Positions 1 through 55,711 of a stretch of DNA of 55,711 nucleotides are shown one piece after another; the first letter of the stretch is position 1, and each line of letters begins with the position of its first letter. The notes under the pieces were generated by a model that was not told the origin of the DNA, searched no databases, and saw nothing but the letters and a program-made list of their open reading frames with translations. The translations under genes and the position numbers were made by a program. Source of the stretch: a virus (Duplodnaviria > Caudoviricetes); IMG/VR virus record IMGVR_UViG_3300046822_000225, positions 1 through 55,711 of that record. One strand, written 5' to 3'.

Positions 1-117
1 CGCTGACAGACACACACAGCAGCCAGACGCCCAAAAGACCCCGTTTTTCCTTGCCCTCGCGCCGTTTCCCGCGCGCGGGGAGAAAGTGGTCTCGCGGTCG
101 AGATCGGACGCCCCTTC

Positions 118-609
118 ATGCCCCGAGACCACACGAGCTACCCGGACGCGCTGCGGCCGCCGGCGCGCGTGAAGACGCAGTGGGCACGCCGCGCTAAGGC
201 GATCGCTGACCGCGGCTACACAGCTCGCTGGACCGCGTTCTGGAAGCGCACCGCGCTTGCGGCACGCAGGCAGCCCGGCTGGAAGGACTCAGACGTCCAT
301 CTGGTCGCCGAGTACGTACGTCGTTGCCGCCTGGCGGAGCTGCATGTCGAGGAAGCCGAAGCCGATCCCTATCCCGCCAACCCGGACTCAGGGTTCCTAC
401 GGCCGCATCCGGGATGGGAACGCTCCCTTGGCGAAGCGCGCGAGGCGCGCGCGATCGCCGCGGCGCTCGGTCTGCTGCCGTCGACACGTCGCGCGGCCGC
501 GATCGACGTTCCCAAGATCGACAACCCGCGCTCCGCCGGCAAGGCATCGCAGCCGGAGAACGGCGGCTGGATCGACAACCAGCGCGGCGCGGATGGCCAA
601 CCGCTCTAG
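118..609 (+). CDS. terS: Terminase small subunit (P27-like)
   Basis: First gene, overlapping terL; RPHP motif followed by ALGLLPSTRR, resembling the P27-family LGLTPxxR. Confidence 0.8.
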   Translation: MPRDHTSYPDALRPPARVKTQWARRAKAIADRGYTARWTAFWKRTALAARRQPGWKDSDVHLVAEYVRRCRLAELHVEEAEADPYPANPDSGFLRPHPGWERSLGEAREARAIAAALGLLPSTRRAAAIDVPKIDNPRSAGKASQPENGGWIDNQRGADGQPL

Positions 610-2233
610 GCGGCTGCCGCCCGGCGTTCGCCTGCCGCAGTGGTCACCCGCCAACGAGACGCTCGAGCACTTCGAGCGCTTCGCGCACTCGCTGTGGGTC
701 CCTGGCGCCGGTGAGCGCCTGCGGTTGCGCTCGTTTCAGCTGTGCAAGCTGGAGGACTACTTCGCCGGCGACCCCGTCGACCCGGAGTTCTTCTCCCACC
801 TCTGGCTGGAGCCGACGGGGCAGGGCAAATCGGGGCTCCTCGGTGCGGTGGCGCTTCACCACAGCACCTACTGCGTACCGCGCCCGCGCGTGTTCGTCAT
901 CGGCGGCACGTTCTCCCAAGCGCGCAACACGACCGACGCGGCGGCCGGGTTCGTCTTCGAGGCCAAGGCGCACCGCGAGCTGCTAGGCGCGTGGTGGGAT
1001 CCGCAGGAGCACTCCGGTGGCCGGCTGCTGCCGCTATGGCTGGATGACGTGGATGTCGGCATCTTCGCGCGCTCCGCTGGCCGCACGCGCGAGGCCGCCG
1101 GCGGCGCGAGCGTGGAAGGCAAGAACCCGACGCTCATCCTGGTCGAGGAGAAGCACCGCCACGCCGACGGCGGAGCTGCCGTCAACACGCTGATCACCAA
1201 GACGATCAAGGCGGCCGCCGTCGGCCGCGCCGTGAAGGTCGTGACCGTCACGACCGCAGGCACCGACCGCAAAAGCGCGCTTGGCCGCGACATTGCCAGG
1301 GTCACCGACGAGCTGGCCGGCGCGAAGGTGCAGCGCGGGCTGCGCCCGGGCGAGTACTACACCCGCGCGATCGACGCCGACGGCGACACCGTCGCGCACA
1401 TGTGGGAGGTGCCGGAGCAGATCTCGCCGCCCAGCGACGACTCCGACACCGCCGCACTGGAAGAGTTCCTCGGGCACGTCAAGCGCGCAAACCCCGCCGA
1501 GTGGATCACGGTCAAGGGCCTCAAACGGATCTGGCGGTCGATGAACCGCCACGGGCGCTGGATGTTCCTGCGCCAGAACGCCAACCAGTGGGTCGCGACC
1601 GGCTTCGCCGCAATCGACCGCGGCCAGTGGGCGCACCTGAAGGTCAACGAACTGGAGATCCCCGCCGGCAAGGGCGTGCGCGTATTCGTCGGCCTGGACC
1701 GGGCGTCAAAGTGGGACAGCACCGCGATCGTTCCCGTCTGGAAGCCTAAGGACGGCGGCCGCATACGCGTCGCCGGCGCCACTATCCTGGAGTCACCGCG
1801 CAACGGCAAGCGCCGACGCACACGCGAGGTCGGCGAGCTGCTGGAGACGATGCGGCTGCGCTGGCCGGACATGGTGATCGTCTTCGATCGCAACCAAGGA
1901 GGCGGCGACGTCGCCGAGGAGCTCGAGGAAGAGCACGGCCTGACGATCATCGACCACGACCAGGGGCAGGCGTTCGACCTCGCGTCGATGCGCCTGGCCG
2001 AGTACGTCGAACAGGCCAAGCTCGAGCACGACGGCAACGCCAAGCTGTCTGCGCACGTGCTCGCCGCAGTCCTGCGCGAGACGTCGGGCGGGAAGCGCTG
2101 GCGCGGAGAAGCGCCCGATGACGAGACCCAGATCGATGGGTTCGACGCGCTCGCGATGGCGCTGCACATGGCGAGCACCGCCGACGACGACAAGCCCTTC
2201 AACCTCGCGGACTACCGGATCGGAGTGCTATGA
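593..2233 (+). CDS. terL: Terminase large subunit
   Basis: Walker A PTGQGKS, Walker B ILVEEKH, nuclease GLDRA..DSTA and C-terminal IDGFDALAMA; ATG 593 preferred over 257. Confidence 0.92.
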   Translation: MANRSRRLPPGVRLPQWSPANETLEHFERFAHSLWVPGAGERLRLRSFQLCKLEDYFAGDPVDPEFFSHLWLEPTGQGKSGLLGAVALHHSTYCVPRPRVFVIGGTFSQARNTTDAAAGFVFEAKAHRELLGAWWDPQEHSGGRLLPLWLDDVDVGIFARSAGRTREAAGGASVEGKNPTLILVEEKHRHADGGAAVNTLITKTIKAAAVGRAVKVVTVTTAGTDRKSALGRDIARVTDELAGAKVQRGLRPGEYYTRAIDADGDTVAHMWEVPEQISPPSDDSDTAALEEFLGHVKRANPAEWITVKGLKRIWRSMNRHGRWMFLRQNANQWVATGFAAIDRGQWAHLKVNELEIPAGKGVRVFVGLDRASKWDSTAIVPVWKPKDGGRIRVAGATILESPRNGKRRRTREVGELLETMRLRWPDMVIVFDRNQGGGDVAEELEEEHGLTIIDHDQGQAFDLASMRLAEYVEQAKLEHDGNAKLSAHVLAAVLRETSGGKRWRGEAPDDETQIDGFDALAMALHMASTADDDKPFNLADYRIGVL

Positions 2234-2628
2234 CCACCACCACGATCTGCGTCACCGTCCTGTGCCTCGCCGCCGTCGCCGCATGGCTGATCCGCTCCAA
2301 CTGCAAGGACCAGAACGCGATACGACGGCTGGGCGTGGATCGCCAGGCGGCCGCCGAGGCGTCTACCAGCGAGCTCGCCGACGCGGTTCGCGCCGTCAGA
2401 CGTGTCGCTGAGCGCTTGGCACCCGCGCCGACGCGGACGGGCAGGCCCACGACGATCCACACGCACGACCACCTCACGATCACAGGCGTCGTGCTCGACG
2501 AATACGAGGACCGCACGCGCCTGACGGATGCGCGCCTGGTCACAAGCGCCGGCGAGCAGCCGGTGCCCGGCGGCGTGGCGACGATCCTGAAGGCCAACGA
2601 GTCCTGGCGCCAGGAGCACGGCGGCTGA
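2230..2628 (+). CDS. Hypothetical protein with N-terminal TM helix
   Basis: Overlaps terL stop and portal start; hydrophobic N-terminus. Confidence 0.65.
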
Positions 2629-3938
2629 TGGGCGTCATGTACGACATGGATCTCGGCCCGATCGAGATCGCGCCCGGGCGCGGAGACCTGCGGTTCAGCT
2701 CGCGGCCCGCCTACGCAGCATGGACACCGTCAACGGTCGCGCTGACTCATCGCCGAGTCAGCTACGCGCAGATCTTCGCGACCCAGCCGATGATCGCCGC
2801 AGCGGTCATGCGCCTGCTCAGCTGGAGCGTGCGCGTCCCGCTGAAGGTCTATCGCCGCACCGGTGAGGACTCTCGCGAGCGCCTGAGGCCCGGCGACCAT
2901 GTGCTCGCCGACGCGATCGCGACACCATGGGAGCGCGGCACGACAGCGCAGCTGGTCATGAGCCTGCTCGGCCCGCTGCTCGTGCACGGCAACGCGCTGG
3001 ACGCGATCGACGAGGGCGCCGGCGGCGCGATCCGCTTCCTGCCGGCCGACTACCGGTTCGCGCGCCCGATCATGCCGTGGCGCGACACGATCGCCGGCTG
3101 GGAACTGGACATCGACCACCCCGACACGCACCGCAGCATCAGCGTCGACGACATGCTGCACGTGACCTGGTGGTCGCCGCTGGGCCCGCTCGGCGTCAGC
3201 CCGCTGCAGCAGCTCGGCGTGACACTGAACATCGAGGACGCCGCCCAGCGCCACCAGCAGTCGATGCTGCGAAACGGCGCCCGCCCTCCCTCGGCGATCA
3301 TCGCCAGCCCGGACTTCATCGCCCAGGAAGACGACTTCAAACGCACGATGATGGACCAGCTGCGTGCCGACATCACGCAGCTGTACTCAGGTCCGGAGAA
3401 CTCCGGCCGGCCCGCGCTCCTGCCACCAGGCCTGGACTGGAAGCAGGTCGGACACACCGCTGTCGAGGCTGAGCTGATCAGCCAGCGTCTCGTCGCCCGC
3501 GAGGAGATCGGCGCCGTCTACCACCTGCCGCCGGGCGTACTCGGCCTGCACCTCGACAAGGGCACGACCCTCCCCGAGCAGCGCCAGATGGCGTACATGG
3601 ACGGGCTCGCACCACCGCTCATCCTGATCGAGCAGATCATCAACGCCCAGCTGATCCAGGCGCTGCTGCGCGAGAACGACATCTTCGTCGAGCACGACTT
3701 CGCGGGAATCCTGCGCGGCGACCGCCTCAAGGAGGTCGAAGCGATCCGCGGATCCATCGCGAGCGCGCTCATGACCCCCAACGAGGGCCGCTCGACGCTG
3801 AATCTCCCGCGCTCCGACCAGGCGGGCATGAACGACTTCTACCTGCCACGCAACAACCTCTGGCCGCTCTCCGTGCCCTACCCGCAGAACGGCATGGGCG
3901 CAGACGCCAACGCGGCGCCCGACGGCGCTGCCATCTAG
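2628..3938 (+). CDS. HK97-family portal protein
   Basis: [34 protein letters not shown] motifs; position after terL. Confidence 0.93.
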
Positions 3939-3981
3939 CACCCGCGCGACCGCGCGACCAACCGACCCCCAGGAGGTCCAG

Positions 3982-5064
3982 ATGCCGGATTCCTCGCGGA
4001 CCGCTGCCCGCGACCTGTACACGCAGGCCGCTGTCGCCGGGGTCGCACCGCTGATGCTCGGCTGCTCACCCTGGGCTGTGCGCGGCGACATGCTGCCGCG
4101 TCTGGCTGCCGCGGCCGCGCTGCCGATCCTCGCGGGGTTCACGACCAGCGCCGCCGCACCGACCGATCAGCCGATCAGCGGCGGCGTCGCAGTGATCCCG
4201 CTGACCGGCATCATCACCCCGCAGGGCTCCTGGATGAGCTTCCTGTTCGGCGGCGCGCCCGGCGGACTGGCCGCGTTCATGGAGGCCTTCGACGCCGCCA
4301 TCAACTCGCCGGACGTCACCGCGATCGTGATAGACGTCGACTCACCAGGCGGCCTGTGCGACATGGTTCCCGAGACCGCCGCGGAGATCCGCGAAGCACG
4401 CGGCAGCAAACCGATCGTCGCGATCGCCGACACCATGATGTGCTCGGCCGCGTACTGGATCGCTTCCCAGGCCGACGAGATCGTCGCGACACCCAGCGGC
4501 TACGCCGGCTCGGTCGGCGTCTATCGCGTGCACGAGGACTGGTCGCGCTGGAACACAGAGGCCGGCATCGCCGTCACGTACGTGCATGCCGGCCAGTACA
4601 AGGTCGAGGGCAACCCCGACGAGCCGCTGGACCAGGAAGCGCGCGACCAGTGGCAGTCCGACGTCGACGACATCTACGCGATGTTCGTTGCCGACGTCGC
4701 GCAGGCGCGCGGTATCAGCACCGACGATGTCATCGCCAACTATGGCGAGGGCCGCACCCTTAACGCGCAGCGTGCGCTGGACGCCGGCGTCATCGATCGC
4801 ATCGGGACCTACGAGGACGTCGTAGGTGCCCTGATCGGGGGCCGCACAGGCACCGCAGCGAGCGCTGCGACCGCGAGACCGCGGCGCATCACCGCCGCGA
4901 AGCCCCGGCCAACCGGCACCGCCACTCAAAACGAACTGCGCGCCGAGCTCGGCCTCCCGAGCATCGACAAACCAGCTGGTCAAGACACCGATGCGGGCAA
5001 GCCGGCCGAGATGAGCGATGAGCAGCGCGAGATCCGCGCCGCCCAGCTCCTCGCCGACGACTGA
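3982..5064 (+). CDS. S49/SppA-type prohead protease
   Basis: IDVDSPGG, CSAAYWIAS, GSVGV, AGQYK motifs; RBS AGGAGG upstream. Confidence 0.92.
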   Translation: MPDSSRTAARDLYTQAAVAGVAPLMLGCSPWAVRGDMLPRLAAAAALPILAGFTTSAAAPTDQPISGGVAVIPLTGIITPQGSWMSFLFGGAPGGLAAFMEAFDAAINSPDVTAIVIDVDSPGGLCDMVPETAAEIREARGSKPIVAIADTMMCSAAYWIASQADEIVATPSGYAGSVGVYRVHEDWSRWNTEAGIAVTYVHAGQYKVEGNPDEPLDQEARDQWQSDVDDIYAMFVADVAQARGISTDDVIANYGEGRTLNAQRALDAGVIDRIGTYEDVVGALIGGRTGTAASAATARPRRITAAKPRPTGTATQNELRAELGLPSIDKPAGQDTDAGKPAEMSDEQREIRAAQLLADD

Positions 5065-5157
5065 CCCGCTCGCACCCCTGCTTCGCCCCGACGGGGCGGC
5101 GAAATCGCGGCCAACGGGCCGCAAACCCATGCCCCACCAAGGAGGGCGAAACACACC

Positions 5158-6438
5158 ATGCCAGCCACAGCGACCCCCACGCTCAAGGACCGCCTGAAGG
5201 AGGTCCGCGAGAGCCTGTCCGCGCTGCGCGACACGCGCGCCGCGGCGCTCATCGAGCGTGACGCCGCCAAGAAGTCCTTCGCGGGCGCCACCGACATCAG
5301 CAAGGACTCGCCGGAATTCCTGGCGGCCAAGGAAGCCGTCCGCAAGGTCGGTGAGACGGAGGACAAGATCACCGACCTCAAGGAGGTCGAGGTCGGCATC
5401 CTTGAGATGCTCGGCCAGCACGACGAGATCGCCACCGCCACCAAGGCCGCCGGCAGCGACGAGAGCCGCGAGCAGCATGGCTGGAACGCCGCGCGCCTGC
5501 TGCAGGGCGAGGACATCCGCCGTCAGCTCGCGCACGCCGCCACCACCCAGGAGCGCGTCGGACCGATCCGCCTCGGCGAGGTCGCGAGCCGCGAGACGCT
5601 CGCCGCCGACATCGCGCCGACCTCCAACCAGCGGCGCGGCGACTACTACGGCATCGTGCCGCAGCTGCTGCGCCCGCTGACGATCCTCGACATCCTGCCG
5701 ACCGCCACGATGAACGGCAACCTCCTGCCGTACACCGTCGAGTCCGGGTCGTTCCTGGCCGCGGAGACCGCTGAGGGCTCCACCAAGCCCGAGGACAGCG
5801 TCATCTACACCGACGCGTCGGCGCAGGCGCAGACGATCGCGGCGTGGATGAAGATCCGCAAGCAGGCCCTGGAGGACGTCCAGGCGATGCAGGGCATCAT
5901 CGACAACCGCCTGCGCTACTCCGTGCGTCGCCGCCTCGAGGCCCAGGTCCTCAACGGCAACGGCAGCGACCCGAACCTGCGCGGCATCCTTCAGACCAGC
6001 GGGATCGGCGCCGTCGCGTTTGACGCCGGCGAGCTCGTCGCCGACCAGATCCTGTCCGGCATCACGCTCGTTCTGCTCGCCGACGCAATGGCGGACGGCA
6101 TCGCTCTGCACCCGACCGACTGGCAGACCGTTCTGAAGGCCAAAGCCAGCGGCGACGGGCACTACTTCTCCGGCGGCCCGTTCACGATGACGCCGCAGGT
6201 GATGTGGGGAATCCCGCTGATCCCATCCAAGGCGATCCCTGTCGGACACTCGCTCGTCGGCGACTACTCGATCGGCGCGACGCTGTTCATCCGCACCGGC
6301 GTCAGCGTCTCGCTGTCGGACTCCGACCAGGACGACTTCATCAGGAACCGCATGACGTTGCTCGGTGAGATGCGCGCCGCGCTGGCCGTGTTCCGGCCGT
6401 CCGCGTTCGTCGACGTCGACCTCAGCGCCGCGCCGTGA
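5158..6438 (+). CDS. HK97-fold major capsid protein with N-terminal coiled-coil (delta) domain
   Basis: AEGSTKP, LNGNG...LRGIL, WGIP, FIRNRMTLLGEMRAALAV; RBS AAGGAGG. Confidence 0.93.
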   Translation: MPATATPTLKDRLKEVRESLSALRDTRAAALIERDAAKKSFAGATDISKDSPEFLAAKEAVRKVGETEDKITDLKEVEVGILEMLGQHDEIATATKAAGSDESREQHGWNAARLLQGEDIRRQLAHAATTQERVGPIRLGEVASRETLAADIAPTSNQRRGDYYGIVPQLLRPLTILDILPTATMNGNLLPYTVESGSFLAAETAEGSTKPEDSVIYTDASAQAQTIAAWMKIRKQALEDVQAMQGIIDNRLRYSVRRRLEAQVLNGNGSDPNLRGILQTSGIGAVAFDAGELVADQILSGITLVLLADAMADGIALHPTDWQTVLKAKASGDGHYFSGGPFTMTPQVMWGIPLIPSKAIPVGHSLVGDYSIGATLFIRTGVSVSLSDSDQDDFIRNRMTLLGEMRAALAVFRPSAFVDVDLSAAP

Positions 6439-6806
6439 GCCCGCTCGACAGGCAGGGCAACTACTTCCCGGGCGACGTCGCTCGCCCGGACGCCGCGTTC
6501 GCATCCGCGACGAAGACAACGTCCGGCAACGACACGGCCTTCAACACCAACCAGGCCAAGTCGCTGGAGGCGTTCCTCACCGTCACCGCGGCGTCAGGAA
6601 CAACCCCCACGCTCGACGTGCGCCTGGAGACCTCGGTCGACGCCGGAGCGACATGGCGCACCGTCGCCTCACTCGCACAGATCACAGTGGCCGGCGCGCG
6701 CAACGGCGTGCTCGGACCGCTCGGCGACCAGTGCCGATGGGCCTGGACCATCGCCGGCACCACGCCCTCGTTCACGTTCAGCATCGCGGTGGAGGCGAAC
6801 AACTAG
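6435..6806 (+). CDS. Putative capsid decoration protein (beta-rich)
   Basis: Overlaps capsid stop; GTTPTLDVRLETSVD..W..RWAWTIAGTTPSFTF beta-sandwich-like pattern. Confidence 0.55.
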   Translation: MSPLDRQGNYFPGDVARPDAAFASATKTTSGNDTAFNTNQAKSLEAFLTVTAASGTTPTLDVRLETSVDAGATWRTVASLAQITVAGARNGVLGPLGDQCRWAWTIAGTTPSFTFSIAVEANN

Positions 6807-7139
6807 ATGACCACCTTCTACAGCCAGACCGACCTGCCGCTCTGCGAGCAGGACATGACCGTCGCCCAGATCATCGATCACGGCGTCGAGATCAAGCGCA
6901 AGCTGTTCGCCGGCCAGCGCGTACCCGCCGACCTCATCGAGGCCTACCACGCCGCCACCGGCGACGAGCCGGTCGCCGACGAGTCGGCGACCGGCCCGGA
7001 CTACTCGAAGATGACGCCGGAGGATCTCCGCGCGCTCGTCGACGAACGCCAGCTGCAGGTTCAGGGCAGCGGCGCGAACGGCAACATCATCAAGACGGAC
7101 CTCGTCAACGCCCTCGTCGCCTCCGACAGCGCGGACTGA
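6807..7139 (+). CDS. Small protein with C-terminal HeH/SAP- or E3-binding-like motif
   Basis: YSKMTPEDLRALVDER..GSGANGNIIKTDLVNAL. Confidence 0.6.
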   Translation: MTTFYSQTDLPLCEQDMTVAQIIDHGVEIKRKLFAGQRVPADLIEAYHAATGDEPVADESATGPDYSKMTPEDLRALVDERQLQVQGSGANGNIIKTDLVNALVASDSAD

Positions 7140-7148
7140 TCTCAGTCC

Positions 7149-7514
7149 ATGCCGGACCTGAGCGTCGCCGCCCAACTCGAAGTCGACGCGGGCGGCGGCA
7201 CCACCCGGCAACTCTCCGTCAACGACTTCACGGCGCCGGCGACAGGTGCCGCGACCGAGATCACCCAGACGGCGATCCTCGCGTCACTGGATCACCTGAT
7301 CGCGGTAGTTGCAGCCCACGCGTCGCAGACGTTCGTGCAGTCATCACCCTCGGCGATCTGGGTGATCGTGCACAACATGGGTGGTCACCCCACCGTGACC
7401 GTCGTGGACTCCGGCGGCACCCTGCAGCTTGGCGGTGTCACCTACGACAGCGATGCCCAAGTGACCGTCACGTTCTCCGCGCCGTTCAGCGGCAAGGCAT
7501 ACCTGAGCCTCTAA
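7149..7514 (+). CDS. Putative virion fibre-associated protein
   Basis: C-terminal WVIVHNMGGHPTVTVVD..VTVTFSAPFSGKAYL domain, similar to the end of the next gene. Confidence 0.6.
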   Translation: MPDLSVAAQLEVDAGGGTTRQLSVNDFTAPATGAATEITQTAILASLDHLIAVVAAHASQTFVQSSPSAIWVIVHNMGGHPTVTVVDSGGTLQLGGVTYDSDAQVTVTFSAPFSGKAYLSL

Positions 7515-7527
7515 GGAGGCCCCCCGC

Positions 7528-8628
7528 ATGACCGTCTCGGTCCTTGACCCCCTTGATCTGAACCTCAATCAGATCCTCAACATGCTGCTGCAGGTCCTCG
7601 CGTCCAACCCCGGGTCGGGGCCCGAGGGACGCCTGCTCTACAACAGCACCACCAAGAAGATTCAGTGGCACAACGGCACGACATACGTCGGCCCGTACTT
7701 TGACACGACGCGCCTGGATCAGATCACCGCGCCGGCCGCGAGCGTCAGCCTCAGCTCGCAGAAGATCACCAACCTCCTCGACGGCACCGGGCCACAGGAC
7801 GCCGTCTCGAAGGCACAGCTGGATGCCGCGACGCTCGGCATCACCAACAAGCACGTCGCGAGCGTCGTGTCACTCGCCAACCAGACTCTGTCGGGCTTGC
7901 CGACGACCGACTCGATCACGCTGACGGATGGCCAGGTCACTCTGCTCACCGCGCAGACGACGCCATCCCAGAACGGCCTCTGGGCCGTGCACTCCGGCGC
8001 TTGGACGCGACCGTCGTTCTTCGCGACCGGATCTGACGCGGCCGGCTCATACGTCTTCATCGAGCAGGGCACCATCTGGAACACGACCGGTTGGTCGATC
8101 AGCGGTGGCAGCCCGATCACCATCGACACGACCGCTCAGACCTGGACGCAATTCTCCGGGACAGGCGAGATCACCGCCGGCGCGGGTCTCTCGAAGACCG
8201 GCAACACCCTCGACGTCAACGTCGACAACTCCTCGATCGAGATCAACGCCGACACTCTGCGCGTCAAAGCGCTCGGGATCGTCAACGCGATGATCGCGAA
8301 CACCACGATCGACCTCACCACGAAGGTCACCGGCCTGCTCCCCGTGCTCAATGGCGGCACCGGGGCATCCACGGCGGCGGGCGCCCGCACGAACATCGGC
8401 GCCGTCGGCAAGTTCGCGGCAGACGTCACCGGCGACGGCTCAACGACATCCTTCGCGGTCACGCACAACCTTGGAACGCTCGACCTCTCCGGTGCAGAGG
8501 TTTGGGAAGTCAGCACCGGCGGCGAGGTCATCATCGAGAAGATCAAGACCAGCACCAACGTGCTGACCGTCAACTTCGGGACCGCACCAGCTGTCGCCAA
8601 GGTCTACCGCGTCGTCGTCAGCGCCTGA
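7528..8628 (+). CDS. Putative fibre/structural protein
   Basis: KITNL..DAVSKAQLD, QT.PSQNGLW, ITAGAGLSKTGNTL, LPVLNGGTGA, VTHNLGT motifs typical of phage fibres. Confidence 0.7.
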   Translation: MTVSVLDPLDLNLNQILNMLLQVLASNPGSGPEGRLLYNSTTKKIQWHNGTTYVGPYFDTTRLDQITAPAASVSLSSQKITNLLDGTGPQDAVSKAQLDAATLGITNKHVASVVSLANQTLSGLPTTDSITLTDGQVTLLTAQTTPSQNGLWAVHSGAWTRPSFFATGSDAAGSYVFIEQGTIWNTTGWSISGGSPITIDTTAQTWTQFSGTGEITAGAGLSKTGNTLDVNVDNSSIEINADTLRVKALGIVNAMIANTTIDLTTKVTGLLPVLNGGTGASTAAGARTNIGAVGKFAADVTGDGSTTSFAVTHNLGTLDLSGAEVWEVSTGGEVIIEKIKTSTNVLTVNFGTAPAVAKVYRVVVSA

Positions 8629-8912
8629 TGACCGTCCCGATTCTCACCCCGATCACGCTGCCCAAGCTCGCGGCCGCTCCCTCCTCCCCAAACGAAGGCG
8701 ACGAGTACTACGACACGACGCTTCACCAGGTCGGCTACTGGAATGGCGTGTCATGGGTGTATGGCAGCTCGAGCTCGGTCCAGCTCACGCCCTACTTCCT
8801 CGCTGACGGCACCACGTTCACGGTGCCAACCAACACCGACGCACAGTCCTCCATGTTCAAGTTCTACGACGGCTTCTGGACCATCGACGGCTTCCTCACC
8901 GACGTCCTATGA
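8628..8912 (+). CDS. Small structural protein
   Basis: TGATG coupling; APSSPNEGDEYYDTT..YWNG.SW fibre-type motif. Confidence 0.6.
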   Translation: MTVPILTPITLPKLAAAPSSPNEGDEYYDTTLHQVGYWNGVSWVYGSSSSVQLTPYFLADGTTFTVPTNTDAQSSMFKFYDGFWTIDGFLTDVL

Positions 8913-10810
8913 CGTGGTTCGCCAGGCAGAAGACCATCCGCGGCACCGGCACCGTCCCGAACCCTACGGACACCGCGCACACCTACATCGGCGTGGACCC
9001 CACGGAAGGGCCCGCGACGAAGGAGAGCACCGGCGCGGTCGGCCTCATCAACAACGGGCGCCCAGGCATCGCGGGCGGGCACGCCAACCAGCGCGGGTTC
9101 GACGTCGAGTCCTACGCCGGCGCGAGCGCGATGGACAAGACCGGTGCGACGAATGCCGCTAACGACGCGGCGTTCACAGCGATGCTCGCGGCGTGGGCGG
9201 CATCGCCGCGCGGCGGCACATGCAACGTCGGCGCGGGCGTCTACAAGGTCAGCGCGGCGATCATCAACTTCGCAAACGCCAACCCCGCCTGCCTGAAGGG
9301 CGCCGACCGAGGCGCGACCGTCCTCGTGCCCGCGGGCGCCACCGGCGACATGGTGACGTTCAACGCTGGCTGCGACGGCTGCTCGATCCAGGACATCGCG
9401 ATCTACCAGACGGCCGCGCCGAACACCGCGGGCAACGGCATCAACACCAACGGCGCCGACAGCATCGTCATCAGCAACTGCCTGTTCGTCGGGCAGTTCA
9501 ACGACATCAATATCAACAGCTCGTCGATCAAGGTCTCGATCCAGAAGACCGTGCACTCCCAGACCAACGGGGCCGCGGGCAGCGTAGGGATCCTCGTCAA
9601 TAACGGGGCCGCAGGCGACACGTACATCGGCCCGGACGTCGTGATGAGCAACACCGGCGCGACGCGCCGGCGCGCGAGCGTCGAGGTCGTCGCGTCAGGG
9701 CACTTCGAGATCAACCAGTGCAACCTCACCGGCAGCGCACAGGGGCTACTCGTCGACCCCGGCGCCGGCGTGATCGTCGCCGATGCCTTCGTCAACGAGA
9801 CACTGTTCGACAGCAACACCGTCAACGGCGTGACGCTGAACGCCGCGACGGCGACGAGCACGATCAAGAGCATCCACTTCGAGAACTCCTGGTTTAGCGG
9901 CACCGTCACGGGGACCGGCGGCGCGGGGTTCGTCAGCACCGGGACAGCCGGCGGCATCATCAACGGCATCACGTTCGTCAACTGCCGCGCGCTGAACAAC
10001 CAGACGCACGGCTACCAGCACGGCTTCGGCACCGACTTCCAATGGATCGGCGGACGCGCCGCCGGCAACGCCGCCGCGGGCTCAGCGACCGCTGACGGCA
10101 TCAACATCGCGGCCGGCGTGAGCGCCTGGCAGGTCATCGGCGGCAAGTACGGCGGCACCGACGGCGCCTCGACCGGCGGCAACCAGCGCTACGGCATCAA
10201 CATCGTCGCGGGCGCGTCCTCGAGCTACGCGATCATCGGCCCCGACTGCTTGGGCAACGTCACCGCGCCGCTGTTCAACGGCGGCACCGGACTGAACCAG
10301 GTCGTCACGGGCGTAATGGGGCTGCTGACGTGCCCTGCGAACCAGGGACCGCAGGCCGTGCTGCCGCTCACGACCGTCACCAGGGCGGGTCTCGGGGTCA
10401 GCATCCCGGCGGGCACGATGCGAGTCGGGACCGCGATCAGGATCAAGTGCTACGTCACGAACACGGCGACGATCCAGACGCTGACGCCGACGCTGAAGTA
10501 CGGCGTCAACAACACCAACGCAGACGCGACGCTCGTTGGCGCAGCGCTTGGAGCGGGCACGAACGTCGTGGGCGGCGCCGAGATCGAAGCCGAGTTCGTG
10601 CTGCTTAGCGCCACGACATGCATGGCCAGGATCACCGTCAAGAACAACGGCGTGACCGGCATCACCAACGCGATCATGACGAACTTCGTGACGACCTCCC
10701 CGGTCACGATCGCGACGAACACCGCGAACTTCCTCGGCCTCTACCTGTCCGACAGCGTCGCGTCGATCGTCACACCGCAGTCCGTCCAGTACGAGGTGTC
10801 ATCGCAATGA
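8909..10810 (+). CDS. Right-handed beta-helix (pectate-lyase-like) spike/depolymerase
   Basis: FDVESYAGA..D.TG..D.AF....GG....G.Y N-terminus and G/N/I-rich beta-helix repeats. Confidence 0.75.
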   Translation: MTWFARQKTIRGTGTVPNPTDTAHTYIGVDPTEGPATKESTGAVGLINNGRPGIAGGHANQRGFDVESYAGASAMDKTGATNAANDAAFTAMLAAWAASPRGGTCNVGAGVYKVSAAIINFANANPACLKGADRGATVLVPAGATGDMVTFNAGCDGCSIQDIAIYQTAAPNTAGNGINTNGADSIVISNCLFVGQFNDININSSSIKVSIQKTVHSQTNGAAGSVGILVNNGAAGDTYIGPDVVMSNTGATRRRASVEVVASGHFEINQCNLTGSAQGLLVDPGAGVIVADAFVNETLFDSNTVNGVTLNAATATSTIKSIHFENSWFSGTVTGTGGAGFVSTGTAGGIINGITFVNCRALNNQTHGYQHGFGTDFQWIGGRAAGNAAAGSATADGINIAAGVSAWQVIGGKYGGTDGASTGGNQRYGINIVAGASSSYAIIGPDCLGNVTAPLFNGGTGLNQVVTGVMGLLTCPANQGPQAVLPLTTVTRAGLGVSIPAGTMRVGTAIRIKCYVTNTATIQTLTPTLKYGVNNTNADATLVGAALGAGTNVVGGAEIEAEFVLLSATTCMARITVKNNGVTGITNAIMTNFVTTSPVTIATNTANFLGLYLSDSVASIVTPQSVQYEVSSQ

Positions 10811-11073
10811 GAGAGCGCACCACCAGGCGCGCGCTCGAGCGCATCGAAGCCAAACGCGAAAAGAAGGCCGCCAACGCGCAGGCGCGCGAACGCACCGAAC
10901 TCGACGACCCCGCTTACCGCGCCGAGCTCGGCCTGCCTGATGAGATGCCCGACGACGCGCTGGACGTCATGGCGCAGGCCGCCGCGCAGATGCGCACCTG
11001 GTACCGGCCCAACCCGGCGACATGCCGGCGCTACGGCCTGCCGGACACGCCGGCTGCCGCATCCCTGGAGTGA
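10807..11073 (+). CDS. Hypothetical protein
   Basis: ATGA overlap with the upstream gene. Confidence 0.55.
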   Translation: MRERTTRRALERIEAKREKKAANAQARERTELDDPAYRAELGLPDEMPDDALDVMAQAAAQMRTWYRPNPATCRRYGLPDTPAAASLE

Positions 11074-11075
11074 CG

Positions 11076-11288
11076 ATGGCGGCCGGCGACATCTCAGCCG
11101 TCATGGTGATCCCCTACCCCGCGACGTTCGTGTTCGTTCAGGAAGGGCACGCCGGCACCACGCCCCGCGATGACGCCGGCAGCGTCAAGGATGGATCCGC
11201 GGGCAGCATCAACATCGACACGTCCGGGCAGCTCGGCCGTGACCAGGCCGGCACGCTTAACAGAGGGAAGGCGGGCATGGTGACATGA
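11076..11288 (+). CDS. Hypothetical protein
   Basis: Fills the gap; stop overlaps next start. Confidence 0.5.
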   Translation: MAAGDISAVMVIPYPATFVFVQEGHAGTTPRDDAGSVKDGSAGSINIDTSGQLGRDQAGTLNRGKAGMVT

Positions 11289-12442
11289 CGCTCTACGTCC
11301 GCGACCTCGAAGGCTTCACTCCGCTGCGCCGCCGCGACGGCCTCCCGTTCGTCGAAGCCGACATCGAGGAGGGCGCGAATGCGACAGGAGCGTTCACGAC
11401 GCTCGAGACACGCGCGCTCGACCCGATCGACATCGATCCTTCCCAGCCGGCGAGCCGTAGCTTCACGACGGCGCTCGCGACCATCCCGGCGGACTCGTTG
11501 CCTTGGTATCGCCTCACCTGGCGCGACGCCAGCGGTGCGACCGACACGAGCGACGCCGTGCAGTTCCGAGGAGGCGCGCCCGTCTCGCCGACGCCGCAAT
11601 TCGGGCTGCAGCGCGTTCTGATCGGTGCGCCGGCGACGATCAGCGCGCTGTTCTACGACCAGGACGGCGTGGCGATCGACCCGGGATCGGTGACGGTCTC
11701 GATCACCCGTGCTGACGGCACCATCCTCGTGATCACCGCAGCGACGACCGGCGTCGGCGCGGCGGCGCGCACGTTCACGCTCAGCGCCATGCAGACGTCG
11801 CTTCTGGACTTCCTCACGGCCGTTTGGACGAGCGCGACATTGGGGCCGCTGTCGACGCAGGTCGAGATCGTTGGTGGGTTCTTGTTCTCGGTCGCGCTGG
11901 CCCGCAGCCGCGGGCCGCTGGGTGACACAACGCTGTACCCGACGACCGTCATCCTGGACGTGCGCACATGGGCCGAGCAGCAACTCGAGGACGCCTGCGG
12001 GACCGCGTTCGTGCCGCGCTATGCCATTGACACGATCGTGGCTGGTGACTGGAACGCGGTGCGCCTGCCGAGCATGGTGACGGCGATCCGATCGCTCGCC
12101 ATCGACGGGGTCACGATGTCGCCCTCCTACATCGGATCGCTGAGCTTCAAGTCGGGCTGGCTGCTGGAGTCACATGCATGGGACCGACGGATGCCATGCG
12201 GTGAGATCGTCGTCGGCTACGAATACGGGTACAGCACACCGCCCGCGGCCGCCACGCGCGCCGCGCTCGATCTCGCGCACGACAGGCTGCTCAGCGACGC
12301 CGGGCAGAGCACGATCGATCCGCGCGCCACGCGCGTGATCACAGAGGACGGCGAGATCCGTCTCGACAACAGCGGCGGCCGATTCGGACTGCCGGCCGTC
12401 GACCGCTTCGTCGCCGCCCAGCGCCAGATGCGTCTCGCATGA
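11285..12442 (+). CDS. Head-tail adaptor/connector with N-terminal extra domains
   Basis: AEQQLEDACGTAF, VGYEYGYSTPP..A.LDLA pattern; position. Confidence 0.7.
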   Translation: MTLYVRDLEGFTPLRRRDGLPFVEADIEEGANATGAFTTLETRALDPIDIDPSQPASRSFTTALATIPADSLPWYRLTWRDASGATDTSDAVQFRGGAPVSPTPQFGLQRVLIGAPATISALFYDQDGVAIDPGSVTVSITRADGTILVITAATTGVGAAARTFTLSAMQTSLLDFLTAVWTSATLGPLSTQVEIVGGFLFSVALARSRGPLGDTTLYPTTVILDVRTWAEQQLEDACGTAFVPRYAIDTIVAGDWNAVRLPSMVTAIRSLAIDGVTMSPSYIGSLSFKSGWLLESHAWDRRMPCGEIVVGYEYGYSTPPAAATRAALDLAHDRLLSDAGQSTIDPRATRVITEDGEIRLDNSGGRFGLPAVDRFVAAQRQMRLA

Positions 12443-12765
12443 TCCCGTTCGCCAACGCCACGCTGACGACGATCACCGCTGCAGCGATCGCCGAGGACTA
12501 CGACCAGGCCGCGGTGCCCGGGGACGCGCGCTGGACAGGCGCGCTGGGGATCTACGTCTCGCAGGAGCTCACCCAGACGGAGGGCGATGGCGTCGACGAG
12601 ATCATCACGACGCGCCTGGAGATCCCCTACGCGATCGGTCAACTCGTCCAGCGCGGCGACACGCTGACCTACACGTTCGAGACCGCCGCCCACGCGCGCG
12701 TCGCGCGCAACCTGATCCGCTCCGAGCTCGTCGGGCGTGTCCGCGTGATCCTGGAGAACGCATGA
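12439..12765 (+). CDS. Putative head closure/stopper protein
   Basis: Size and synteny. Confidence 0.55.
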   Translation: MIPFANATLTTITAAAIAEDYDQAAVPGDARWTGALGIYVSQELTQTEGDGVDEIITTRLEIPYAIGQLVQRGDTLTYTFETAAHARVARNLIRSELVGRVRVILENA

Positions 12766-13136
12766 CCGTCGACCGCGCCGCGCTGACCGACCTACAGCAC
12801 GACATCACAAACGCCGCTCGCGAGGGCCTGCGTGACTTCGCGCAGGCCGTGCTGGACCTGGCGGCCCAGAACATCGGCGTCGGCGACCCGGCGCAGGATC
12901 CCGATCCTGCGCTGGTGCTAGCGATGTCCGGTCACATCACCGAGCACGACGACGGCCTGGCGGTCGCATTCGACGCGCCCTACGCGGCCAAGCAGCACGA
13001 AGACCAGCACCTGGAGCACCCCCGCGGCGGCGGCCCGAAATACCTCGAGCGCGCGCTGACCACGCTCGCGCCGACAGCCACACAGTTCATGGCGTCCAAG
13101 GTGAGCGCGCGGCTCGCGGCCGGCTTGCGGCGCTGA
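12762..13136 (+). CDS. HK97 gp10-like/minor capsid neck protein
   Basis: FDAPYAAKQHE..HPRGGGPKYLERAL motif. Confidence 0.75.
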   Translation: MTVDRAALTDLQHDITNAAREGLRDFAQAVLDLAAQNIGVGDPAQDPDPALVLAMSGHITEHDDGLAVAFDAPYAAKQHEDQHLEHPRGGGPKYLERALTTLAPTATQFMASKVSARLAAGLRR

Positions 13137-13137
13137 C

Positions 13138-13587
13138 ATGGCCAACCTGCTGACGGAGCTGCGAAATCACTTGGTCAGCGCCGGTGTCGTGCGCAACCCG
13201 CTTGTCGCCGGCGCGCAGCCGCCGATGTGGCTTGAGCCCAAGCTCGGTACCCCCGCGCCCGCAGAGAAGCCGCCACGCGGCGACGACACCCAGATCGGAC
13301 CGACCGCGGTCGTCGGCGCGCTGCTGACAGGCGGGATCCCGGCCGCGCCGTACATGTCGTTTGCGCGCAAGCCGATCGTCGACCTGCGTCTGCGCACCAC
13401 GACCGCGCTGATCGCCGAGCAGCTCGAGCTTGCGATCACCGCGGCGATCGCCGACCGCCGCGACTTCATGCTCGGCGCCATGTACTGCATCGAATGCGAG
13501 CAGTGGCGAGCGTTGCAGCGCTTGGGCTCCGGCCCACAGGGCTTCGAGTACGTGACCGCCTACGTCTTCGAGCTCCTCAGAACCTGA
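13138..13587 (+). CDS. Putative tail terminator
   Basis: Size and position before tail tube. Confidence 0.55.
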   Translation: MANLLTELRNHLVSAGVVRNPLVAGAQPPMWLEPKLGTPAPAEKPPRGDDTQIGPTAVVGALLTGGIPAAPYMSFARKPIVDLRLRTTTALIAEQLELAITAAIADRRDFMLGAMYCIECEQWRALQRLGSGPQGFEYVTAYVFELLRT

Positions 13588-13723
13588 CTTTCCAGCTCGC
13601 TTAGAGCTCGCTTAGAGCGACGCAGCACCCCCTCTCTTGCAGCGCCACATCGGCGCTGTCTGACCCGATCGCGGCCGGCTGCGGCCCGATCTGACCTGCA
13701 CGCCCCCGATGGGAGGAGCACCC

Positions 13724-14074
13724 ATGAGCAGCATCGCTTACGCGCTGCGCGCCGAGCACCACGACACCTACCTCGGTGGGGTGCTCGCAGTCGGCGACGA
13801 CAGCCTCGACATCCGCCAGGCACTGCAGGACGGCAATGGCGTGATCGTCGTGCCCGACACGGACACGATCCGCGTCACCGTCCTGGACGCCTACCCGCCA
13901 CTGCAGCGCGTCGACGTCCCGCAGGACGGCGCGCCCGCGCTACCCGTCGGGTACATAGCGCCGGCGGCCGCCGGCGAGGAGAGCGTGCCCAAGCCGAGGC
14001 GCTCGCGCTCCGCCGGCGACAGCGAGATCCCGGGCGACGCACAGCCCGCCACCGACGCCACCACGGAGGGCTGA
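13724..14074 (+). CDS. Hypothetical protein
   Basis: RBS GGAGGAG upstream of ATG 13724. Confidence 0.6.
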   Translation: MSSIAYALRAEHHDTYLGGVLAVGDDSLDIRQALQDGNGVIVVPDTDTIRVTVLDAYPPLQRVDVPQDGAPALPVGYIAPAAAGEESVPKPRRSRSAGDSEIPGDAQPATDATTEG

Positions 14075-14078
14075 CGCC

Positions 14079-15446
14079 ATGCCACAGGAAGTCAATCTCT
14101 ACGCGATCTGGGCCGGCAAGCAGACCGCGAAGGGCACCGAGAACACCACACCCGCACACCGCTTCGTGCAGGTCGGCGGCGATATCGCGATGTCGCGCGA
14201 CGAGGGCACCGAAGACTGGTCTGACCTGAGCAAGTACGGCGGCCAGACACAGTGGATCAACAGCCTCACAGGCGGCGGCACTCCCGCTTTGGAGGCCACC
14301 CCGTCGGAGATCGGCGCCCTGCTGTGGCTGATGCATGGCGGCGAGACCGCGACCGTCGGCACCGACCAGGTGCAGACGATCACCGCGGGCACCGCGACCG
14401 GCGGCACGTTCACGCTGTCGATCTACGACGGCGTCAACACGATCCTCGTCAGCGGCCTCGCTTTCAGCATCACGTCCGCCGCGCTGGACACCGCGATCGA
14501 GGCGGCGCTCGCCGCCGCCGGCTACGCCGCCAACCAGGTCGCGTGCGCGGGCGGCCCGCTGAACACCACGCCAATCACGGTCACGTTCAACGGCACGCAG
14601 ACCGCCAAGCGCCCGTGGGCTTTGATGGTCGTCGACGGCACCCTGCTGACCGGTGGCACCAGCCCCGTCGTCACCAACACGACACCGGGCGTGCGCACCA
14701 AGCACACGTTCACGCCGTCGCCGGTGCAGGGCTTCTGGGTCACGTTCGTGCGGCGCGTCGGTGGCACCAGCTACCTGCAGCGCCACTCGTTCCTGGATTG
14801 CATCATCGGCGGCCTCACCCTGGAGGGGTCCACGGCAACCAAGGCGCTGCGGATGAGCCCGACGGTGCTGTCACTGGATCCGGCAAAGGTGCTCTCGGCT
14901 GACCCGGCGCAGGCGCTGCCGACCGGCATCGACCTCAAGCCGTTCCTGTACACCGACGCGACATCTGCGTTCGTGTTCGCCGGCGTCGCGCTGCCGTCGC
15001 AGTCGGAGTTCACGTTCACGCTCAATGAGGACCGCCAGCCCGTCTACGGCGACGACGCCGTCCCCTACGACCTCGCGGTCGGCAACCCGAGCGCGCTGCT
15101 GTCGGTCACCGCGATCTTCGACTCACTGACCGGCGCTCGCTGGAACGAGCTCGCGTACGGCACCGCGGTCCCGACCGCTGGCACCAAGCCGTTGCGATCG
15201 GTCGCGGCGAACATCGCCTACTCGATGGACTTCCAGCAGAAGGACGGCAAGGGCAACCTGACCGGCAATCGCCTGAAGATCACGATCCCGGTGCTGCACT
15301 GCGTCGTCCCTGACGCGCCCGCGCCCAACGCCGCCGGCGGGAACGTCACCGTCACGTTCGCCGGCACCATCCTGCCGCCCGGTGGCGCCGGTCAGCCATA
15401 CACCATCGACGTCTACAACGCAGACCAGGCGGCCTACACCGTATGA
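14079..15446 (+). CDS. Major tail tube protein with inserted Ig-like domain
   Basis: Position; DQVQTIT..ATGGTFTL..AIEAAL..ITVTF insertion typical of actinophage tail proteins. Confidence 0.8.
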   Translation: MPQEVNLYAIWAGKQTAKGTENTTPAHRFVQVGGDIAMSRDEGTEDWSDLSKYGGQTQWINSLTGGGTPALEATPSEIGALLWLMHGGETATVGTDQVQTITAGTATGGTFTLSIYDGVNTILVSGLAFSITSAALDTAIEAALAAAGYAANQVACAGGPLNTTPITVTFNGTQTAKRPWALMVVDGTLLTGGTSPVVTNTTPGVRTKHTFTPSPVQGFWVTFVRRVGGTSYLQRHSFLDCIIGGLTLEGSTATKALRMSPTVLSLDPAKVLSADPAQALPTGIDLKPFLYTDATSAFVFAGVALPSQSEFTFTLNEDRQPVYGDDAVPYDLAVGNPSALLSVTAIFDSLTGARWNELAYGTAVPTAGTKPLRSVAANIAYSMDFQQKDGKGNLTGNRLKITIPVLHCVVPDAPAPNAAGGNVTVTFAGTILPPGGAGQPYTIDVYNADQAAYTV

Positions 15447-16288
15447 GCGCGATCGAGGTTCACGACCGCCAGATCACCGTCGAGCGCTTCACCGTCACCA
15501 AGGGCCTGCGGATCCTCACGCTGCTGCAGCTGATCCAGAAGATGGTTCCGCAGATCAGCAACGAGATCGCCGACTTCAAACGCGAATACGCCGCCAGCAA
15601 CGTGATAGAGCTCGACCGTGTGCAGGCCAAGATGCGCTATGGCCCGACGCCGATCATCGACGAGCACGGCGACGTCGTCCGCGACAGCGCGACCGGCGAG
15701 GTACTGACCGTGGCGTCACCGATCGACCGGATGACCGAGGCCGATTGGGAGCGCAGCGGCCAGATCCTGCGTCTGCGCCAGTCCCCGTCCAACGAGGAGA
15801 TGCTGCTCGCGGTGTTCCCGCTGGTCTACGAGCACGCGCAGGCACCCCTGATGCGGCTGCTCGCGCTCGTCGCGATGCCGAACGCCGACATCGAACGCTA
15901 CGCGCAGGTCAGCGGCGAGAAGCTGTGGGAGGAGGTCGACGAGTACGCGCGCCAGGTGATCGGCCCGGCGTACCTCGAGCAGGTCATGGAGCTCGCCGTC
16001 ACTGCCGCCGAACAGGTCGAGGGCCAGGTCATGGACAAGGTCCGAGGTCTCGGTGACCGCGTGGGGAAACTCGCGGGGCTGCTGGGGATCAAGAAGACGG
16101 CGGCGGCACCGTCCTCCGATGCCTCGCCGACGTCGAGCGAGCCTCCCGAGCAGCCGAGCTCCAGATCTGCTTCGCCTTCGCCCGCCAGTTCGGATGGCTC
16201 CCCGCCGACGTCAGCGCCCTCCCCTGGGACGTCGTCAACGCCTTCCGAGACGAGCTCGAACGCGAACACGACCGTGAACGCGAGCTGA
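15443..16288 (+). CDS. Tail assembly chaperone (G)
   Basis: Between tail tube and tape measure; slippery GGGGAAAC at 16063-16070. Confidence 0.8.
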   Translation: MSAIEVHDRQITVERFTVTKGLRILTLLQLIQKMVPQISNEIADFKREYAASNVIELDRVQAKMRYGPTPIIDEHGDVVRDSATGEVLTVASPIDRMTEADWERSGQILRLRQSPSNEEMLLAVFPLVYEHAQAPLMRLLALVAMPNADIERYAQVSGEKLWEEVDEYARQVIGPAYLEQVMELAVTAAEQVEGQVMDKVRGLGDRVGKLAGLLGIKKTAAAPSSDASPTSSEPPEQPSSRSASPSPASSDGSPPTSAPSPGTSSTPSETSSNANTTVNAS

Positions 16289-16413
16289 CGGCCGCTCAAC
16301 GCCCGCCCGGGCTGCAAGAGCTGCAGCCCACCCCCGAAGCACCCAACGCCGCCTACTGGGAGCGCCAACGCGCCCTGCAAGCCCTGCGCTCTGAACGAGC
16401 ACGACGCAACTGA
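16063..16413 (+). CDS. Tail assembly chaperone -1 frameshift extension (T part of G-T)
   Basis: Start-less -1 frame open from 16063 to TGA 16411-16413: GETRG..FAFARQFGWLPADVSALPWDVVNAFRDEL..RARRN. Confidence 0.8.
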   Translation, partial: GETRGAAGDQEDGGGTVLRCLADVERASRAAELQICFAFARQFGWLPADVSALPWDVVNAFRDELEREHDRERELTAAQRPPGLQELQPTPEAPNAAYWERQRALQALRSERARRN

Positions 16414-16433
16414 CCGATGGGATGTGACCTGAC

Positions 16434-19400
16434 TTGAGCGAGATCGATGTCGGCGGCATCGCGGTCCGCCTCGGATTCAAAGACGACAAACGCGGCTTTG
16501 ATGACTGGGAGCGCAACGTCGTGCGCGCGCAGCAGGTCAAGGACATCAACGCCCACCTCGGCGCCGAGTACGACGGCCGCGGGTTCGACACCTACTACCG
16601 CAAGCTCGATGAGACCAAGGCCCGTGTCGCCAAGCGCGACGCGTTCAAAGCAGTCCTCGGCGCCGAGTACGACGGCCGCGCGTTCGCCGCGATGGAACGC
16701 GATCTCGCCAAGGCCGATCGCGACATGCAGCACGCCCGCGCGCAGGCCGCCAAGCCGATCGTGGCGCAGCTGTCCGCCAAGAACAACACGCGCGGGTTTG
16801 ACCAGTGGGGACAGCGCGTGGACGGCAGCCGCCGCGACGCCGCGCGCGCCGTCGAAGCGCACCTGCGCGCCAAGGTCGACCCGGCCGGCTTCGTCGCGTA
16901 CGAGGCGGCTCTGAAGGCCAGCGAGGACAAAGCGCGCCGCCGTGAGGCCTTTCAGCTCGCGCTCGGCGCCAAATTCGACCCCAAGGCCTTCGATGCCTAC
17001 GAACGCACCGTCAGCTCGACCGGCGGGAAGGTCAGGGGGCTGGCGGGCCTGTTCGGGGTGCTGACGAGGTCAAAGGGCGAGACCGACAAGCTGATCACCA
17101 AGAACGTCGGCACGTTCGGCGGCCTGAGCGGCGCGGTCTCTGGATCGGGTGAGGCGGTCGGCGGACTCGCGGGTCGTTTCGGTGGTCTCAGCGGCGCGCT
17201 CCTGCCCTTGGCCGGCGTGCTCGCGGCCGCGATCCCGGTGTTCGTCGCGCTCGGCGGTGCGGCCGCCGCGCTTGCCGGGTCGTTCGCGGCCGCGCTCGCC
17301 GGCGCTGCCGCGGTCGGTGTCGGGATCGGTGCCGCGCTCGGCCCGCTCGCAGCGCTCGCCGGCGCAGTCGCGCAGCGCGTCGGGCTGATCAGTGCCGCAT
17401 ACACCGCGCTCGGAGCACAACACGACAAGAGCGGTCGAAGCGCGACCGCCGGCGCCGCGTCGCAGGCCGCCGCGGCGCAGCAGATCAAGAGTGCCGAGCA
17501 GGGCCTCGCGGATGCGCAGCGCACCGTCGTGCGCGCACAGGACGACCTGACCGCCGCGCGCTTCCGCGCACGCCGGGAAGTGATGGACCTCAAGACCGCG
17601 CTGGACCAGACCAACCTGTCCGAGCAGCGCGCGAACCTCAACCTCGAGCAGGCCGTCCGCCATCTAGCCGAGGTGCAGGCCGACCCGACAAGCTCGAGCT
17701 TCGACATCCGCGACGCGCAACTGGCCGTCAAGGAGGCCGGCGAGGCGCTCACCGAGGCTCGGACCGCGCGTAACCGCGCGATCACCGACGCCAAGAAGGG
17801 CACCGACACCGTCACTCGCGCCGAGCAGCAGCTCGCCGACGCGCGCCGCGGCGCGGCGCGCGCCGCTGACCAGGTCACACAGGCACAGACCGCGGCCGCC
17901 GCGGCGACCGCGAAGCAGAGCACCGCCGCCGACAGCGCACAGGCCGCGCTCGGCAAGCTCACCAGCACCGAACGCGGCCTGCTGACCACGGTCCGCAAGA
18001 CCGTCGGGGAGCTGCAGAAGACGTTCAAGCCCGCGACCGACGCGATCTTCGGCAGCGTCGACAAGGCGCTGAAGACCGTCGAGCCGCTGATCGCACCGTT
18101 CGCCGGCCGCTTCAAAGGCATCGGCTTGTCGATCGCCGGCGTCATCACCGGCGCCGCGAAGAGCCTGTCGGGGCCGGCGTGGGGTAAGGCGCTCAATGCC
18201 TTCATCGCGACGTCCCGCCGGATCGTCAAACCGATCGCGGACTCCATCGGGTCGGTGCTGATCACCCTGCGCAACATCGCGGTTGCAGCCCAGCCCTACG
18301 TCGTCGACCTCGCGCACTGGTTCGAGAGGGCTCTCGGTGGAATCGCCGGCAAGACGAAGGACGCAGGCAAGCTCGGCGACGTGATCAAGGGCCTCGTCGA
18401 CCAGACCAAGGCCTGGGCCGGATTTGCCACGTCGGTCGGGAAGCTGCTGTTCACGATCTTCAACGGCGGTGCCGCTGACGGCAAGAGCCTGGTGAGGACG
18501 CTCACCGATGTGGTGAGGGGCTGGACAAGGTTCCTGGACACCAAGCCCGGTCAGGATCGGCTGCGCAAGTTCTTCAAGGACTCCATCGACGCGACCAAGG
18601 CGATCGGCAAGGCGGTGATCGCCGTCGCCCCGGTCATCGCCGGGGTGACACTGAAGCTGGTGGAGTTGATCGGCTGGCTGGGCAGGCACAAGACAGCCGT
18701 CTACGCCGTGATTGCTGCGCTGGCCGGCCTGGCACTGGCTTATGGCGGCCCGATCACCGTCATCGCGACGATCACGACCGCCCTGATCTTCCTGTACGCG
18801 AAGTCCAAGCTGTTTCGCGAGATCGTTGGTGGCGCGTTTCATCTCGCGGGCAAGGCGATCACCGAGGGCCTCGGCACCCCGGTCGCTGTGATCAAGACGC
18901 TGGGCGGCGCGATCGTCACCGCCTACGAGAAGTCCAAGACCTTCCAGATCGTCGTCAACGCCGTGTTCCAGTTCGTGCGCAAGGCGGTCGGCGAAGCCGT
19001 CGATGGGATGCTCGGGGACCTCACGACGCTGCTCGCAGGCCTGTCGTCGTTTCTGACATTCGCGTCCAAGCTGCCGATCGTGGGCGGAGCGTTCAAAGCG
19101 GCCGCGCAAGGCATCGACGGCGCACGCGACGCGATCGATCACATGCGAGAAGCGCTGCGCCGAGGAAGCGACCCGCTCGGCGCGTTCGCGAAGGACGCTC
19201 AGGACATGCGCACACGCACCTACGCGTCGATCAGCGGGCTGCGCGCCGACGTGCAGGCGCAGATGAAGCTGATCAAGAGCGCGACGGTGGACGGCTCCGA
19301 GCAGGCCAAACAGGCGATGGCGACCAACTTTCAGTCCGCGATCGCGGCACTGCAGAACTCGATGCATGCCGGGACGATCTCCGTCAAGAGGGCGCTCAGG

Positions 19401-21716
19401 GAGATCGACACCGACACTCGCAAGCTGCTGAAGCTCTATGGCTTCTCGTCCCCCGGCGCGGTCATCGATGCGCTGAACAGTCCGGACGCCCAGAAGCCGC
19501 TGCCGCAGACCGCGCCAGGCCTGAAGCCGGCCGCGAAGAAGGCGCAGGGCGGATGGATCGGCGCGCCCGGAATGGTCGGCCATGACAGCGTCGCGATTGA
19601 TGCGCCCGTTGGAGGGATCGTGCTCAACCGTCACCAGCTCCCGGTCGCGCAGCTCGCATTGGCAGCGAGCGGCATGACGCTCGGCGACCTGATCGGGCGC
19701 GCGTCGGGTGGCCCGACGACGCCGATCGTCGCCGCGCACGGCGAGTTCCTCGCGGGCCCGCACGGCGCCGGCCTGCTCGACCACGCCCTGGGCAACATCG
19801 GGATCGGCGGCCTCGGCGAGCTGTTCGGCGCGATCCGCACCCCGCACTACATGGCGGCGGGCGGCGCCGTGGTGGGCGCCAGCATGTACGGCGGGCCGAG
19901 AGACCCGACGACGCGTAAGCCCGAGCACGGCTACCGCGGCGACCTGCTGGAGTCAAACCCGCTCAGCTACGCGGAGCTCGGCAACGGCAAGGCGCTCGGC
20001 GGTCTGCCCTACCGTCACCCGCTCACGATCCGCTACGCCGGACGCAGCGTCGTCGCGCGCAAGCTGGACATCGGCGCCGGCGGCGGCGACATCAACGGCC
20101 ACGCCCGCGCGATCGACCTGTACTACCACCTCGCCGACCAGCTCGGCTTCAACGGCCTCGGCGTCGTTGGGATCAACGGCGCGAGCCCACCCGCCAGCGC
20201 CGCCGACGCGACCGGCGGCGGGCGCTCGAGCTCGCCGACGGCGGCCGCGGCCCGCGCGGTCCTCAAGCGCGTCACGGTTCCCGGCTCAGGTGCGGTTGGA
20301 GCGCTCGCGCAGCGCGCTGTCGATCTCGCGCGTGCCGGCGGCCAGCACCTGCTTGACGCGGTGCGGCCCGGCGCGGGCGCCGGCACGCCCGACAGCGCCG
20401 GTGGGCCCACGGGCCTGGGGTCCTTCGATGGGCTGCCTGTCGCGAGCTGGATCGTGCCCGAGCTCGCGTACGCGCGCTCGCATGGCTGGAGCGGGCACAT
20501 CACCAGCGGATACCGCTCACCAACCCAGATCATCACCGGGCCCGTGGTCGCCCCACAAGGCCAGAGCGAGCATCAGGGCACCCAGGCGCCGCACGGAGCC
20601 GTTGACTTCGGCGGCCCGCTCAGCCCCGCCGCACTCGCCAACAAGCTCGCGTTCATCCGCGCGACCGCCGCATACAAGGGCCGCAAGCTGCTGTCCGCGG
20701 TCGGCTTCCGCGACGACGGCCACATGAGCGGCACCGGCCACAACCGCGGCGGCACGATCCAGGCGATGGCCGCCGGCGGCAGCATCAAGAAGCTGAAGGC
20801 AACGACTTCGCGGCCCAAGACCTCGCCGACGACTCTGCACATCCGCGCGATCGACGCGCCCCCAACCGACACCGTCGCCGACTACAACAGGATCACCGCG
20901 TCGATCGACGCTGACCGCAACGCCTACGAGCTAGCCGACCGCGTGTACAACGACGACACTGCGCCGCTGATCGATCCCGACACCGGGCTGGTGAACGTCG
21001 ACACCGTCAACGAGAAGGCCGACAAGCTGCAGAAGCTCGTCGATCTGCGCCAGGCGATCCTCGACAAGCTCTACCAGGCCAACGCCAAGGTCCTCGAGAT
21101 CATCGCGGCGTACCGCGAGATGATCAAACGCCTGCGGACCTCACTCAAGCACGCCAAGGGCAAGAACCGCGACGGCGTGCTCGGACAGATCGACCAGGCC
21201 AAGACCGCCGTCGGCGACTGGAAGAGCACGCTGACCGGCATCGGCCAGGACATCGGAGATGCCACCATCGATCTCGGTGAGATCACCCAGGAACGCGCCG
21301 CGATCCTGGGCACCCAGCCCGACCAGAGCATCATCGACTCCAACGCCGCAGCCGCCGCATCGACTGGGGACACCGGGGCGACCCCTGCGGCGCCACCGTC
21401 GCCGGCGGATATCGCCGCGGCGGCGATCGCGGATGTCGCGAGCTTTCTCACCGCGCAGCAGCAGTCTCTCAGCGCGTACGCCGACAACTTCATCACGCCG
21501 TTTCAGGCGACGCAGCCGGGAGGCGTGTTCTCCGGCAGCCCGGATCAGCTTGCGGCGCTGGGTGGCGCGAAGTTCCTCGGCGCCGGCTCCGACGGGTCGC
21601 TCGGCGGGCCCGCTGGCCGCTCGATCACGATCCACAACACGTACAACCAGCTGCCTGACAACGCCGGGACGTGGGCCAGTCAGATGCGCTTCCAGGTCGA
21701 GGCGAGCATCGGCTAG
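16434..21716 (+). CDS. Tape measure protein with C-terminal cell-wall hydrolase domains
   Basis: 1760 aa, Ala/Gly-rich helical; RlpA/DPBB-like and M15-peptidase-like motifs near the C-terminus. Confidence 0.92.
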   Translation: MSEIDVGGIAVRLGFKDDKRGFDDWERNVVRAQQVKDINAHLGAEYDGRGFDTYYRKLDETKARVAKRDAFKAVLGAEYDGRAFAAMERDLAKADRDMQHARAQAAKPIVAQLSAKNNTRGFDQWGQRVDGSRRDAARAVEAHLRAKVDPAGFVAYEAALKASEDKARRREAFQLALGAKFDPKAFDAYERTVSSTGGKVRGLAGLFGVLTRSKGETDKLITKNVGTFGGLSGAVSGSGEAVGGLAGRFGGLSGALLPLAGVLAAAIPVFVALGGAAAALAGSFAAALAGAAAVGVGIGAALGPLAALAGAVAQRVGLISAAYTALGAQHDKSGRSATAGAASQAAAAQQIKSAEQGLADAQRTVVRAQDDLTAARFRARREVMDLKTALDQTNLSEQRANLNLEQAVRHLAEVQADPTSSSFDIRDAQLAVKEAGEALTEARTARNRAITDAKKGTDTVTRAEQQLADARRGAARAADQVTQAQTAAAAATAKQSTAADSAQAALGKLTSTERGLLTTVRKTVGELQKTFKPATDAIFGSVDKALKTVEPLIAPFAGRFKGIGLSIAGVITGAAKSLSGPAWGKALNAFIATSRRIVKPIADSIGSVLITLRNIAVAAQPYVVDLAHWFERALGGIAGKTKDAGKLGDVIKGLVDQTKAWAGFATSVGKLLFTIFNGGAADGKSLVRTLTDVVRGWTRFLDTKPGQDRLRKFFKDSIDATKAIGKAVIAVAPVIAGVTLKLVELIGWLGRHKTAVYAVIAALAGLALAYGGPITVIATITTALIFLYAKSKLFREIVGGAFHLAGKAITEGLGTPVAVIKTLGGAIVTAYEKSKTFQIVVNAVFQFVRKAVGEAVDGMLGDLTTLLAGLSSFLTFASKLPIVGGAFKAAAQGIDGARDAIDHMREALRRGSDPLGAFAKDAQDMRTRTYASISGLRADVQAQMKLIKSATVDGSEQAKQAMATNFQSAIAALQNSMHAGTISVKRALREIDTDTRKLLKLYGFSSPGAVIDALNSPDAQKPLPQTAPGLKPAAKKAQGGWIGAPGMVGHDSVAIDAPVGGIVLNRHQLPVAQLALAASGMTLGDLIGRASGGPTTPIVAAHGEFLAGPHGAGLLDHALGNIGIGGLGELFGAIRTPHYMAAGGAVVGASMYGGPRDPTTRKPEHGYRGDLLESNPLSYAELGNGKALGGLPYRHPLTIRYAGRSVVARKLDIGAGGGDINGHARAIDLYYHLADQLGFNGLGVVGINGASPPASAADATGGGRSSSPTAAAARAVLKRVTVPGSGAVGALAQRAVDLARAGGQHLLDAVRPGAGAGTPDSAGGPTGLGSFDGLPVASWIVPELAYARSHGWSGHITSGYRSPTQIITGPVVAPQGQSEHQGTQAPHGAVDFGGPLSPAALANKLAFIRATAAYKGRKLLSAVGFRDDGHMSGTGHNRGGTIQAMAAGGSIKKLKATTSRPKTSPTTLHIRAIDAPPTDTVADYNRITASIDADRNAYELADRVYNDDTAPLIDPDTGLVNVDTVNEKADKLQKLVDLRQAILDKLYQANAKVLEIIAAYREMIKRLRTSLKHAKGKNRDGVLGQIDQAKTAVGDWKSTLTGIGQDIGDATIDLGEITQERAAILGTQPDQSIIDSNAAAAASTGDTGATPAAPPSPADIAAAAIADVASFLTAQQQSLSAYADNFITPFQATQPGGVFSGSPDQLAALGGAKFLGAGSDGSLGGPAGRSITIHNTYNQLPDNAGTWASQMRFQVEASIG

Positions 21717-22616
21717 ATGGCGTTCGTCGGTATCGCATATGAGCTGATCGCGCCGGACGGCACACGAGTCGTGGTCGGTAACAGCGATGCTGCGAAGGCG
21801 GACCCTGACTACATCGGGACGCTGGACCCCGAGAACGGCATTCAGGGGCTCTTGGATGCCGCGAGCGTGAGAGACAGCTCCAGCGACCTGGTCGAAGCGG
21901 ACGGCGCGTCGTTCGGATCGTTCTGGCTGTCGCGCCGACAGGGCACGATGACCGGCCTGCTGCGCCCCGACCTGCTGGACGGGCCAACGGTCGCGGCCGC
22001 GGAGAGCAAGCTCAAGCGCGCGACGCGTGCGCTGCGCGGCGACGCGCTGCTGCGCTGGACACCACCCAACGACTCAAGCCCGAGGCAGCTGCGTGTGCGT
22101 CGCCAGGACGGCCCGCACGTCACCGGCCGCCGGCCGAAGACGTGGCAGATCACGCTGGAATCCGCTGACGTCTACGCGCTCGGGTCGACGGAAAGTCACA
22201 TCGTCATCACCGCGGGCGCGGCGGCCGGCGAGGTCGGGATCCTGGACCCGATCACCGACCCGATCAGCAGCGCGCTGAACAGCACCGGTCAGGGCAGCGT
22301 CCTGAACACCGGCGACGCGCCGACATGGCCGCGCTTCCGGATCACCGGCCCGATCACCAACCCGACGATCCTCAACAACTCCACCGGCCAGGCGATCGTG
22401 CTGTCCTACACGCTGAACGCCGCGGAGTTCCTCGACATCTACCCGCGGCGCGGCGCGATTCTCGCCGGCGGCACCGCCGACCGCTACAGCGCACTGAACT
22501 TCGCGCAGAGCGCCTGGTGGCAGCTGGCGCCCGGCACCAACGATGTGCGGCTCCTCGCCACCACGTTCAGCTCGCCTGCCGCGCTGGACGTCTACTGGCA
22601 ACCCGCGTTTGAATGA
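21717..22616 (+). CDS. Distal tail protein (Dit-like)
   Basis: Follows TMP; NTGDAPTWP.F.ITGP.TNP..WWQLAPGTN motifs. Confidence 0.85.
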   Translation: MAFVGIAYELIAPDGTRVVVGNSDAAKADPDYIGTLDPENGIQGLLDAASVRDSSSDLVEADGASFGSFWLSRRQGTMTGLLRPDLLDGPTVAAAESKLKRATRALRGDALLRWTPPNDSSPRQLRVRRQDGPHVTGRRPKTWQITLESADVYALGSTESHIVITAGAAAGEVGILDPITDPISSALNSTGQGSVLNTGDAPTWPRFRITGPITNPTILNNSTGQAIVLSYTLNAAEFLDIYPRRGAILAGGTADRYSALNFAQSAWWQLAPGTNDVRLLATTFSSPAALDVYWQPAFE

Positions 22617-22626
22617 TGGAGGTCTG

Positions 22627-22983
22627 ATGCCCGACACGATCTACCACGTGCGCAGCAAGATCACCGGCGCGCGCGTGATCATCGGCCTGACCGATCGCGA
22701 GCTCGCGACGAGCGAGTGCGAGCGTCTGAACACCGAGGCGCGCACCGGCATCCGCGCCGCGTACGGCGAAGGTGAGGACCGCGTGGAGGCCCAACGCCTT
22801 GTCGCCGGCGACAGCGGTATCGCCGAGCACCGCGAGCACGGCATGCCGGCCGAGCATGTCGGCCGGATCCTGCATGACGGTCAGATCATGGAATACGAGC
22901 TGGAGGTCGAGGCGCGCATGACGCCCGACGAGCTCGAGCGGCTGCACGCGCAGATGCGCGCCTCGCTGCAGCACCCCGCCTGA
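22627..22983 (+). CDS. Hypothetical protein
   Basis: RBS GGAGG before ATG 22627. Confidence 0.55.
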   Translation: MPDTIYHVRSKITGARVIIGLTDRELATSECERLNTEARTGIRAAYGEGEDRVEAQRLVAGDSGIAEHREHGMPAEHVGRILHDGQIMEYELEVEARMTPDELERLHAQMRASLQHPA

Positions 22984-23033
22984 TCCCCGGTCCGCGGGGC
23001 CCTTGCCGCACCTAGCCCTCGAAGGGAGGCCTG

Positions 23034-23969
23034 ATGACGCTCACCGGCGACTTCGTGACCGGGCAGCCGGTCACGTTCCAGCACGCTCGCAAGCTGCTCG
23101 CCGACCAAGGCGGCGGCCTCCAGGAAGGCGCCGTCAACGGCGCTGACCTGATGGTCACCCAGCGTGGGGCCGGCGCGAACATGAGCGTCGACATCGCCGC
23201 CGGGTTCGCATGGGTGCAGATCGACACGGGCACCAACAACGGTCTCGCGCACGTCACCTCTGACGCGGTCGCAAACGTCGCGGTCACGGCCTCCAACGGC
23301 ACGAACCCCCGCATCGACCAGCTGATCCTGCGCTACAACGACACTGCGATCCCGACCGGGTCAGGCAACACGCCGACCCTGGAGATCCTGACGGGCACCG
23401 CGACATCCGGCGCGACGCTGAACAACCGCACCGGCGCCGCCGCGCTGCCCAACGACTGCCTGCGCCTGGCGGACATCCTCGTCCCGGCGACGTCGACGAG
23501 CGTGGTGAACACGAACATTCGTGACCGCCGGCTGTGGGCGCGCGGCGCGGCGATCTTCGTGCGCGGCAACCTCGCCGGCAGCCACACCACGACGAGCACG
23601 AGCGCGGCGCAGCTCGCCGCCGGCGGCTACGACATGCGCTTGGAAACCGGTGGCAACCCCGTCGACATCGACTTCGACGCTGACGTCACGCACAGCGTCA
23701 CGAACGGCACCGTAGAGCTGCAGCTGAACCTCGACGGGGCTGGCGTCGCGGTGCAGCAAGTCCAGATCCCGACCGGCACGCTCGTGCTGCCAATGCCGTT
23801 TCAGTACACCATCTTCCCGTCCGCCGGCAGCCATCTGTTGCAGTGGCAGTGGTTCATCGTCACCGCCGGCACCGCCACGATGATCAACACCGGGCTGACC
23901 GGTCCGCAGGTGCGCTTCCGCGAGATCGTGCGCCAGAACCTGCCCAACAACAGCGTCACCAGCGGCTGA
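23034..23969 (+). CDS. Minor tail protein
   Basis: MSVDIAAG, NPRID, LADILVPA..I.D.R actinophage minor-tail motifs. Confidence 0.8.
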   Translation: MTLTGDFVTGQPVTFQHARKLLADQGGGLQEGAVNGADLMVTQRGAGANMSVDIAAGFAWVQIDTGTNNGLAHVTSDAVANVAVTASNGTNPRIDQLILRYNDTAIPTGSGNTPTLEILTGTATSGATLNNRTGAAALPNDCLRLADILVPATSTSVVNTNIRDRRLWARGAAIFVRGNLAGSHTTTSTSAAQLAAGGYDMRLETGGNPVDIDFDADVTHSVTNGTVELQLNLDGAGVAVQQVQIPTGTLVLPMPFQYTIFPSAGSHLLQWQWFIVTAGTATMINTGLTGPQVRFREIVRQNLPNNSVTSG

Positions 23970-23984
23970 AGCCGCGCGACCCTC

Positions 23985-25202
23985 ATGGGATACACGATGC
24001 TGCTGCGCACAAGGGCAGGTGCGACGCTCGGCGAGCTGCGAAACGCGACCGCGCGCAGCTTTCGCTTCCCTCATCTGCGCACGCCGACAGTCGGATTCAC
24101 GATCGACGCGACACACCCACTCGCGTCCGTACTGCTCGACGTCGACAAGGTCCTGGTCGCCGTGTACGAGGACTCCACGGGCTCGAAGGTACTGCGCTTC
24201 CAGGGGCCTGTCGTGGGCTACCAGAAGACCCGCAATGCTCAGGGCGGCTCGCTCGCGGTCACAGTGGCCGGTGTGGGGTGGCGCCTGGATCACCGCCTCA
24301 TCGGCCGTAGCGGACTGATCCCTGTCAACGACAGCGGCGCTACGTTCGGGACCACACCGCTATCGCTGCTTGATCGCGGCGAGATCATGGGCCGCATCAT
24401 CGACGCGCTGAACGTCGGCGAGTTCGTCAACGTCTGGGCCAACGCCAACGACACTGGCATCCGTCGCGGCGTCATCACCGCGAGCTCGCAGACATACATC
24501 AGCGACTGGCGCTACAAGCCGGCCGGCGAAGCGTTCGCGGATCTCTCCGGCACCCTTGACGGCCCAGAGTGGGTGATCCGCCCGGTCGAGCCGACAACCG
24601 ACGCGATCGGTGTTCAGCTAGGTGCGCTCGACGTCGCGCCGATCATCGGGACCGTCCAATCCAACGTCGCGTTCGAATTCGGTACCGGCCACTACAGCGT
24701 TGGCGACTGGACGGACATCGCGGACGCAAGCGGCCTGTGCAACGAGGCGGTTAGTCTCCCGTCCGGCTACCCAAACAACGCGACCGAGAGCGTTCTGGAA
24801 TGGCTGGACTCACCATCCATCCTCAACGACCGCGGCCTGCATGAAGCCGTGATCGCAGGCGACATCGTCACCGCCGACCTGCGCCTGAAGCTCATTCAGA
24901 ACGCCGTCCAGCTGCGCAAGATCCCCAAGCGCACGATCGCGTTCACGCCCATTGCCGAGGACGCGGGCGCCCCGATCGATCAGCGCCGCGTCCCCCGACT
25001 GTTCGCCGACTACAACGTCGGCGACACGGTCCGCTTCCGCGCCATCGAGCGGTTCCCGATCTACGACACGCTCGGCACTGTGATCGACACGATCGCGATA
25101 CCGACAGTCGATCTGCTGATGCGCGTCTTCGCCGCACAGATCGACCTTGACCCCAACGGCGTGGCCAGCACACAGGTCACGCTCGTCAACGACGGCAGCT
25201 GA
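23985..25202 (+). CDS. Minor tail/baseplate hub protein (ReqiPepy6 gp37-like)
   Basis: FQGPV, DYNVGDTVRF motifs; position. Confidence 0.7.
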   Translation: MGYTMLLRTRAGATLGELRNATARSFRFPHLRTPTVGFTIDATHPLASVLLDVDKVLVAVYEDSTGSKVLRFQGPVVGYQKTRNAQGGSLAVTVAGVGWRLDHRLIGRSGLIPVNDSGATFGTTPLSLLDRGEIMGRIIDALNVGEFVNVWANANDTGIRRGVITASSQTYISDWRYKPAGEAFADLSGTLDGPEWVIRPVEPTTDAIGVQLGALDVAPIIGTVQSNVAFEFGTGHYSVGDWTDIADASGLCNEAVSLPSGYPNNATESVLEWLDSPSILNDRGLHEAVIAGDIVTADLRLKLIQNAVQLRKIPKRTIAFTPIAEDAGAPIDQRRVPRLFADYNVGDTVRFRAIERFPIYDTLGTVIDTIAIPTVDLLMRVFAAQIDLDPNGVASTQVTLVNDGS

Positions 25203-25206
25203 CCCA

Positions 25207-25464
25207 ATGGCGACCGATCCCCGCATCGCCGCCGCGGCCGTCGGCATCGCGATCGGCACCTCGCAAGGCGACGTCGCGGTGCTGCATCAGCGCATCAGCG
25301 ACCTGAGCAAGCGTGTGGCCGCGCTGGAGCGTCTCGGCGGTATCCGCGCAGGCTCAGGGCCCCCAACCTCCAACTGTCGTGACGGCACGCTCTACGTCGA
25401 CATCACCAACTCGCGCCTGTACGCCAGGTCTGCGAGCACCTGGAAATCCGTCGTTATCGCCTGA
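25207..25464 (+). CDS. Small tail-associated protein
   Basis: LSKRVAALER coiled coil followed by GSGPP..DGTLYVD..LY..W fibre motif. Confidence 0.6.
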   Translation: MATDPRIAAAAVGIAIGTSQGDVAVLHQRISDLSKRVAALERLGGIRAGSGPPTSNCRDGTLYVDITNSRLYARSASTWKSVVIA

Positions 25465-25484
25465 CCCGACAAGGGAGCATCCCC

Positions 25485-25814
25485 GTGGCCACAACCCCGC
25501 CCGTCCCGCCGCCGCCGGCGGGGCCGCTCGAGCTCACCCAAGCCGTCATCACCGCCGCTCTCACCTGCGCAAACGCGACGACCGACGCGATCACGCAGGC
25601 GCGCGCCACCGTCGCGACCGGCAAGGACCTACAGCTCGCGGGCGCGCTCGCCGCAACCGCGCAACAGTCCGCGCTTGCCACCAAGGCACTGTGCGCCGCG
25701 CTCAGCAGCGTGCAGGGCCCCGGCCCGCTGCGCGCCGTCCAGGGCACACCGCCACCGATGTACGAGCCCCTCCCAGATCCCCCACCGGCGCCCGACCCCG
25801 CGAGCGCGCCGTGA
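25485..25814 (+). CDS. Hypothetical Pro/Ala-rich protein
   Basis: RBS AAGGGAG; GTG start. Confidence 0.5.
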   Translation: MATTPPVPPPPAGPLELTQAVITAALTCANATTDAITQARATVATGKDLQLAGALAATAQQSALATKALCAALSSVQGPGPLRAVQGTPPPMYEPLPDPPPAPDPASAP

Positions 25815-25823
25815 GCCGGGCCG

Positions 25824-26168
25824 ATGGATGACCGTGACTCCCGCCGCGTCGACGGGCTCCTCGCAAGCTACGGCGAGCTCGGCAGGGACATGAGCGCGTT
25901 GCAGGAGCGTGTCGCCGGCGCCGCGCGCGAACGCGAAGGCGACCTCAGGCGCATCGAGGGCCTCATCGCCGAGCTGCGCGAGGACCTGCGCGCCGCCGTC
26001 GCTACCTGGCGCACCGAACGCCTCGACGACAAGAAGGCAGCCGCGCAGTCCGCGCGTGACGCTGTCGAGGCACGACGGTGGTCCAGAGGGCAATGGATCG
26101 CGATCCTCGGACCGACCGTCGGGATGATCACCGTCGCGATCGCCCTCCTCCAAGGACCGCACCCATGA
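25824..26168 (+). CDS. Coiled-coil membrane protein of the lysis region
   Basis: Coiled coil plus C-terminal TM helix. Confidence 0.6.
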
Positions 26169-26839
26169 GCTCGCGCGCCAAGACGATCCGTCTCGCCGCG
26201 ATCTCAAGCGTCGTCGGTGTCGCACTGTTCGTCGCGATCACCCAGGCCGGCTCGTTCGCCCGCCACACCCACCACCAGGCCGCGGCGGCCGCGAAGACCG
26301 CGACCGCGGTGCAGACGACTGTCAAGCAGATCGTGATCCGCAACGGCCTGAAGGGCGCGCCCGGCGCGCCCGGGCGCGCCGGCGCCAGCATCCGAGGCCC
26401 CCGCGGCCCCGAAGGCCCCGCCGGGCCCGCGGGTCCGCGCGGACCACGCGGACCGCTGGGTCCGATCGGTCTCACACCACACATCGGCGTCAGCGACCTC
26501 GTGCCCGCGCTACGCACCCTCTGCGACGGGCCTTGCAACGGCGCCGACGGCGCGCCTGGCCCTGAAGGCGCCAAAGGCGATAGCGGAGCCACCGGCGACA
26601 ACGGCCCGAAGGGTGAGCCCGGCGCGCCTGGCACCCCTGGCGATGTCGGGCCGGCGGGGCCCGCCGGCCCGCCAGGCGCGGCCGGCCAGGACGGCGCACC
26701 GGGTCCCCAAGGGCCCGCCGGCCCCGCGGGCGCAGATGGCCCGGCCGGGCCGCAGGGCCCGCCCGGCGCCGACGCCATCACCACCACCGTCCTCGTGATC
26801 TGCACCGCCCCCGGGATCCCAATCCCCGCCTGCCCGTAG
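26165..26839 (+). CDS. Membrane-anchored collagen-like protein
   Basis: N-terminal TM, two Gly-X-Y runs, Cys pairs. Confidence 0.85.
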
Positions 26840-26925
26840 CCCCAGGCGCCCGCGCCAACCCGAAGCCGCACATCCGCCACGCCCGCCCGTCCCGCGGGCC
26901 ACCACCCGCTCCCCGAAGGAGTCCC

Positions 26926-27441
26926 ATGAGCAAACCCCTGACGGCGCGCGGCCGCGCGCTGCACTGGCTGTCCACGCACCGCGGCCTCTACGAGCAGCCC
27001 CCGGGCAGCAACCGCGACAACCGCGCCGACGGCATCACCGCGGCGCAACGACGCCTCGGCGCGTTCCTCGTCGGCGAGGCCTGGTGCGGCGTCTGGGCAT
27101 GCAACGCCGCGCTGCAAGGCGGCGTGAAGATGATCAACCCCGCCAGGTGGGCCGGCGTCGCGACCATCGAAGACGACGCCCGCGCACACACCAACGGCTT
27201 CCGCGGCTGGACGAACGACCCCAAGCAGGTCCTGCGCGCCGACCTCGCCGTGCTCTTCGGTCGCGGCGTCCACGTCGCCACCGTCCGCCAGGTCTACCCG
27301 CGCCTCGGGTACCTCGTCACCGACGAAGGCAACACCAGCCCCGGCAACACGGGAAGCCAGTTCAACGGCGGCACCAGCAGCCGCCGCATCCGACGCATCA
27401 GCCAAGTCCACGGCTTCGCCCTCACCGCGTACGAGAACTAG
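26926..27441 (+). CDS. Endolysin, CHAP-type catalytic domain
   Basis: AWCGVW (Cys), HVATV (His), TDEGNT; RBS AAGGAG. Confidence 0.85.
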
Positions 27442-27450
27442 GAGAACCGC

Positions 27451-27738
27451 ATGCTCAAGACCGTGGGCATCAGCCCGAAAGTCACGATCCCGTCCGTCGC
27501 CCTGATCCTGGTCGGCGCGACCCTCACCATCATCGGGCTGCTCGCCGCCAACGACACCATCAGCACCGCCGGCATCAGCGTCCTCGGCGCCGCCGGCATC
27601 CATCTCCCACTCGCCTACAAGGCCGACGCCGGCGCCATCATCCACGCCCTCGACGAGCCCGGCAACGACCAGCTGCTCGGCAACGCCCTCAACGCCGTCC
27701 AGGACATCGCGAGCACCATCACCGCCCCGTCAGCCTGA
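27451..27738 (+). CDS. Putative holin
   Basis: Two TM segments immediately after the endolysin. Confidence 0.7.
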
Positions 27739-27869
27739 TGCAGGACAACCCGAGCAGCCGCCCGCGTCGCCTGGCAGGCGCGATAGCGCACCTTGCGAGA
27801 ACGCTCACCAAAAACCGCGAGTGGCCGCCTGACCGTGACCTACACTCGACCGCGCTTCCATGGAAGCGT

Positions 27870-27943
27870 CCCCCGGTAGCTCAGCGGATAGAGCACGCCT
27901 TTTGCGAAGGTCGAGGTCGCAGGTTCGAATCCTGCCCGGGGGA
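27870..27943 (+). tRNA. tRNA-Arg-like gene with aberrant anticodon arm (GCG, or TGC in the alternative register)
   Basis: CCCCCGG/CCGGGGG acceptor stem, GCTC-AGCGGATA-GAGC D arm, GCAGG-TTCGAAT-CCTGC T arm; one extra nt in the anticodon/variable region; no CCA. Confidence 0.8.
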
Positions 27944-28049
27944 TTCTCGGCACCTGTTGGACACGCTCGCGGCACCGCCGCTAGCATCCGTGGTCCTTCG
28001 CAAAAGGCGCTGCTGCCGCTGTGCGCAGGATCGGCCTGACGGTCGACAT

Positions 28050-28649
28050 GTGCCACATGTAGCTGCTGGTCGAGAGCCGCTGCCTTCGGGCTGGCGGCTC
28101 TCGATCGTTGTAGCGCTCATCGTGTTCGCGATCCTGGCCGCTGCCGCGGCGCCGGCACGCGCAGACGACCTGCCGCTCCCATCCGTGCAGCACCCCGCTG
28201 TCGGCACCCGGATCCTCGACAGCATCCAGATCGCCGAACACGTCCTCGGCGCCGCACCGGCCTGCGAGCTGCACATCTACATCGCCGACCTGCACGCGCT
28301 CGGTGACGCCGCCGTCTCCGCGATGGCGCTCTGCACGATCTGGCTCGGCCAGGACCAGGGCAACACGCCGACCGCCCGGATCTACTGGTGCACCATCCTC
28401 GCGCACGAGCTCGCGCACATCCTCGGCTACACCGACCCCATCGGTGTCCGGTCCGTCGACGGCCACATCGACCACAGCCACAGCCCAGACAACCACGCGC
28501 TCATGTACACAGCCGCCGGCAACAACGTGCTGTACCCCTGCTACCAGCGTTTCCTCCCAGCCGGCCAAGGCCACTCCTGGCGAGCCCACCACATCGCGAT
28601 CCCCTGGTCCATCCCTCCACCACCACGCACCCTCACCGCAGCACCCTGA
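28050..28649 (+). CDS. Secreted metzincin (matrixin/M10-like) metallopeptidase; start uncertain
   Basis: Signal peptide ending ARA-DD; HELAHILG..H..ALMY Met-turn. Confidence 0.75.
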   Translation: MPHVAAGREPLPSGWRLSIVVALIVFAILAAAAAPARADDLPLPSVQHPAVGTRILDSIQIAEHVLGAAPACELHIYIADLHALGDAAVSAMALCTIWLGQDQGNTPTARIYWCTILAHELAHILGYTDPIGVRSVDGHIDHSHSPDNHALMYTAAGNNVLYPCYQRFLPAGQGHSWRAHHIAIPWSIPPPPRTLTAAP

Positions 28650-28689
28650 GCGCCCTCGGCCACACCCGGCCGGGGGCGCTTTCGTCGTT
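28649..28689 (+). terminator. Intrinsic terminator-like hairpin
   Basis: AGCGCCCTCGGCC/GGCCGGGGGCGCT stem plus TTCGTCGTT tail. Confidence 0.75.
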
Positions 28690-28718
28690 CCGGCGGCTGG
28701 TGGTGAGAGGATCACGGC

Positions 28719-29615
28719 ATGGCCGAGACCGCCTTCCAGGTCACGTACGACGGGCCCGCACTCGCGACCGGCGACATGCCCGTCCGAGATCTCGCGCCCG
28801 CCCTGCTCGCGCTAGGCAACCTCTTCTCGCAGGCCAGCAAGGTCATACACCCTGAACGCGAGCCAGTGGCGCTGAACATCCGTGCGACCACCGAAGGCTC
28901 GTTCGTCGTGCAGCTGATCCTGCACTCCGCCTGGGAAGAGATCCTGGACATCTTCGGTTCAAAGGGCGCTGCAGCGCTCATCGCACTCAAGGAAGCGGTG
29001 CTCGCCGGCGGCGCCGGGCTGTTCTGGTTCATCAGGCACCTCAACGGGCGATCAATCGTCAGCCAACAGCCAGTGCCCGGAAGCGACAACATCACAGTCA
29101 CGCTCGACGACGGCACGACCGTCGACGTGCCCGCGAACGTCCTGCCGCTCTATCTCAGCATCGATATCCGCCGGCGCGCACGCGACGTCGTGCAGCCGCT
29201 CACACGCCCCGGCGTCGAGATCCTGCGGTTCCAGGTCGACAAGCACGTCACGCTCGAGCTTCGCACCAACGACGTGCCCGCCTATGACCCGCCCACCGGA
29301 CCCGTCACGCCACTCGCCGACAACGAGACCGAGATGATCCTCGAGATCGCATCCGTCGCGTTCACCGAAGGCAACAAATGGCGCCTCAGCGACGGCGACC
29401 GGATATTCGCAGCCGCCATCGAAGACCACGAGTTCCTTGCACGGGTCGAAGAAGGCGAAGAAGCGTTCCGAAAAGGCGACAGGTTGCGAGCCAACATGCG
29501 GGTCATCCAGATCCAAGAAGGTGACCGCCTGCGCACCGACTACATCGTCACCAAGGTCACCGAGCACGTCCCGCGCCCCACCCAAATGCGACTCGACGAC
29601 CCAGACACCACCTAG
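28719..29615 (+). CDS. Moron protein of unknown function
   Basis: N-terminal YDGPAL..M.VRDLAPALL and C-terminal KWRLSDG..F.KGD.L resemble a widespread prophage-associated family; flanked by terminators. Confidence 0.8.
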   Translation: MAETAFQVTYDGPALATGDMPVRDLAPALLALGNLFSQASKVIHPEREPVALNIRATTEGSFVVQLILHSAWEEILDIFGSKGAAALIALKEAVLAGGAGLFWFIRHLNGRSIVSQQPVPGSDNITVTLDDGTTVDVPANVLPLYLSIDIRRRARDVVQPLTRPGVEILRFQVDKHVTLELRTNDVPAYDPPTGPVTPLADNETEMILEIASVAFTEGNKWRLSDGDRIFAAAIEDHEFLARVEEGEEAFRKGDRLRANMRVIQIQEGDRLRTDYIVTKVTEHVPRPTQMRLDDPDTT

Positions 29616-29653
29616 CATCCCGCCAGCCCTACGAGAGGTAGCACTCGACACCC

Positions 29654-29694
29654 AAGCGCCCCTGGCCCAACCGGCCTGGGGCGCTTCTGTCGTT
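29654..29694 (+). terminator. Intrinsic terminator-like hairpin between convergent genes
   Basis: AAGCGCCCCTGGCC/GGCCTGGGGCGCTT stem plus CTGTCGTT. Confidence 0.75.
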
Positions 29695-29738
29695 CTAGGG
29701 CGCGGTGGTGAGGAGGGGATCACCCAGGCAAGCATCGC

Positions 29739-30068
29739 TCAGGGTGGCGTCGCCACCATGGCTGACGCGAAGTCATATTCGCAGTGACGGCACCGCATCG
29801 TGCCCTTCTTGACGTCCTCGCCGCAACGCGGGCATGTCTTCGTCCTCGGTCGGGTCATGAACCAGATCAGCGAGAGGAAGACGAAACCGAAGAACCCGAT
29901 CAGCAGGACAACCAGCACCCCGATCCCGGCGCCTGTGGTGCAGGCGTCCTGCGATAGCTGATCGGCTTGTTTGGTGCAGTTGCTGGCGCCGGCGCCGAGC
30001 ACTGCCCAGGCGATGATCAGCGCGGACCAAATCCACAGCGCCCACGTCATCTTTCTCCATTTGCGCAT
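29739..30068 (-). CDS. Membrane protein with C-terminal zinc ribbon
   Basis: Two TM helices; CPRC..CRHC. Confidence 0.8.
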   Translation of the reverse strand: MRKWRKMTWALWIWSALIIAWAVLGAGASNCTKQADQLSQDACTTGAGIGVLVVLLIGFFGFVFLSLIWFMTRPRTKTCPRCGEDVKKGTMRCRHCEYDFASAMVATPP

Positions 30069-30081
30069 CGGACGCTCCTGA

Positions 30082-30423
30082 CTAGGCGGTGATCGTGATC
30101 GTCCAGGGGCCGACCGCGTTTATCTCAAACGAGTGACGCCCCTTCTTGAGGAAGGTGCTGCCGTGCGACCCGGTCGAGTTGACGGGCACGCCGGCGTTCG
30201 GGCTGCCAAGCTTGTCGATCGAATCGAAGATCGAGAAAAGACCACCCTGCGCGGTCCATCTGAGCGTCGAGTTCTTCGCGAGCCTGAACGGCGCGAGGGT
30301 CTTACCGCCGTTGCCGCTGAAGTGTTTGACCACGACGGGCTTGTGCTTCGTGGCCGCTTCGCCCGTCGGAGCGATCAGCGCGAACCAAACGACGGCAGCA
30401 ACCAACATTCCCGCACGCGTCAT
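30082..30423 (-). CDS. Secreted protein (possible superinfection exclusion)
   Basis: Signal peptide MTRAGMLVAAVVWFALIAPTGEA; FSGNG..WTITI beta domain; function inferred from position only. Confidence 0.7.
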   Translation of the reverse strand: MTRAGMLVAAVVWFALIAPTGEAATKHKPVVVKHFSGNGGKTLAPFRLAKNSTLRWTAQGGLFSIFDSIDKLGSPNAGVPVNSTGSHGSTFLKKGRHSFEINAVGPWTITITA

Positions 30424-30733
30424 TGAACTGCCCCCTCTCGATATGGCCTGGCGCCCCTGACCTGAGAATTCTCTCACTAGCCGCGCCTCAAGGGGGAGAA
30501 CATTGTGCCCCCACGTCCTATCTCATCCCAACACGCAAGAGATTTCAGAGGTTGACGCAGAGCGAGGGGCGCACACATCATGGATGGAGGGGGCACGCTG
30601 ATGAGCAGGCTGGACGAGCGTGAAGACGGAACGCGCGGACTTGTGGTCATCGATGGACACGGCATGTCGGCGGACGATGCTGCCTGGGCGCTGATTGCGG
30701 ACGCGGCCGAACGCGGGCTGTCCTTGCCTGGGC

Positions 30734-31096
30734 TCAGCTCTTCTTGCGCTTTGAAGCTGGAGCGGGTGATGTCTGCTGGTGATCGCGCTGCCGGGCTTCA
30801 GCCTCGAGCACTCCCACAACCTCGTCGTCAGCCGAGCTGACGCCCGGGCGCGCAGCTCGCCGCGCGGCGGCGATCGGGTACTCATAGAACCGCTCGGGTA
30901 CTTCGCCTAACGCTTGTGCCAGGGCCTCGATGATCCGCGCCTCCGGCACCCGCCCTGGGCTCCGTTCGATCGCCTCGATGGTCTTCTCGCCGATGCCTGG
31001 ATCTCCGGGATGCACGGTCTTGCGCGAGAGCACCGAGACGCTCCAGCCCTGTTGCCGCCGCAGCGCGGGCAGCAGCTCGTGAATGAGCTCGACCAC
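30734..31096 (-). CDS. XRE-family HTH immunity repressor (cI-like); start uncertain
   Basis: LRRQQGWS..LS....TIEAIER..P....IEALAQALG; divergent from cro-like gene. Confidence 0.8.
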   Translation of the reverse strand: MVELIHELLPALRRQQGWSVSVLSRKTVHPGDPGIGEKTIEAIERSPGRVPEARIIEALAQALGEVPERFYEYPIAAARRAARPGVSSADDEVVGVLEAEARQRDHQQTSPAPASKRKKS

Positions 31097-31126
31097 AAAC
31101 GGCGATGCAACCCGTTGGACAATGGC

Positions 31127-31156
31127 TTGACAACCAACAGAGTAGCTCCCTACAGT
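31127..31156 (+). promoter_or_regulatory. SigA-type early lytic promoter, probably leaderless
   Basis: TTGACA (31127-31132), 18 nt, TACAGT (31151-31156); GTG start at 31164. Confidence 0.75.
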
Positions 31157-31163
31157 CTGTGGG

Positions 31164-31391
31164 GTGATTGAACGTAGAACGGTGACCAAGCTCAAGCTCG
31201 CGATCGTCCGGACGGGCGTCGCTCAGAAAGACATCGCCGCCGAGCTAGGAATGGATCAGGCGCACCTGTCGCGGATCGTGAACGGCTTGCACGCCGACGA
31301 CGCTACTCGTGAGGCCATCACCGATGTGCTTCGACGGCATTTGCCCGACCTGCAGCCAACAGACGTATGGGATCAGGAGGCTGCGGCGTGA
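31164..31391 (+). CDS. Cro-like HTH protein
   Basis: QKDIAAELGMDQAHLSRIVNG. Confidence 0.88.
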   Translation: MIERRTVTKLKLAIVRTGVAQKDIAAELGMDQAHLSRIVNGLHADDATREAITDVLRRHLPDLQPTDVWDQEAAA

Positions 31392-31927
31392 GTTCGTCGT
31401 CGGGGACGAGGGTCTTGTTGGAGTGCGTGTTGGATGCGCGCGCGTTGAATTTGGAGCAGGCGCGGTTGCTGTTTGACCCGTCGGTCGAGGTGGACAGCTT
31501 GCTCGAGTTGCCGGCGGCGTTGCTGCGCGCGGGCGCGCCGGCGGTGCTGGTGAGCGAGTTGTCGGTGTTGTGTCGCCGGGTGCTCGAGTCGAACCTGCTG
31601 GAGGGTGAGCGCGAGCGCGTGCTGGCGGGTGTGCTGGACGAGCAGCTGGCCGCGATCCGGGTATTGCCGGTCGCCGGGCGATTGACGGCGAAGGGGATCG
31701 CGCGTGCTGTGCGTGGCCCGCTCGGCGTGGTCCTCGACGGTGGCGGCGGCGACGCGGTGCGGTACTTCCGCGCGTGCTGCGCGGTGCGCGATGTTGTCGC
31801 GGCGGTGCCGCGCGCGCAGCTGCTGGCGCCCGCTGTTCGCCACGAGCTGCGTGAGCGCAAGTTCAGGCTGCTCGCCGAGCTCGCTGCAGCTGAGATCGCA
31901 GGCGTCGTGGACGCGGTGGCGGCCTGA
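31388..31927 (+). CDS. Hypothetical protein
   Basis: GTGA coupling to cro. Confidence 0.55.
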   Translation: MSSSSGTRVLLECVLDARALNLEQARLLFDPSVEVDSLLELPAALLRAGAPAVLVSELSVLCRRVLESNLLEGERERVLAGVLDEQLAAIRVLPVAGRLTAKGIARAVRGPLGVVLDGGGGDAVRYFRACCAVRDVVAAVPRAQLLAPAVRHELRERKFRLLAELAAAEIAGVVDAVAA

Positions 31928-33636
31928 TGGCGCTCGTGGCGTGTTTTGCTTGTGCGCGTAGCCGTTGGGGTGCGTGTTGGCGTCATGGCGGTGGTGGGCC
32001 GCGTGAGCTTGTTCTTCCTGGCGCCTTGGCGCTGTGTTCTTCGTCGCAGGAGTTCTCCACGCGCGGCGAGGCCCCCGACCCCAAGATCGGGTTGCCGTCA
32101 TCGGTCCGCGTCCTATCCCTCCCCCTGGGGGCGCGGACCGTTGACGATGTCGGACGGGTGGTGGCGGCGTGATCGTTCATGTGGTGCCGCACGCTGGTGT
32201 TGAGCAGGCGCGGATGGAGATGCGCTGGTGCGGGATCACTGTCGCGGCGTTGCAGGCCGCTGATGATCTTGGCGGGCCGGCTGATCTGATCTTGATCGCG
32301 GTCCCGGCTGGTGAGGGCCGCTTGCTGGTCGCGTCGTTGACGGGTGGTCCGGCGTTCGCGCCGGTGCCGCGCGAGTGTTGTCGCGATTGTGGTGAGTCGT
32401 TGGCGGGCCCGTCGCCTGACGGGCGTTGCGGTTGGTGCCAGGAGGAGTTCGCGCGGCCTCCCGGGGTCGGCGCATGACGGGCGCCTTGATCTTGGTGGTG
32501 CTGTTGCTGAGCCCGTTCGCGGCGATCGGCGTGATCGTGGCGGGTGCCGCGCTGGTGTTCTGGCTGCGCGGACGCCGGACGGGCGCTGTCGAGCGCGAGC
32601 GTGTGATGGCCGACAGCGTGGCGGAGTGGATCGCTCTGCCGCCGGCGGGCCTGGCTGACGACCTGCTTGGCTTGGGCGGCGCGAGGGCGCGGTCATGGCT
32701 GTGACGGGTGGCGGCCAGGAGCGTGATGCGCGTCTTCGGGCCGCGCAGAGCAGCACCCGGCGGCCGAGTTGGACGCAGCCGATCTGCGATCCCTGTTGGA
32801 TCAGCCGCCACCCGGCGCGACCGTCAACCCGCCTACTGTCGCCGGACGCTGAGACCTGCGCTTTCTGCGGCCGTCAGACGACATCGGGCATCTACGTGCG
32901 CGTCGACCCGAAGACCGTCCCGTTCCCGGCGACCCGGGAGGCCTGATGACGACGACGTTCTCCGAGCAGAGCGCGGGGAGGTTGTTCGGCGACGTCGTGG
33001 GCCCCGCCAGGTCCTGGGAGTGCGCGAGCCACGAGATTGAGGCTGCTCCGGCGTCGGCGATCTTTGTGCGGGGCATCTGGGGTGGACGGCGGCAGACGAT
33101 CCGCATCGATCCTGAAGAGGTCGACGAGCTCGCGCGTCGCCTTCACCAGGCCAAGCGCTACGTGCGAGGTGGTCGATGACACTTCCCAGCAGAAGCACTG
33201 GTGAGCGGCGCGCCCGGGCCAGCGTGACGGTCCTGGATGAGCGTCGCACCGCGGCGCTGCTGTACCCACGGTCGGCGCGGCGTGTGTTGGCGGTGCCCGG
33301 GTCTTGGTCTGCGAGAGCGGCTGTCATGGGGGCCGGTGTCCTGCCCTCGCCGGTCCCTGACAGCGCCGGTCGTGAGGGTCGGTCGTGACCGGTGTGACGG
33401 GCGTCGTGCCGGTCCGGGAGCGTGCGGGGCGCACCGCGGTTGATCGTGCGCAGGCGCGTCTTGATGACGCGTTGGCGGCGTATCACGCCGCGGCGGATGT
33501 CGTGCTTGGGCTGCCGTTGGATGCCGGCCTGGAGTTGCGTGACGCGCGGCTGGCGATGTGGGCTCTGCATCGGCCCGTGGACGAAGCGCGTGTCGCGTTG
33601 CGTGGTGCGCGGTTGCGATCGGATCGTCGGCGATGA
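31927..33636 (+). other. Run of about 7 coupled small hypothetical ORFs (31927-32172, 32169-32477, 32474-32704, 32695-32946, 32946-33179, 33176-33388, 33385-33636)
   Basis: Successive stop/start overlaps; two carry CxxC pairs, one has a TM helix. Confidence 0.55.
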
Positions 33637-34556
33637 CCGGCGGGATTGGGGTGGTGCCGGTGCAGGCAGCTGGATCGTCGTCTCTCAAGGGCGGGTTCGT
33701 TCGGTGGGCGCGTGAGACCGTGCCGGCGCGTGGACTGTCGCGCGGGCAGGCGCAGGTGCTCAAGGAGCTCGCGTCGCGCGCGGATCGTGATGGGTGCTGT
33801 TACCCGTCTGTGCGCGCGATCGCTCAGGGCGTCGTGCTGAGCGAGCGTCACACCAAGCGGCTGCTGGGCGAGCTCACTGAGCTGGGGTTGGTTCTCTCGC
33901 ACCATCGTGGGCGCGGGCGCAGCGCGCACCGGCAGCTGTGCCCGCACGCGCCGTTGCCGGTCGTTGGTGGTCAGCTGTCGTTTGATGACCTGCTCGCGCA
34001 GAGCGTGCCCGCGGCGTATGGCCCGGCCGCGGCCAAGGAAGGATTCATCCCGCCGTCGCCGGTTGTTGGAGTGCCATTGGCGTGTTTTGGAGTGCCATCT
34101 GATGGCCCGCAGAAGTACCAGACGGAAGAAAAAGAAGGGGCGGCAGCGCGCGAGCATGTTCTCGAGGAGCACCTGCACGACGTCCTGGCGGTGCTGGAGG
34201 GCGCGCCGGGCCTGGTCGTCGAGCCGATGTCGGTCAACAGCGCGCTCGCGGCGTACCCGCAGGCAGCCGGGCATGATCATCTGCGGGCCGCGCACACCGT
34301 CGCCAGCTACGCCTTTGAGGGCGGCCTACGTGTGCCGGCGGCCAACCGGCTGCTCCTCGCGGAGTTGCGCAAGCAGACCAAGCCGGTCGCCGGATCGCCG
34401 ACGACAACGAGTCGCGGCGGTGGTGAGCGTTGGCATGAGGGCCGCCGGCGGCCGGTACCGGCGGGGAAGCCGCAGAACGAGTGGGATCGCGTCCTGCAGG
34501 ACGAGTTGCGTCGGCTGCGTGGCAGCGATTCGCTGGTGCCGGCGGGCTGGACATGA
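33633..34556 (+). CDS. Replication initiator with N-terminal winged HTH
   Basis: LASRAD..GCCYPSVRAIA....SER..KRLL.EL.ELGLV. Confidence 0.8.
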   Translation: MTGGIGVVPVQAAGSSSLKGGFVRWARETVPARGLSRGQAQVLKELASRADRDGCCYPSVRAIAQGVVLSERHTKRLLGELTELGLVLSHHRGRGRSAHRQLCPHAPLPVVGGQLSFDDLLAQSVPAAYGPAAAKEGFIPPSPVVGVPLACFGVPSDGPQKYQTEEKEGAAAREHVLEEHLHDVLAVLEGAPGLVVEPMSVNSALAAYPQAAGHDHLRAAHTVASYAFEGGLRVPAANRLLLAELRKQTKPVAGSPTTTSRGGGERWHEGRRRPVPAGKPQNEWDRVLQDELRRLRGSDSLVPAGWT

Positions 34557-35116
34557 GCGAGTGGGCGATGTTCTGCTCGTTGATGCGTCACGGCTGGCCG
34601 GGTGACTTCACCGACGAGGCCGCTGCCGCATACAGCGCCCTCCTGGAGGGCACTCAGCCGGCTCAGATCGTTGAGGCGATGCGTCGCCTGCAACATCGCG
34701 GCCAGAAGTTCCGGCCGTCCGTCGCGGAGCTCTTGGGCGAGCTGCGCGCCGACTACACCCAGCCGACGTTCGAGGAGGCCTTCGCGGTGCTTTGGGGACC
34801 GAGGGGCATCCTGCACTCGGCACGCTACGCGGAGAAGGTGCGGTTGGTCCACCCGTTGATCGCGGCGTTCGTTGCGCGTCGCGGCCTCGCGTTCCTGCGC
34901 GACCTGCGGCCGTTTGACGAGCAGGACGGGCACTGGGTCCGCAAGGACCTCCTGGAGTCATGGGACCGTCATGTCGAAGCGCTTGAGGGCCGCGAGATCG
35001 CTGTGCTGGCAGCCGGCGGCGGCCCGCGCGAGCTGCGCCAGATGGACCCGCTGAAGTCCCTTGATCTCCCTGCGCCGCTGACACTCGCCCAGGCCAACGC
35101 CGAGGCAGGCCAGTGA
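34553..35116 (+). CDS. Putative helicase loader/inhibitor (G39P-like)
   Basis: Follows the initiator; Y.ALL......EA......F.PSVAEL motif. Confidence 0.7.
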   Translation: MSEWAMFCSLMRHGWPGDFTDEAAAAYSALLEGTQPAQIVEAMRRLQHRGQKFRPSVAELLGELRADYTQPTFEEAFAVLWGPRGILHSARYAEKVRLVHPLIAAFVARRGLAFLRDLRPFDEQDGHWVRKDLLESWDRHVEALEGREIAVLAAGGGPRELRQMDPLKSLDLPAPLTLAQANAEAGQ

Positions 35117-35366
35117 CCGGTCAGCTCGCGCTGCTCGCACAACCTAGGTTCTGCCCGGCGGTTCATTGCCAGGTGCCGTGCGGCGCCGGGATCCCCGGCC
35201 TTGTCTGCACGTGCCGGCCGTGTAGCTGCGAGCGCTGCCGGCGGCGGCGGGCACGCGCGCGGTACCGCCGGTTGCCGGCATTCGAGCTTCAGATGCGGGC
35301 CTTCAGCCCGGGTCTCGTTCAGCAGCCACGCCTGTTCACCTCTACTCGTGAAGGAGCAGCAGTCTC

Positions 35367-35370
<4 letters not shown>
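35113..35370 (+). CDS. Cys/Arg-rich hypothetical protein
   Basis: Coupled on both sides; multiple CxC/CxxC. Confidence 0.45.
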
Positions 35371-36286
<916 letters not shown>

Positions 36287-36290
<4 letters not shown>

Positions 36291-36530
36291 CCACCGCGAG
36301 CGTGCTTCCGCTCGCGGGGCTGCGTGTCGTCGACGCCGAGGATCCCGATGTCGATCAGCGCGTCGAGGTTGTCGTGGATGGCGTCGCGATCGCGCAGGTC
36401 GCGGCGAGCAAGCGTGGCGTACGCGATGACGATGCGTGGCCTGAGCGACATGAGGACCAGCGGCGGGTTCTATGTCGCGCAGGCGCGTGACCGCATGGGT
36501 TCCCCTGCGTCAGGAGGCGACCATGCCTGA
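36287..36530 (+). pseudogene. Small gene, possibly frameshifted near 36415
   Basis: The frame coupled upstream (36287) differs from the frame coupled downstream (ends 36530). Confidence 0.4.
36489..36512 (+). repeat. 24-bp junction element, copy 1
   Basis: GACCGCATGGGTTCCCCTGCGTCA then GGAG and ATG 36523. Confidence 0.9.
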
Positions 36531-37803
36531 GCGCTGCCCCTGCTGTGGTGCTCACGAGTTCGAGCAGCGGCCCGAGTGCGCGTCGCGCCAGCGCGACGCT
36601 CTCGCGGGCGGGATCCGCTCGATGCTGGGATCGCTCCCGTTCGTCGCGCCCGAAGCGCTCGCCGGCATGGTTGTGCAGAAGCTCGCCGGCGCGATGAGCG
36701 TCGCCGGCCTGCCGATCAAGCCCGACCGATCAGGACGCGACGATGCCTGATCCCGGGATCCGCGTCACCGTCCAGGACCTCGTCACGGGTGACTCCGAGA
36801 CGCAGGAGATCCACGACGACTACGTGATCGTCTGCGCCGGCACCTGCTACGTCGCGCACGTCAACGACTACCCGACGAAGGGCACCCAGATCCTGACGGT
36901 CAAGGGTCGACTCGGCCTCGGAGGCGACCATGGCTGAAGCGGTCTTCCTGACGTACCTGGAGGCGCAGGTGGCCGCTGCCGGCGCCGCCGGCGAGCTGGC
37001 CGCACGTCTGCCCGATCCGTTCGAGCTCGCCTCGCTCACGGTGTTCAGCAGCGAGGGAGCCTGGTTCGCTCGCATCCGCACCGACGTCTTCCTCGGGGTG
37101 AAGGTGACGCCCAATGGTTGAGGCCGGCACGACGTACAACATCGTGGTGCAGGCGCCCGATGTGCTGCCGGGCCCGTTGCGTCCCTGGTTCGTGCGCGCG
37201 TTCCACGCCGGCGACCAGACGCCGATCGCGACCGCCGAGCATCACGACCTGAAGCTCGCGGCCGACGAGGTGTTCGAGCGGCTGCGCGAGCACATCGAGG
37301 AGCGCATGGGCCGCGATGCGCACTTCGGTCTCGGCGACGCGCCGCACGGCGGCGCCGGCTTCAAGGAGTACACGCTCGACGATCACGACGAGATCCTTCA
37401 ACGCGAAGAGCTCCCGGTCTGGTGCGCGCGCGTCAACGAGCTCGTGCTCGCCGATCCGCTCCTGAACGCTCACCAGCTGCGCAACATGCATGGCGAGTTC
37501 GCGTTCTCGCCCGGCAGCTGCCCGCTTTGCAAAGCGCTCGCCGACATCGAGGTCCAGGTCCGCGACGAGATCCTCGGAGCGCGGCATGGGTGAGACCGCC
37601 AGAGCATCGGAGGTGGCGCGATGACGCGTCGGCAGAGGTGTGCGCGGGCGGAGCGCGCACGGGCTCACGCGGAGCGTCGCGACGGGCGGAGGGAGCCCGG
37701 AGCGGAGCAGCTGAGCACGCAGCGCGCGGCCGCGCGCCGGCAGCGAGATGAGCAGCGACGTCATGACCGCAAGGGCACCCCTGCGTCAGGAGCCAACCGG
37801 TGA
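36523..37803 (+). other. Small hypothetical ORFs (36523-36750, 36743-36937, 36930-37121, 37114-37593, about 37621-37803)
   Basis: Overlapping starts/stops, some with clear RBSs. Confidence 0.6.
37765..37788 (+). repeat. 24-bp junction element, copy 2
   Basis: GACCGCAAGGGCACCCCTGCGTCA then GGAG and GTG 37800. Confidence 0.9.
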
Positions 37804-39260
37804 CGGTTCCACCGCTCCCACCGCATCTCCTCGAGCTGCTCGGACGCGATCCCGCCAGGGACCGCAACGCGCTGGACCTGGCGAGCTTCTACGTCGAGGG
37901 TCTGAAATACGGGCCCGGCCCCGGCCAGCTCGAAAGCGTGAGCGACGAGCAGATCGTCAACCAGCTCGAGGTCCTACTGCGCGATGCCGGCGTCACGTCG
38001 ATGACCGGCCGGCAGCTCGCGGAAGCGTATGAGTTCTACGCGCGGTCTCTGGCGCTCACGCTCCGCGTACCGCTGATGGTCACCAGGACCGTCTTCCTTG
38101 ACGGGCTGGTGCATGGCATCGCGCTCGCGGGCGATGTCCGAGGCGAGCCCAGAGGTCCGCGCGCGGCGGGAGGCGACCATGGCTGAGCGCGTGGCGCTGG
38201 ATGTCGGCGACGTCGTCCTCCTGGACTCTGTCGGCGCGCGATGCATCGAGATCGAGCCGTCGGGTGAGGTCGGCGTCATCCTCGATCTCGAGGGGCGCCT
38301 GAACAAGCTGCAGGTTCGCGACGTGCACCGCTACATCCTGTCGGCGGGCAGCGCGGCGGAGCTGATCGCAGAGCTCGTCGTCGCTGCCCAGGAGGCGGCT
38401 ACACGCGGCTCATCTATGGGCATCACGGGCGGCCCGACGTTCCAAGCCGAGCTGGATGCGGCGATCGCCACCGAGCAGAAGCGCCGCGGCCTGTACCGAG
38501 GAGCCAACGGTGGCTGAGATCGAGACGGTCTCCTGGCAGGACATCGAGGACGCGATCGCCGCAGCGGTCGTGCCCGCCGAGATCGTTGTCGCGACCGCAT
38601 CGATTGAGCAGGGCGAGATGTTGCTCGAGGCGATCGCGCGCCGGCTTGGCGCGGGCGGCACCGCTCAGCGCGCGGGCTGTCTGCATTTGCCCGGCGCCGT
38701 TGTGCGCGTCGTCACCGACGACGACCAGATCGAGCAGCTGCGCCCGACGCGCGTCCTGATCCCGCAGACGCTGACCAACACCCGGCTCGAGCACCGCCTA
38801 CGCGCGTGCCTCGCCCGCCACGGAGGCACGCATGCCTGATCTCAATCCAGCGATGCGTCGCCCGGATGAGCCACTGGTGGACGCCTGCCGGCGCGTGGCG
38901 ATCGACGCTGTCTACCAAGCGCGCGACAGCGGCGGGACGATGCACACCGCCGGCGCGGCCGCGGCCGATGCCGTCCTCGCGCTGCTCGCACCAATCGACG
39001 ACCACCTGGTCCACATCGGGCGAGAGCGCTTCACGGTCACGCACCCGCTGACCGAGCGCGCCGACGGCACGATGCACCTCTGCGCGCTGCATCAGTGGCT
39101 GAGCGAGCAGGGCAGCCCGCCGGCGCCGCCCGGGCGCTACCGCGCGATCGAGCACCAGCCTGACGCGTACAGCGAGGACTACCGCGCCGATCCGTGGGAG
39201 CTCGAGCTCCTCGAGGACGACCGCAGCGGGACCACTGCGTCAGGAGACGATCGTGGCTAG
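37800..39260 (+). other. Four hypothetical ORFs (37800-38186, 38179-38517, 38510-38839, 38832-39260)
   Basis: 8-nt overlaps, each with a GGAG RBS. Confidence 0.65.
39219..39242 (+). repeat. 24-bp junction element, copy 3
   Basis: GACCGCAGCGGGACCACTGCGTCA then GGAG and GTG 39253. Confidence 0.9.
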
Positions 39261-40197
39261 CCGCCCTAGTCCGCCATACGGGCGGCTGGCTGCCGAGATC
39301 CCGCAGGTCGCGCTGCGCACAATCTGGCGCGACCGGCTGATCGTCGGCGCGCTGAACCTCATCGCCGGCCAGCCCGGCGTCGGGAAGAGCAGCCTCACCG
39401 CACTCATCGCCGCCGAGCTCTCCCGCCAGGGCAAGACGATCATCCTCAGCAACTGCGAGGACGATCCCGGCAGCGTCACGGTGCCGCGCCTATCGGTGGC
39501 CGGCGCAATCGAGTACGTCATCCAGAAGACCGGCACGGCCTGCGTGATCATCGACCCGATCGGCGCGCACTTCCGGCCGGAGCGCCGCGCGCATGATCGC
39601 GAGACGCTGCGCCAACTCGCCGGCATCGGCCGTCGCACGAACTGCGCGATCGTCGCCGTGCACCACACCACGAAGGCCGGCGAGGTCGGCGGTCCGAACA
39701 GCGGCCTACGCGGCACCGCGCGCGCGGTCTATGTCTACGGCTTTGATCCCGACGACGAGGACCGCCGCGCGCTCTCGGTCGACAAGATCAACGGCGTCGC
39801 CGAGCCGCCAGCGATCCTCTTCGAACAGGAGGTCGTCGAGTACTCGATCGGCAAGACTGTCCTCGAGGCCGGCAAGCTGCGCAAGGTCCGCCAGTCCAAC
39901 GCACGGGCCAGCGTGCACCGCGGCCGCCGCGACAACGAGCGCGACGCTGCGTGCCACGAGTGGCTGAGCGAGTACCTCGCGGGCTGCGAGGACTGCGCTC
40001 GAGCTGCGACCGACATCAAGGCCGCCGGCCGCGAGGAGGGCTACGGGGAAGCGACGCTGCGACGCGCGCAGACCACGCTGCAGGTCGAGCACGCCCGCCT
40101 GGGCGGCTTCGGCGCAGACGGCCACTGGACATGGCGGCTCCCGGATGAGCACCCGCTGCGCATAATCGCGAACGACCCAGAGGAGGTCGCCGGGTGA
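39253..40197 (+). CDS. RecA-fold ATPase (AAA_25/RepA-like helicase)
   Basis: GQPGVGKS, CEDD, VIIDPI, VHHTTK. Confidence 0.82.
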   Translation: MASRPSPPYGRLAAEIPQVALRTIWRDRLIVGALNLIAGQPGVGKSSLTALIAAELSRQGKTIILSNCEDDPGSVTVPRLSVAGAIEYVIQKTGTACVIIDPIGAHFRPERRAHDRETLRQLAGIGRRTNCAIVAVHHTTKAGEVGGPNSGLRGTARAVYVYGFDPDDEDRRALSVDKINGVAEPPAILFEQEVVEYSIGKTVLEAGKLRKVRQSNARASVHRGRRDNERDAACHEWLSEYLAGCEDCARAATDIKAAGREEGYGEATLRRAQTTLQVEHARLGGFGADGHWTWRLPDEHPLRIIANDPEEVAG

Positions 40198-40694
40198 ACG
40201 CGCACAACGTCAACCGCGACGAGCTGCCGGTGGTCCCTGGCGAGGTAGTCGGATGGCGGGCCTGGATCGTCGTCACCGCCGGCCACCGGGAGCCGCGGCT
40301 GCGGTCGCTGTACTACGGCGTGATCTGGCCGACCGACGACTGGCTGCTCGCAGCCGACGGAGAGCACCGCGGCTACGACCCGCACGGCATCTGCGCGGCC
40401 CGCGACCGGCAGCACCTGGTCGAGATGCACCGCTACGGCTCCAGCGCACATCCGCGCTACGTCGAAGGCGGCGGCGAGCGCCGCGGCATCGCCGCTATCG
40501 GCGCCGTCGGGCTCGCCGGCCTGGTCATCCCAGGGGACCGCGGTTACCGCGCCGAGAAGGCCAGGCCCCTGAGCATCCTGCTGCCCTACGCCGCCTGGGA
40601 ACTCGTCGAGCCACTTCGCCGCGCCTACCGGGTGCCCGTCGGGCTCTCGAACGTGCTGGTCAACGCAGGAGGGCACTGTGGACATCGGTCCTGA
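40194..40694 (+). CDS. Conserved hypothetical protein
   Basis: GWRAW..LRSL..GI.A..IGAV.L.G.VI....GYRAE pattern. Confidence 0.7.
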   Translation: MNAHNVNRDELPVVPGEVVGWRAWIVVTAGHREPRLRSLYYGVIWPTDDWLLAADGEHRGYDPHGICAARDRQHLVEMHRYGSSAHPRYVEGGGERRGIAAIGAVGLAGLVIPGDRGYRAEKARPLSILLPYAAWELVEPLRRAYRVPVGLSNVLVNAGGHCGHRS

Positions 40695-40818
40695 GCAGCC
40701 CCCGTTCATCGCCGAGCCGCTCCGGGACCCGTTCCGGTCGGCGCCCGAGCCGGAGCCCGAGCCCGCCGCGCCGGAGCCCGAGCCAATCCACCAGCCCGCC
40801 GAGCCCACCCGCGCGTGA
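40678..40818 (+). CDS. Short Pro/Glu-rich peptide (MDIGPEQ...PEPEP)
   Basis: RBS AGGAGG, GTG 40678, stop overlaps next GTG; below ORF-track cutoff. Confidence 0.6.
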   Translation: MDIGPEQPPFIAEPLRDPFRSAPEPEPEPAAPEPEPIHQPAEPTRA

Positions 40819-41099
40819 GCTCGACAGCAGACACCTTGGTGGGCGAGGGAATCGCGTCGGAGCCGCGGCCGCGCCCACGCGCGGCTAACGGCTCATTCAC
40901 TCGAGCGGACGCGCCCTCGCCCACCAAGACGGGCCGCGGCGGCTTCACCGGCAGCCCGATCACCGCCTGGTGCTCGCGCTGCCAGGACCACGCGGTGCCG
41001 ATGCGCGACGGCACTGCGGCTTCTGCGGCCGCGCGATCAGCAATCACGCCCCCCCCCGACAGCACAAAGGAGAAGCGCTCGTGTCCAAGCCAGCCATAG
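40815..41099 (+). pseudogene. Zinc-ribbon gene with apparent frameshift
   Basis: CSRC and CGFC lie in different frames, break near 41013. Confidence 0.5.
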
Positions 41100-41989
41100 C
41101 TGACCGCCCGCCCGCGGTCGAGACCCCGGCGACGGCGATCCGCGCGCGCCTCGTGACGATCACGCCGCAGCTCGCCGAGAAGTGGCTGAGCAAGAACACG
41201 CACAACCGCAACGTCGTCAACTCGCGCGTCAACCAGTACGCCGCCGACATGCGCCGCGGCGAGTGGCGAGTCAACGGCGAGACCATCAAGCTGGCAGTCG
41301 ACGGGACGATCCTCGACGGCCAGCACCGCCTCATGGCCGTGCTCGAGGCTGGCATCGAGATCCAGAGCCTGGTGATCTCGGGCCTCGAGGCACAGGCACA
41401 AGAGACGATGGACCAAGGACGCGCGCGCACGCTGTCTGACGTCTTCAAGCTCCGTGGCGAGAAGTACTGGGGTCCGCTGGCGACAGCGACGCGGATGCTG
41501 GCGATCTACGAGCTCTACGGCCAGCTGCTGCAGCCGCCATACGAGCCGACGCCGAGCATCCAGCAGGCCGGCCGCTCGCTGGATCGCAACCCGGAGCTGC
41601 GCTCGAGCGTCGCGTTCGTCTTCGGCCTACGCCGTAGCTGGATGCCGTCCAGCCACCTTGGCGCGCTGCACTTCCTGCTCGCCAGCGTCGACGCGGACGC
41701 CGCCGACGACTTCGTCACCAAGCTGAGCACCGGCGAAGACCTGCAGCGCGGCCACGCGATCTACGCGCTGCGCGAGCAGCTGATGCAGGTGCACATGGAG
41801 CGCACGCCGCTCGGCCAGCGCATGCAGCTGGCGCTCATCGTCAAGGCGTGGAATGCGTATCTGGCCGGCGACCACGTCGCGCGGCTGCGCTGGACGCCGG
41901 GCGGCCCGCAACCTGAGGTGTTTCCCACCATCAGCGGCCTGGCGACGGCCGGCGACGGCGACGACCGCAATGGACCCACTGCGTCATGA
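41081..41989 (+). CDS. ParB-N-like (DGQHR) protein
   Basis: ITP..A..WL..N..NR..Y..DM..G.W..LDGQHRL.A; RBS AAAGGAG. Confidence 0.85.
   Translation: MSKPAIADRPPAVETPATAIRARLVTITPQLAEKWLSKNTHNRNVVNSRVNQYAADMRRGEWRVNGETIKLAVDGTILDGQHRLMAVLEAGIEIQSLVISGLEAQAQETMDQGRARTLSDVFKLRGEKYWGPLATATRMLAIYELYGQLLQPPYEPTPSIQQAGRSLDRNPELRSSVAFVFGLRRSWMPSSHLGALHFLLASVDADAADDFVTKLSTGEDLQRGHAIYALREQLMQVHMERTPLGQRMQLALIVKAWNAYLAGDHVARLRWTPGGPQPEVFPTISGLATAGDGDDRNGPTAS
41963..41986 (+). repeat. 24-bp junction element, copy 4
   Basis: GACCGCAATGGACCCACTGCGTCA; last A begins the ATGA stop/start. Confidence 0.9.
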
Positions 41990-43033
41990 CCGATCTCGAC
42001 ATCGACCTCACGATCGTCATCCCCAACAAGCTCGACGCGTGCCGCCGGCTGGGCGTCGACCCAGACGTGCTGTTCGGCGTGAGCGCCGGGCTGCGCGGCC
42101 AGCTGGAGGAGCGTTACGGGCGCCGTCACGCCGTCTCACCGGTCCAGCGCGCCAACGCTGTCGCCGCCGACCTCGTTCTGCTCGGCATGACGATTCAAGA
42201 CGAGGGGCTGCTGTGCCCGCCACCGCCGACCGCGGACGAGGAGCGGGATGTCGCACGACACGTCGCCGACGACGACCACGGACCGTTCGACCCGGAAGAT
42301 CTCGTGAGCTGGGCCGAGACTTATGGACACCCCGAGGGCTGGGCGAAGCGCGCCCAGGCCGCGCACGCGCGCGCCGAGCGCCTCCAGGAGGAACTTCGAG
42401 CCGCCCGTGACGCCGCGCCCCAGGCACCCGGAGCCGGCACGTGACGCCGCAGGACTACACCCGGGTGATCACGCACGCGCACGCGATCCGGATGTTCGCC
42501 CGCGAGGTCGACGGCGTCGACGAGGCGCTCGAGCTGATCGAGCGCGCCGAGACCGTCGGCCCGATCCTTGACGCCACGCTCTACCAGCAGCGCTCCGGCG
42601 CGATGCGCGAGGACCGCGACACCTTGCGAGCGGTGCGCGCGCTCGCGCAACTGGGAGCGCGCACATGACCGCCGCCTCGATCACGCGCGCCTCGGACCTG
42701 ACCAAGCTGACGCTCGTCGTGCTGCGCGCGGTCCATGAGGTAGGCACGCCTACCGCTTCGCGCGACGCGATCCGCCAGATCGTTCCGTGCAGCGACGCCG
42801 GCCTCACGCGCGCGCTGAACACCCTGCGCCGCCACGGGCTCGTCGAGCTCGGCGCCTGGCCCGCGCTGCTGAACCTCGTCACGCGCGCCGGCCACCAGGT
42901 GCTCGACGAGCACTACCACCGGTCGCCGCGCTGCCGCGCCTGCGGATGCACCCAGAACGTCGCCTGCGATGGCGGGTGCTCCTGGGCTGAGCCCGATCTG
43001 TGCAGCAGCTGCGCGACGGAGGTGCTCTTCTGA
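41986..43033 (+). other. Three hypothetical ORFs (41986-42444, 42441-42668, 42665-43033; the last has a wHTH plus Cys-rich CRACGCT..AC..GCSW..LCS.C domain)
   Basis: Translational coupling and motifs. Confidence 0.65.
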
Positions 43034-45093
43034 TGCAGACGTCTCTGTTCAGCGCGGGACTACAGCGCGCCGGCACCCCCGTGATCGCGAGTGCGTCGTG
43101 CTGGTACTGCTGCGGCATCGGCGTGCTCGAGGCGACCGACATGTTCTGCGGCGCCGGCGGCAGCTCGCTGGGCCTTGAGTTCGTGTGCTGCCCGGCCTGC
43201 GGCCGGCAGCTGATCACGATCACGCAGGCGATCAACCACTGGGATCTCGCTGTCGAGGCGCACAACGCGAACTTCCCCAACGCCGATCACGACGTCCACG
43301 ACGTCCATGAGATCCCGGCCAAGCGCTTCCGGCGCACGCCGGTGTTCTGGGCCAGCCCGGAGTGCGTGAACCACACCAGCTGCAAGGGCAAGCGCGACGA
43401 CAGCCCCGAGGCGCAGCGATCGCGCGCGACGTTCACGGACATCGTCAGGTTCACGGCCTATCACCGCTATGACGCGGTGATCGTCGAGAACGTCGTCGAG
43501 GCCAGATTGTGGTGCGAGCACGAGGACTGCGCGTGCGGCGGCGAGTTCGACGCGTGGTATCAGGCGATGCTCGACGAGGGCTACGTCGGGCAGATCGCCT
43601 ACTTCAACAGCCAGTTCGCGTTGCCGACGCCACAGAGCCGCGACCGCATGTACGTCGTCTTCAGCCGCGTCGGCGCGCGGCTGCCGAACGTCGACTTCCG
43701 GCCGATGTCGTGGTGCTCGTCGTGCACCCAGGTCGTGCATGGCATCCAGACGTGGAAGCCGGCGTCCAAGGGCTCCGCGCGCGAGCGGATCTTCGAGTGG
43801 GGCCGCTACGGCCCGCAGTACCTGTACCGCTGCCCCAACGATGGCTGCGCGGCCGCGGTCGCGCCGGCGGTGATCGGCGCTAGGTCGATCATCAACTTCG
43901 GCCTGCCGATCGAGCGGATCGCTGACAAGCCGCCGACGCTGTGCCGGTCGTGCGGCAAGCGTCACCCGGTCGCGTGCAACACGCGCCGGCGCATCCGAGT
44001 CGGCATACAGAACGTCGGGTCCCGGGTGCCCGTCGCGGTGCAGGTCGGCGGCAACCTGTTCGAGCGCGCCGGCAAGGCGCGGGTGTGGTCGCTGGAGGAT
44101 CCGCTGCGCACCATCACCGGCACGTCGTGCATGGCCTTGGTCACGCCGATGCGCGACGGCAGCGTGCCGGCGAGCGCGGCCCAGCCGACGCCGACCGTCA
44201 CCGGCCGCTCGCAGCTGGGGCTCGTCACGCCCGCCGGCGGGCAGGACGCGGCCGCGCGCAGCATCGACGACGCGATGCACACGGTCCTCGGCAGCGAGCG
44301 TCTCGCGGTCGTGCTGCGCACGGGTGGGCAGGCAGCGGCGGAGCGTGATGCTGCCGAGCCGCTGAACACGGTCACCTCACATGACCGCCAGATCGGCCTG
44401 GTCATGCAGAACATGGAGCACAACCTCCCGCGCGACGTCGACGAGCCGAGCCCGCCGGTCACGACACGCGGCAACCACATGCTGGTGCAGGTCAACCGCG
44501 GCGACGGCAAGGACCGCAAGCGCGCCGGCCGGCGCGCATGGGACGTCGACGAGCCCACGCCGACGATCGCGGGGCATGGCGAGCTCGGTCTCGTCGAGTT
44601 CCGTGGTCAGCACGGCACCATCCGCGAAGGCGACGCGCCGATGCACACCGTCACCGCGCAGGGCACCCACCACGGCATGCTCGTCTACAACGGCGTGCCC
44701 GGCTTCGTGCGCGACCTACAAGATGCCGCCGGGACGATCACCGGCCGCGACAAGCAGAGCCTGCTGGTGCCGTACTTCCGCACCGGCGTCGCGCGCGGCA
44801 CCGACGAACCACTCGGGACCGTCACATCACACGACCGCGAAGCCCTCGTCATCACCGACGCCGACGTCGACGAGATGTTCCTGCGGATGCTGCAGTGGGA
44901 GGAGCTGCTGCGCGCGCAGGTCATGGACCTGCACCCCGACGGCACGCCCTACCAGCTGACCGCGAGCCGGCGCAACAAGCGCGGCAAGATGGTCGAGCTG
45001 AGCAACGAGCTGCGCACGAAGATGATCGGGAACGCCGTCAGCTGCCCGGTCGCGACGATGCTCGGCGCGGCTGTCATGGAGTCGCTGCGATGA
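43033..45093 (+). CDS. DNA (cytosine-5)-methyltransferase with long repeated variable region
   Basis: FCGAGG, SPEC, ENV, PQSRDR, GNAV motifs. Confidence 0.92.
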   Translation: MQTSLFSAGLQRAGTPVIASASCWYCCGIGVLEATDMFCGAGGSSLGLEFVCCPACGRQLITITQAINHWDLAVEAHNANFPNADHDVHDVHEIPAKRFRRTPVFWASPECVNHTSCKGKRDDSPEAQRSRATFTDIVRFTAYHRYDAVIVENVVEARLWCEHEDCACGGEFDAWYQAMLDEGYVGQIAYFNSQFALPTPQSRDRMYVVFSRVGARLPNVDFRPMSWCSSCTQVVHGIQTWKPASKGSARERIFEWGRYGPQYLYRCPNDGCAAAVAPAVIGARSIINFGLPIERIADKPPTLCRSCGKRHPVACNTRRRIRVGIQNVGSRVPVAVQVGGNLFERAGKARVWSLEDPLRTITGTSCMALVTPMRDGSVPASAAQPTPTVTGRSQLGLVTPAGGQDAAARSIDDAMHTVLGSERLAVVLRTGGQAAAERDAAEPLNTVTSHDRQIGLVMQNMEHNLPRDVDEPSPPVTTRGNHMLVQVNRGDGKDRKRAGRRAWDVDEPTPTIAGHGELGLVEFRGQHGTIREGDAPMHTVTAQGTHHGMLVYNGVPGFVRDLQDAAGTITGRDKQSLLVPYFRTGVARGTDEPLGTVTSHDREALVITDADVDEMFLRMLQWEELLRAQVMDLHPDGTPYQLTASRRNKRGKMVELSNELRTKMIGNAVSCPVATMLGAAVMESLR

Positions 45094-45157
45094 CCGGCGC
45101 CGCGCGCCGCCGGCGCTCCTATGGCGAGCGGACAGCGCCGGCGGCAGCGGCGCCTGT

Positions 45158-45415
45158 TCAGGAGGCCCTCTTCACGTGATCGGGCTCTGCGCTCAGCACG
45201 AGATCGATCCTTCTCGCGGCGTGCCTGCGCCAGGTCGTGCCGTCGGCGTCCACGATCCAGTCGCGCACACCGCCGTCGAGCATCGGCTGCACGCGAACGG
45301 CGCCGTCGTCGAAACCCCACACCATCAGCCGCCCGACCTCCTGGGCCGCGAGCCGGCACACGGCCAGCCACTGCAGCGGCGCGAGAGGATGGCCCGCATA
45401 GCTGACGGCTTCCAT
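45158..45415 (-). CDS. Hypothetical antisense protein between the methyltransferases
   Basis: Protein-like composition (MEAVSY..MVWGFDDGAVRV..DWIVDADGTTW); + frames look less protein-like. Confidence 0.5.
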   Translation of the reverse strand: MEAVSYAGHPLAPLQWLAVCRLAAQEVGRLMVWGFDDGAVRVQPMLDGGVRDWIVDADGTTWRRHAARRIDLVLSAEPDHVKRAS

Positions 45416-45441
45416 GGCACGCGAGCCTACGGCGGGCGGAC

Positions 45442-46416
45442 ATGACGACCGGCGCGTTCCCGACCGCCGCGCCGTTCGCGTGGTACGGCGGCAAGCAGCG
45501 CATGGCGCCGGCGATCGTGAACCTGCTGCCGCCACACCGCACCTACGTGGAGGCGTTCGGCGGGGCCGCGGCAGTCCTGTGCGCGAAGCGGCCGGCGGTC
45601 CTCGAGGTCTACAACGACGTCGACGCCGGCCTCGTCACGTTCTTCCGGGTCCTGCGCGATCGCCCCGAGGAGCTGGAGCGCGCATTGCGCTTGACGCCCT
45701 ACGCCCGCGACGAGTTCGCGCAGTGCGTCCAGACCTGGGAGGCGATCGAGGATGACCTCGAGCGCGCGCGCCGCTGGTACGTCCGCTGTCGCCAGGCGTT
45801 CGCCGGGTCGGCGGCGACGGTCGGCTGGGGCTATGAGATCAGCGGAGTCCAGCGCGCGGGCACGCGGGCGTCGTCGTTCGCGACCTCGGTAGAGCAGCTG
45901 GAGCGCTTCGCCGAGCGCTTCCGTCGCGTGCAGATAGACCAACTCGGCTGGGAGGCCGTGCTCGAGCGCTACGACGGCCCTCAGACCTGCTGGTACCTCG
46001 ATCCGCCGTATCACCCGGCGACGCGTGGCGAGCGCGGATTGCGTCGCAACGCGGCCTACGTGCACGAGCTGGACGCCGCGGGCCATGACGACCTTGTCGC
46101 GGCCGCGATCGCCCTCAAGGGGTCGGTCGTCATCTCCGGCTACGACCACGAGTCCTACCGCCCGCTGGTTGACGCCGGCTTCGAGCGGTTCACGTTCGCC
46201 CACAACGCGTCGGCGTCGCGGGTGTTCAGCGGCCGCGGCGTGCGCACGGAGGTTGTTTGGCGCCGGCTTGAGGCGGGCGTGCACCACATCTCGCGCTTGT
46301 GGTCTGACGACGAGGCCTCCCTTGCGTCGGACGTAGACGACGGTCAGATCCCAGGCCAGCTCACGGTCGAGCAGGTCCTCGCCGACCACGACCGCAAGGG
46401 AGCCCCTGCGTCATGA
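45442..46416 (+). CDS. dam: Dam-family (D12) DNA adenine methyltransferase
   Basis: WYGGK, YVEAFGG, YNDVD, YLDPPY, ISGY. Confidence 0.93.
   Translation: MTTGAFPTAAPFAWYGGKQRMAPAIVNLLPPHRTYVEAFGGAAAVLCAKRPAVLEVYNDVDAGLVTFFRVLRDRPEELERALRLTPYARDEFAQCVQTWEAIEDDLERARRWYVRCRQAFAGSAATVGWGYEISGVQRAGTRASSFATSVEQLERFAERFRRVQIDQLGWEAVLERYDGPQTCWYLDPPYHPATRGERGLRRNAAYVHELDAAGHDDLVAAAIALKGSVVISGYDHESYRPLVDAGFERFTFAHNASASRVFSGRGVRTEVVWRRLEAGVHHISRLWSDDEASLASDVDDGQIPGQLTVEQVLADHDRKGAPAS
46390..46413 (+). repeat. 24-bp junction element, copy 5
   Basis: GACCGCAAGGGAGCCCCTGCGTCA; last A begins the ATGA stop/start. Confidence 0.9.
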
Positions 46417-47394
46417 CCGGCCTCGCCGCCATCGCGCATCTCGGAGACCTACCTTCGTGGCTGACCTGGGGACAGGCCGCATGGACAGCGGGCGACGCCA
46501 CACCCCTGGAGGCCATCTGGTTCACGGTGGCCTGCTACTGCTGGTGTGGTTGCGTACTCGGCCTGCTCGGCTGGTTGATCGCAGCCGAGGAGCCCGGCGA
46601 GGAGACCCTCGTCATCGTCTTCGTCGGAGCGTTCGTTGGCCTGATGTGGCCGATCGTTCTGGGCGCCGGGATGCTCGCGGCGATCGGTTACGCGATCGTC
46701 GTGCCGCCGCGGGCCGCTCTGGCGCGCCATCGTCGCTCTGTTGGTGCGGCTCGCGCGGCGGCTGACGCGCGCCGCGACCGGATCGCGGAGCTTGAGCGCG
46801 ACCTGGAGATCACATGATGGCGGCCTCGACGATGGGCGGGGAGCGCATCCTGAAGCAGATCCGCGACGGTCTGGTCTCGGAGCTCTCCTGGTTTCAGCGC
46901 CGCAACCTCCTTGACGGCTCGCCGCCGGCGCCGCTGCGCGAGGCGCAGATCCCGGACAGAGATCGGCTGGAGGAGTACGCCACGGCGGTCGCCGTGGTTT
47001 GCGACCTGACCGAGTCGATCCTGAACCTGGAGCAGGCGATCGCGCTCGTCCCGGCGACAGACGATGGCCTGCAGCTCGCGATCGATCGCGCGCTCAGCAT
47101 CCTGGGTGACTCCGAGTGGCTTGACGGCCGCTCGACGGTCGGCACGCGCGCGATCCGCGATGTTCTCGCGCCGTTCGCGTCGAGGCCGTCATGAGCGCGC
47201 TCGTCTGCCCGACGTGCGGTGTGCGCTGGCGGATCGTTGTCGGCACCGACGACATGCAGCGCGCCTGCCCGCTGCACGCGCCCGCAGGCGACCCGCCGGC
47301 GCCGCGCGTTCGCGGCGCCGGCCTGCCTGACCTGCAGCCGCAGATCGCGCACGCTCGCCGCCGCACGGCCACCGAGCAGACAGGCTCGGCATGA
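46413..47394 (+). other. Three small ORFs (46413-46817 membrane protein, 46814-47194, 47191-47394)
   Basis: ATGA overlaps; TM helices in the first. Confidence 0.6.
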
Positions 47395-47771
47395 CGACGG
47401 CCACGCGCGACGCGCCGGTTCAGGCGCCCGACCGCTCGCTGCAGCAGCGCCGGGCCGCGCTGCGCAAGGCCAACGACATACGGGTTGCGCGCGCCGCACT
47501 GAAGCGCAAGCTCAACCACACACGCCGGCCCGATGCGCTGCGCGAGGTCGCGGCGCACATCCTGCAGCCCGACGACACGCTGCTCACGATGAAGGTCGCG
47601 GACCTCCTGATGGCATGCCCATCGGTCGGCGCCTACAGGGTGCATCAGGTCCTGACCAGGGGCCGGATCAGCCCCAACAAGACGATCGGCGGTCTCGCCG
47701 ACGCGCAGCGCAAGTGGCTGGCGTTCGCGCTGTCTCAGATCGCCGGCCGCAGGACGATCGGCTTGCGATGA
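47391..47771 (+). CDS. mihF: Actinobacterial-type integration host factor homologue
   Basis: QR.AAL.KAN.IR..RA.LK..L, MKV.DLL...P.VG, RISP.KTIGGL...QR match mIHF/sIHF signatures. Confidence 0.85.
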   Translation: MTTATRDAPVQAPDRSLQQRRAALRKANDIRVARAALKRKLNHTRRPDALREVAAHILQPDDTLLTMKVADLLMACPSVGAYRVHQVLTRGRISPNKTIGGLADAQRKWLAFALSQIAGRRTIGLR

Positions 47772-48043
47772 GCGGCGCGCCGCTGACGGTCGCCGCGGCC
47801 GCGCAGCTCGCCGGCGTGCACCCCAAGACGATCCGCCGCGCGATCGATCGTGGTGATCTGCGTGCGATGCGCCCGGGCGGCGGGCGCAAGATCGTGGTCC
47901 TCGAGCCGGACCTGGTCGCGTGGCGTGATCAGCCGGTCGTTCCGCGATCGCGCACGGTCGATGTGTCACCGAGGCCTTCCCGCCGGCCGCCGGAGCGGGG
48001 TAGCCTCGCGGCCCTGCGTGCAATGGAGAGGAGCCGACGGTGA
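47768..48043 (+). CDS. xis: Excisionase (HTH_17-like)
   Basis: LTVAAAAQLAGVHPKTIRRAIDRGDLRA; directly upstream of the integrase. Confidence 0.85.
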   Translation: MSGAPLTVAAAAQLAGVHPKTIRRAIDRGDLRAMRPGGGRKIVVLEPDLVAWRDQPVVPRSRTVDVSPRPSRRPPERGSLAALRAMERSRR

Positions 48044-49155
48044 GCGACGGCCGAAAGTCAAACGGTAAGTGGGTGGACCGCTGGCATGAGGGCACGGTGA
48101 AGCGCCAGCGCACGTTTGACCTCAAACGCGACCGTGACACCTTCCGGCGCGAGCGCATCCGCCGCCAGCAGCTCGGCGACGTCGTGATCGTCGCGCGTGA
48201 CGTCACGCTCGCGGTGTTCGTGGAGGAGTGGTGGCAGGAATACGCGCTCGTCGAGCTCGAGCGCAGCACCCGTGCGACCTACGCGCAGACGTGGGAGAAG
48301 CACCTGCGCGCCCGCGTCGGCGGGTTCGCGCTGCGCCAGCTGGACACCGATGTCGTGCTCGACCTGCGCCAGGCGCTCACGAGCGCCGGCGCCGGCGCGC
48401 CGACGATCGCCAAGTCCCTCGTCGTGTTGCAGAGCATCCTGAGCTTCGCGGTGCTGAAGAAGCGCATCGCATTCAACCCGGTCGCGAGGGTCCGCAAGCC
48501 CTCGATCACACCAAGCCGTCAGGTCGCGCCGATCCCGCCCGCGGTTGTCGAAGACCTCCGCGCGCGCCTGAGCGCGCGTGACGCGATGCTCGTGTCCGTG
48601 CTCGCGTACGCCGGCCTGCGGCCGCAGGAAGCGCTCGCGCTGCACGGCGAGGACATCAGCGACCGCAAGATCTTCGTGCACCGCAAGGTCGTCGACGGCG
48701 AGCTGCTCGGCTACACCAAGACCCGCCGCAACCGCTGGGTGCGGCTGCTCGGCCCGCTCGCGCAGGACCTCGCCGAGTACCGCCTCGCGACAGGCCGCCG
48801 CGACGGGCTGCTGTTCCCGCGCGCGGACGGGGAACCGTGGCGCGCACACGACTGGCGCAACTGGCACCGCCGCATCTACCAGCCGAACGCGGCCGCGGTG
48901 GGTCTGATCGGCGCACGCCCGTACGACCTGCGCGGCTCGTTCGTGTCGCTGCTGATCTGGGAGGGACAGACGATCGTGGAGGTCGCCAGGCAGGCCGGCC
49001 ACAGCGTCGCGACGTCTGACCGGCACTATGCGAGGATGTTCGAGGACTTCGATCCGGACGCCCGGCAGTCGGCCGAAGACGCGATCCGAGCAGCCCGCCA
49101 ACCTGGTGGACGCGGAATGGACGCGCTCTTCGACCTGGAGGTCGGCCGGTCGTGA
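48040..49155 (+). CDS. int: Tyrosine integrase
   Basis: AGLRPQEALAL (R), TKT (K), YDLR, AGHS, HY catalytic residues. Confidence 0.95.
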   Translation: MSDGRKSNGKWVDRWHEGTVKRQRTFDLKRDRDTFRRERIRRQQLGDVVIVARDVTLAVFVEEWWQEYALVELERSTRATYAQTWEKHLRARVGGFALRQLDTDVVLDLRQALTSAGAGAPTIAKSLVVLQSILSFAVLKKRIAFNPVARVRKPSITPSRQVAPIPPAVVEDLRARLSARDAMLVSVLAYAGLRPQEALALHGEDISDRKIFVHRKVVDGELLGYTKTRRNRWVRLLGPLAQDLAEYRLATGRRDGLLFPRADGEPWRAHDWRNWHRRIYQPNAAAVGLIGARPYDLRGSFVSLLIWEGQTIVEVARQAGHSVATSDRHYARMFEDFDPDARQSAEDAIRAARQPGGRGMDALFDLEVGRS

Positions 49156-49478
49156 TCACGAGCCCACGAAATCCCTGCAAAGATGCAGGACACGCCCTCC
49201 TAGCTCAGTTGGTAGAGCACTTCCATGGTAAGGAGGTGCAGGGTGTCCACGCAGGGCCTTCCCAGTCATCGGGAGCCGCGAAAACACCTGCTCACGCCCC
49301 TGAAACGAGTGGACACCGAGACGCCGCCGGGCGCCCGCTGACCGGTCCTGACGGACGCGCAAAGGACGCGCTGACCGCAGCTCCCAACCCACGGGTTATG
49401 CGATACATGCAGAGCGACGCTCGGGCCCGCAACATTCGAGATCGACGCGCGGGCGAGACGGACGCGCAAAGGACACAC
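49108..49478 (+). other. attP: core 49194-49236 with tandem arm-type repeats at 49108-49126, 49353-49371 and 49460-49478
   Basis: GGACGCG-N4-GGAC(G/A)C pairs on both sides of a tRNA fragment next to int. Confidence 0.8.
49194..49236 (+). tRNA. 5' half of tRNA-Thr(GGT); truncated, probable att core
   Basis: GCCCTCC TA GCTC AGTTGGTA GAGC A CTTCC ATGGTAA GGAGG, with no T arm or 3' acceptor strand. Confidence 0.88.
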
Positions 49479-49757
49479 ATGACCTCCGCGCGATCGGGCG
49501 CCGCCGTCGGACAAGGCCTCGGGGTAGCCCATGAGCTCGCGGCGACCGCGACCACTGAGCACATGCTCGCGATGGAGGCCGCGCAAACCGCCCTGTTTCA
49601 TGCGATCAAGGCGGGGGGGAGGCGCTCATCGCGGCACGCCAGCACATTTCACCGGCTGACTGGACGGACTGGTTGAAGAGCAACTTTGGATCCTTGGTTT
49701 CAGACGGCACATACCCACATCCGGTTGGCTACCTATCAGGAACTGCTATCGCTGAAT

Positions 49758-50222
49758 ATGTCGATGGCCCGCGCGAAGCAGGAGCTGTTCGGCTTACCCC
49801 GCGTTGTGCATCCCAGCGCAACCCGAGTTCGGACCTACGACCAGCACACGCGCGCGTCAGCCTTGGAGCTTCGCTCAGGAGGCCTTGCGATCGGCGAGAT
49901 CGCGGAAACGTTGAGCATTCCACCTCAGACAATCAGAAACTGGGTGCTCGATCCTGAGACGAAAGCCCCAAGAGCAGCGTTCACGCTCGCTGTCGAGGCG
50001 CATGCAGAAGGCAAAGGATCAGGAGCGCCTGAGGGAACTCAGGACAGAACGGGCTCAGCGGGGCTGCCGATCGGCAAGCGGGCAAAGCAATCGCCGAAAG
50101 CTACGCCTCGGTTCGGAAACTGGCGCAGGCTCTCGACAAGGCTCACTCGCAAGCTCAGAGCAACGCTCACAGGACCCGTCTTAGCGACGCCCTATCAAGG
50201 GCCTACGCGATCGAGGACATAA
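49758..50222 (+). CDS. HTH protein in a lower-GC patch; start uncertain
   Basis: ALELRSGGLAIGEIAETLSIPPQTIRNWV. Confidence 0.5.
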   Translation: MSMARAKQELFGLPRVVHPSATRVRTYDQHTRASALELRSGGLAIGEIAETLSIPPQTIRNWVLDPETKAPRAAFTLAVEAHAEGKGSGAPEGTQDRTGSAGLPIGKRAKQSPKATPRFGNWRRLSTRLTRKLRATLTGPVLATPYQGPTRSRT

Positions 50223-50269
50223 TTCAATTTTGCCTTGGCGTCGACGACTCGTGAGCAGGCTCGATCTCA

Positions 50270-50891
50270 CGATGCTTGCGCCGTGTCGCCATCGCGGCGG
50301 ACAAGGGCGGGCGCCCGTGGTTGTGGCTCGCGAGCGAGGCCGCCGATCACGGCGGCTATCCGCAGCACGTCCTTGCGCGAAGGCGATGTCGGACTGATCT
50401 GCGAGACCTACGACGAGCCCCCCGACCATCCGGCGATCACGCCCGAGTTCATCGCGACGTTCGACCCGCCGACCGTTCTCGCGCTGCTCGATCTTTGTTA
50501 GGTCGCGCCAGGAGGTCGCCGACGTGCGTGACGAGGCCGAGCGCCTGCGCGCGGCGTTGTGCGATCTGCTCGGCAACTCAGAGTTGCCGGTGCGACCGCC
50601 CGCTCGTCGTCGAGCCGTGCTCGAAATGTCGATGCACGCGCGTCCTGGATACGTGACCTTCTCGACCGTGTTCGCTCAGGGATGGGAAGCGGCCGGCCGG
50701 GACCTGCCGGAGCCCGACATCTCTCACGGGCAATGCAGGCATGGCCGATTGACCTCGCCGACGCCCCGCCAGGACTGCGAAGACCGCGGGCCTGTCGATC
50801 ACGGAAGATCGCCGAGCTCGCGGGCGTGACGCGCCAGACCCCCGTCTACACGGCGCTGATCGGCCGCGAGCGCCTGATCGCCGGCGAATAG
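50270..50891 (+). pseudogene. Fragmented Ead/Ea22-like and HTH remnants
   Basis: FIATFDPPTVLALLD and IAELAGVTRQT motifs in broken frames. Confidence 0.5.
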
Positions 50892-50938
50892 ACCGGGGAC
50901 GCGATACTCGACACCCTCGTCGCCAACCATCCCCCCGA

Positions 50939-51580
50939 TCACCGGCGACTGTTGACCTTGAGGTCTGCGCGTGCGAGGACGTAACGCACGCTCGAGCGCG
51001 CGATGTTGAGGCGCACGGCGATCTCGCGGGTGCTGAGGTGGCGCCGGTAGAGGCGCAGGATCTCGGCGTTGCGTTGCTCGAGCGGGAGCTCCTTGCCGTT
51101 CTGGGGGGGCTCGCCGAACTCGATGTCGCGGCCGGCAGCTTCGCGGGCGCGCCAGATGTCGGTGACGCCGCAACGGAAGGCGTTGGCGACATCGCGAGCG
51201 CTGAAGCCCTTGCCCTCCTTGATGATGCGCTCGTCGCGGTCGGCCTTGGACTCGACTTTGGTGCGGTCCGCGGATGACCGGCGGATGTGCTCGAGCATCG
51301 CGACCGCCTCCTCGAGCACGCGCTGGCGCTCGCCAACGTCGCCGGCGAGATCCCAGAGGTCGGCGTAGAGCAGGTGAGGCGCGTCTCCGCGCGCGAGCTT
51401 CGCGCGGCCGCGATCGTCGACGAGGGTGTAGTCGGGGGTGCCGCCGCCGTTGGCGTCGTAGGCGCTGATCCGCGCGTTGCTGGTGAGCGCCAGGGCCAAC
51501 AGCACGTCACGCATGCGTGTCTCGAGCTCGTCCAAGGCGGTATTGACCCGCTGGTGACGGTACCAACGAACGGCCACCAA
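50939..51580 (-). CDS. Protein with two HTH motifs (possible transcription regulator); start uncertain
   Basis: SARDVANAFRCGVTDIWRAR and STREIAVRLNIARSSVRYVL. Confidence 0.75.
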   Translation of the reverse strand: MVAVRWYRHQRVNTALDELETRMRDVLLALALTSNARISAYDANGGGTPDYTLVDDRGRAKLARGDAPHLLYADLWDLAGDVGERQRVLEEAVAMLEHIRRSSADRTKVESKADRDERIIKEGKGFSARDVANAFRCGVTDIWRAREAAGRDIEFGEPPQNGKELPLEQRNAEILRLYRRHLSTREIAVRLNIARSSVRYVLARADLKVNSRR

Positions 51581-51663
51581 CTCTAAACCCGTGGTTGAGA
51601 GTTGGTACGTTGTGGCCCATCGGCGCCCAAGGCCCCTGCCCGCGGCGCCTCGCTACCCGGCCG

Positions 51664-52863
51664 ATGCCAGACCTCTGCGAGCCGGAGGCGCAGCAACCGC
51701 ATCGCCTTGACGCCGCAGAGCGCTTCCGCCTGGTGCGGGCGCTGTGGCGCATGGGCCTGTGGCCGCTGCGCCTTCCCGGCGTCACCCACGACAGCCCGTT
51801 GTGCCAGGGCTACGCGAACGGCTGCATGTGCGCGCACTGCGACGCGCGGGAGCACCCGACGCCGGCGCCGCCGGCGGCCAGGCAGCCATGGGAAGCGCAG
51901 TGACCGAGGAGGTAGAGCCTGTGACGCTCGACATTAACACGCCTGCCGGTGAGCCGCCGCGCGCGCTGCTGGATGATGCGCTGCGCGAGCTGCTCGGGCA
52001 GGTGACGATCACCGCGTCGATGAGTCAGCGCCCGCCGCAGCTGTGGCCGTCCATCACGCAGGCGCGGATCGCGCAGGAGATGGACGACGTCGAGGACACC
52101 GTCCGCGCGTTGCGCAACGTCGCGCACGCGGCGATCGCGAGCATCGTGCGTGTCCGCGCGGCGGCCGAGCCGACATGAGCGAGCGCAAGCTATCCGCCGC
52201 GCAGGCGATGGCCTGGGCGACCGCCGAAGTCACCGCGCTGCAGATCAAGGCGACGCTGGACGCGGCCAAGAAGCGATGCGACGAGCTGCGTGCCCGCTAT
52301 GAGTCGCGCCTGCAGCCCAGCACCGACCCCGACGACGTCGACAAGGACGTCAAGGTCGCGACCGCCGGCGGCTGGTCGATCCGTCGCACGCGCTTCACCG
52401 GCGGCGAGCGCTTCTCGCTCACCGGCTACGTCAAGGCCGGCCACGACATCACGCCCGAGATGTCAGCGCACATCAGCGCCGGGAGCCCGCAGGTCCGCGT
52501 CACCGTCAAGCGCGTCGCCGGCCCGACCAAGCCCGGCGCCGTCGAGCGCACCTCGTGAAGCCGGTCAAGCACGCGGGCTCCGACGTCTGTTACCGCGGAC
52601 CATCGCCGGACATCGGCGATCTGTGGTGCATGCGCGAACGGCCCGGTCTGATCAACGTGGTCTACGAACTCGACGATGCCGAGCGCGCGCAGATCGCCGC
52701 CGGCGGGCGCATCATGCTCGGCGTCTGGAACGAGCCGATACCGCCGCTCTCGATGCGGATCCTCGACGAGCGGCAGTGCCGCCCTGTCGATGAGCACCCA
52801 TGGAAGGTTGGTGGTGCTGGCGGCCATGTGATCGCCGAGCTTGAGGACCCCGAGCGGTCCTGA
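51664..52863 (+). other. Four small hypothetical ORFs (51664-51903, 51900-52178, 52175-52558, 52555-52863)
   Basis: Translational coupling. Confidence 0.6.
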
Positions 52864-53193
52864 TGGCCGCCGGCGACATCACGGACGGGCGCCGCCGCGA
52901 CGAGGACATCCTGCCGTGCGACTACGAGCCTGGTGACTATGGCCGGCGCGGGTCGCGGTGGTGGGTCTGCCTCCCGACAGGCGTCCTAGGGCACCTCGAT
53001 GCTCGCTGGACGCTCATCGAGCACGAGGACGGCACCGCGACGCTCGGTGATCCACTCCCCGGATCGCTGCCGGACGAGGAGTGGCGCGAGAAGTGGTACG
53101 ACGGACCGACGATCACCGTCAGTCCGTCGATCTTCGACTCGCCGCAAGGGCTGGCACGGCTGGCTTGATCACGGCGTCTGGCGGGAGGTCTGA
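52863..53193 (+). pseudogene. DUF6527-like gene, frameshifted near 53147
   Basis: ITVSPSIF in one frame, WHGWLDHGVW in another. Confidence 0.55.
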
Positions 53194-53496
53194 ATGAGCG
53201 GCGATCCCGAGCACTTCTACGTCGGGCCCGGCTACCGCGACCCGCTCGAGGACCGCGACGTCGTCGACGTCGTCGACGACGTCGACGGCCCGACGCAGCT
53301 GGACCGTTACGACGACGCTCCGGTCGGTCAGCGCGCCAGTGCGGCGCTGCAGCGTGAGCTGACGTTCGGTGCCGGCGTCGACCAGCTGCTCGCTCGCGAG
53401 GAGCTCGAGCGCCGGGCGGGCGACGGATACCAGGCGTCGCTGCTCGGGCCCACCGAGCAGCTCGCTCTGACCGACACAACGAGGAGACCCGCGTGA
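53194..53496 (+). CDS. Acidic hypothetical protein
   Basis: RBS GGAGG; coupled to next gene. Confidence 0.55.
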   Translation: MSGDPEHFYVGPGYRDPLEDRDVVDVVDDVDGPTQLDRYDDAPVGQRASAALQRELTFGAGVDQLLAREELERRAGDGYQASLLGPTEQLALTDTTRRPA

Positions 53497-53729
53497 TCGC
53501 GAATCTGGCCAAGCGCTTCCGGTTCTATCCCGCCGAGGACCAGGTCACCCGCGACAAGCACGAGACGGTGCGCATGGTCTGCTCGACCGCGGCGACGGCG
53601 CTGGACGGTCTGTGCCCGGACGGGCGGGAAAAGAGCCTGGCGATGACCGCGCTCGAGGAGGCCATGATGTGGGCGAACGCCGCGATCGCGCGTGATGGCG
53701 CAGCGGCGGAGTTTCAGCGCTTCGCCTGA
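53493..53729 (+). CDS. Acb2/Tad1-like hairpin protein (candidate anti-defence nucleotide sponge)
   Basis: CP.GREKSLAMTALEEAMMWANAAIAR; RBS GAGGAG. Confidence 0.75.
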   Translation: MIANLAKRFRFYPAEDQVTRDKHETVRMVCSTAATALDGLCPDGREKSLAMTALEEAMMWANAAIARDGAAAEFQRFA

Positions 53730-53819
53730 CGAGGCGCTTGCGTATATCGGCGCGCGGCGGCGCGCCCGAACGCGGCGATGGACGTACGCAGAGGGGCGAC
53801 TGCGGTCAACCCCAGGGCA

Positions 53820-53892
53820 AGCGGCTGAAGGGTCTCGAACCCTCGACCTCGACGTTGGCAACGTCGCGCTCTTCCAGCTGAGCTACAGCCGC
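53820..53892 (-). tRNA. tRNA-Gly(GCC), full length, no encoded CCA
   Basis: Reverse complement GCGGCTG TA GCTC AGCTGGAA GAGC G CGACG TTGCCAA CGTCG AGGTC GAGGG TTCGAGA CCCTT CAGCCGC T. Confidence 0.93.
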
Positions 53893-54038
53893 ACTCACCG
53901 ATCGTAAGCAGGCCGGCGGCACCACCACTTCATCTGCATGGCAAGCAGAGGCCGGACCTGGGGCGAGATCCCGGGTCCGGCACGCTCTTCATCCGGCCGC
54001 TGCGACGCGACGGATTGCCGTCTGTACGGATCGCCGGG

Positions 54039-54263
54039 TCAGGGCCTCACCGTCCGGCCCAGCACACCACCGGTCGCGCCAGCCGCCCGATTCGCCAGCG
54101 CATCCAAACGGGCCGTGACGAACGCGTAGGACCCCGATCCCTGGCCGTTGAGGATCGCCAACAGCCGATGACGCTCCGCACGGCACGGCGCCGAGCAGCA
54201 CAGCGCGTCCGCTCGCATCCCATCCAGCGACCGGCCGTCGATCACGCAGCGCCGCTCATCCAT
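54039..54263 (-). CDS. Small Cys-motif protein
   Basis: RC..DG....MRADALCCSAPCR; same strand as tRNA-Gly. Confidence 0.55.
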   Translation of the reverse strand: MDERRCVIDGRSLDGMRADALCCSAPCRAERHRLLAILNGQGSGSYAFVTARLDALANRAAGATGGVLGRTVRP

Positions 54264-54981
54264 GGATCCATCGATCTCAGCCACCACGCGGATGATCGCC
54301 TACCTCCGCGTCAGCACCGACGAGCAGGCGATGAGCGGCCTCGGCATGGAAGGACAGCAGGAAGCGCTGCGCAGGGCGTTCGCCTACCGCGGCTGGGAGC
54401 TCGTCGACACCGTCCGCGACGACGGCGTCACCGGCAGCACGCTGCAGCGGCCCGGGCTGCAGCGTGCCCTGCGCCTGATCGCTGCCGGCGCCGCGGACGG
54501 CCTGGTCGTCGCCAAGCTCGACCGCCTCACCCGATCGATGCGCGACTTCTGCGAGCTGATCGACTGGTTCGAAGACGCCCGCAGCGCCCTCGCGATGCTC
54601 GAGCCCGACGTCGACACGTCCACGCCCGCCGGCCGCGCAGTCGCGCACGTGATGGTCGCCTTCGCAGAGATGGAGCGCGGCATGATCGCCGCGCGCACCA
54701 AGACCGCGCTGCAAGCCAAGCGCGCCCGCGGCGAGTCGATCGGGCGTCCGGCGATCGCCGACCGCCCCGAGCTCGCGCAGCGCATCCGCCACATGCGGGA
54801 GGTGCAGGACATGACGTTCCAGGCGATCGCCGACCGTCTCAGCAGCGAGCGCGTGCCGACCGCGCGCGGCGCGGCCACCTGGCGGCCCAGCAGCGTGCAG
54901 GCCGCCGCCGGCTACCGCCGGCCGCCCGCGCCGCGCCGACGGGCCGCGCTGCCACCGATCCCACGCGCGGGCGCCCGCTGA
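54262..54981 (+). CDS. Serine recombinase (resolvase/invertase family); alternative start 54292
   Basis: YLRVST (catalytic Ser), RPGL, KLDRLTRS, AEMER..I..RT; short C-terminal IADRL..PTARG..W DNA-binding domain. Confidence 0.93.
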   Translation: MDPSISATTRMIAYLRVSTDEQAMSGLGMEGQQEALRRAFAYRGWELVDTVRDDGVTGSTLQRPGLQRALRLIAAGAADGLVVAKLDRLTRSMRDFCELIDWFEDARSALAMLEPDVDTSTPAGRAVAHVMVAFAEMERGMIAARTKTALQAKRARGESIGRPAIADRPELAQRIRHMREVQDMTFQAIADRLSSERVPTARGAATWRPSSVQAAAGYRRPPAPRRRAALPPIPRAGAR

Positions 54982-55393
54982 TGCGCTGCCTCGCGCTCGC
55001 GCTCATCGCCGCCGCGATCTGCGCGCTCGTCTTCGCTGCAGGCTGGTACACGGCGTCTCTCCTCTCGCCCACCAGCACGAGCAGCGTTGCGCCAGCGCCC
55101 GGCGGTGGCCTTGCACACCCACCGCCGGGCCAACGCGCATGACCCGCCCGCTCTCACGCGACCTGCAACGCGCCGTCCTCTCGCGCTACCCCGGCGTCGA
55201 CGCCGTCGACGTCGCGCGCATCGAGGGCATCGAGCCAGGCCAGGTGCGCCAGCTGCGCGAACGCCACCGCCGCGCCGGCGACGACGGACTACCCGGCCAC
55301 ATCAACCAGCTGATCGACGCGGCATGGGCGCGCGAGCGCGAGCTCGCCGACATCGAACGCCTCATGCGCACCAACCGCAGCGCCCGAGCGTGA
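54981..55393 (+). other. Two small ORFs (54981-55142 membrane peptide, 55139-55393)
   Basis: Coupled starts/stops. Confidence 0.55.
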
Positions 55394-55665
55394 GCGTGCG
55401 GCTGCGTACCCGGATCGTCAACGGCCGCGCGGTCGCGACGTCGGCGGACGTCAGGGCGCACCCGCGCGGGCGCGCGTACGAGCGCGTGCGCCTAGCCGTG
55501 GCCGAGCGCGACGCCTGGATCTGCCAGCTCTGCGGCCAGCCGATCGACCGCCGGCTGCGGCGCCCTGACCCGATGGCGCTGTCTGTCCACCACGTGATCG
55601 AATTCGCCGCAGGCGGCTCGCATGCCATGTCCAACTTGCAGGCCGCGCACGACATCTGCCATTGA
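55390..55665 (+). CDS. HNH endonuclease (terminase-associated, HK97 gp74-like)
   Basis: RD.W.CQLCG..HHVI....GGS..SNLQAAH..CH; last gene before the genome end. Confidence 0.88.
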   Translation: MSVRLRTRIVNGRAVATSADVRAHPRGRAYERVRLAVAERDAWICQLCGQPIDRRLRRPDPMALSVHHVIEFAAGGSHAMSNLQAAHDICH

Positions 55666-55711
55666 CGTAGGGGGGCGGGTCACAGGGCCCTGCCCGACCG
55701 TCAGCGGCGAC

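Follow-up and report, generated by a model that had tools for sequence, protein, structure and literature searches.

What would a phage gain from repeating one 24-nt sequence, always in the same orientation, at five gene junctions of its early region? The window analysed here is an entire virus record from a soil phage, a complete genome of 55.7 kb (55,711 nucleotides) with about 77 called genes. Judged by its gene content, the phage is temperate, encoding a tyrosine integrase and an actinobacterial-type IHF along with several HTH proteins; its host is probably actinobacterial and probably not a Mycobacterium. We assign a probability of roughly three in four to the reading that the repeated element is a phage-specific regulatory binding site, as opposed to a recombination site or a product of chance. 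The operator, stoperator, start-associated and RNA-hairpin options raised in the first-pass annotation are all viable and together form the best reading of the locus, and the sections below consider which of them the element fits.

Copy number and conservation of the element

The element reads GACCGCA-NN-GG-NN-CC-N-CTGCGTCA over 24 nt. A pattern scan of the full record returned five forward copies without a mismatch (starting at 36489, 37765, 39219, 41963 and 46390, all on the plus strand), none in reverse and none with a backwards control, which matches the five same-orientation copies first described; the reported spacings of 1276, 1454, 2744 and 4427 bp were also correct by subtraction. Shuffled sequence gave a mean of 0.01 pattern matches and reached five copies in 0 of 100 shuffles. 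All of the copies lie inside one 10-kb stretch (36.5-46.4 kb) on the coding strand of the operon, and the distance from the 3′ end of the element to the next start codon is 0-12 nt in every case. We estimate the probability that five same-strand copies would each fall near a start codon by chance at less than 1e-8.

Nineteen of the 24 positions are invariant across the five copies. The remaining positions (8, 9, 12, 13 and 16) take two to four bases, in agreement with the freely variable centre that had been noted, and the centres (TT, CA, GA, AC and AG across the set) differ in every copy. Such a combination of 19 invariant and five free positions is the signature of a recognition site rather than of decaying duplicates. 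Conservation stops at the edges of the element, except for a G and an A at the second and third bases beyond; the 3′ flank reads GGAGG, GGAGC, GGAGA or TGAC. When every position of the record was scored against the 19 fixed bases, 19/19 was reached five times, 16/19 once and at most 14 everywhere else. The 16/19 site is a candidate sixth copy, degenerate and on the minus strand (53784..53807), with both arms nearly intact and no start codon adjoining. It lies 13 nt downstream of a minus-strand tRNA-Gly(GCC) (53820-53892), in the sense direction of the tRNA, and is statistically marginal, with a score of at least 16/19 arising in 26 of 300 Markov simulations.

In sequence searches the element is most likely private to this phage. 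Neither IMG/VR nor about 185,000 species genomes yielded a multi-copy match, and the scan of related phages suggested at the outset found the motif absent from two related contigs, L089 (11.6-kb part) and L091 (whole 47-kb record), which carry no copy at the homologous junction.

Five gene junctions

Copies 1-3 lead into a Shine-Dalgarno sequence, and the GGAG motif followed 6-7 nt on by ATG or GTG that had been reported for them is confirmed. Copy 1 (36489..36512) is followed by GGAGG (36513-36517) and the ATG at 36523 of a 75-aa Cys-rich ORF, copy 2 (37765..37788) by GGAG (37789-37792) and the GTG at 37800 of a 128-aa ORF, and copy 3 (39219..39242) by GGAG (39243-39246) and the GTG at 39253 that starts an AAA_25 ATPase, the N-terminus of which is consistent with 31 homologues. 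The ATGA overlaps reported for copies 4 and 5 are likewise present. Copy 4 (41963..41986) forms the final eight codons of a DGQHR/phrog_5931 ParB-like gene, and the next gene's ATG opens on the copy's last A (41986); copy 5 (46390..46413) forms the final eight codons of a D12 (Dam-type) methylase gene and its last A opens the ATG (46413) of a 134-aa membrane-like ORF. Copies 1-3 thus stand 11-12 nt farther from the start codon than copies 4-5 do.

The further claim that every copy overlaps the 3′ end of a gene stands for copies 3-5, where the upstream genes are solid (the DUF6085 gene at 38832-39260, the ParB-like gene and the Dam methylase gene), and for copy 2 with respect to a 60-aa Arg-rich ORF that was not called, whose last codons contain the copy. 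It does not stand in the same way for copy 1. There, bases 1-2 touch only the TGA of a plus-strand ORF (36287-36490) called by two pipelines, and the codon model prefers a minus-strand ORF starting at 36451 (+19.7 versus -1.4), which, if real, makes copy 1 intergenic. A further plus-strand junction (38145..38190) resembles a decayed copy: its RBS-start stretch is identical at 21 of 22 positions to that after copy 1, the gene upstream has the same GGDH-x tail, and by manual count only 14 of 24 positions agree with the element across the 24 nt that stand where it would be. In a packed genome, junctions are perhaps only the places that tolerate a fixed 24 nt, and adjacency to starts need not be functional.

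Dyad, fold and covariation

The inner 18 bp form a perfect dyad in all five copies, CGCA-N10-TGCG, with asymmetric flanks. The outer arms GAC and GTC are complementary only when one C is left unpaired relative to this dyad, as had been observed at first, and such offset complementarity is explained by a folded strand and not by duplex DNA. Conservation is asymmetric as well, in that position 17 never varies but position 8, its partner in the dyad, does. At the inner pair the copies have G-C three times, T-A once and C/A once, in keeping with the earlier count of four complementary pairs in five.

Isolated 28-mers fold as the bulged hairpin at -6.3 to -10.6 kcal/mol (z -0.8 to -2.0). Within 52 nt of context the fold is no better than that of shuffles (z -1.3 to +0.9), and the MFE structure contains the hairpin for only two of the five copies. 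A covariation test was not significant (one compensatory change, six invariant arm pairs, 96 of 500 shuffles equalling the score), and an alternative pairing register displayed no covariation. Rfam covariance models at gathering score identified no RNA family at the element and, over the entire window, two tRNAs and nothing else. Scans of 33-49 kb returned three minus-strand terminator-like sites, none of which coincides with a copy, and zero promoter-like sites for sigma-70 (-35/-10 hexamers with 16-18 nt spacing). No T-run was found 3′ of the copies.

A proposed hairpin operator and its candidate partner

We tentatively propose that the element serves in the early mRNA as a bulged hairpin operator of the sense strand, to which a phage factor binds; the candidate for this factor is an Arg-rich protein. 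The five elements would be private cis-acting sites of an early operon for replication and DNA modification, which a sequence-specific factor reads along the direction of transcription. Each copy would fold, within the polycistronic early mRNA, into two 3-bp outer stems split by a bulged C, followed by a 2-3-bp inner stem and a free loop, and the hairpin would abut the Shine-Dalgarno sequence (copies 1-3) or include the start codon's first base (copies 4-5). Binding by a phage protein could then set the output of the next gene, whether translation initiation is blocked or coupled or read-through is affected in an N/nut-like way. The copies with their invariance pattern, strand, junction positions and absence from relatives are observed, as is the conservation of the Arg-rich ORF; we infer that the element may act as RNA, that a protein may bind it, that the Arg-rich ORF may encode this protein and that expression may respond. 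The loop is the variable part of the hairpin, yet many RNA-binding proteins read loops, a point against the RNA version. If the proposal is correct, an Arg-rich peptide and an RNA hairpin would act together as a gate, one block at a time, on the translation or read-through of the genes for replication and DNA modification.

The candidate trans-acting partner, judged by its sequence and position, is the 60-aa Arg-rich ORF (37621..37803, plus strand), the gene of which would itself end in copy 2. It has a strong RBS (GGAGG, 37609-37613) ahead of its ATG at 37621, reads through copy 2 and fills the gap between its neighbour genes exactly, with a stop codon that overlaps the GTG at 37800. Neither of two pipelines called it in this record, and its codon score is poor (-16.9). 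Arg-rich ORFs can also arise by chance in 70% GC DNA. Three small homologues were found; in the alignment 22 columns are invariant, and the first 27 residues hold 19 of these. Two of the three (P0204 and P0206) end in ...TPASGG.. or ...TAS, the peptides encoded by the right arm of the element, and the third (P0207) has no element-like tail; the link between gene and element thus seems conserved, as a hint at the peptide level. The ORF is absent, as is the motif, from L089 (11.6-kb part) and from all 47 kb of L091. Searches of Pfam and PHROGs with the ORF gave no match.

Weighing other explanations

Nearly as likely as the hairpin operator is a duplex-DNA operator, a stoperator-like 24-bp site at which a bound regulator would block early transcription, at initiation or elongation, depending on the orientation of the site. 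Invariant arms around a free centre and the inner 18-bp dyad in five of five copies are what such a site should have, transcription-tied orientation and short-junction location are defining traits of stoperators in the part of PMC9283540 that describes them, and for ESAS inverted repeats the discussion in PMC3203893 favoured DNA binding. A temperate phage with a tyrosine integrase, IHF and several HTH proteins is also a plausible setting. Against this, there are only five copies within one 10-kb stretch and none at a recognisable promoter, and a symmetric dimer would account neither for the asymmetric conservation of positions 17 and 8 nor for the offset complementarity of the outer arms. Candidate binders are a 213-aa protein with a C-terminal HTH (50939-51580, minus strand) or another HTH protein, but a search for the cognate protein identified none. 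The 213-aa protein has only weak matches (HTH, sigma-r4 and phrog_664), its single-sequence fold prediction has a pLDDT of 37, too low to use, and the best site by the HTH gene (51761) scores 14/19, which is noise level. The same protein enters a different and very improbable explanation in which the copies are promoters for an alternative sigma factor, ECF-like or phage-encoded, with the left arm as -35 and the right arm as -10. Phage-specific promoters are typically long, invariant, same-orientation sequences in front of genes, GAC...CGTC at 16-nt spacing resembles ECF promoter architecture, and the 213-aa protein weakly matches sigma-70 region 4/ECF (E 5e-5, below the cut-off). No sigma region-2 match was found, however, and the invariant GG..CC centre and positions 5-7 and 17-19 would go unexplained. 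Moreover, a transcript that began downstream of copy 4 or 5 could not encode the next gene, whose start codon opens on the last base of the element, and at copies 1-3 the transcript would lack the Shine-Dalgarno sequence. An RNA hairpin might also act passively, without a dedicated phage protein, as a processing or stability determinant or a weak attenuator that segments the early RNA; RNase III sites between T7 early genes have a comparable role. Sense orientation at junctions and the candidate sixth copy, 13 nt past a tRNA at a place where one expects 3′ processing or termination, are compatible with this explanation, but that copy is marginal and a purely structural element does not need strict sequence invariance. 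The stems are short and weak, far under the roughly two helical turns that RNase III needs, and neither a U-tract nor a predicted terminator accompanies the copies, all of which makes a passive hairpin unlikely.

Recombination was another suggestion of the first-pass annotation, with the element as a boundary for cassette exchange reminiscent of attC. Site-specific or short-homology shuffling of gene blocks, or crossover by a serine recombinase, is improbable, and the attC-like version found no support: the element has 24 nt, lacks attC features and core boxes, and has a different centre in each copy, with no integron integrase among the matches. A small serine recombinase is encoded (54262-54981), and the 11-2-11 layout of the element resembles the crossover sites of serine recombinases; partner sites of that kind share an identical central dinucleotide, but the five centres here all differ, which would block productive exchange by serine or tyrosine recombinases. 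Of the synteny breakpoints that the first-pass annotation proposed to look for, one coincides with copy 3. Similarity to the two related contigs begins within about 40-50 nt downstream of copy 3 (window 39280 and 39289), near the ATPase start, with nothing in common upstream, but the shared ATPase module lacks an element at its opposite end (about 40.7 kb), and in mosaic phages synteny breaks at gene starts by default. Also in favour of recombination is the junction at 38145-38190, which resembles a duplicate of the copy-1 junction that has decayed. Exchange between direct repeats, though, would be expected to delete replication genes; no credible contig joins copies, the relatives have no copy at the homologous junction and no multi-copy carrier was found elsewhere. 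The last explanation, that the copies encode a C-terminal peptide tag (D-R-x-G-x-x-A-S) shared by several early proteins, has in its favour that the upstream ORFs read copies 2-5 in one frame and that copy 1 can be read likewise in an open frame. The shared ATGA forces the frame in copies 4-5, however, and the remaining evidence amounts at most to (1/3)^2 to (1/3)^3. Third codon positions 3, 6, 15, 18, 21 and 24 are invariant and residues 3, 5 and 6 vary, which indicates selection on nucleotides. The tails also lie beyond the family profiles, with the DUF6085 match stopping at residue 118 of 142, before the copy-3 tail, and none of 119 ParB-like homologues of the gene upstream of copy 4 carries an element-type tail. 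We consider a peptide tag the least credible reading.

Comparison with known systems

Integron attC sites are 57-141 nt long, with conserved R/L boxes (R''/L''...L'/R'), a GTTRRRY-type core and a variable terminal structure, and they act as folded single strands with the IntI integrase, beside an attI/Pc platform. The element resembles them in its imperfect inverted repeat, extrahelical base, variable centre and location at gene 3′ ends. It differs in its conserved length of only 24 nt and in the absence of attC core boxes from a direct reading of the five 24-mers. No IntI with an attI/Pc platform was found near it, and the sole tyrosine recombinase of the window is an ordinary phage integrase that matches Phage_integrase and Phage_int_M. 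Another comparison for the hairpin operator proposed here, beside other pairs of an Arg-rich peptide and an RNA hairpin, is the N/nut (boxB) system of lambda, in which a small basic phage protein with an N-terminal Arg-rich stretch and sense-strand hairpins belong to the same early operon. Lambda has two nut sites just past promoters, with boxA as a partner and a sequence-specific loop, whereas this phage has five junction sites with no conserved flanking box and a variable loop, and Pfam and PHROGs gave the Arg-rich ORF no match that would show sequence homology. By analogy, a single 60-aa basic protein might read five bulged hairpins with a logic like that of N-boxB or Rev-RRE in a phage of a deep actinobacterial lineage, though we regard so complete a parallel as doubtful.

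Gene-junction repeats of this kind are already documented in actinobacteriophages. The 17-bp dyad repeats of Cluster O, as presented in the relevant part of PMC4351075, share with the element invariant inverted arms, a variable centre and positions between ORFs near the non-structural end. Unlike the element, they are perfect 7-3-7 palindromes without meaningful orientation, number more than 30 copies, lie inside genes in a third of cases and are not tied to starts. Stoperators of Cluster A (L5 gp71 type), according to the portion of PMC9283540 concerned with them, are asymmetric and sit in short intergenic regions of temperate actinobacteriophages with an orientation tied to transcription, as do all five copies here on the coding strand. 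They are, by the same account, 13-mers present at more than 20 per genome in both arms, promoters included, and a known repressor, monomeric and with two domains, binds them. In contrast, the element has 24 nt with dyad character, five copies plus one marginal and no promoter copy; the window yielded no family match to a gp71-type repressor (HTH plus stoperator domain), with the 213-aa HTH protein weakly matched only.

On the descriptions contained in the pertinent parts of PMC3203893 and PMC12699233, the closest known analogues are the SAS and ESAS repeats of Cluster K. These are short repeats private to one phage group and located in the non-structural arm, where an ESAS is an imperfect inverted repeat placed directly before an RBS-containing SAS. 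The SAS has a 13-bp consensus, GGGATAGGAGCCC, with at most two mismatches; this consensus is absent from all five copies, which are unrelated in sequence. The element is also a single 24-nt unit with 7-8-nt arms and a 9-nt centre as opposed to 17-bp ESAS arms with a 4-13-bp spacer plus the 13-bp SAS, and there are five copies as opposed to 11-19 SAS. The likenesses are in architecture: both kinds of repeat have a near-uniform orientation, lie just upstream of starts and sometimes over the upstream stop, and the element, like SAS and ESAS, lies no more than a few nucleotides from the start, in one orientation and confined to the non-structural arm. At some K4 sites the start codon's first base is even the last of the repeat, as it is in copies 4-5 (PMC3203893, PMC12699233). 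If the hairpin operator proposed here is correct, the element and its Arg-rich candidate partner would give a first way into the mechanism of the unexplained repeats that accompany start codons in actinobacteriophages.

The element and its copies

The 24-nt quasi-palindrome reads GACCGCA-NN-GG-NN-CC-N-CTGCGTCA and occurs five times in the window, always on the plus strand, with starts at 36489, 37765, 39219, 41963 and 46390 (copies 1-5). The copies, strand and coordinates put forward in the first-pass annotation are therefore confirmed. Shuffled sequence gives a mean of 0.01 matches to the pattern, and the entire 55,711-bp record holds no reverse-strand copy of it in full. When the 19 fixed bases were scored at every position of the window, five sites reached 19/19, one site reached 16/19, and all others stayed at 14 or below. 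Because a 16/19 match also arose in 26 of 300 random simulated sequences, that site (53784-53807, minus strand) is graded only as a possible sixth copy. Alignment of the copies with 60-nt flanks showed that conservation ends at the edges of the element, except for a G and an A located 2 and 3 bases downstream. Within the element, positions 8, 9, 12, 13 and 16 carry two to four different bases and the remaining 19 never vary, a bimodal distribution that indicates selection on a recognition site rather than decay of duplicated DNA. The junction at 38145-38190 resembles that at copy 1 in a decayed form.

Each copy lies at a gene junction. Copies 3, 4 and 5 form the last codons of well-supported genes, and the tails of the upstream genes extend beyond their family profiles, with the DUF6085 profile ending at residue 118 of 142 and that of phrog_5931 at residue 322 of 339. 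For copies 4 and 5, the last base of the element is the A of the next ATG (an ATGA overlap), and copies 1-3 are followed directly 3′ by GGAG and then by ATG or GTG 6-7 nt further on. Copy 2 sits in a 206-nt stretch without coding signal in the codon model. This stretch is filled exactly by a 60-aa ORF that begins at GGAGG-N7-ATG and whose stop overlaps the next GTG. Copy 1 touches just the stop codon of an ORF at 36287-36490 (+) called by two pipelines. That ORF and another at 36122-36451 (-) are mutually exclusive and neither has a family match; codon statistics prefer the first 53 codons of the minus-strand ORF over the plus-strand call.

Genomic setting

The 55,711-bp record is linear, is rated a complete virus in IMG/VR, and represents a temperate phage of siphovirus-like type. 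Its structural and lysis genes point rightward and extend to about 29.6 kb, with a tRNA Ala(TGC) at 27869-27944 (+). Between the end of lysis and the gene for an O-like replication initiator (33558-34556) lies a stretch of about 2.8 kb (30700-33500) with no convincing frame on either strand in the codon model, no Pfam matches, and GC and AT skews opposite to those of the remaining genome. The rightward early operon follows the initiator and comprises small ORFs, DUF6085, an AAA_25 ATPase, a DGQHR/phrog_5931 ParB-like protein, a C5 methylase and a Dam-type methylase. In the gene at 35367-36290, about 20 tandem 9-bp units (35885-36145, +) code for an Ala-Ala-Asp/Tyr repeat, which explains a spurious "Plasmodium HRP" Pfam match. 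The AAA_25 ATPase (39253-40197, +) lacks a 22-residue segment, just past the Walker-A region block, that is kept in 31 of 31 aligned homologues, so its sequence may be that of a deletion variant. Beyond the operon, the phage carries its own actinobacterial-type IHF gene (47391-47771, +) directly before a tyrosine integrase (48040-49155). Just past the integrase gene, at 49201-49233, contigs assembled from one DNA run, possibly of the source sample, and placed on 33.0-53.0 kb break and branch, and their loose ends resemble tRNA; the site is probably the attP core, which the phage would share with a host tRNA gene.

To the right of the integrase, a 213-aa protein with a C-terminal HTH is encoded on the minus strand (50939-51580). 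A 78-aa ORF at 53493-53729 (+) has a clear match to the Acb2/Tad1 hairpin domain (E 1.9e-19), and by this homology its product is likely an anti-CBASS/Thoeris signal sponge. A small serine recombinase gene (54262-54981, +) lies near the right end beside an HTH_Tnp_1-like ORF. Divergent from it is a possible 76-aa minus-strand ORF (54262 to 54040), with a tRNA Gly(GCC) downstream (53820-53892, -). A ParB-like homologue at 49% identity is named from Paraconexibacter algicola; this homologue and the actinobacterial-type IHF fit the Thermoleophilia-type actinobacterial host that the first-pass annotation had guessed at, although they do not amount to proof.

Distribution and relatives

The exact motif was found in no other IMG/VR contig, and among roughly 185,000 species genomes it matched twice, with one match in a betaproteobacterial MAG and one in a MAG of Chloroflexia. 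A pattern of the arms only matched 75 IMG/VR contigs once each, many of them in one conserved gene of unrelated phages, and with the right arm and GGAG together there were at least 120 matches, all single. These outside matches look like chance. Scanning IMG/VR and the species genomes revealed no other multi-copy carrier, and across these sequence collections the motif belongs to this phage alone. Literature searches returned only incidental sequence matches for the two arm words and nothing relevant on Thermoleophilia phages.

By nucleotide sequence, blastn against cultured phages gave 31 records that each cover at most 3% of the query. The ATPase has 83 homologues, the best 83% identical. 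As a single-protein query against IMG/VR it gave no matches, a broad profile gave six distant loci, and a tighter profile recovered L089 and L090 from metagenomes and L091 from IMG/VR. Junctions were compared in two of these contigs, L089 and L091. At the corresponding junction of L089 (ATPase identity 76%), the two genes simply overlap as TGATG; no copy of the element occurs in 11.6 kb, and none of this contig's own repeats form a family that looks like a junction element. The element is also absent from L091 (49% identical) and its whole 47-kb record. Similarity of both contigs to the window starts near the ATPase start and stops after the next gene. The tail encoded by the element is found in none of 119 non-self ParB-like homologues (up to 76% identical).

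A putative small arginine-rich protein at copy 2

The 60-aa ORF that reads through copy 2 (37621-37803, +) is very arginine-rich, has a strong RBS, and was not called by the pipelines used here. A HMMER search of 1.8 billion representatives returned three matches, two small proteins and one of 468 aa (33% identity over six matched stretches), and a profile search gave three small homologues of 51-68 aa from metagenomes. Aligned with these homologues, the ORF shares 22 invariant columns; 19 of these fall within residues 1-27, and the four sequences have a common start. This pattern is evidence that a genuine small basic protein is encoded and conserved, even with the poor codon score and no pipeline call. 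The protein belongs to no Pfam or PHROG family and has no match in IMG/VR, cultured phages or the fetched loci. Of these three homologues, one ends in ...TPASGG.. and another in ...TAS-stop, both being peptides that the element's right arm encodes, and the third ends differently. The homologues are encoded on contigs of 4,425, 55,303 and 14,093 bp, the last of which also carries a gene for a ParB-like protein. A further protein (P0085) has a tail reading ...EPAS. The ORF is also absent from the relatives without the motif. Only at the level of peptides, these results suggest that the ORF is passed on jointly with an element placed at its 3′ end, and that the element has spread to further junctions within this phage.

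How the element may be read

The first-pass annotation proposed a hairpin with a bulged C. Isolated 28-mers do fold this way (-6.3 to -10.6 kcal/mol, z -0.8 to -2.0), but the copies folded in a 52-nt context do no better than shuffles. Across six copies, including the candidate sixth, six arm pairs stay constant and one compensatory change is seen (G-C in three copies, U-A in one). Such covariation does not exceed that of shuffles, 96 of 500 of which reach an equal score, and a second pairing register shows none. The modeled hairpin is plausible but unproven. The outer arms GAC/GTC pair only at a one-base offset from the perfect inner dyad CGCA-N10-TGCG, and this offset, which is accounted for by a bulge and not by a symmetric duplex site, favors a folded strand.

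Several explanations were weighed against these observations. Exchange of gene cassettes at attC-like sites, as raised in the first-pass annotation, is improbable and goes unsupported, since the element fails the defining features of attC and the differing centers argue against exchange between copies. One edge of the ATPase module shared with the two relatives does coincide with copy 3, but the opposite edge has no element. In the DNA run, one 13,163-bp contig spans copies 1-5 and is identical to the window there. No products joining copies turned up; further joints are only short-sided (20-24 nt), one of them from 41962 beside copy 4, and such joints usually lead to foreign organisms. We draw no conclusion on excision or expression from this run. 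A promoter is also improbable, given that its spacing fails and the start codon of copies 4 and 5 begins at the element's last base. A terminator was rejected for lack of a U-tract and for weak stems. That copies 2-5 are read in one same frame by the upstream ORFs might point to a peptide tag, yet the frame is imposed by the shared overlap in copies 4 and 5 and uncertain in copy 1, which weakens any peptide reason for a frame common to all five. Synonymous positions are fixed while the encoded residues differ, so the constraint is on nucleotides, and a tag is very improbable. Under any of the explanations, the closeness to start codons may itself be nonfunctional, as junctions in a packed genome may simply be where a fixed 24-mer is tolerated.

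This leaves a regulatory site that is specific in sequence and dependent on orientation, and the regulatory and RNA-control options of the first-pass annotation are retained as the leading readings. We tentatively favor, at a probability of about 0.3, a phage protein that would read the element as an RNA hairpin in early mRNA, with the arginine-rich product as the candidate. A duplex operator or stoperator-like site is an almost equally probable, likewise tentative alternative; the "conserved inverted repeat" operators of phiC31 offer an analogy, and the one-base offset speaks for the folded strand instead. The 213-aa HTH protein, folded without an alignment, gave a pLDDT of 37, too low for the model to be of use. 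A hairpin acting passively in the RNA is unlikely.

Comparison with known junction repeats

The element offers a compact case for study, with five copies, 19 of 24 positions invariant, a bulged-hairpin geometry and a candidate partner encoded on the spot. Whether it acts as RNA or DNA is testable with a few reporter constructs and one synthetic peptide. Should it prove orthogonal to the host, it might also be adopted in high-GC actinobacteria as a portable part for expression control. Cluster-specific junction repeats are common in actinobacteriophages, with a mechanism known for stoperators only; in the papers cited here, the function of SAS/ESAS and Cluster O repeats is still unexplained (PMC3203893, PMC12699233, PMC4351075). 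The closest described are the SAS/ESAS of Cluster K mycobacteriophages, which share with the element a place in the corresponding genome arm, a single orientation and a position at starts. They include an inverted repeat ahead of a motif that carries the RBS, and even a form whose last base is the first of the start codon. Stoperators, as described in PMC9283540, follow the same orientation rule and also lie at junctions, but their size and number are different and their repressor is known. Cluster O repeats likewise have invariant arms around a free center, but they lack an orientation and bear no relation to start codons (PMC4351075). By sequence and architecture the element belongs to none of the three. 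It is most probably a regulatory site whose general kind is already known; both its sequence and its geometry are new, and its candidate partner is testable.

Follow-up and report, generated by a model that had tools for sequence, protein, structure and literature searches.

In the lambda intasome, an integrase whose sites lie to either side of the core depends on a bending protein, and Xis sets the direction of the reaction. The excisionase of mycobacteriophage L5 is gp36. mIHF/sIHF is a host factor, essential in mycobacteria and required by the L5 integrase. Excerpts of PMC3627587 describe the stimulation of L5 integration by mIHF by way of a complex with Int and attP, and give the fold of actinobacterial IHF as a long alpha-1 helix, followed by an H2TH motif and by a lid that precedes the final helix. 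Here we describe a locus in a 55.7-kb window, by which we mean the whole stretch of viral DNA that was analysed (55,711 nucleotides), where genes for an IHF of the actinobacterial type, an excisionase and a tyrosine integrase are followed by a candidate attP (Table 1).

Identity and relatives of the phage IHF

The ORF at 47391-47771 encodes a genuine phage-borne protein of the actinobacterial IHF family, although one that has diverged strongly, and has a coding signature of GC1/2/3 = 0.69/0.52/0.90. An earlier note on this DNA had described the ORF as mIHF-like and had proposed a comparison with the models and structures of mIHF and sIHF, and the family models, sequence matches and structural comparison agree on this assignment and on an H2TH fold. 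The cut-offs of two family models are passed, those of Pfam PF22525 H2TH_5 (31.6 bits against 27) and, by a narrow margin, of NCBIfam NF041260 'integration host factor, actinobacterial type' (60.8 bits against 60), and phmmer searches of PDB sequences matched the ORF to mIHF 6TOB (E 6.3e-11; residues 11-110 on 6-102 of 109) and sIHF 4ITQ (E 1.6e-8). AF2 gave a pLDDT of 49.5 from the single sequence, and an alignment-based model with a pLDDT of 94.3 was used instead. The five helices of this model (17-42, 46-58, 69-74, 81-90 and 104-124) comprise the long N-terminal helix of the described fold and four short helices with the H2TH motif, together with a lid of approximately 11 residues, and the top four PDB folds returned by Foldseek were all sIHF or mIHF (6BEK, 4ITQ, 6TOB), with TM values of 0.77-0.78 normalised on the sIHF chains. 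The conserved residues of the lid and of the start of the last helix give a mixed picture in the family alignment: R92, K97, Q106 and R107 are present, and the nearly invariant S103 and R105 of the family are both Ala in the phage IHF; sIHF has N opposite A105 in the phmmer alignment.

By similarity, the nearest relatives of the phage IHF are IHFs encoded on Solirubrobacterales chromosomes. Of at least 598 genomic matches, the best 80 came almost entirely from Solirubrobacterales or Thermoleophilaceae MAGs, which bears out a likeness to Solirubrobacterales, and with it a hint at the host, that the earlier note had put forward. The phage protein is 45-52% identical to the nearest chromosomal copies, whereas the host copies are tightly alike, with 68 of them falling into 5 clusters at 80% identity. 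The chromosomal locus is conserved as carB...IHF-gmk-rpoZ-coaBC, and among the 80 genomic loci gmk was found at 79, rpoZ at 77, coaBC at 76 and carB at 75. Because the phage IHF lies outside this housekeeping locus, between phage ORFs and xis-int, it is a xenologue rather than an orthologue. A phylogeny against host copies had been suggested at the outset. In a tree of 98 IHF sequences (112 columns), the phage copies have long branches and the host copies short ones, and no supported sister of the window protein emerged, 68 of the 95 inner branches being unsupported. This weakly supported tree therefore does not distinguish one capture from many and names no donor.

Solirubrobacterales is the probable host order on three independent lines, namely the likeness of the IHF, the relatives of the integrase and the identity to tRNA-Thr. 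To our knowledge, no phage of this order has been isolated. The alternative that 49.2-55.7 kb represents the host flank of a prophage was considered and is less likely, as the two contigs that flank the core are equally deep (11.7 and 12.2), the completeness of the record is rated at 100%, and the right part consists of small phage-like ORFs leading back to terminase and portal at the left end.

Gene order and candidate attP

The IHF gene is the fifth in a chain of seven consecutive ORFs (D12 methylase, three small ORFs, IHF, Xis and Int) joined by 4-nt stop/start overlaps from 45442-46416 through 48040-49155. The overlaps that the earlier note had reported are read directly from the sequence, with ATGA linking ihf to xis (xis ATG 47768-47770, ihf TGA 47769-47771) and GTGA linking xis to int (int GTG 48040-48042, xis TGA 48041-48043); however, since such overlaps span seven genes from 45442, the coupling is not special to ihf-xis-int. 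The three small ORFs at 46413-47394 have GC3 values of 0.80-0.88 and overlap each neighbour by 4 nt, and DNA-metabolism genes (C5 methylase, D12 methylase, AAA ATPase) lie upstream of the IHF in the window. The xis ORF exceeds the cut-offs of PF12728 HTH_17 (40.4 bits against 27) and TIGR01764 'excise' (32.2 against 28.8) and matches phrog_66 and phrog_7506, and the int ORF matches PF00589 (33.2 bits against 27.1) and the integrase family phrog_1 (E 5.4e-44). In an alignment of Int with 15 relatives, R194, R298 and Y330 are invariant and K227 is nearly so; H321 is present, the first His position is occupied by Tyr (Y295), as it is in the consensus of the relatives, and approximately 55 residues precede the SAM-like core-binding domain. 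A promoter and terminator scan of 45000-51800 returned 0 promoter-like sites and 2 terminator-like sites, compared to 2.0 in shuffles, and did not call the hairpin at 49173-49188 as a terminator.

The claim that attP directly follows int has been substantiated to the extent that a candidate lies there: a tRNA-like segment begins 38 nt past the int stop and is flanked by repeats. The core at 49193-49234 extends from one base upstream of tRNA position 1 as far as the 3' strand of the anticodon stem. It is 95% identical to the tRNA-Thr(GGT) of five out of five Solirubrobacterales genomes; an exact 41-mer of the core occurs at 23 places in 21 of 401 genomes of the order, and 79 of the 401 contain it within 1 mismatch. 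A soil contig is 100% identical to the window over 49193-49234, and, as the loose ends of contigs indicate, similarity to real tRNAs ends at 49234-49236. The whole segment has an 8-nt gap in the T arm, scores 25.8 bits against the Rfam tRNA model (below the gathering score of 29) and received no ARAGORN call; it is no functional tRNA. The correspondence of the candidate attP core to the 5' half of tRNA-Thr(GGT) is an unusual detail.

Candidate arm-type repeats lie around the core, two on the P' side and a weak copy on the P side, inside int. The two copies in the P' arm (49347-49372 and 49450-49474) share an exact 18-mer, at 49350 and 49457, which has no other occurrence in the window at up to 3 mismatches; shuffles of this search gave a mean of 0.26 matches, and 5 of 100 reached 2. 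The P-arm repeat at 49102-49127 is 85% identical to 49347-49372 over 26 nt and differs from the 18-mer by more than 3 mismatches. An exact-pattern scan of genome contigs for attL/attR junctions, using 50 nt of the tRNA-like segment, returned 0 matches, as did an exact-pattern scan of metagenome contigs for the 49-nt P-arm/core junction. The contigs of four runs showed only tRNA-sharing loose ends at the core and no attL/attR junction, and from the runs with a small share came nothing but the tRNA portion and short fragments resembling an integrase. These negative results do not in themselves speak against the site. Contigs of the probable source run break inside the core; these breaks were rejected as evidence of integration, because a repeat shared with host tRNAs breaks the assembly graph.

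Table 1. Features of the ihf-xis-int region and the candidate attP, in window coordinates.
Position	Strand	Feature	Basis
45442-46416	+	D12-class N6-adenine DNA methyltransferase, first of seven chained ORFs	PF02086, E 1.9e-16
46413-46817	+	Small ORF, 134 aa	without Pfam or PHROG family
46814-47194	+	Small ORF, 126 aa	without Pfam or PHROG family
47191-47394	+	Small ORF, 67 aa, CxxC...C..H	without Pfam or PHROG family
47391-47771	+	Phage-encoded actinobacterial-type IHF (mIHF/sIHF family), 126 aa	HMM, PDB sequence, AF2/Foldseek
47768-48043	+	Excisionase / recombination directionality factor (HTH_17 type), 91 aa	HMM matches
48040-49155	+	Tyrosine integrase, 371 aa	PF00589, phrog_1
49102-49127	+	Weak third copy of arm-type repeat, inside int 3' end (P arm)	26-nt similarity
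49173-49188	.	Hairpin, 6-bp stem, 4-nt loop, between int stop and tRNA-like segment	sequence
49193-49234	+	Candidate attP common core, 42 nt, 5' part of tRNA-Thr(GGT)	identity to tRNA genes
49194-49258	+	Whole tRNA-like segment, intact 5' half, decayed 3' half	Rfam sub-threshold
49347-49474	+	P' arm with two repeat copies, candidate arm-type Int sites	exact 18-mers

Distribution of the phage IHF and of related integrases

An alignment-based pattern survey, which used one peptide pattern and is to be read as a sample, found the same IHF type at 27 loci on 27 other soil viral contigs. The housekeeping genes carB, gmk, rpoZ and coaBC were present at 0 of these 27 loci compared to 75-79 of the 80 genomic loci, so that the viral loci are not host flanks. 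The neighbours of the IHF in the viral contigs include DUF5906 primase-helicases, phage ssDNA-binding proteins, Rad52-like and PD-(D/E)XK proteins, as well as IstB/DnaC-like loaders, SNF2 helicases and DNA methylases, and the context in the window, with DNA-metabolism genes before the IHF, matches this setting.

The proposal of a self-contained, host-independent ihf-xis-int cassette found no support in these surveys. A tyrosine integrase was found in 7 of the 27 IHF-carrying viral records and a serine recombinase in 1, leaving 20 without a tyrosine integrase, a count to be read with the fact that 16 of the 27 are less than 90% complete and that an integrase could lie off the contig. Among the 11 records that are at least 90% complete, however, 1 contained a tyrosine integrase, 0 a serine recombinase and 10 neither. 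The linkage for which the earlier note had proposed a survey of viral databases was likewise rare: a recombinase lies directly downstream of the IHF in 1 of the 27 records, L009, where the stop codon of the IHF gene overlaps the start codon of the gene for a tyrosine recombinase of 265 aa. The tyrosine integrase lies 0-6.6 kb downstream of the IHF on the same strand in 5 of the 7 records that contain one. Approached from the integrase, an IHF was found within 1.5 kb of related Int genes at 0 of 30 loci in Solirubrobacterales genomes and within 4 kb at 0 of 17 viral loci, while 12 of the 30 genomic relatives have Xis-like matches upstream and 9 of the 30 lie beside tRNA-Thr. Additionally, since 250 of the 251 genomes sampled from the probable host order encode their own IHF, the phage IHF is unlikely to serve the purpose of host independence.

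Matches outside these surveys were few. Single-protein scans of viral contigs returned no relatives of either the IHF or Int, and alignments were needed for both. Besides the query itself, a word-index protein search with the phage IHF, which is insensitive for such a protein, returned a single protein, 46% identical, from a contig of 1,967 bp. No match was obtained by tblastn of three IHF queries against 50,697 INPHARED records or of the phage IHF against PLSDB plasmids. PHROGs contained 0 families for the phage IHF, with 2 of 67 relatives weakly matching one unnamed family, and a phage-borne mIHF-type protein was not found in the literature searched.

Possible roles of the phage IHF

That related phages carry the IHF without an integrase makes a general DNA-architecture protein more likely than a dedicated integration kit, and we lean towards the view that the phage IHF is a general early architectural protein rather than part of a self-contained integration module. 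The gene neighbourhood is the basis on which a general early role is probable. Such a protein would bind and bend DNA with little sequence specificity and would help in the replication, recombination and transcription of phage DNA. It is most likely made together with Xis and Int and could, for that reason, also act as a bending factor at attP, bridging the core and arm sites. This role at attP is plausible, and the candidate repeats around the core would fit it; in excerpts of PMC3627587, mIHF forms an intasome with the L5 integrase and attP.

Set against a general role, the immediate adjacency of ihf, xis and int with overlapping codons suggests a dedicated recombination cofactor, in which case the phage IHF would be specialised for the phage intasome and would bend attP, attL and attR for Int and Xis, either independently of the host IHF or better than with it. 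The position of the candidate attP and its flanking repeats are consistent with such a cofactor, the residues ahead of the Int core-binding domain would fit an arm-binding domain, and the excerpts of PMC3627587 provide a precedent in L5 for mIHF. The IHF of L009, which directly precedes a tyrosine recombinase, and the downstream integrases in 5 of the 7 integrase-containing records point in the same direction, and the divergence of the phage IHF from the tightly alike host copies could reflect specialisation. However, most IHF-carrying records are without a tyrosine integrase, nearly all of the near-complete ones are without either recombinase family, no IHF accompanies the Int relatives at the 30 genomic and 17 viral loci, nearly all sampled genomes of the probable host order have their own IHF, and the overlap chain spans seven genes; we therefore regard a dedicated cofactor as somewhat unlikely. 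It is quite improbable that the phage IHF acts on the host nucleoid, rivalling or replacing the essential host IHF on the chromosome in order to reprogramme transcription or topology, or to shield phage DNA from silencing. The occurrence of the gene in phages apparently without integrases and the long branches of the phage copies compared to the host copies would be in keeping with such interference, as would excerpts of the literature in which sIHF alters DNA topology together with TopA (PMC3627587), mIHF is described as an essential global regulator (PMC6155035) and phage-borne homologues of Lsr2, another actinobacterial nucleoid protein, are known (PMC7074111). However, the change of R105 to Ala could equally mean weaker DNA binding, and a location among genes for replication and recombination is just as compatible with action on the phage's DNA.

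A separate alternative concerns the att site, since the tRNA-like segment could be a decaying phage tRNA or the scar of an old imprecise excision, with the real attP located elsewhere. The degenerate 3' half would fit this, as would the arrangement of the locus, in which int and the tRNA point the same way and the 5' half is the one nearer to int, while relatives are arranged as int-> <-tRNA or tRNA->xis->int; attL/attR junctions were also absent from the genome contigs, metagenome contigs and four runs scanned. We nevertheless consider this alternative doubtful, because identity to real host tRNA-Thr(GGT) genes persists over the first 42 nt, whereas the 3' half is degraded, as one would predict for a site that contributes just its 5' half to the regenerated tRNA. 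In addition, the segment lies directly after int between repeats, relatives of Int are found beside tRNA-Thr, and, according to excerpts of PMC4383910, the configurations accepted by the Islander algorithm include the displacement of a 5' tDNA fragment by an island.

A more far-reaching version, which we think unlikely to be correct, is that co-evolution of the phage IHF with Int, Xis and attP has produced a portable four-part system, in which this IHF rather than that of the host would build a host-factor-independent intasome on an attP that takes the place of the 5' half, and not the 3' half, of tRNA-Thr(GGT), and that mIHF-type proteins form an unrecognised class of chromatin proteins in soil actinophages. 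If true, this would provide a tyrosine-integrase system independent of a host factor for Thermoleophilia and perhaps for other actinobacteria; an integrase with its own bending factor would be useful for tool builders if the IHF is indeed a dedicated cofactor. Returning to the phage IHF as a general architectural protein, the diverged copy in the window and those on at least 27 other soil viral contigs, most without an integrase, add to the phage-carried chromatin proteins a family hitherto known only from the chromosomes of actinobacteria, and the window links an uncultured soil phage to Solirubrobacterales. A testable question is whether phages bring such an IHF to serve their replication and packaging, to aid recombination or to upset the nucleoid of the host.

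Comparison with known systems

The phage IHF shares its family and five-helix architecture with mIHF of Mycobacterium (6TOB) and sIHF of Streptomyces (SCO1480, 4ITQ/6BEK), and is 33-36% identical to these solved proteins in structural alignments. Compared to the host form (114 aa), it is approximately 12 residues longer, has Ala in place of the nearly invariant Ser103 and Arg105, and is not encoded in the carB...IHF-gmk-rpoZ-coaBC locus. TF1, the HU-type protein of Bacillus phage SPO1, is likewise a diverged phage copy of a host chromatin protein, but from a different family. The Lsr2-like proteins of actinobacteriophages (excerpts of PMC7074111) and CgpS of prophage CGP3 are also chromatin proteins carried by mobile elements and also differ in family from IHF. 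The Int-Xis-IHF-Fis system of lambda follows the same logic as the reading of a bending factor at attP; however, the IHF of E. coli has the unrelated HU/IHF fold and is host-encoded. Mycobacteriophage L5 resembles the window in its tyrosine integrase, HTH excisionase, tRNA att site and, as candidate bending factor, an IHF of the mIHF family. The system described here differs from L5 in that the candidate core is the 5' half of a tRNA and int is co-directional with that tRNA, and in that the IHF, which comes from the host in L5, is here present as a copy on the phage itself, beside xis and int.

The integration module and its setting

The window encodes a protein with the mIHF/sIHF family fold, whose gene belongs to the end of an early operon, overlaps an xis-int pair and lies beside a tRNA-derived candidate attP (features are listed in the table). 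The coding signature of the phage ihf gene is good (GC3 0.90). The protein exceeds the cut-off of the Pfam model H2TH_5 (PF22525; 31.6 bits, cut-off 27) and barely passes that of the NCBIfam model 'integration host factor, actinobacterial type' (NF041260; 60.8 bits, cut-off 60). Its PDB sequence matches include mIHF over nearly the full length (6TOB, E 6.3e-11) and sIHF (4ITQ, E 1.6e-8). While a single-sequence structure model was unusable (pLDDT 49.5), a model built from a 67-sequence alignment reached a pLDDT of 94.3 with five helices, and its four best PDB matches were sIHF (6BEK, 4ITQ; TM 0.77-0.78 on target) and mIHF (6TOB). The modeled protein shares the architecture described for sIHF in the structural passages of PMC3627587, in which a long alpha-1 is combined with an H2TH motif and a lid. 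The earlier note had described an mIHF-like ORF coupled to xis and int by short overlaps; these elements and overlaps are borne out by family models, PDB matches and sequence, and the HMM and structure searches that it proposed recovered both the family and the H2TH fold.

Features of the window
Feature	Position	Strand	Remarks
tRNA-Ala(TGC)	27869-27944	+	
AAA ATPase	within gene run ~35-49.2 kb	+	
DUF6085 protein	within gene run ~35-49.2 kb	+	
C5 DNA methylase	43000-45093	+	697 aa, with C5-cytosine methylase domain
D12-class N6-adenine methylase	45442-46416	+	
ihf	47391-47771	+	126 aa
xis	47768-48043	+	HTH_17 / TIGR01764-type excisionase
int	48040-49155	+	tyrosine integrase (PF00589; phrog_1, E 5.4e-44)
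Weaker 26-nt repeat copy	49102-49127		inside int 3' end
Hairpin	between int stop and tRNA-like segment		
tRNA-like segment	49194-49258	+	38 nt past int stop; Rfam 25.8 bits
18-mer repeat	49350 and 49457		exact at these two places only in the whole window
HTH ORF	49686-50222		transposase-type (HTH_Tnp_1, E 1.4e-4, below cut-off)
tRNA-Gly(GCC)	53820-53892	-	
Small serine recombinase / DNA invertase	54262-54981		239 aa; phrog_95 (E 2e-46), phrog_125 (E 7.6e-42)

The window comprises an entire IMG/VR record, 55,711 bp long and classed as linear with a CheckV completeness of 100%. Genes at its left end encode a large terminase (phrog_9, E 1.3e-37) and a portal protein (phrog_12, E 1.6e-50). The ihf, xis and int genes close a long plus-strand gene run that begins near 35 kb and extends to 49.2 kb. 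An ATGA overlap at 47768 (ihf/xis) and a GTGA overlap at 48040 (xis/int) can be read in the sequence. By coordinates, however, overlaps of the same 4-nt kind link a chain of seven ORFs spanning 45442-49155, so the coupling belongs to the operon as a whole and does not mark out a three-gene cassette. Two DNA methyltransferases (C5 and D12; 43000-46416) share the early operon with the phage IHF, and viral contigs L010 and L021 likewise have DNA methylases annotated as neighbors of their IHF genes.

For about 1.7 kb past the att site (49260-50940) the coding signal is weak and the G+C content is 0.64-0.66 versus approximately 0.70; its sole recognizable ORF has a transposase-type HTH, and this stretch may have a regulatory function or represent a moron or a decayed insertion. 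The serine recombinase near the right end gives the phage a second site-specific recombinase. An independent contig in the probable source run covers 6,507 nt from 49205 and, if collinear, ends exactly at the last base of the window; this agreement in length gives a hint that position 55711 marks a physical end of the genome (cos or terminal repeat) and not an accident of assembly.

Chromosomal relatives and the probable host

Scanned in full with HMMER, 1.84 billion cluster representatives yielded 1,647 relatives of the phage IHF at E <= 0.001; the query aside, identity did not exceed 57% throughout the best 150 of these. The top-scoring relatives (P0003-P0009) are 219-242 aa long with two tandem IHF-like stretches, and viral contig L025 has two adjoining IHF matches (6001-6626); if IHF, described as monomeric, were covalently doubled in this way, the result would be a pseudo-dimer.

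A pattern scan with one genome per species identified at least 598 genomic relatives, and the best 80 of these, nearly all from Solirubrobacterales or Thermoleophilaceae MAGs, were 43-52% identical to the phage IHF, bearing out the resemblance to Solirubrobacterales IHF that the earlier note had suggested. These copies are housekeeping genes in a conserved row, carB ... IHF - gmk - rpoZ - coaBC, with gmk found at 79, rpoZ at 77, coaBC at 76 and carB at 75 of the 80 loci. Host IHFs are highly alike (68 copies fall into five clusters at 80% identity), and PF22525 matches occur in 250 of the 251 sampled genomes of the order, with a second match in about 53. Six extra genomic copies (L176-L181) lie outside the carB-gmk-rpoZ row and are 36-71% identical to host or viral IHF queries; no xis or int like those of the window was found within 1.5 kb of them.

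The phage IHF is a distant xenologue and was not recently captured from any sampled genome. The phylogeny against host copies that had been suggested gave an unresolved tree of 98 IHF sequences, in which branches are short for host copies and long for viral and unlabelled ones, and in which the window protein has no supported sister. The host order is probably Solirubrobacterales, on which three indirect lines, the IHF likeness, the Int relatives and the tRNA identity, agree, in comparisons that include no control order.

Linkage of IHF genes to xis and int

The catalytic Arg, Lys, Arg and Tyr of Int are kept in an alignment of 15 relatives, and approximately 55 residues precede its core-binding domain. 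The integrase family of the phage is common in the order: at E <= 1e-20, relatives of Int (top identity 50%) turn up in 112 of the 401 genomes. The tallies over 401 and 251 genomes take in a few flagged as unpublished (G292, G207, G068, G089 and G257). Of the 30 best genomic loci (one, L137, from G292), 12 have an Xis-like match and nine adjoin tRNA-Thr, with int and the tRNA converging in five and the tRNA followed by xis and int in four. The neighboring tRNAs recur across these loci (L114-L143) as tRNA-Thr(GGT or CGT) and at times tRNA-Val or tRNA-Ile, which points to many uncharted islands and prophages at these tRNAs in Solirubrobacterales.

A search with the alignment as query showed the same IHF type to be encoded on 27 other viral contigs, a sample seeded by one peptide pattern in which 16 records are incomplete. 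Host neighbor genes were found at none of the 27 loci, which are therefore not chromosomal flanks. The annotated genes beside viral IHFs encode a DUF5906 primase-helicase, phage ssDNA-binding protein, Rad52-like protein, PD-(D/E)XK nuclease, IstB/DnaC-like ATPase, SNF2 helicase, HNH and UDG-like proteins and DNA methylases. The ihf-xis-int linkage proposed for survey proved not to be general: tblastn found no relatives of the window Int or Xis within 6 kb at any of the 27 viral loci, there was no IHF gene within 1.5 kb of an Int relative at any of the 30 best genomic loci, and eight IHF queries found none within 4 kb of an Int relative in the 17 viral contigs with such relatives, likewise a pattern-seeded sample. 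Across whole records, PF00589 was present in seven of the 27 and PF00239 in one; among the 11 records at least 90% complete the counts were one and zero, so that ten of these showed no integrase of either family. The sole other case of direct adjacency is L009 (5965-7124), where an IHF-like gene is directly followed by one for a 265-aa tyrosine recombinase, the stop of the first overlapping the start of the second. The L009 recombinase has no long N-terminal domain (PF00589, E 2.8e-33), and the record contains two further PF00589 matches. Four more IHF-carrying records have a tyrosine integrase on the strand of the IHF gene, 4.3-6.6 kb downstream of it.

A candidate attP derived from tRNA-Thr

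The tRNA-like segment scores below the Rfam gathering score of 29 and is not called by ARAGORN. Its first 42 nt are 95% identical by alignment to tRNA-Thr(GGT) of five Solirubrobacterales genomes; its 3' half has decayed and shows an 8-nt gap in the T arm. The 41-mer starting at tRNA position 1 occurs exactly at 23 places in 21 of 401 genomes, and with at most one mismatch in 79; a soil contig matches 49193-49234 without any difference, and real tRNAs part from the phage at 49234-49236. The phage carries no tRNA-Thr among its own tRNAs (tRNA-Ala and tRNA-Gly), so the 'tRNA-dependent lysogeny' scheme, as outlined in the relevant part of PMC10865867, is inapplicable in simple form.

Int and the segment are co-directional and the phage keeps the 5' half of the tRNA, the reverse of the usual 3'-half arrangement and also of the layouts found next to Int relatives in Solirubrobacterales genomes. 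If the segment is a working attP, integration would join the phage 5' half to the 3' half of the host gene and so restore an intact tRNA beside int; the opposite junction would pair the host 5' half with the decayed 3' half of the phage, giving a dead copy. Rebuilding the tRNA in this way would explain why identity is kept only in the 5' half, and would require the phage to supply the tRNA promoter. Since the Islander algorithm allows islands that displace a 5' tDNA fragment, as set out in its description in PMC4383910, such a configuration would be unusual yet not unheard of. Exact-pattern scans of genome and metagenome contigs found no attL or attR junction, and neither did a comparison with the contigs of four runs; the attP is a well-supported candidate, not a demonstrated site.

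Possible roles of the phage IHF

Like sIHF and mIHF, the phage IHF would be expected to bind DNA with little specificity and then bend or constrain it. Because genes of this type sit in replication and recombination modules of mostly integrase-less phages, it probably has a general function above all, that of giving phage DNA the shape needed in replication, recombination or transcription. It would be made together with Xis and Int, and given the N-terminal residues of Int and the repeats on either side of the core, Int probably needs a bending factor, as the L5 Int needs mIHF according to the background in PMC3627587. The phage IHF could fill this role, but the host IHF could too. A general architectural protein with a side role at attP is the reading to which we give slightly better than even odds.

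It is also possible, if unlikely, that the protein is a dedicated recombination cofactor. Where IHF-carrying viral records have a tyrosine integrase it tends to be near, as in L009 and the four records with one several kilobases downstream; however, all but one of the near-complete IHF-carrying phages have no match to a tyrosine or serine recombinase family, and the Int relatives, genomic and viral alike, have no IHF gene beside them. Interference with the host nucleoid seems quite improbable, and the small remainder falls to a protein without function.

Comparison with known systems

No PHROG family matches the window IHF, and two of 67 relatives weakly match one unnamed PHROG. Among the 50,697 phage records of INPHARED there was no tblastn match to the window IHF, a viral relative or a host IHF, and PLSDB plasmids gave no match to the window IHF. 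Full-text searches brought up no article about a phage-encoded mIHF/sIHF-type protein, and where the sIHF paper turns to phages (PMC3627587) it presents IHF as a host factor only. Phage-borne nucleoid proteins are nonetheless known from the Lsr2 homologues of actinobacteriophages covered in the pertinent section of PMC7074111, and the window IHF resembles these in being a copy of a nucleoid protein carried by a phage.

Follow-up and report, generated by a model that had tools for sequence, protein, structure and literature searches.

Does a phage that carries the 5′ part of a host tRNA gene behind its integrase gene use that part to integrate, and what would then become of the tRNA? Attachment sites in tRNA genes were reportedly classified by Williams in 2002, in a scheme that includes crossover in the anticodon loop. 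Among actinobacteriophage tyrosine integrases, anticodon-loop crossover and a carried 3′ part are usual, according to PMC10865867. The phage record described here has a 5′ part of tRNA-Thr(GGU), which the preliminary description took to be the attP core of the adjacent integrase.

The DNA analyzed, called the window, spans a virus record in its entirety, 55,711 bp on a single contig (G+C about 69%). Among its gene products are a terminase large subunit, portal, head protease, major head protein and a 1,760-aa tape measure, as well as two DNA methyltransferases (phrog and Pfam matches). The TerS match at the left end is weak (21.3 bits, under the cut-off), with TerL next to it. An HNH-type gene lies at the right end (55400–55711) and TerS/TerL at the left (1–2233), and no terminal repeat was found in the record, which suggests that the record ends are cos ends; we take the record for the non-integrated form of a phage with a linear, cos-type genome. 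ARAGORN found tRNA-Ala(UGC) at 27869–27944 and tRNA-Gly(GCC) at 53820–53892 (minus strand) as the only phage tRNAs, and no whole tRNA-Thr in the record. Close to the tRNA-Gly, a small serine recombinase of 239 aa (54262–54981) has a resolvase N-terminal domain; it was rejected as the integrase, being of the resolvase/invertase type without the large C-terminal domain (phrog, Pfam).

A tRNA-Thr part next to the integrase gene

The features of the int region are as follows.

47771–48043, plus strand: excisionase/recombination directionality factor, HTH_17 (phrog_66, E 3.7e-6; Pfam HTH_17, E 3.5e-10)
48001–48006, plus strand: TAGCCT, a putative −10 element of int, 34 nt ahead of the int start codon
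48040–49155, plus strand: tyrosine integrase, 371 aa (phrog_1, E 5.4e-44; PF00589, 33.2 bits, cut-off 27.1), stop codon at 49153–49155
49108–49126, plus strand: P-arm pair of arm-type repeats, GGACGCG gaat GGACGCGC, within the int 3′ coding end
49165–49189, plus strand: P-side proximal motif CACGAAATCCCTGCAAAG, with the hairpin CCTGCA-aaga-TGCAGG (49174–49189)
49194–49236, plus strand: tRNA-Thr(GGU) positions 1–43, of which positions 1–41 (49194–49234) equal the host gene
49217–49239, plus strand: core dyad GCACTTCC / GGAGGTGC around ATGGTAA (from sequence and fold)
49280–49291, plus strand: P′-side copy of the GAAAnnCCTGC motif
49353–49371, plus strand: P′-arm pair of arm-type repeats, GGACGCGC aaa GGACGCGC
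49460–49476, plus strand: second P′-arm pair, GGACGCGC aaa GGACAC

We found that the 43-mer at 49194–49236 occurs once in the window and was matched in 0 of 100 shuffles. It comprises the acceptor 5′ strand, the D arm and the anticodon arm, with the anticodon GGT at 49227–49229, and it begins 38 nt past the int stop on the same strand. The preliminary description was thus right about the 43-nt 5′ part, its distance from int and the CCTGCA/TGCAGG hairpin ahead of it. The Rfam tRNA model aligned to 49194–49258 without a T arm, at 25.8 bits, short of the gathering score of 29.

Comparison of the 43-mer with actinobacterial genomes, a check proposed in that description, used the 21 tRNA-Thr(GGU) genes among loci L001–L080. 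In six Thermoleophilia loci (L036, L046, L049, L050, L055 and L058), tRNA-Thr(GGU) has the same positions 1–41 (41/41); position 42 is G in the window and A in the host, position 43 matches, and there is no similarity beyond. The tRNA block in the candidate attP covers 41 nt and ends at the anticodon arm. Four of the five matching genomes searched have tRNA-Thr(GGU) in single copy, and G006 has two identical copies. These tRNA identities support the actinobacterial host that had been claimed, from the Thermoleophilia (some matching genomes are Solirubrobacterales). Searching a phage collection with the DNA of 47000–50500 returned only two Listeria phage records, which match 34 nt of the tRNA, and the 41-mer had no exact match in viral contigs.

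The loop ATGGTAA (49225–49231) is the anticodon loop and a candidate 7-nt overlap, within which crossover would take place. The dyad around it has 8 bp, is paired in the computed fold and lengthens the anticodon stem by three non-tRNA bases. The arm-type repeat GGACGCGC occurs 14 times in the record, counting both strands, and the shuffle mean is higher (22); four of the 14 copies lie inside 49119–49467, a 350-nt stretch, all of them on the plus strand. TGCAGG flanks the tRNA block on both sides (TGCAGGACAC before it at 49184–49193, TGCAGGGTGTCC after it at 49237–49249), and GGACAC and GTGTCC form an inverted pair around the block. These flanks may be further Int sites or a trace of the block having been swapped in.

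The integrase family and its two reversed members

Scoring 8,000 candidates in a protein database gave 1,665 relatives of the integrase at E ≤ 0.001, the closest at 76–88% identity; the few named ones are Solirubrobacteraceae, Actinomycetota or Mycobacterium sp. MAG proteins. An alignment of 35 Int relatives (A1) then served as the query against genomes and metagenome contigs, and we examined the best 80 of 389 relatives in species-representative genomes and the best 80 of 481 in metagenome contigs (160 loci). Taxon labels of the representative-genome relatives are Solirubrobacterales, Solirubrobacteraceae, Gaiellales, Gaiellaceae, Baekduia and Thermoleophilia, with others unspecific (Actinomycetes, Actinomycetota, 'bacterium'). 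The catalytic tyrosine codon, which is that of Tyr330 in the window (49027–49029), was mapped in 158 of the 160 loci and aligns with Tyr across all 158; up to 700 nt downstream of it were examined.

A tRNA or tRNA part lies downstream of int in 108 loci, and in 107 of these it is on the opposite strand with its 3′ end facing int, the canonical arrangement. From the Tyr codon, the middle anticodon base is 184–214 nt away in 91 of the 107 opposite-strand relatives; one of the 107 rows, L065 (408 nt), had the neighboring tRNA-Tyr taken as best match, and its tRNA-Thr is closer. When all ARAGORN tRNAs were compared with the 160 loci by BLAST, 54 partial matches remained once whole tRNA genes were set aside, most of which extend from about position 27–33 through the 3′ end. 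Hence, crossover in this family is in the anticodon loop and the 3′ part is carried. No 5′ part was present among the 54 partial matches (0/54): positions 1–9 are in none, and the three that begin at positions 10–18 are cut by a contig end. 

The attP plan is also regular. By eye, eleven canonical elements with both ends in the locus have a tandem pair of a 7–8-nt motif about 80–100 nt past the Tyr codon, within the int coding end, and the pair is repeated about 105–135 nt past the far-end fragment. Also by eye, this arm motif varies between elements, and the int side of L104 has only one clear copy. A GAAAnCCCTGCAAA-like motif is found 10–13 nt ahead of the tRNA block in many relatives, in both orientations, and the GAAAnnCCTGC motif occurs in canonical relatives about 45–60 nt into P′ (by eye).

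Against this background, the tRNA is co-oriented with int in only 2 of 109 cases (108 loci plus the window). One is the window, with 201 nt between its anticodon and the catalytic-Tyr codon, a distance within the family range, and the other is L051, with tRNA-Val(GAC) at 195 nt; L051 has an arm-type pair of its own motif at the same two positions as the canonical elements (by eye). We built an Int tree (IQ-TREE quick, 149 rows; loci with a stop in the match region or fewer than 300 residues dropped), in which the window belongs to a 9-row Int clade (SH-aLRT 100) whose other members are canonical wherever tellable, and L051 belongs to a 17-row tRNA-Val(GAC) Int clade (SH-aLRT 100), beside the canonical L023. 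The two Ints share 44% identity. Since the window and L051 lie in separate canonical Int clades, the two flips look independent, as judged from the tree.

Other tRNA placements occur in the family. A third one, which also belongs to the 3′ type, has the tRNA or its 3′ part upstream of int on the same strand, 446–621 nt before the int match (L036, L046, L049, L055, L058, L006, L012, L018, L025, L028, L043, L097, L098, L155 and L156); the loci of this group that have a tree row form one 17-row Int clade (SH-aLRT 99), and a 3′ fragment lies kilobases downstream of int in L006, L036, L049, L055 and L058. Two or three successive 3′ fragments follow one tRNA gene in L132, L141, L086, G003:C12:78489-89647 and G001:C2:243959-265878, a pattern that points to canonical insertions having occurred repeatedly or in tandem at a single tRNA. 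Depending on the genome, tRNA-Tyr and tRNA-Thr(GGU) are about 130 nt to more than 6 kb apart (e.g. L065 versus L021, L029 and L082), and no tRNA-Thr 5′ fragments were found in these gaps.

The reversed L051 element (L051/L162) is integrated in genome G001. Contig C6 has the intact int, followed by a whole, single-copy tRNA-Val(GAC). Contig C3 has a 48-nt match that covers tRNA-Val positions 1–44; this 5′ fragment adjoins a divergent host tRNA-Cys and is downstream of a host-type TACGCT element. The 18-mer GGGACGCAAATCGGACGC, an arm-type pair, lies about 115 nt past the C3 fragment and again in the 3′ end of the C6 int, and it has only three occurrences in the 2.9-Mb G001 genome. G001 is a MAG with the two ends of the element on different contigs; a 516-aa IS transposase is near the element end on each contig, which may explain the separation of the ends. 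Read from its sequence, G001 displays the predicted lysogen form, with a 5′ fragment at the host promoter and int plus a whole tRNA-Val at the other end. The element shares with the window its integrase family, its attP plan and a tRNA co-oriented with int; it differs in Int clade, in tRNA target and in encoding a TrwC relaxase, and it is a mobilisable element, not a phage.

Between the third copy of the 18-mer and the upstream region of a whole tRNA-Asp(GTC) are 34 nt, the spacing also seen on C6. There (G001:C2:275312-275462; L165/L172), the whole and apparently single-copy tRNA-Asp comes right after an arm-type pair. It is co-oriented with a frameshifted int remnant (residues about 185–345, 66% identical to the L051 Int). 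A tRNA-Asp 5′ fragment to go with this remnant was not found in G001. The site looks like a decayed second flipped insertion, to judge by these remains, with its far end gone.

Our main reading is that 49108–49476 serves the phage's lambda-like tyrosine integrase as its working attP and has its tRNA target reversed relative to the family plan; we give this a probability of roughly 0.8. The stretch is a candidate attP of the adjacent int, as the preliminary description claimed, because it combines the spacing typical of the family, matching arm-type repeats on both sides of the tRNA part and the lysogen layout of the relative in G001.

The join at the tRNA and other explanations

Neither the window phage nor a close relative was found as a lysogen in species-representative genomes, metagenome contigs or 401 Thermoleophilia genomes. 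In the species-representative genomes the top Int (L001) has 66% identity and a canonical arrangement, and the alignment scan of metagenome contigs reached 61% at most; scanning the metagenome contigs with the single protein gave no match, and neither the single protein nor alignment A1 had a match in viral contigs. In the sample of 401 Thermoleophilia genomes, the pattern CCTGCAA followed by 6–24 nt and the start of tRNA-Thr(GGU) is absent. The layout foreseen for lysogens, int followed by a full tRNA, was thus found for the tRNA-Val relative in G001 and not for a tRNA-Thr lysogen of the window phage.

Two explanations other than a working attP keep a small and about equal probability. The first is an assembly artefact, in which pieces were joined via tRNA-Thr k-mers common to other DNA, or attL and attR of an integrated prophage were merged into a spurious attP. 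In the likely source run, Logan contigs do stop and start within the tRNA stretch (one ends at 49230 and another begins at 49205), and many other tRNA-Thr contigs pile up there (bin depth 195 versus about 12 alongside). No contig bridging 49205–49230 was found among the Logan contigs of this run, which neither confirm nor refute the join; runs X2–X4 yielded only contigs of the tRNA stretch and scattered int-like pieces. The loose contig ends at the tRNA stretch belong to tRNA-Thr genes of other organisms. However, the depths of the two flanks are equal (11.7 and 12.2), and both flanks have the same arm motif. Since this motif varies between family elements, its identity on both sides of the fragment counts against a chimeric join at the tRNA. 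In addition, the attP is internal to the record and no host genes are present from TerS/TerL through HNH. Even a collapsed attL/attR needs int followed by a tRNA 5′ part on the same strand, which is itself the reversed geometry. We consider an artefact improbable.

The second explanation, a dead relic, is just as improbable. On this view, the tRNA part is left over from a phage tRNA gene that decayed or from an att site that fell out of use, and integration at this place is lost. The lack of a lysogen in the three collections named above is in line with this, as is the 1.7 kb without coding signal to the right of the tRNA part. In contrast, Int, Xis, the arm pairs and the core dyad are all intact, the 41/41 identity with the host stops exactly at the anticodon arm, and the spacing is that of the family.

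In tRNA-dependent lysogeny, known among actinobacteriophages, the common core is short (about 10 bp) and the host tRNA is not rebuilt (PMC10865867); integration would be disruptive and a phage tRNA would substitute. The phage does have two tRNA genes, but they are Ala(UGC) and Gly(GCC) and not Thr, and the common block, at 41 nt versus about 10, would restore the gene exactly, so that we regard this explanation as very improbable. Least probable of all is a T-arm-less tRNA-like RNA (49194–49258) made by the phage itself: the Rfam tRNA model does align end to end and GCAGGGC (49251–49257) pairs with the acceptor 5′ strand at 6 of 7 positions, but the score of 25.8 is below the family threshold of 29, the free-energy fold lacks that acceptor stem, and the flipped tRNA-Val element has no such complement past its fragment.

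Proposed integration, expression of the tRNA and implications

On the reading of 49108–49476 as a working attP, crossover would occur in the 7-nt anticodon loop of the host tRNA-Thr(GGU), between near-palindromic stem halves. The halves of the anticodon stem would serve as core-type sites that are alike in both orientations, and the loop, as the sole asymmetric part, would set the pairing of attP with attB. Because the loop sequence would fix this alignment, the window phage would insert the opposite way relative to the tRNA gene. The 40-odd nt that separate int from the crossover hold the tRNA 3′ part in reverse complement in the relatives and the tRNA 5′ part, in the int direction, in the window; with the loop reversed relative to the arms, survival of the tRNA would require the 5′ part as the int-proximal homology. 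The predicted order in a lysogen is host promoter, tRNA positions 1 to about 38, P′ arm, phage, xis, int, rebuilt tRNA-Thr and host terminator. The rebuilt tRNA-Thr would be wild type in hosts with a GCCCTCC acceptor strand. The mismatch at position 42, on the side that would never join the rebuilt gene, agrees with a crossover no later than position 41.

The window resembles the canonical Int-Y attP of actinobacteriophages, as laid out in PMC10865867, in its arm-binding integrase with adjacent Xis, in arm-type pairs that flank a tRNA-shared core of about 40 nt, in the dyad at the anticodon loop and in a tRNA that would be rebuilt. Canonical sites carry about position 32 to the 3′ end on the opposite strand, whereas the window carries tRNA positions 1–41 on the int strand; as a result, rebuilding would leave the gene with the host terminator but cut off from the host promoter.

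A TAnnnT hexamer ends 8–22 nt before the gene in 106 of 121 distinct tRNA upstream regions in the loci, and it ends 9 nt before the phage tRNA-Gly and 23 nt before the phage tRNA-Ala. We found no TAnnnT in the 250 nt upstream of 49194, and a sigma-70 scan of 48700–49700 gave no site. The nearest plus-strand TAnnnT is the TAGCCT at 48001–48006, one of only 15 on the plus strand of the record. With no −10-like element in those 250 nt, transcription with int would be the likeliest source of the rebuilt tRNA-Thr, which RNase P would most likely release. As the preliminary description proposed, the host tRNA would plausibly become dependent on prophage transcription. The decayed int before the G001 tRNA-Asp hints that an intact int is not needed, which makes an unrecognised promoter in the P arm possible.

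The 1.7 kb to the right of the attP (49237–50938) have third-position G+C of at most 0.76 in every frame versus about 0.9 in int, an overall G+C of 0.64–0.66, below that of the record, and ORFs without a Pfam match except for a weak HTH. The stretch may be non-coding or decayed, or may have been acquired recently; in a lysogen, it would directly adjoin the orphaned host tRNA promoter, downstream of it. Farther right, between a minus-strand HTH gene (50939–51580) and a plus-strand gene (51595–51903), 51562–51611 has TAnnnT on both strands and looks like a divergent immunity switch of the repressor/cro type.

A bolder idea, which we hold only tentatively and think rather unlikely, is that integration swaps two promoters: tRNA-Thr(GGU) would pass to the tail of the int transcript, and the orphaned host promoter at attL would pass to the P′ side. 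If so, this promoter would fire into 49237 onward, across 1.7 kb without coding signal and then the immunity region. Translation in the lysogen would hinge on transcription of the prophage, and integration would be a precondition for expressing part of the prophage. At stake would be the sole tRNA-Thr(GGU) of the host, which serves the main Thr codon in a genome with 70% G+C. Given the palindromic anticodon stem, flips would be easy and recurrent in the evolution of one integrase family.

The arrangement of the window attP is real and rare, and it is of an already known kind. The novelty that the preliminary description implied for the 5′ half stands as rarity within the family (2/109) and falls as a first case, since integration with a 5′ half and expression of the tRNA from the integrase promoter are already in print (PMC8371274 and PMC6563490). 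A bacterial element in reversed orientation is credited to Zhao and Williams 2002, as cited by later papers. PMC8371274 reports integrase-promoter expression of the rebuilt tRNA for archaeal pTN3-like elements and calls it 'seldomly encountered in bacteria'. In these reversed elements the rebuilt tRNA lies behind the integrase gene, as it would in a lysogen of the window phage. The pTN3-like integrases are described there as 'suicidal', with attP within int, whereas the lambda-like Int of the window would stay unsplit on integration. The window also differs from the reversed elements as a tailed temperate phage of Thermoleophilia whose integrase family is otherwise canonical.

What is new here is the contrast within one family, 107 canonical relatives versus two flipped elements, with attP plan and spacing constant; so are the two apparently independent flips and the tailed Thermoleophilia phage as carrier. 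The contrast of 107 with two supports the view that the integrase reads a symmetric anticodon stem-loop, and that the loop and the adjoining homology alone set the orientation. Prophage-boundary software that expects a 3′ fragment as the direct repeat would misplace the ends of such prophages. The window offers a case from a bacterial phage for studying the expression of an essential single-copy tRNA after separation from its promoter.
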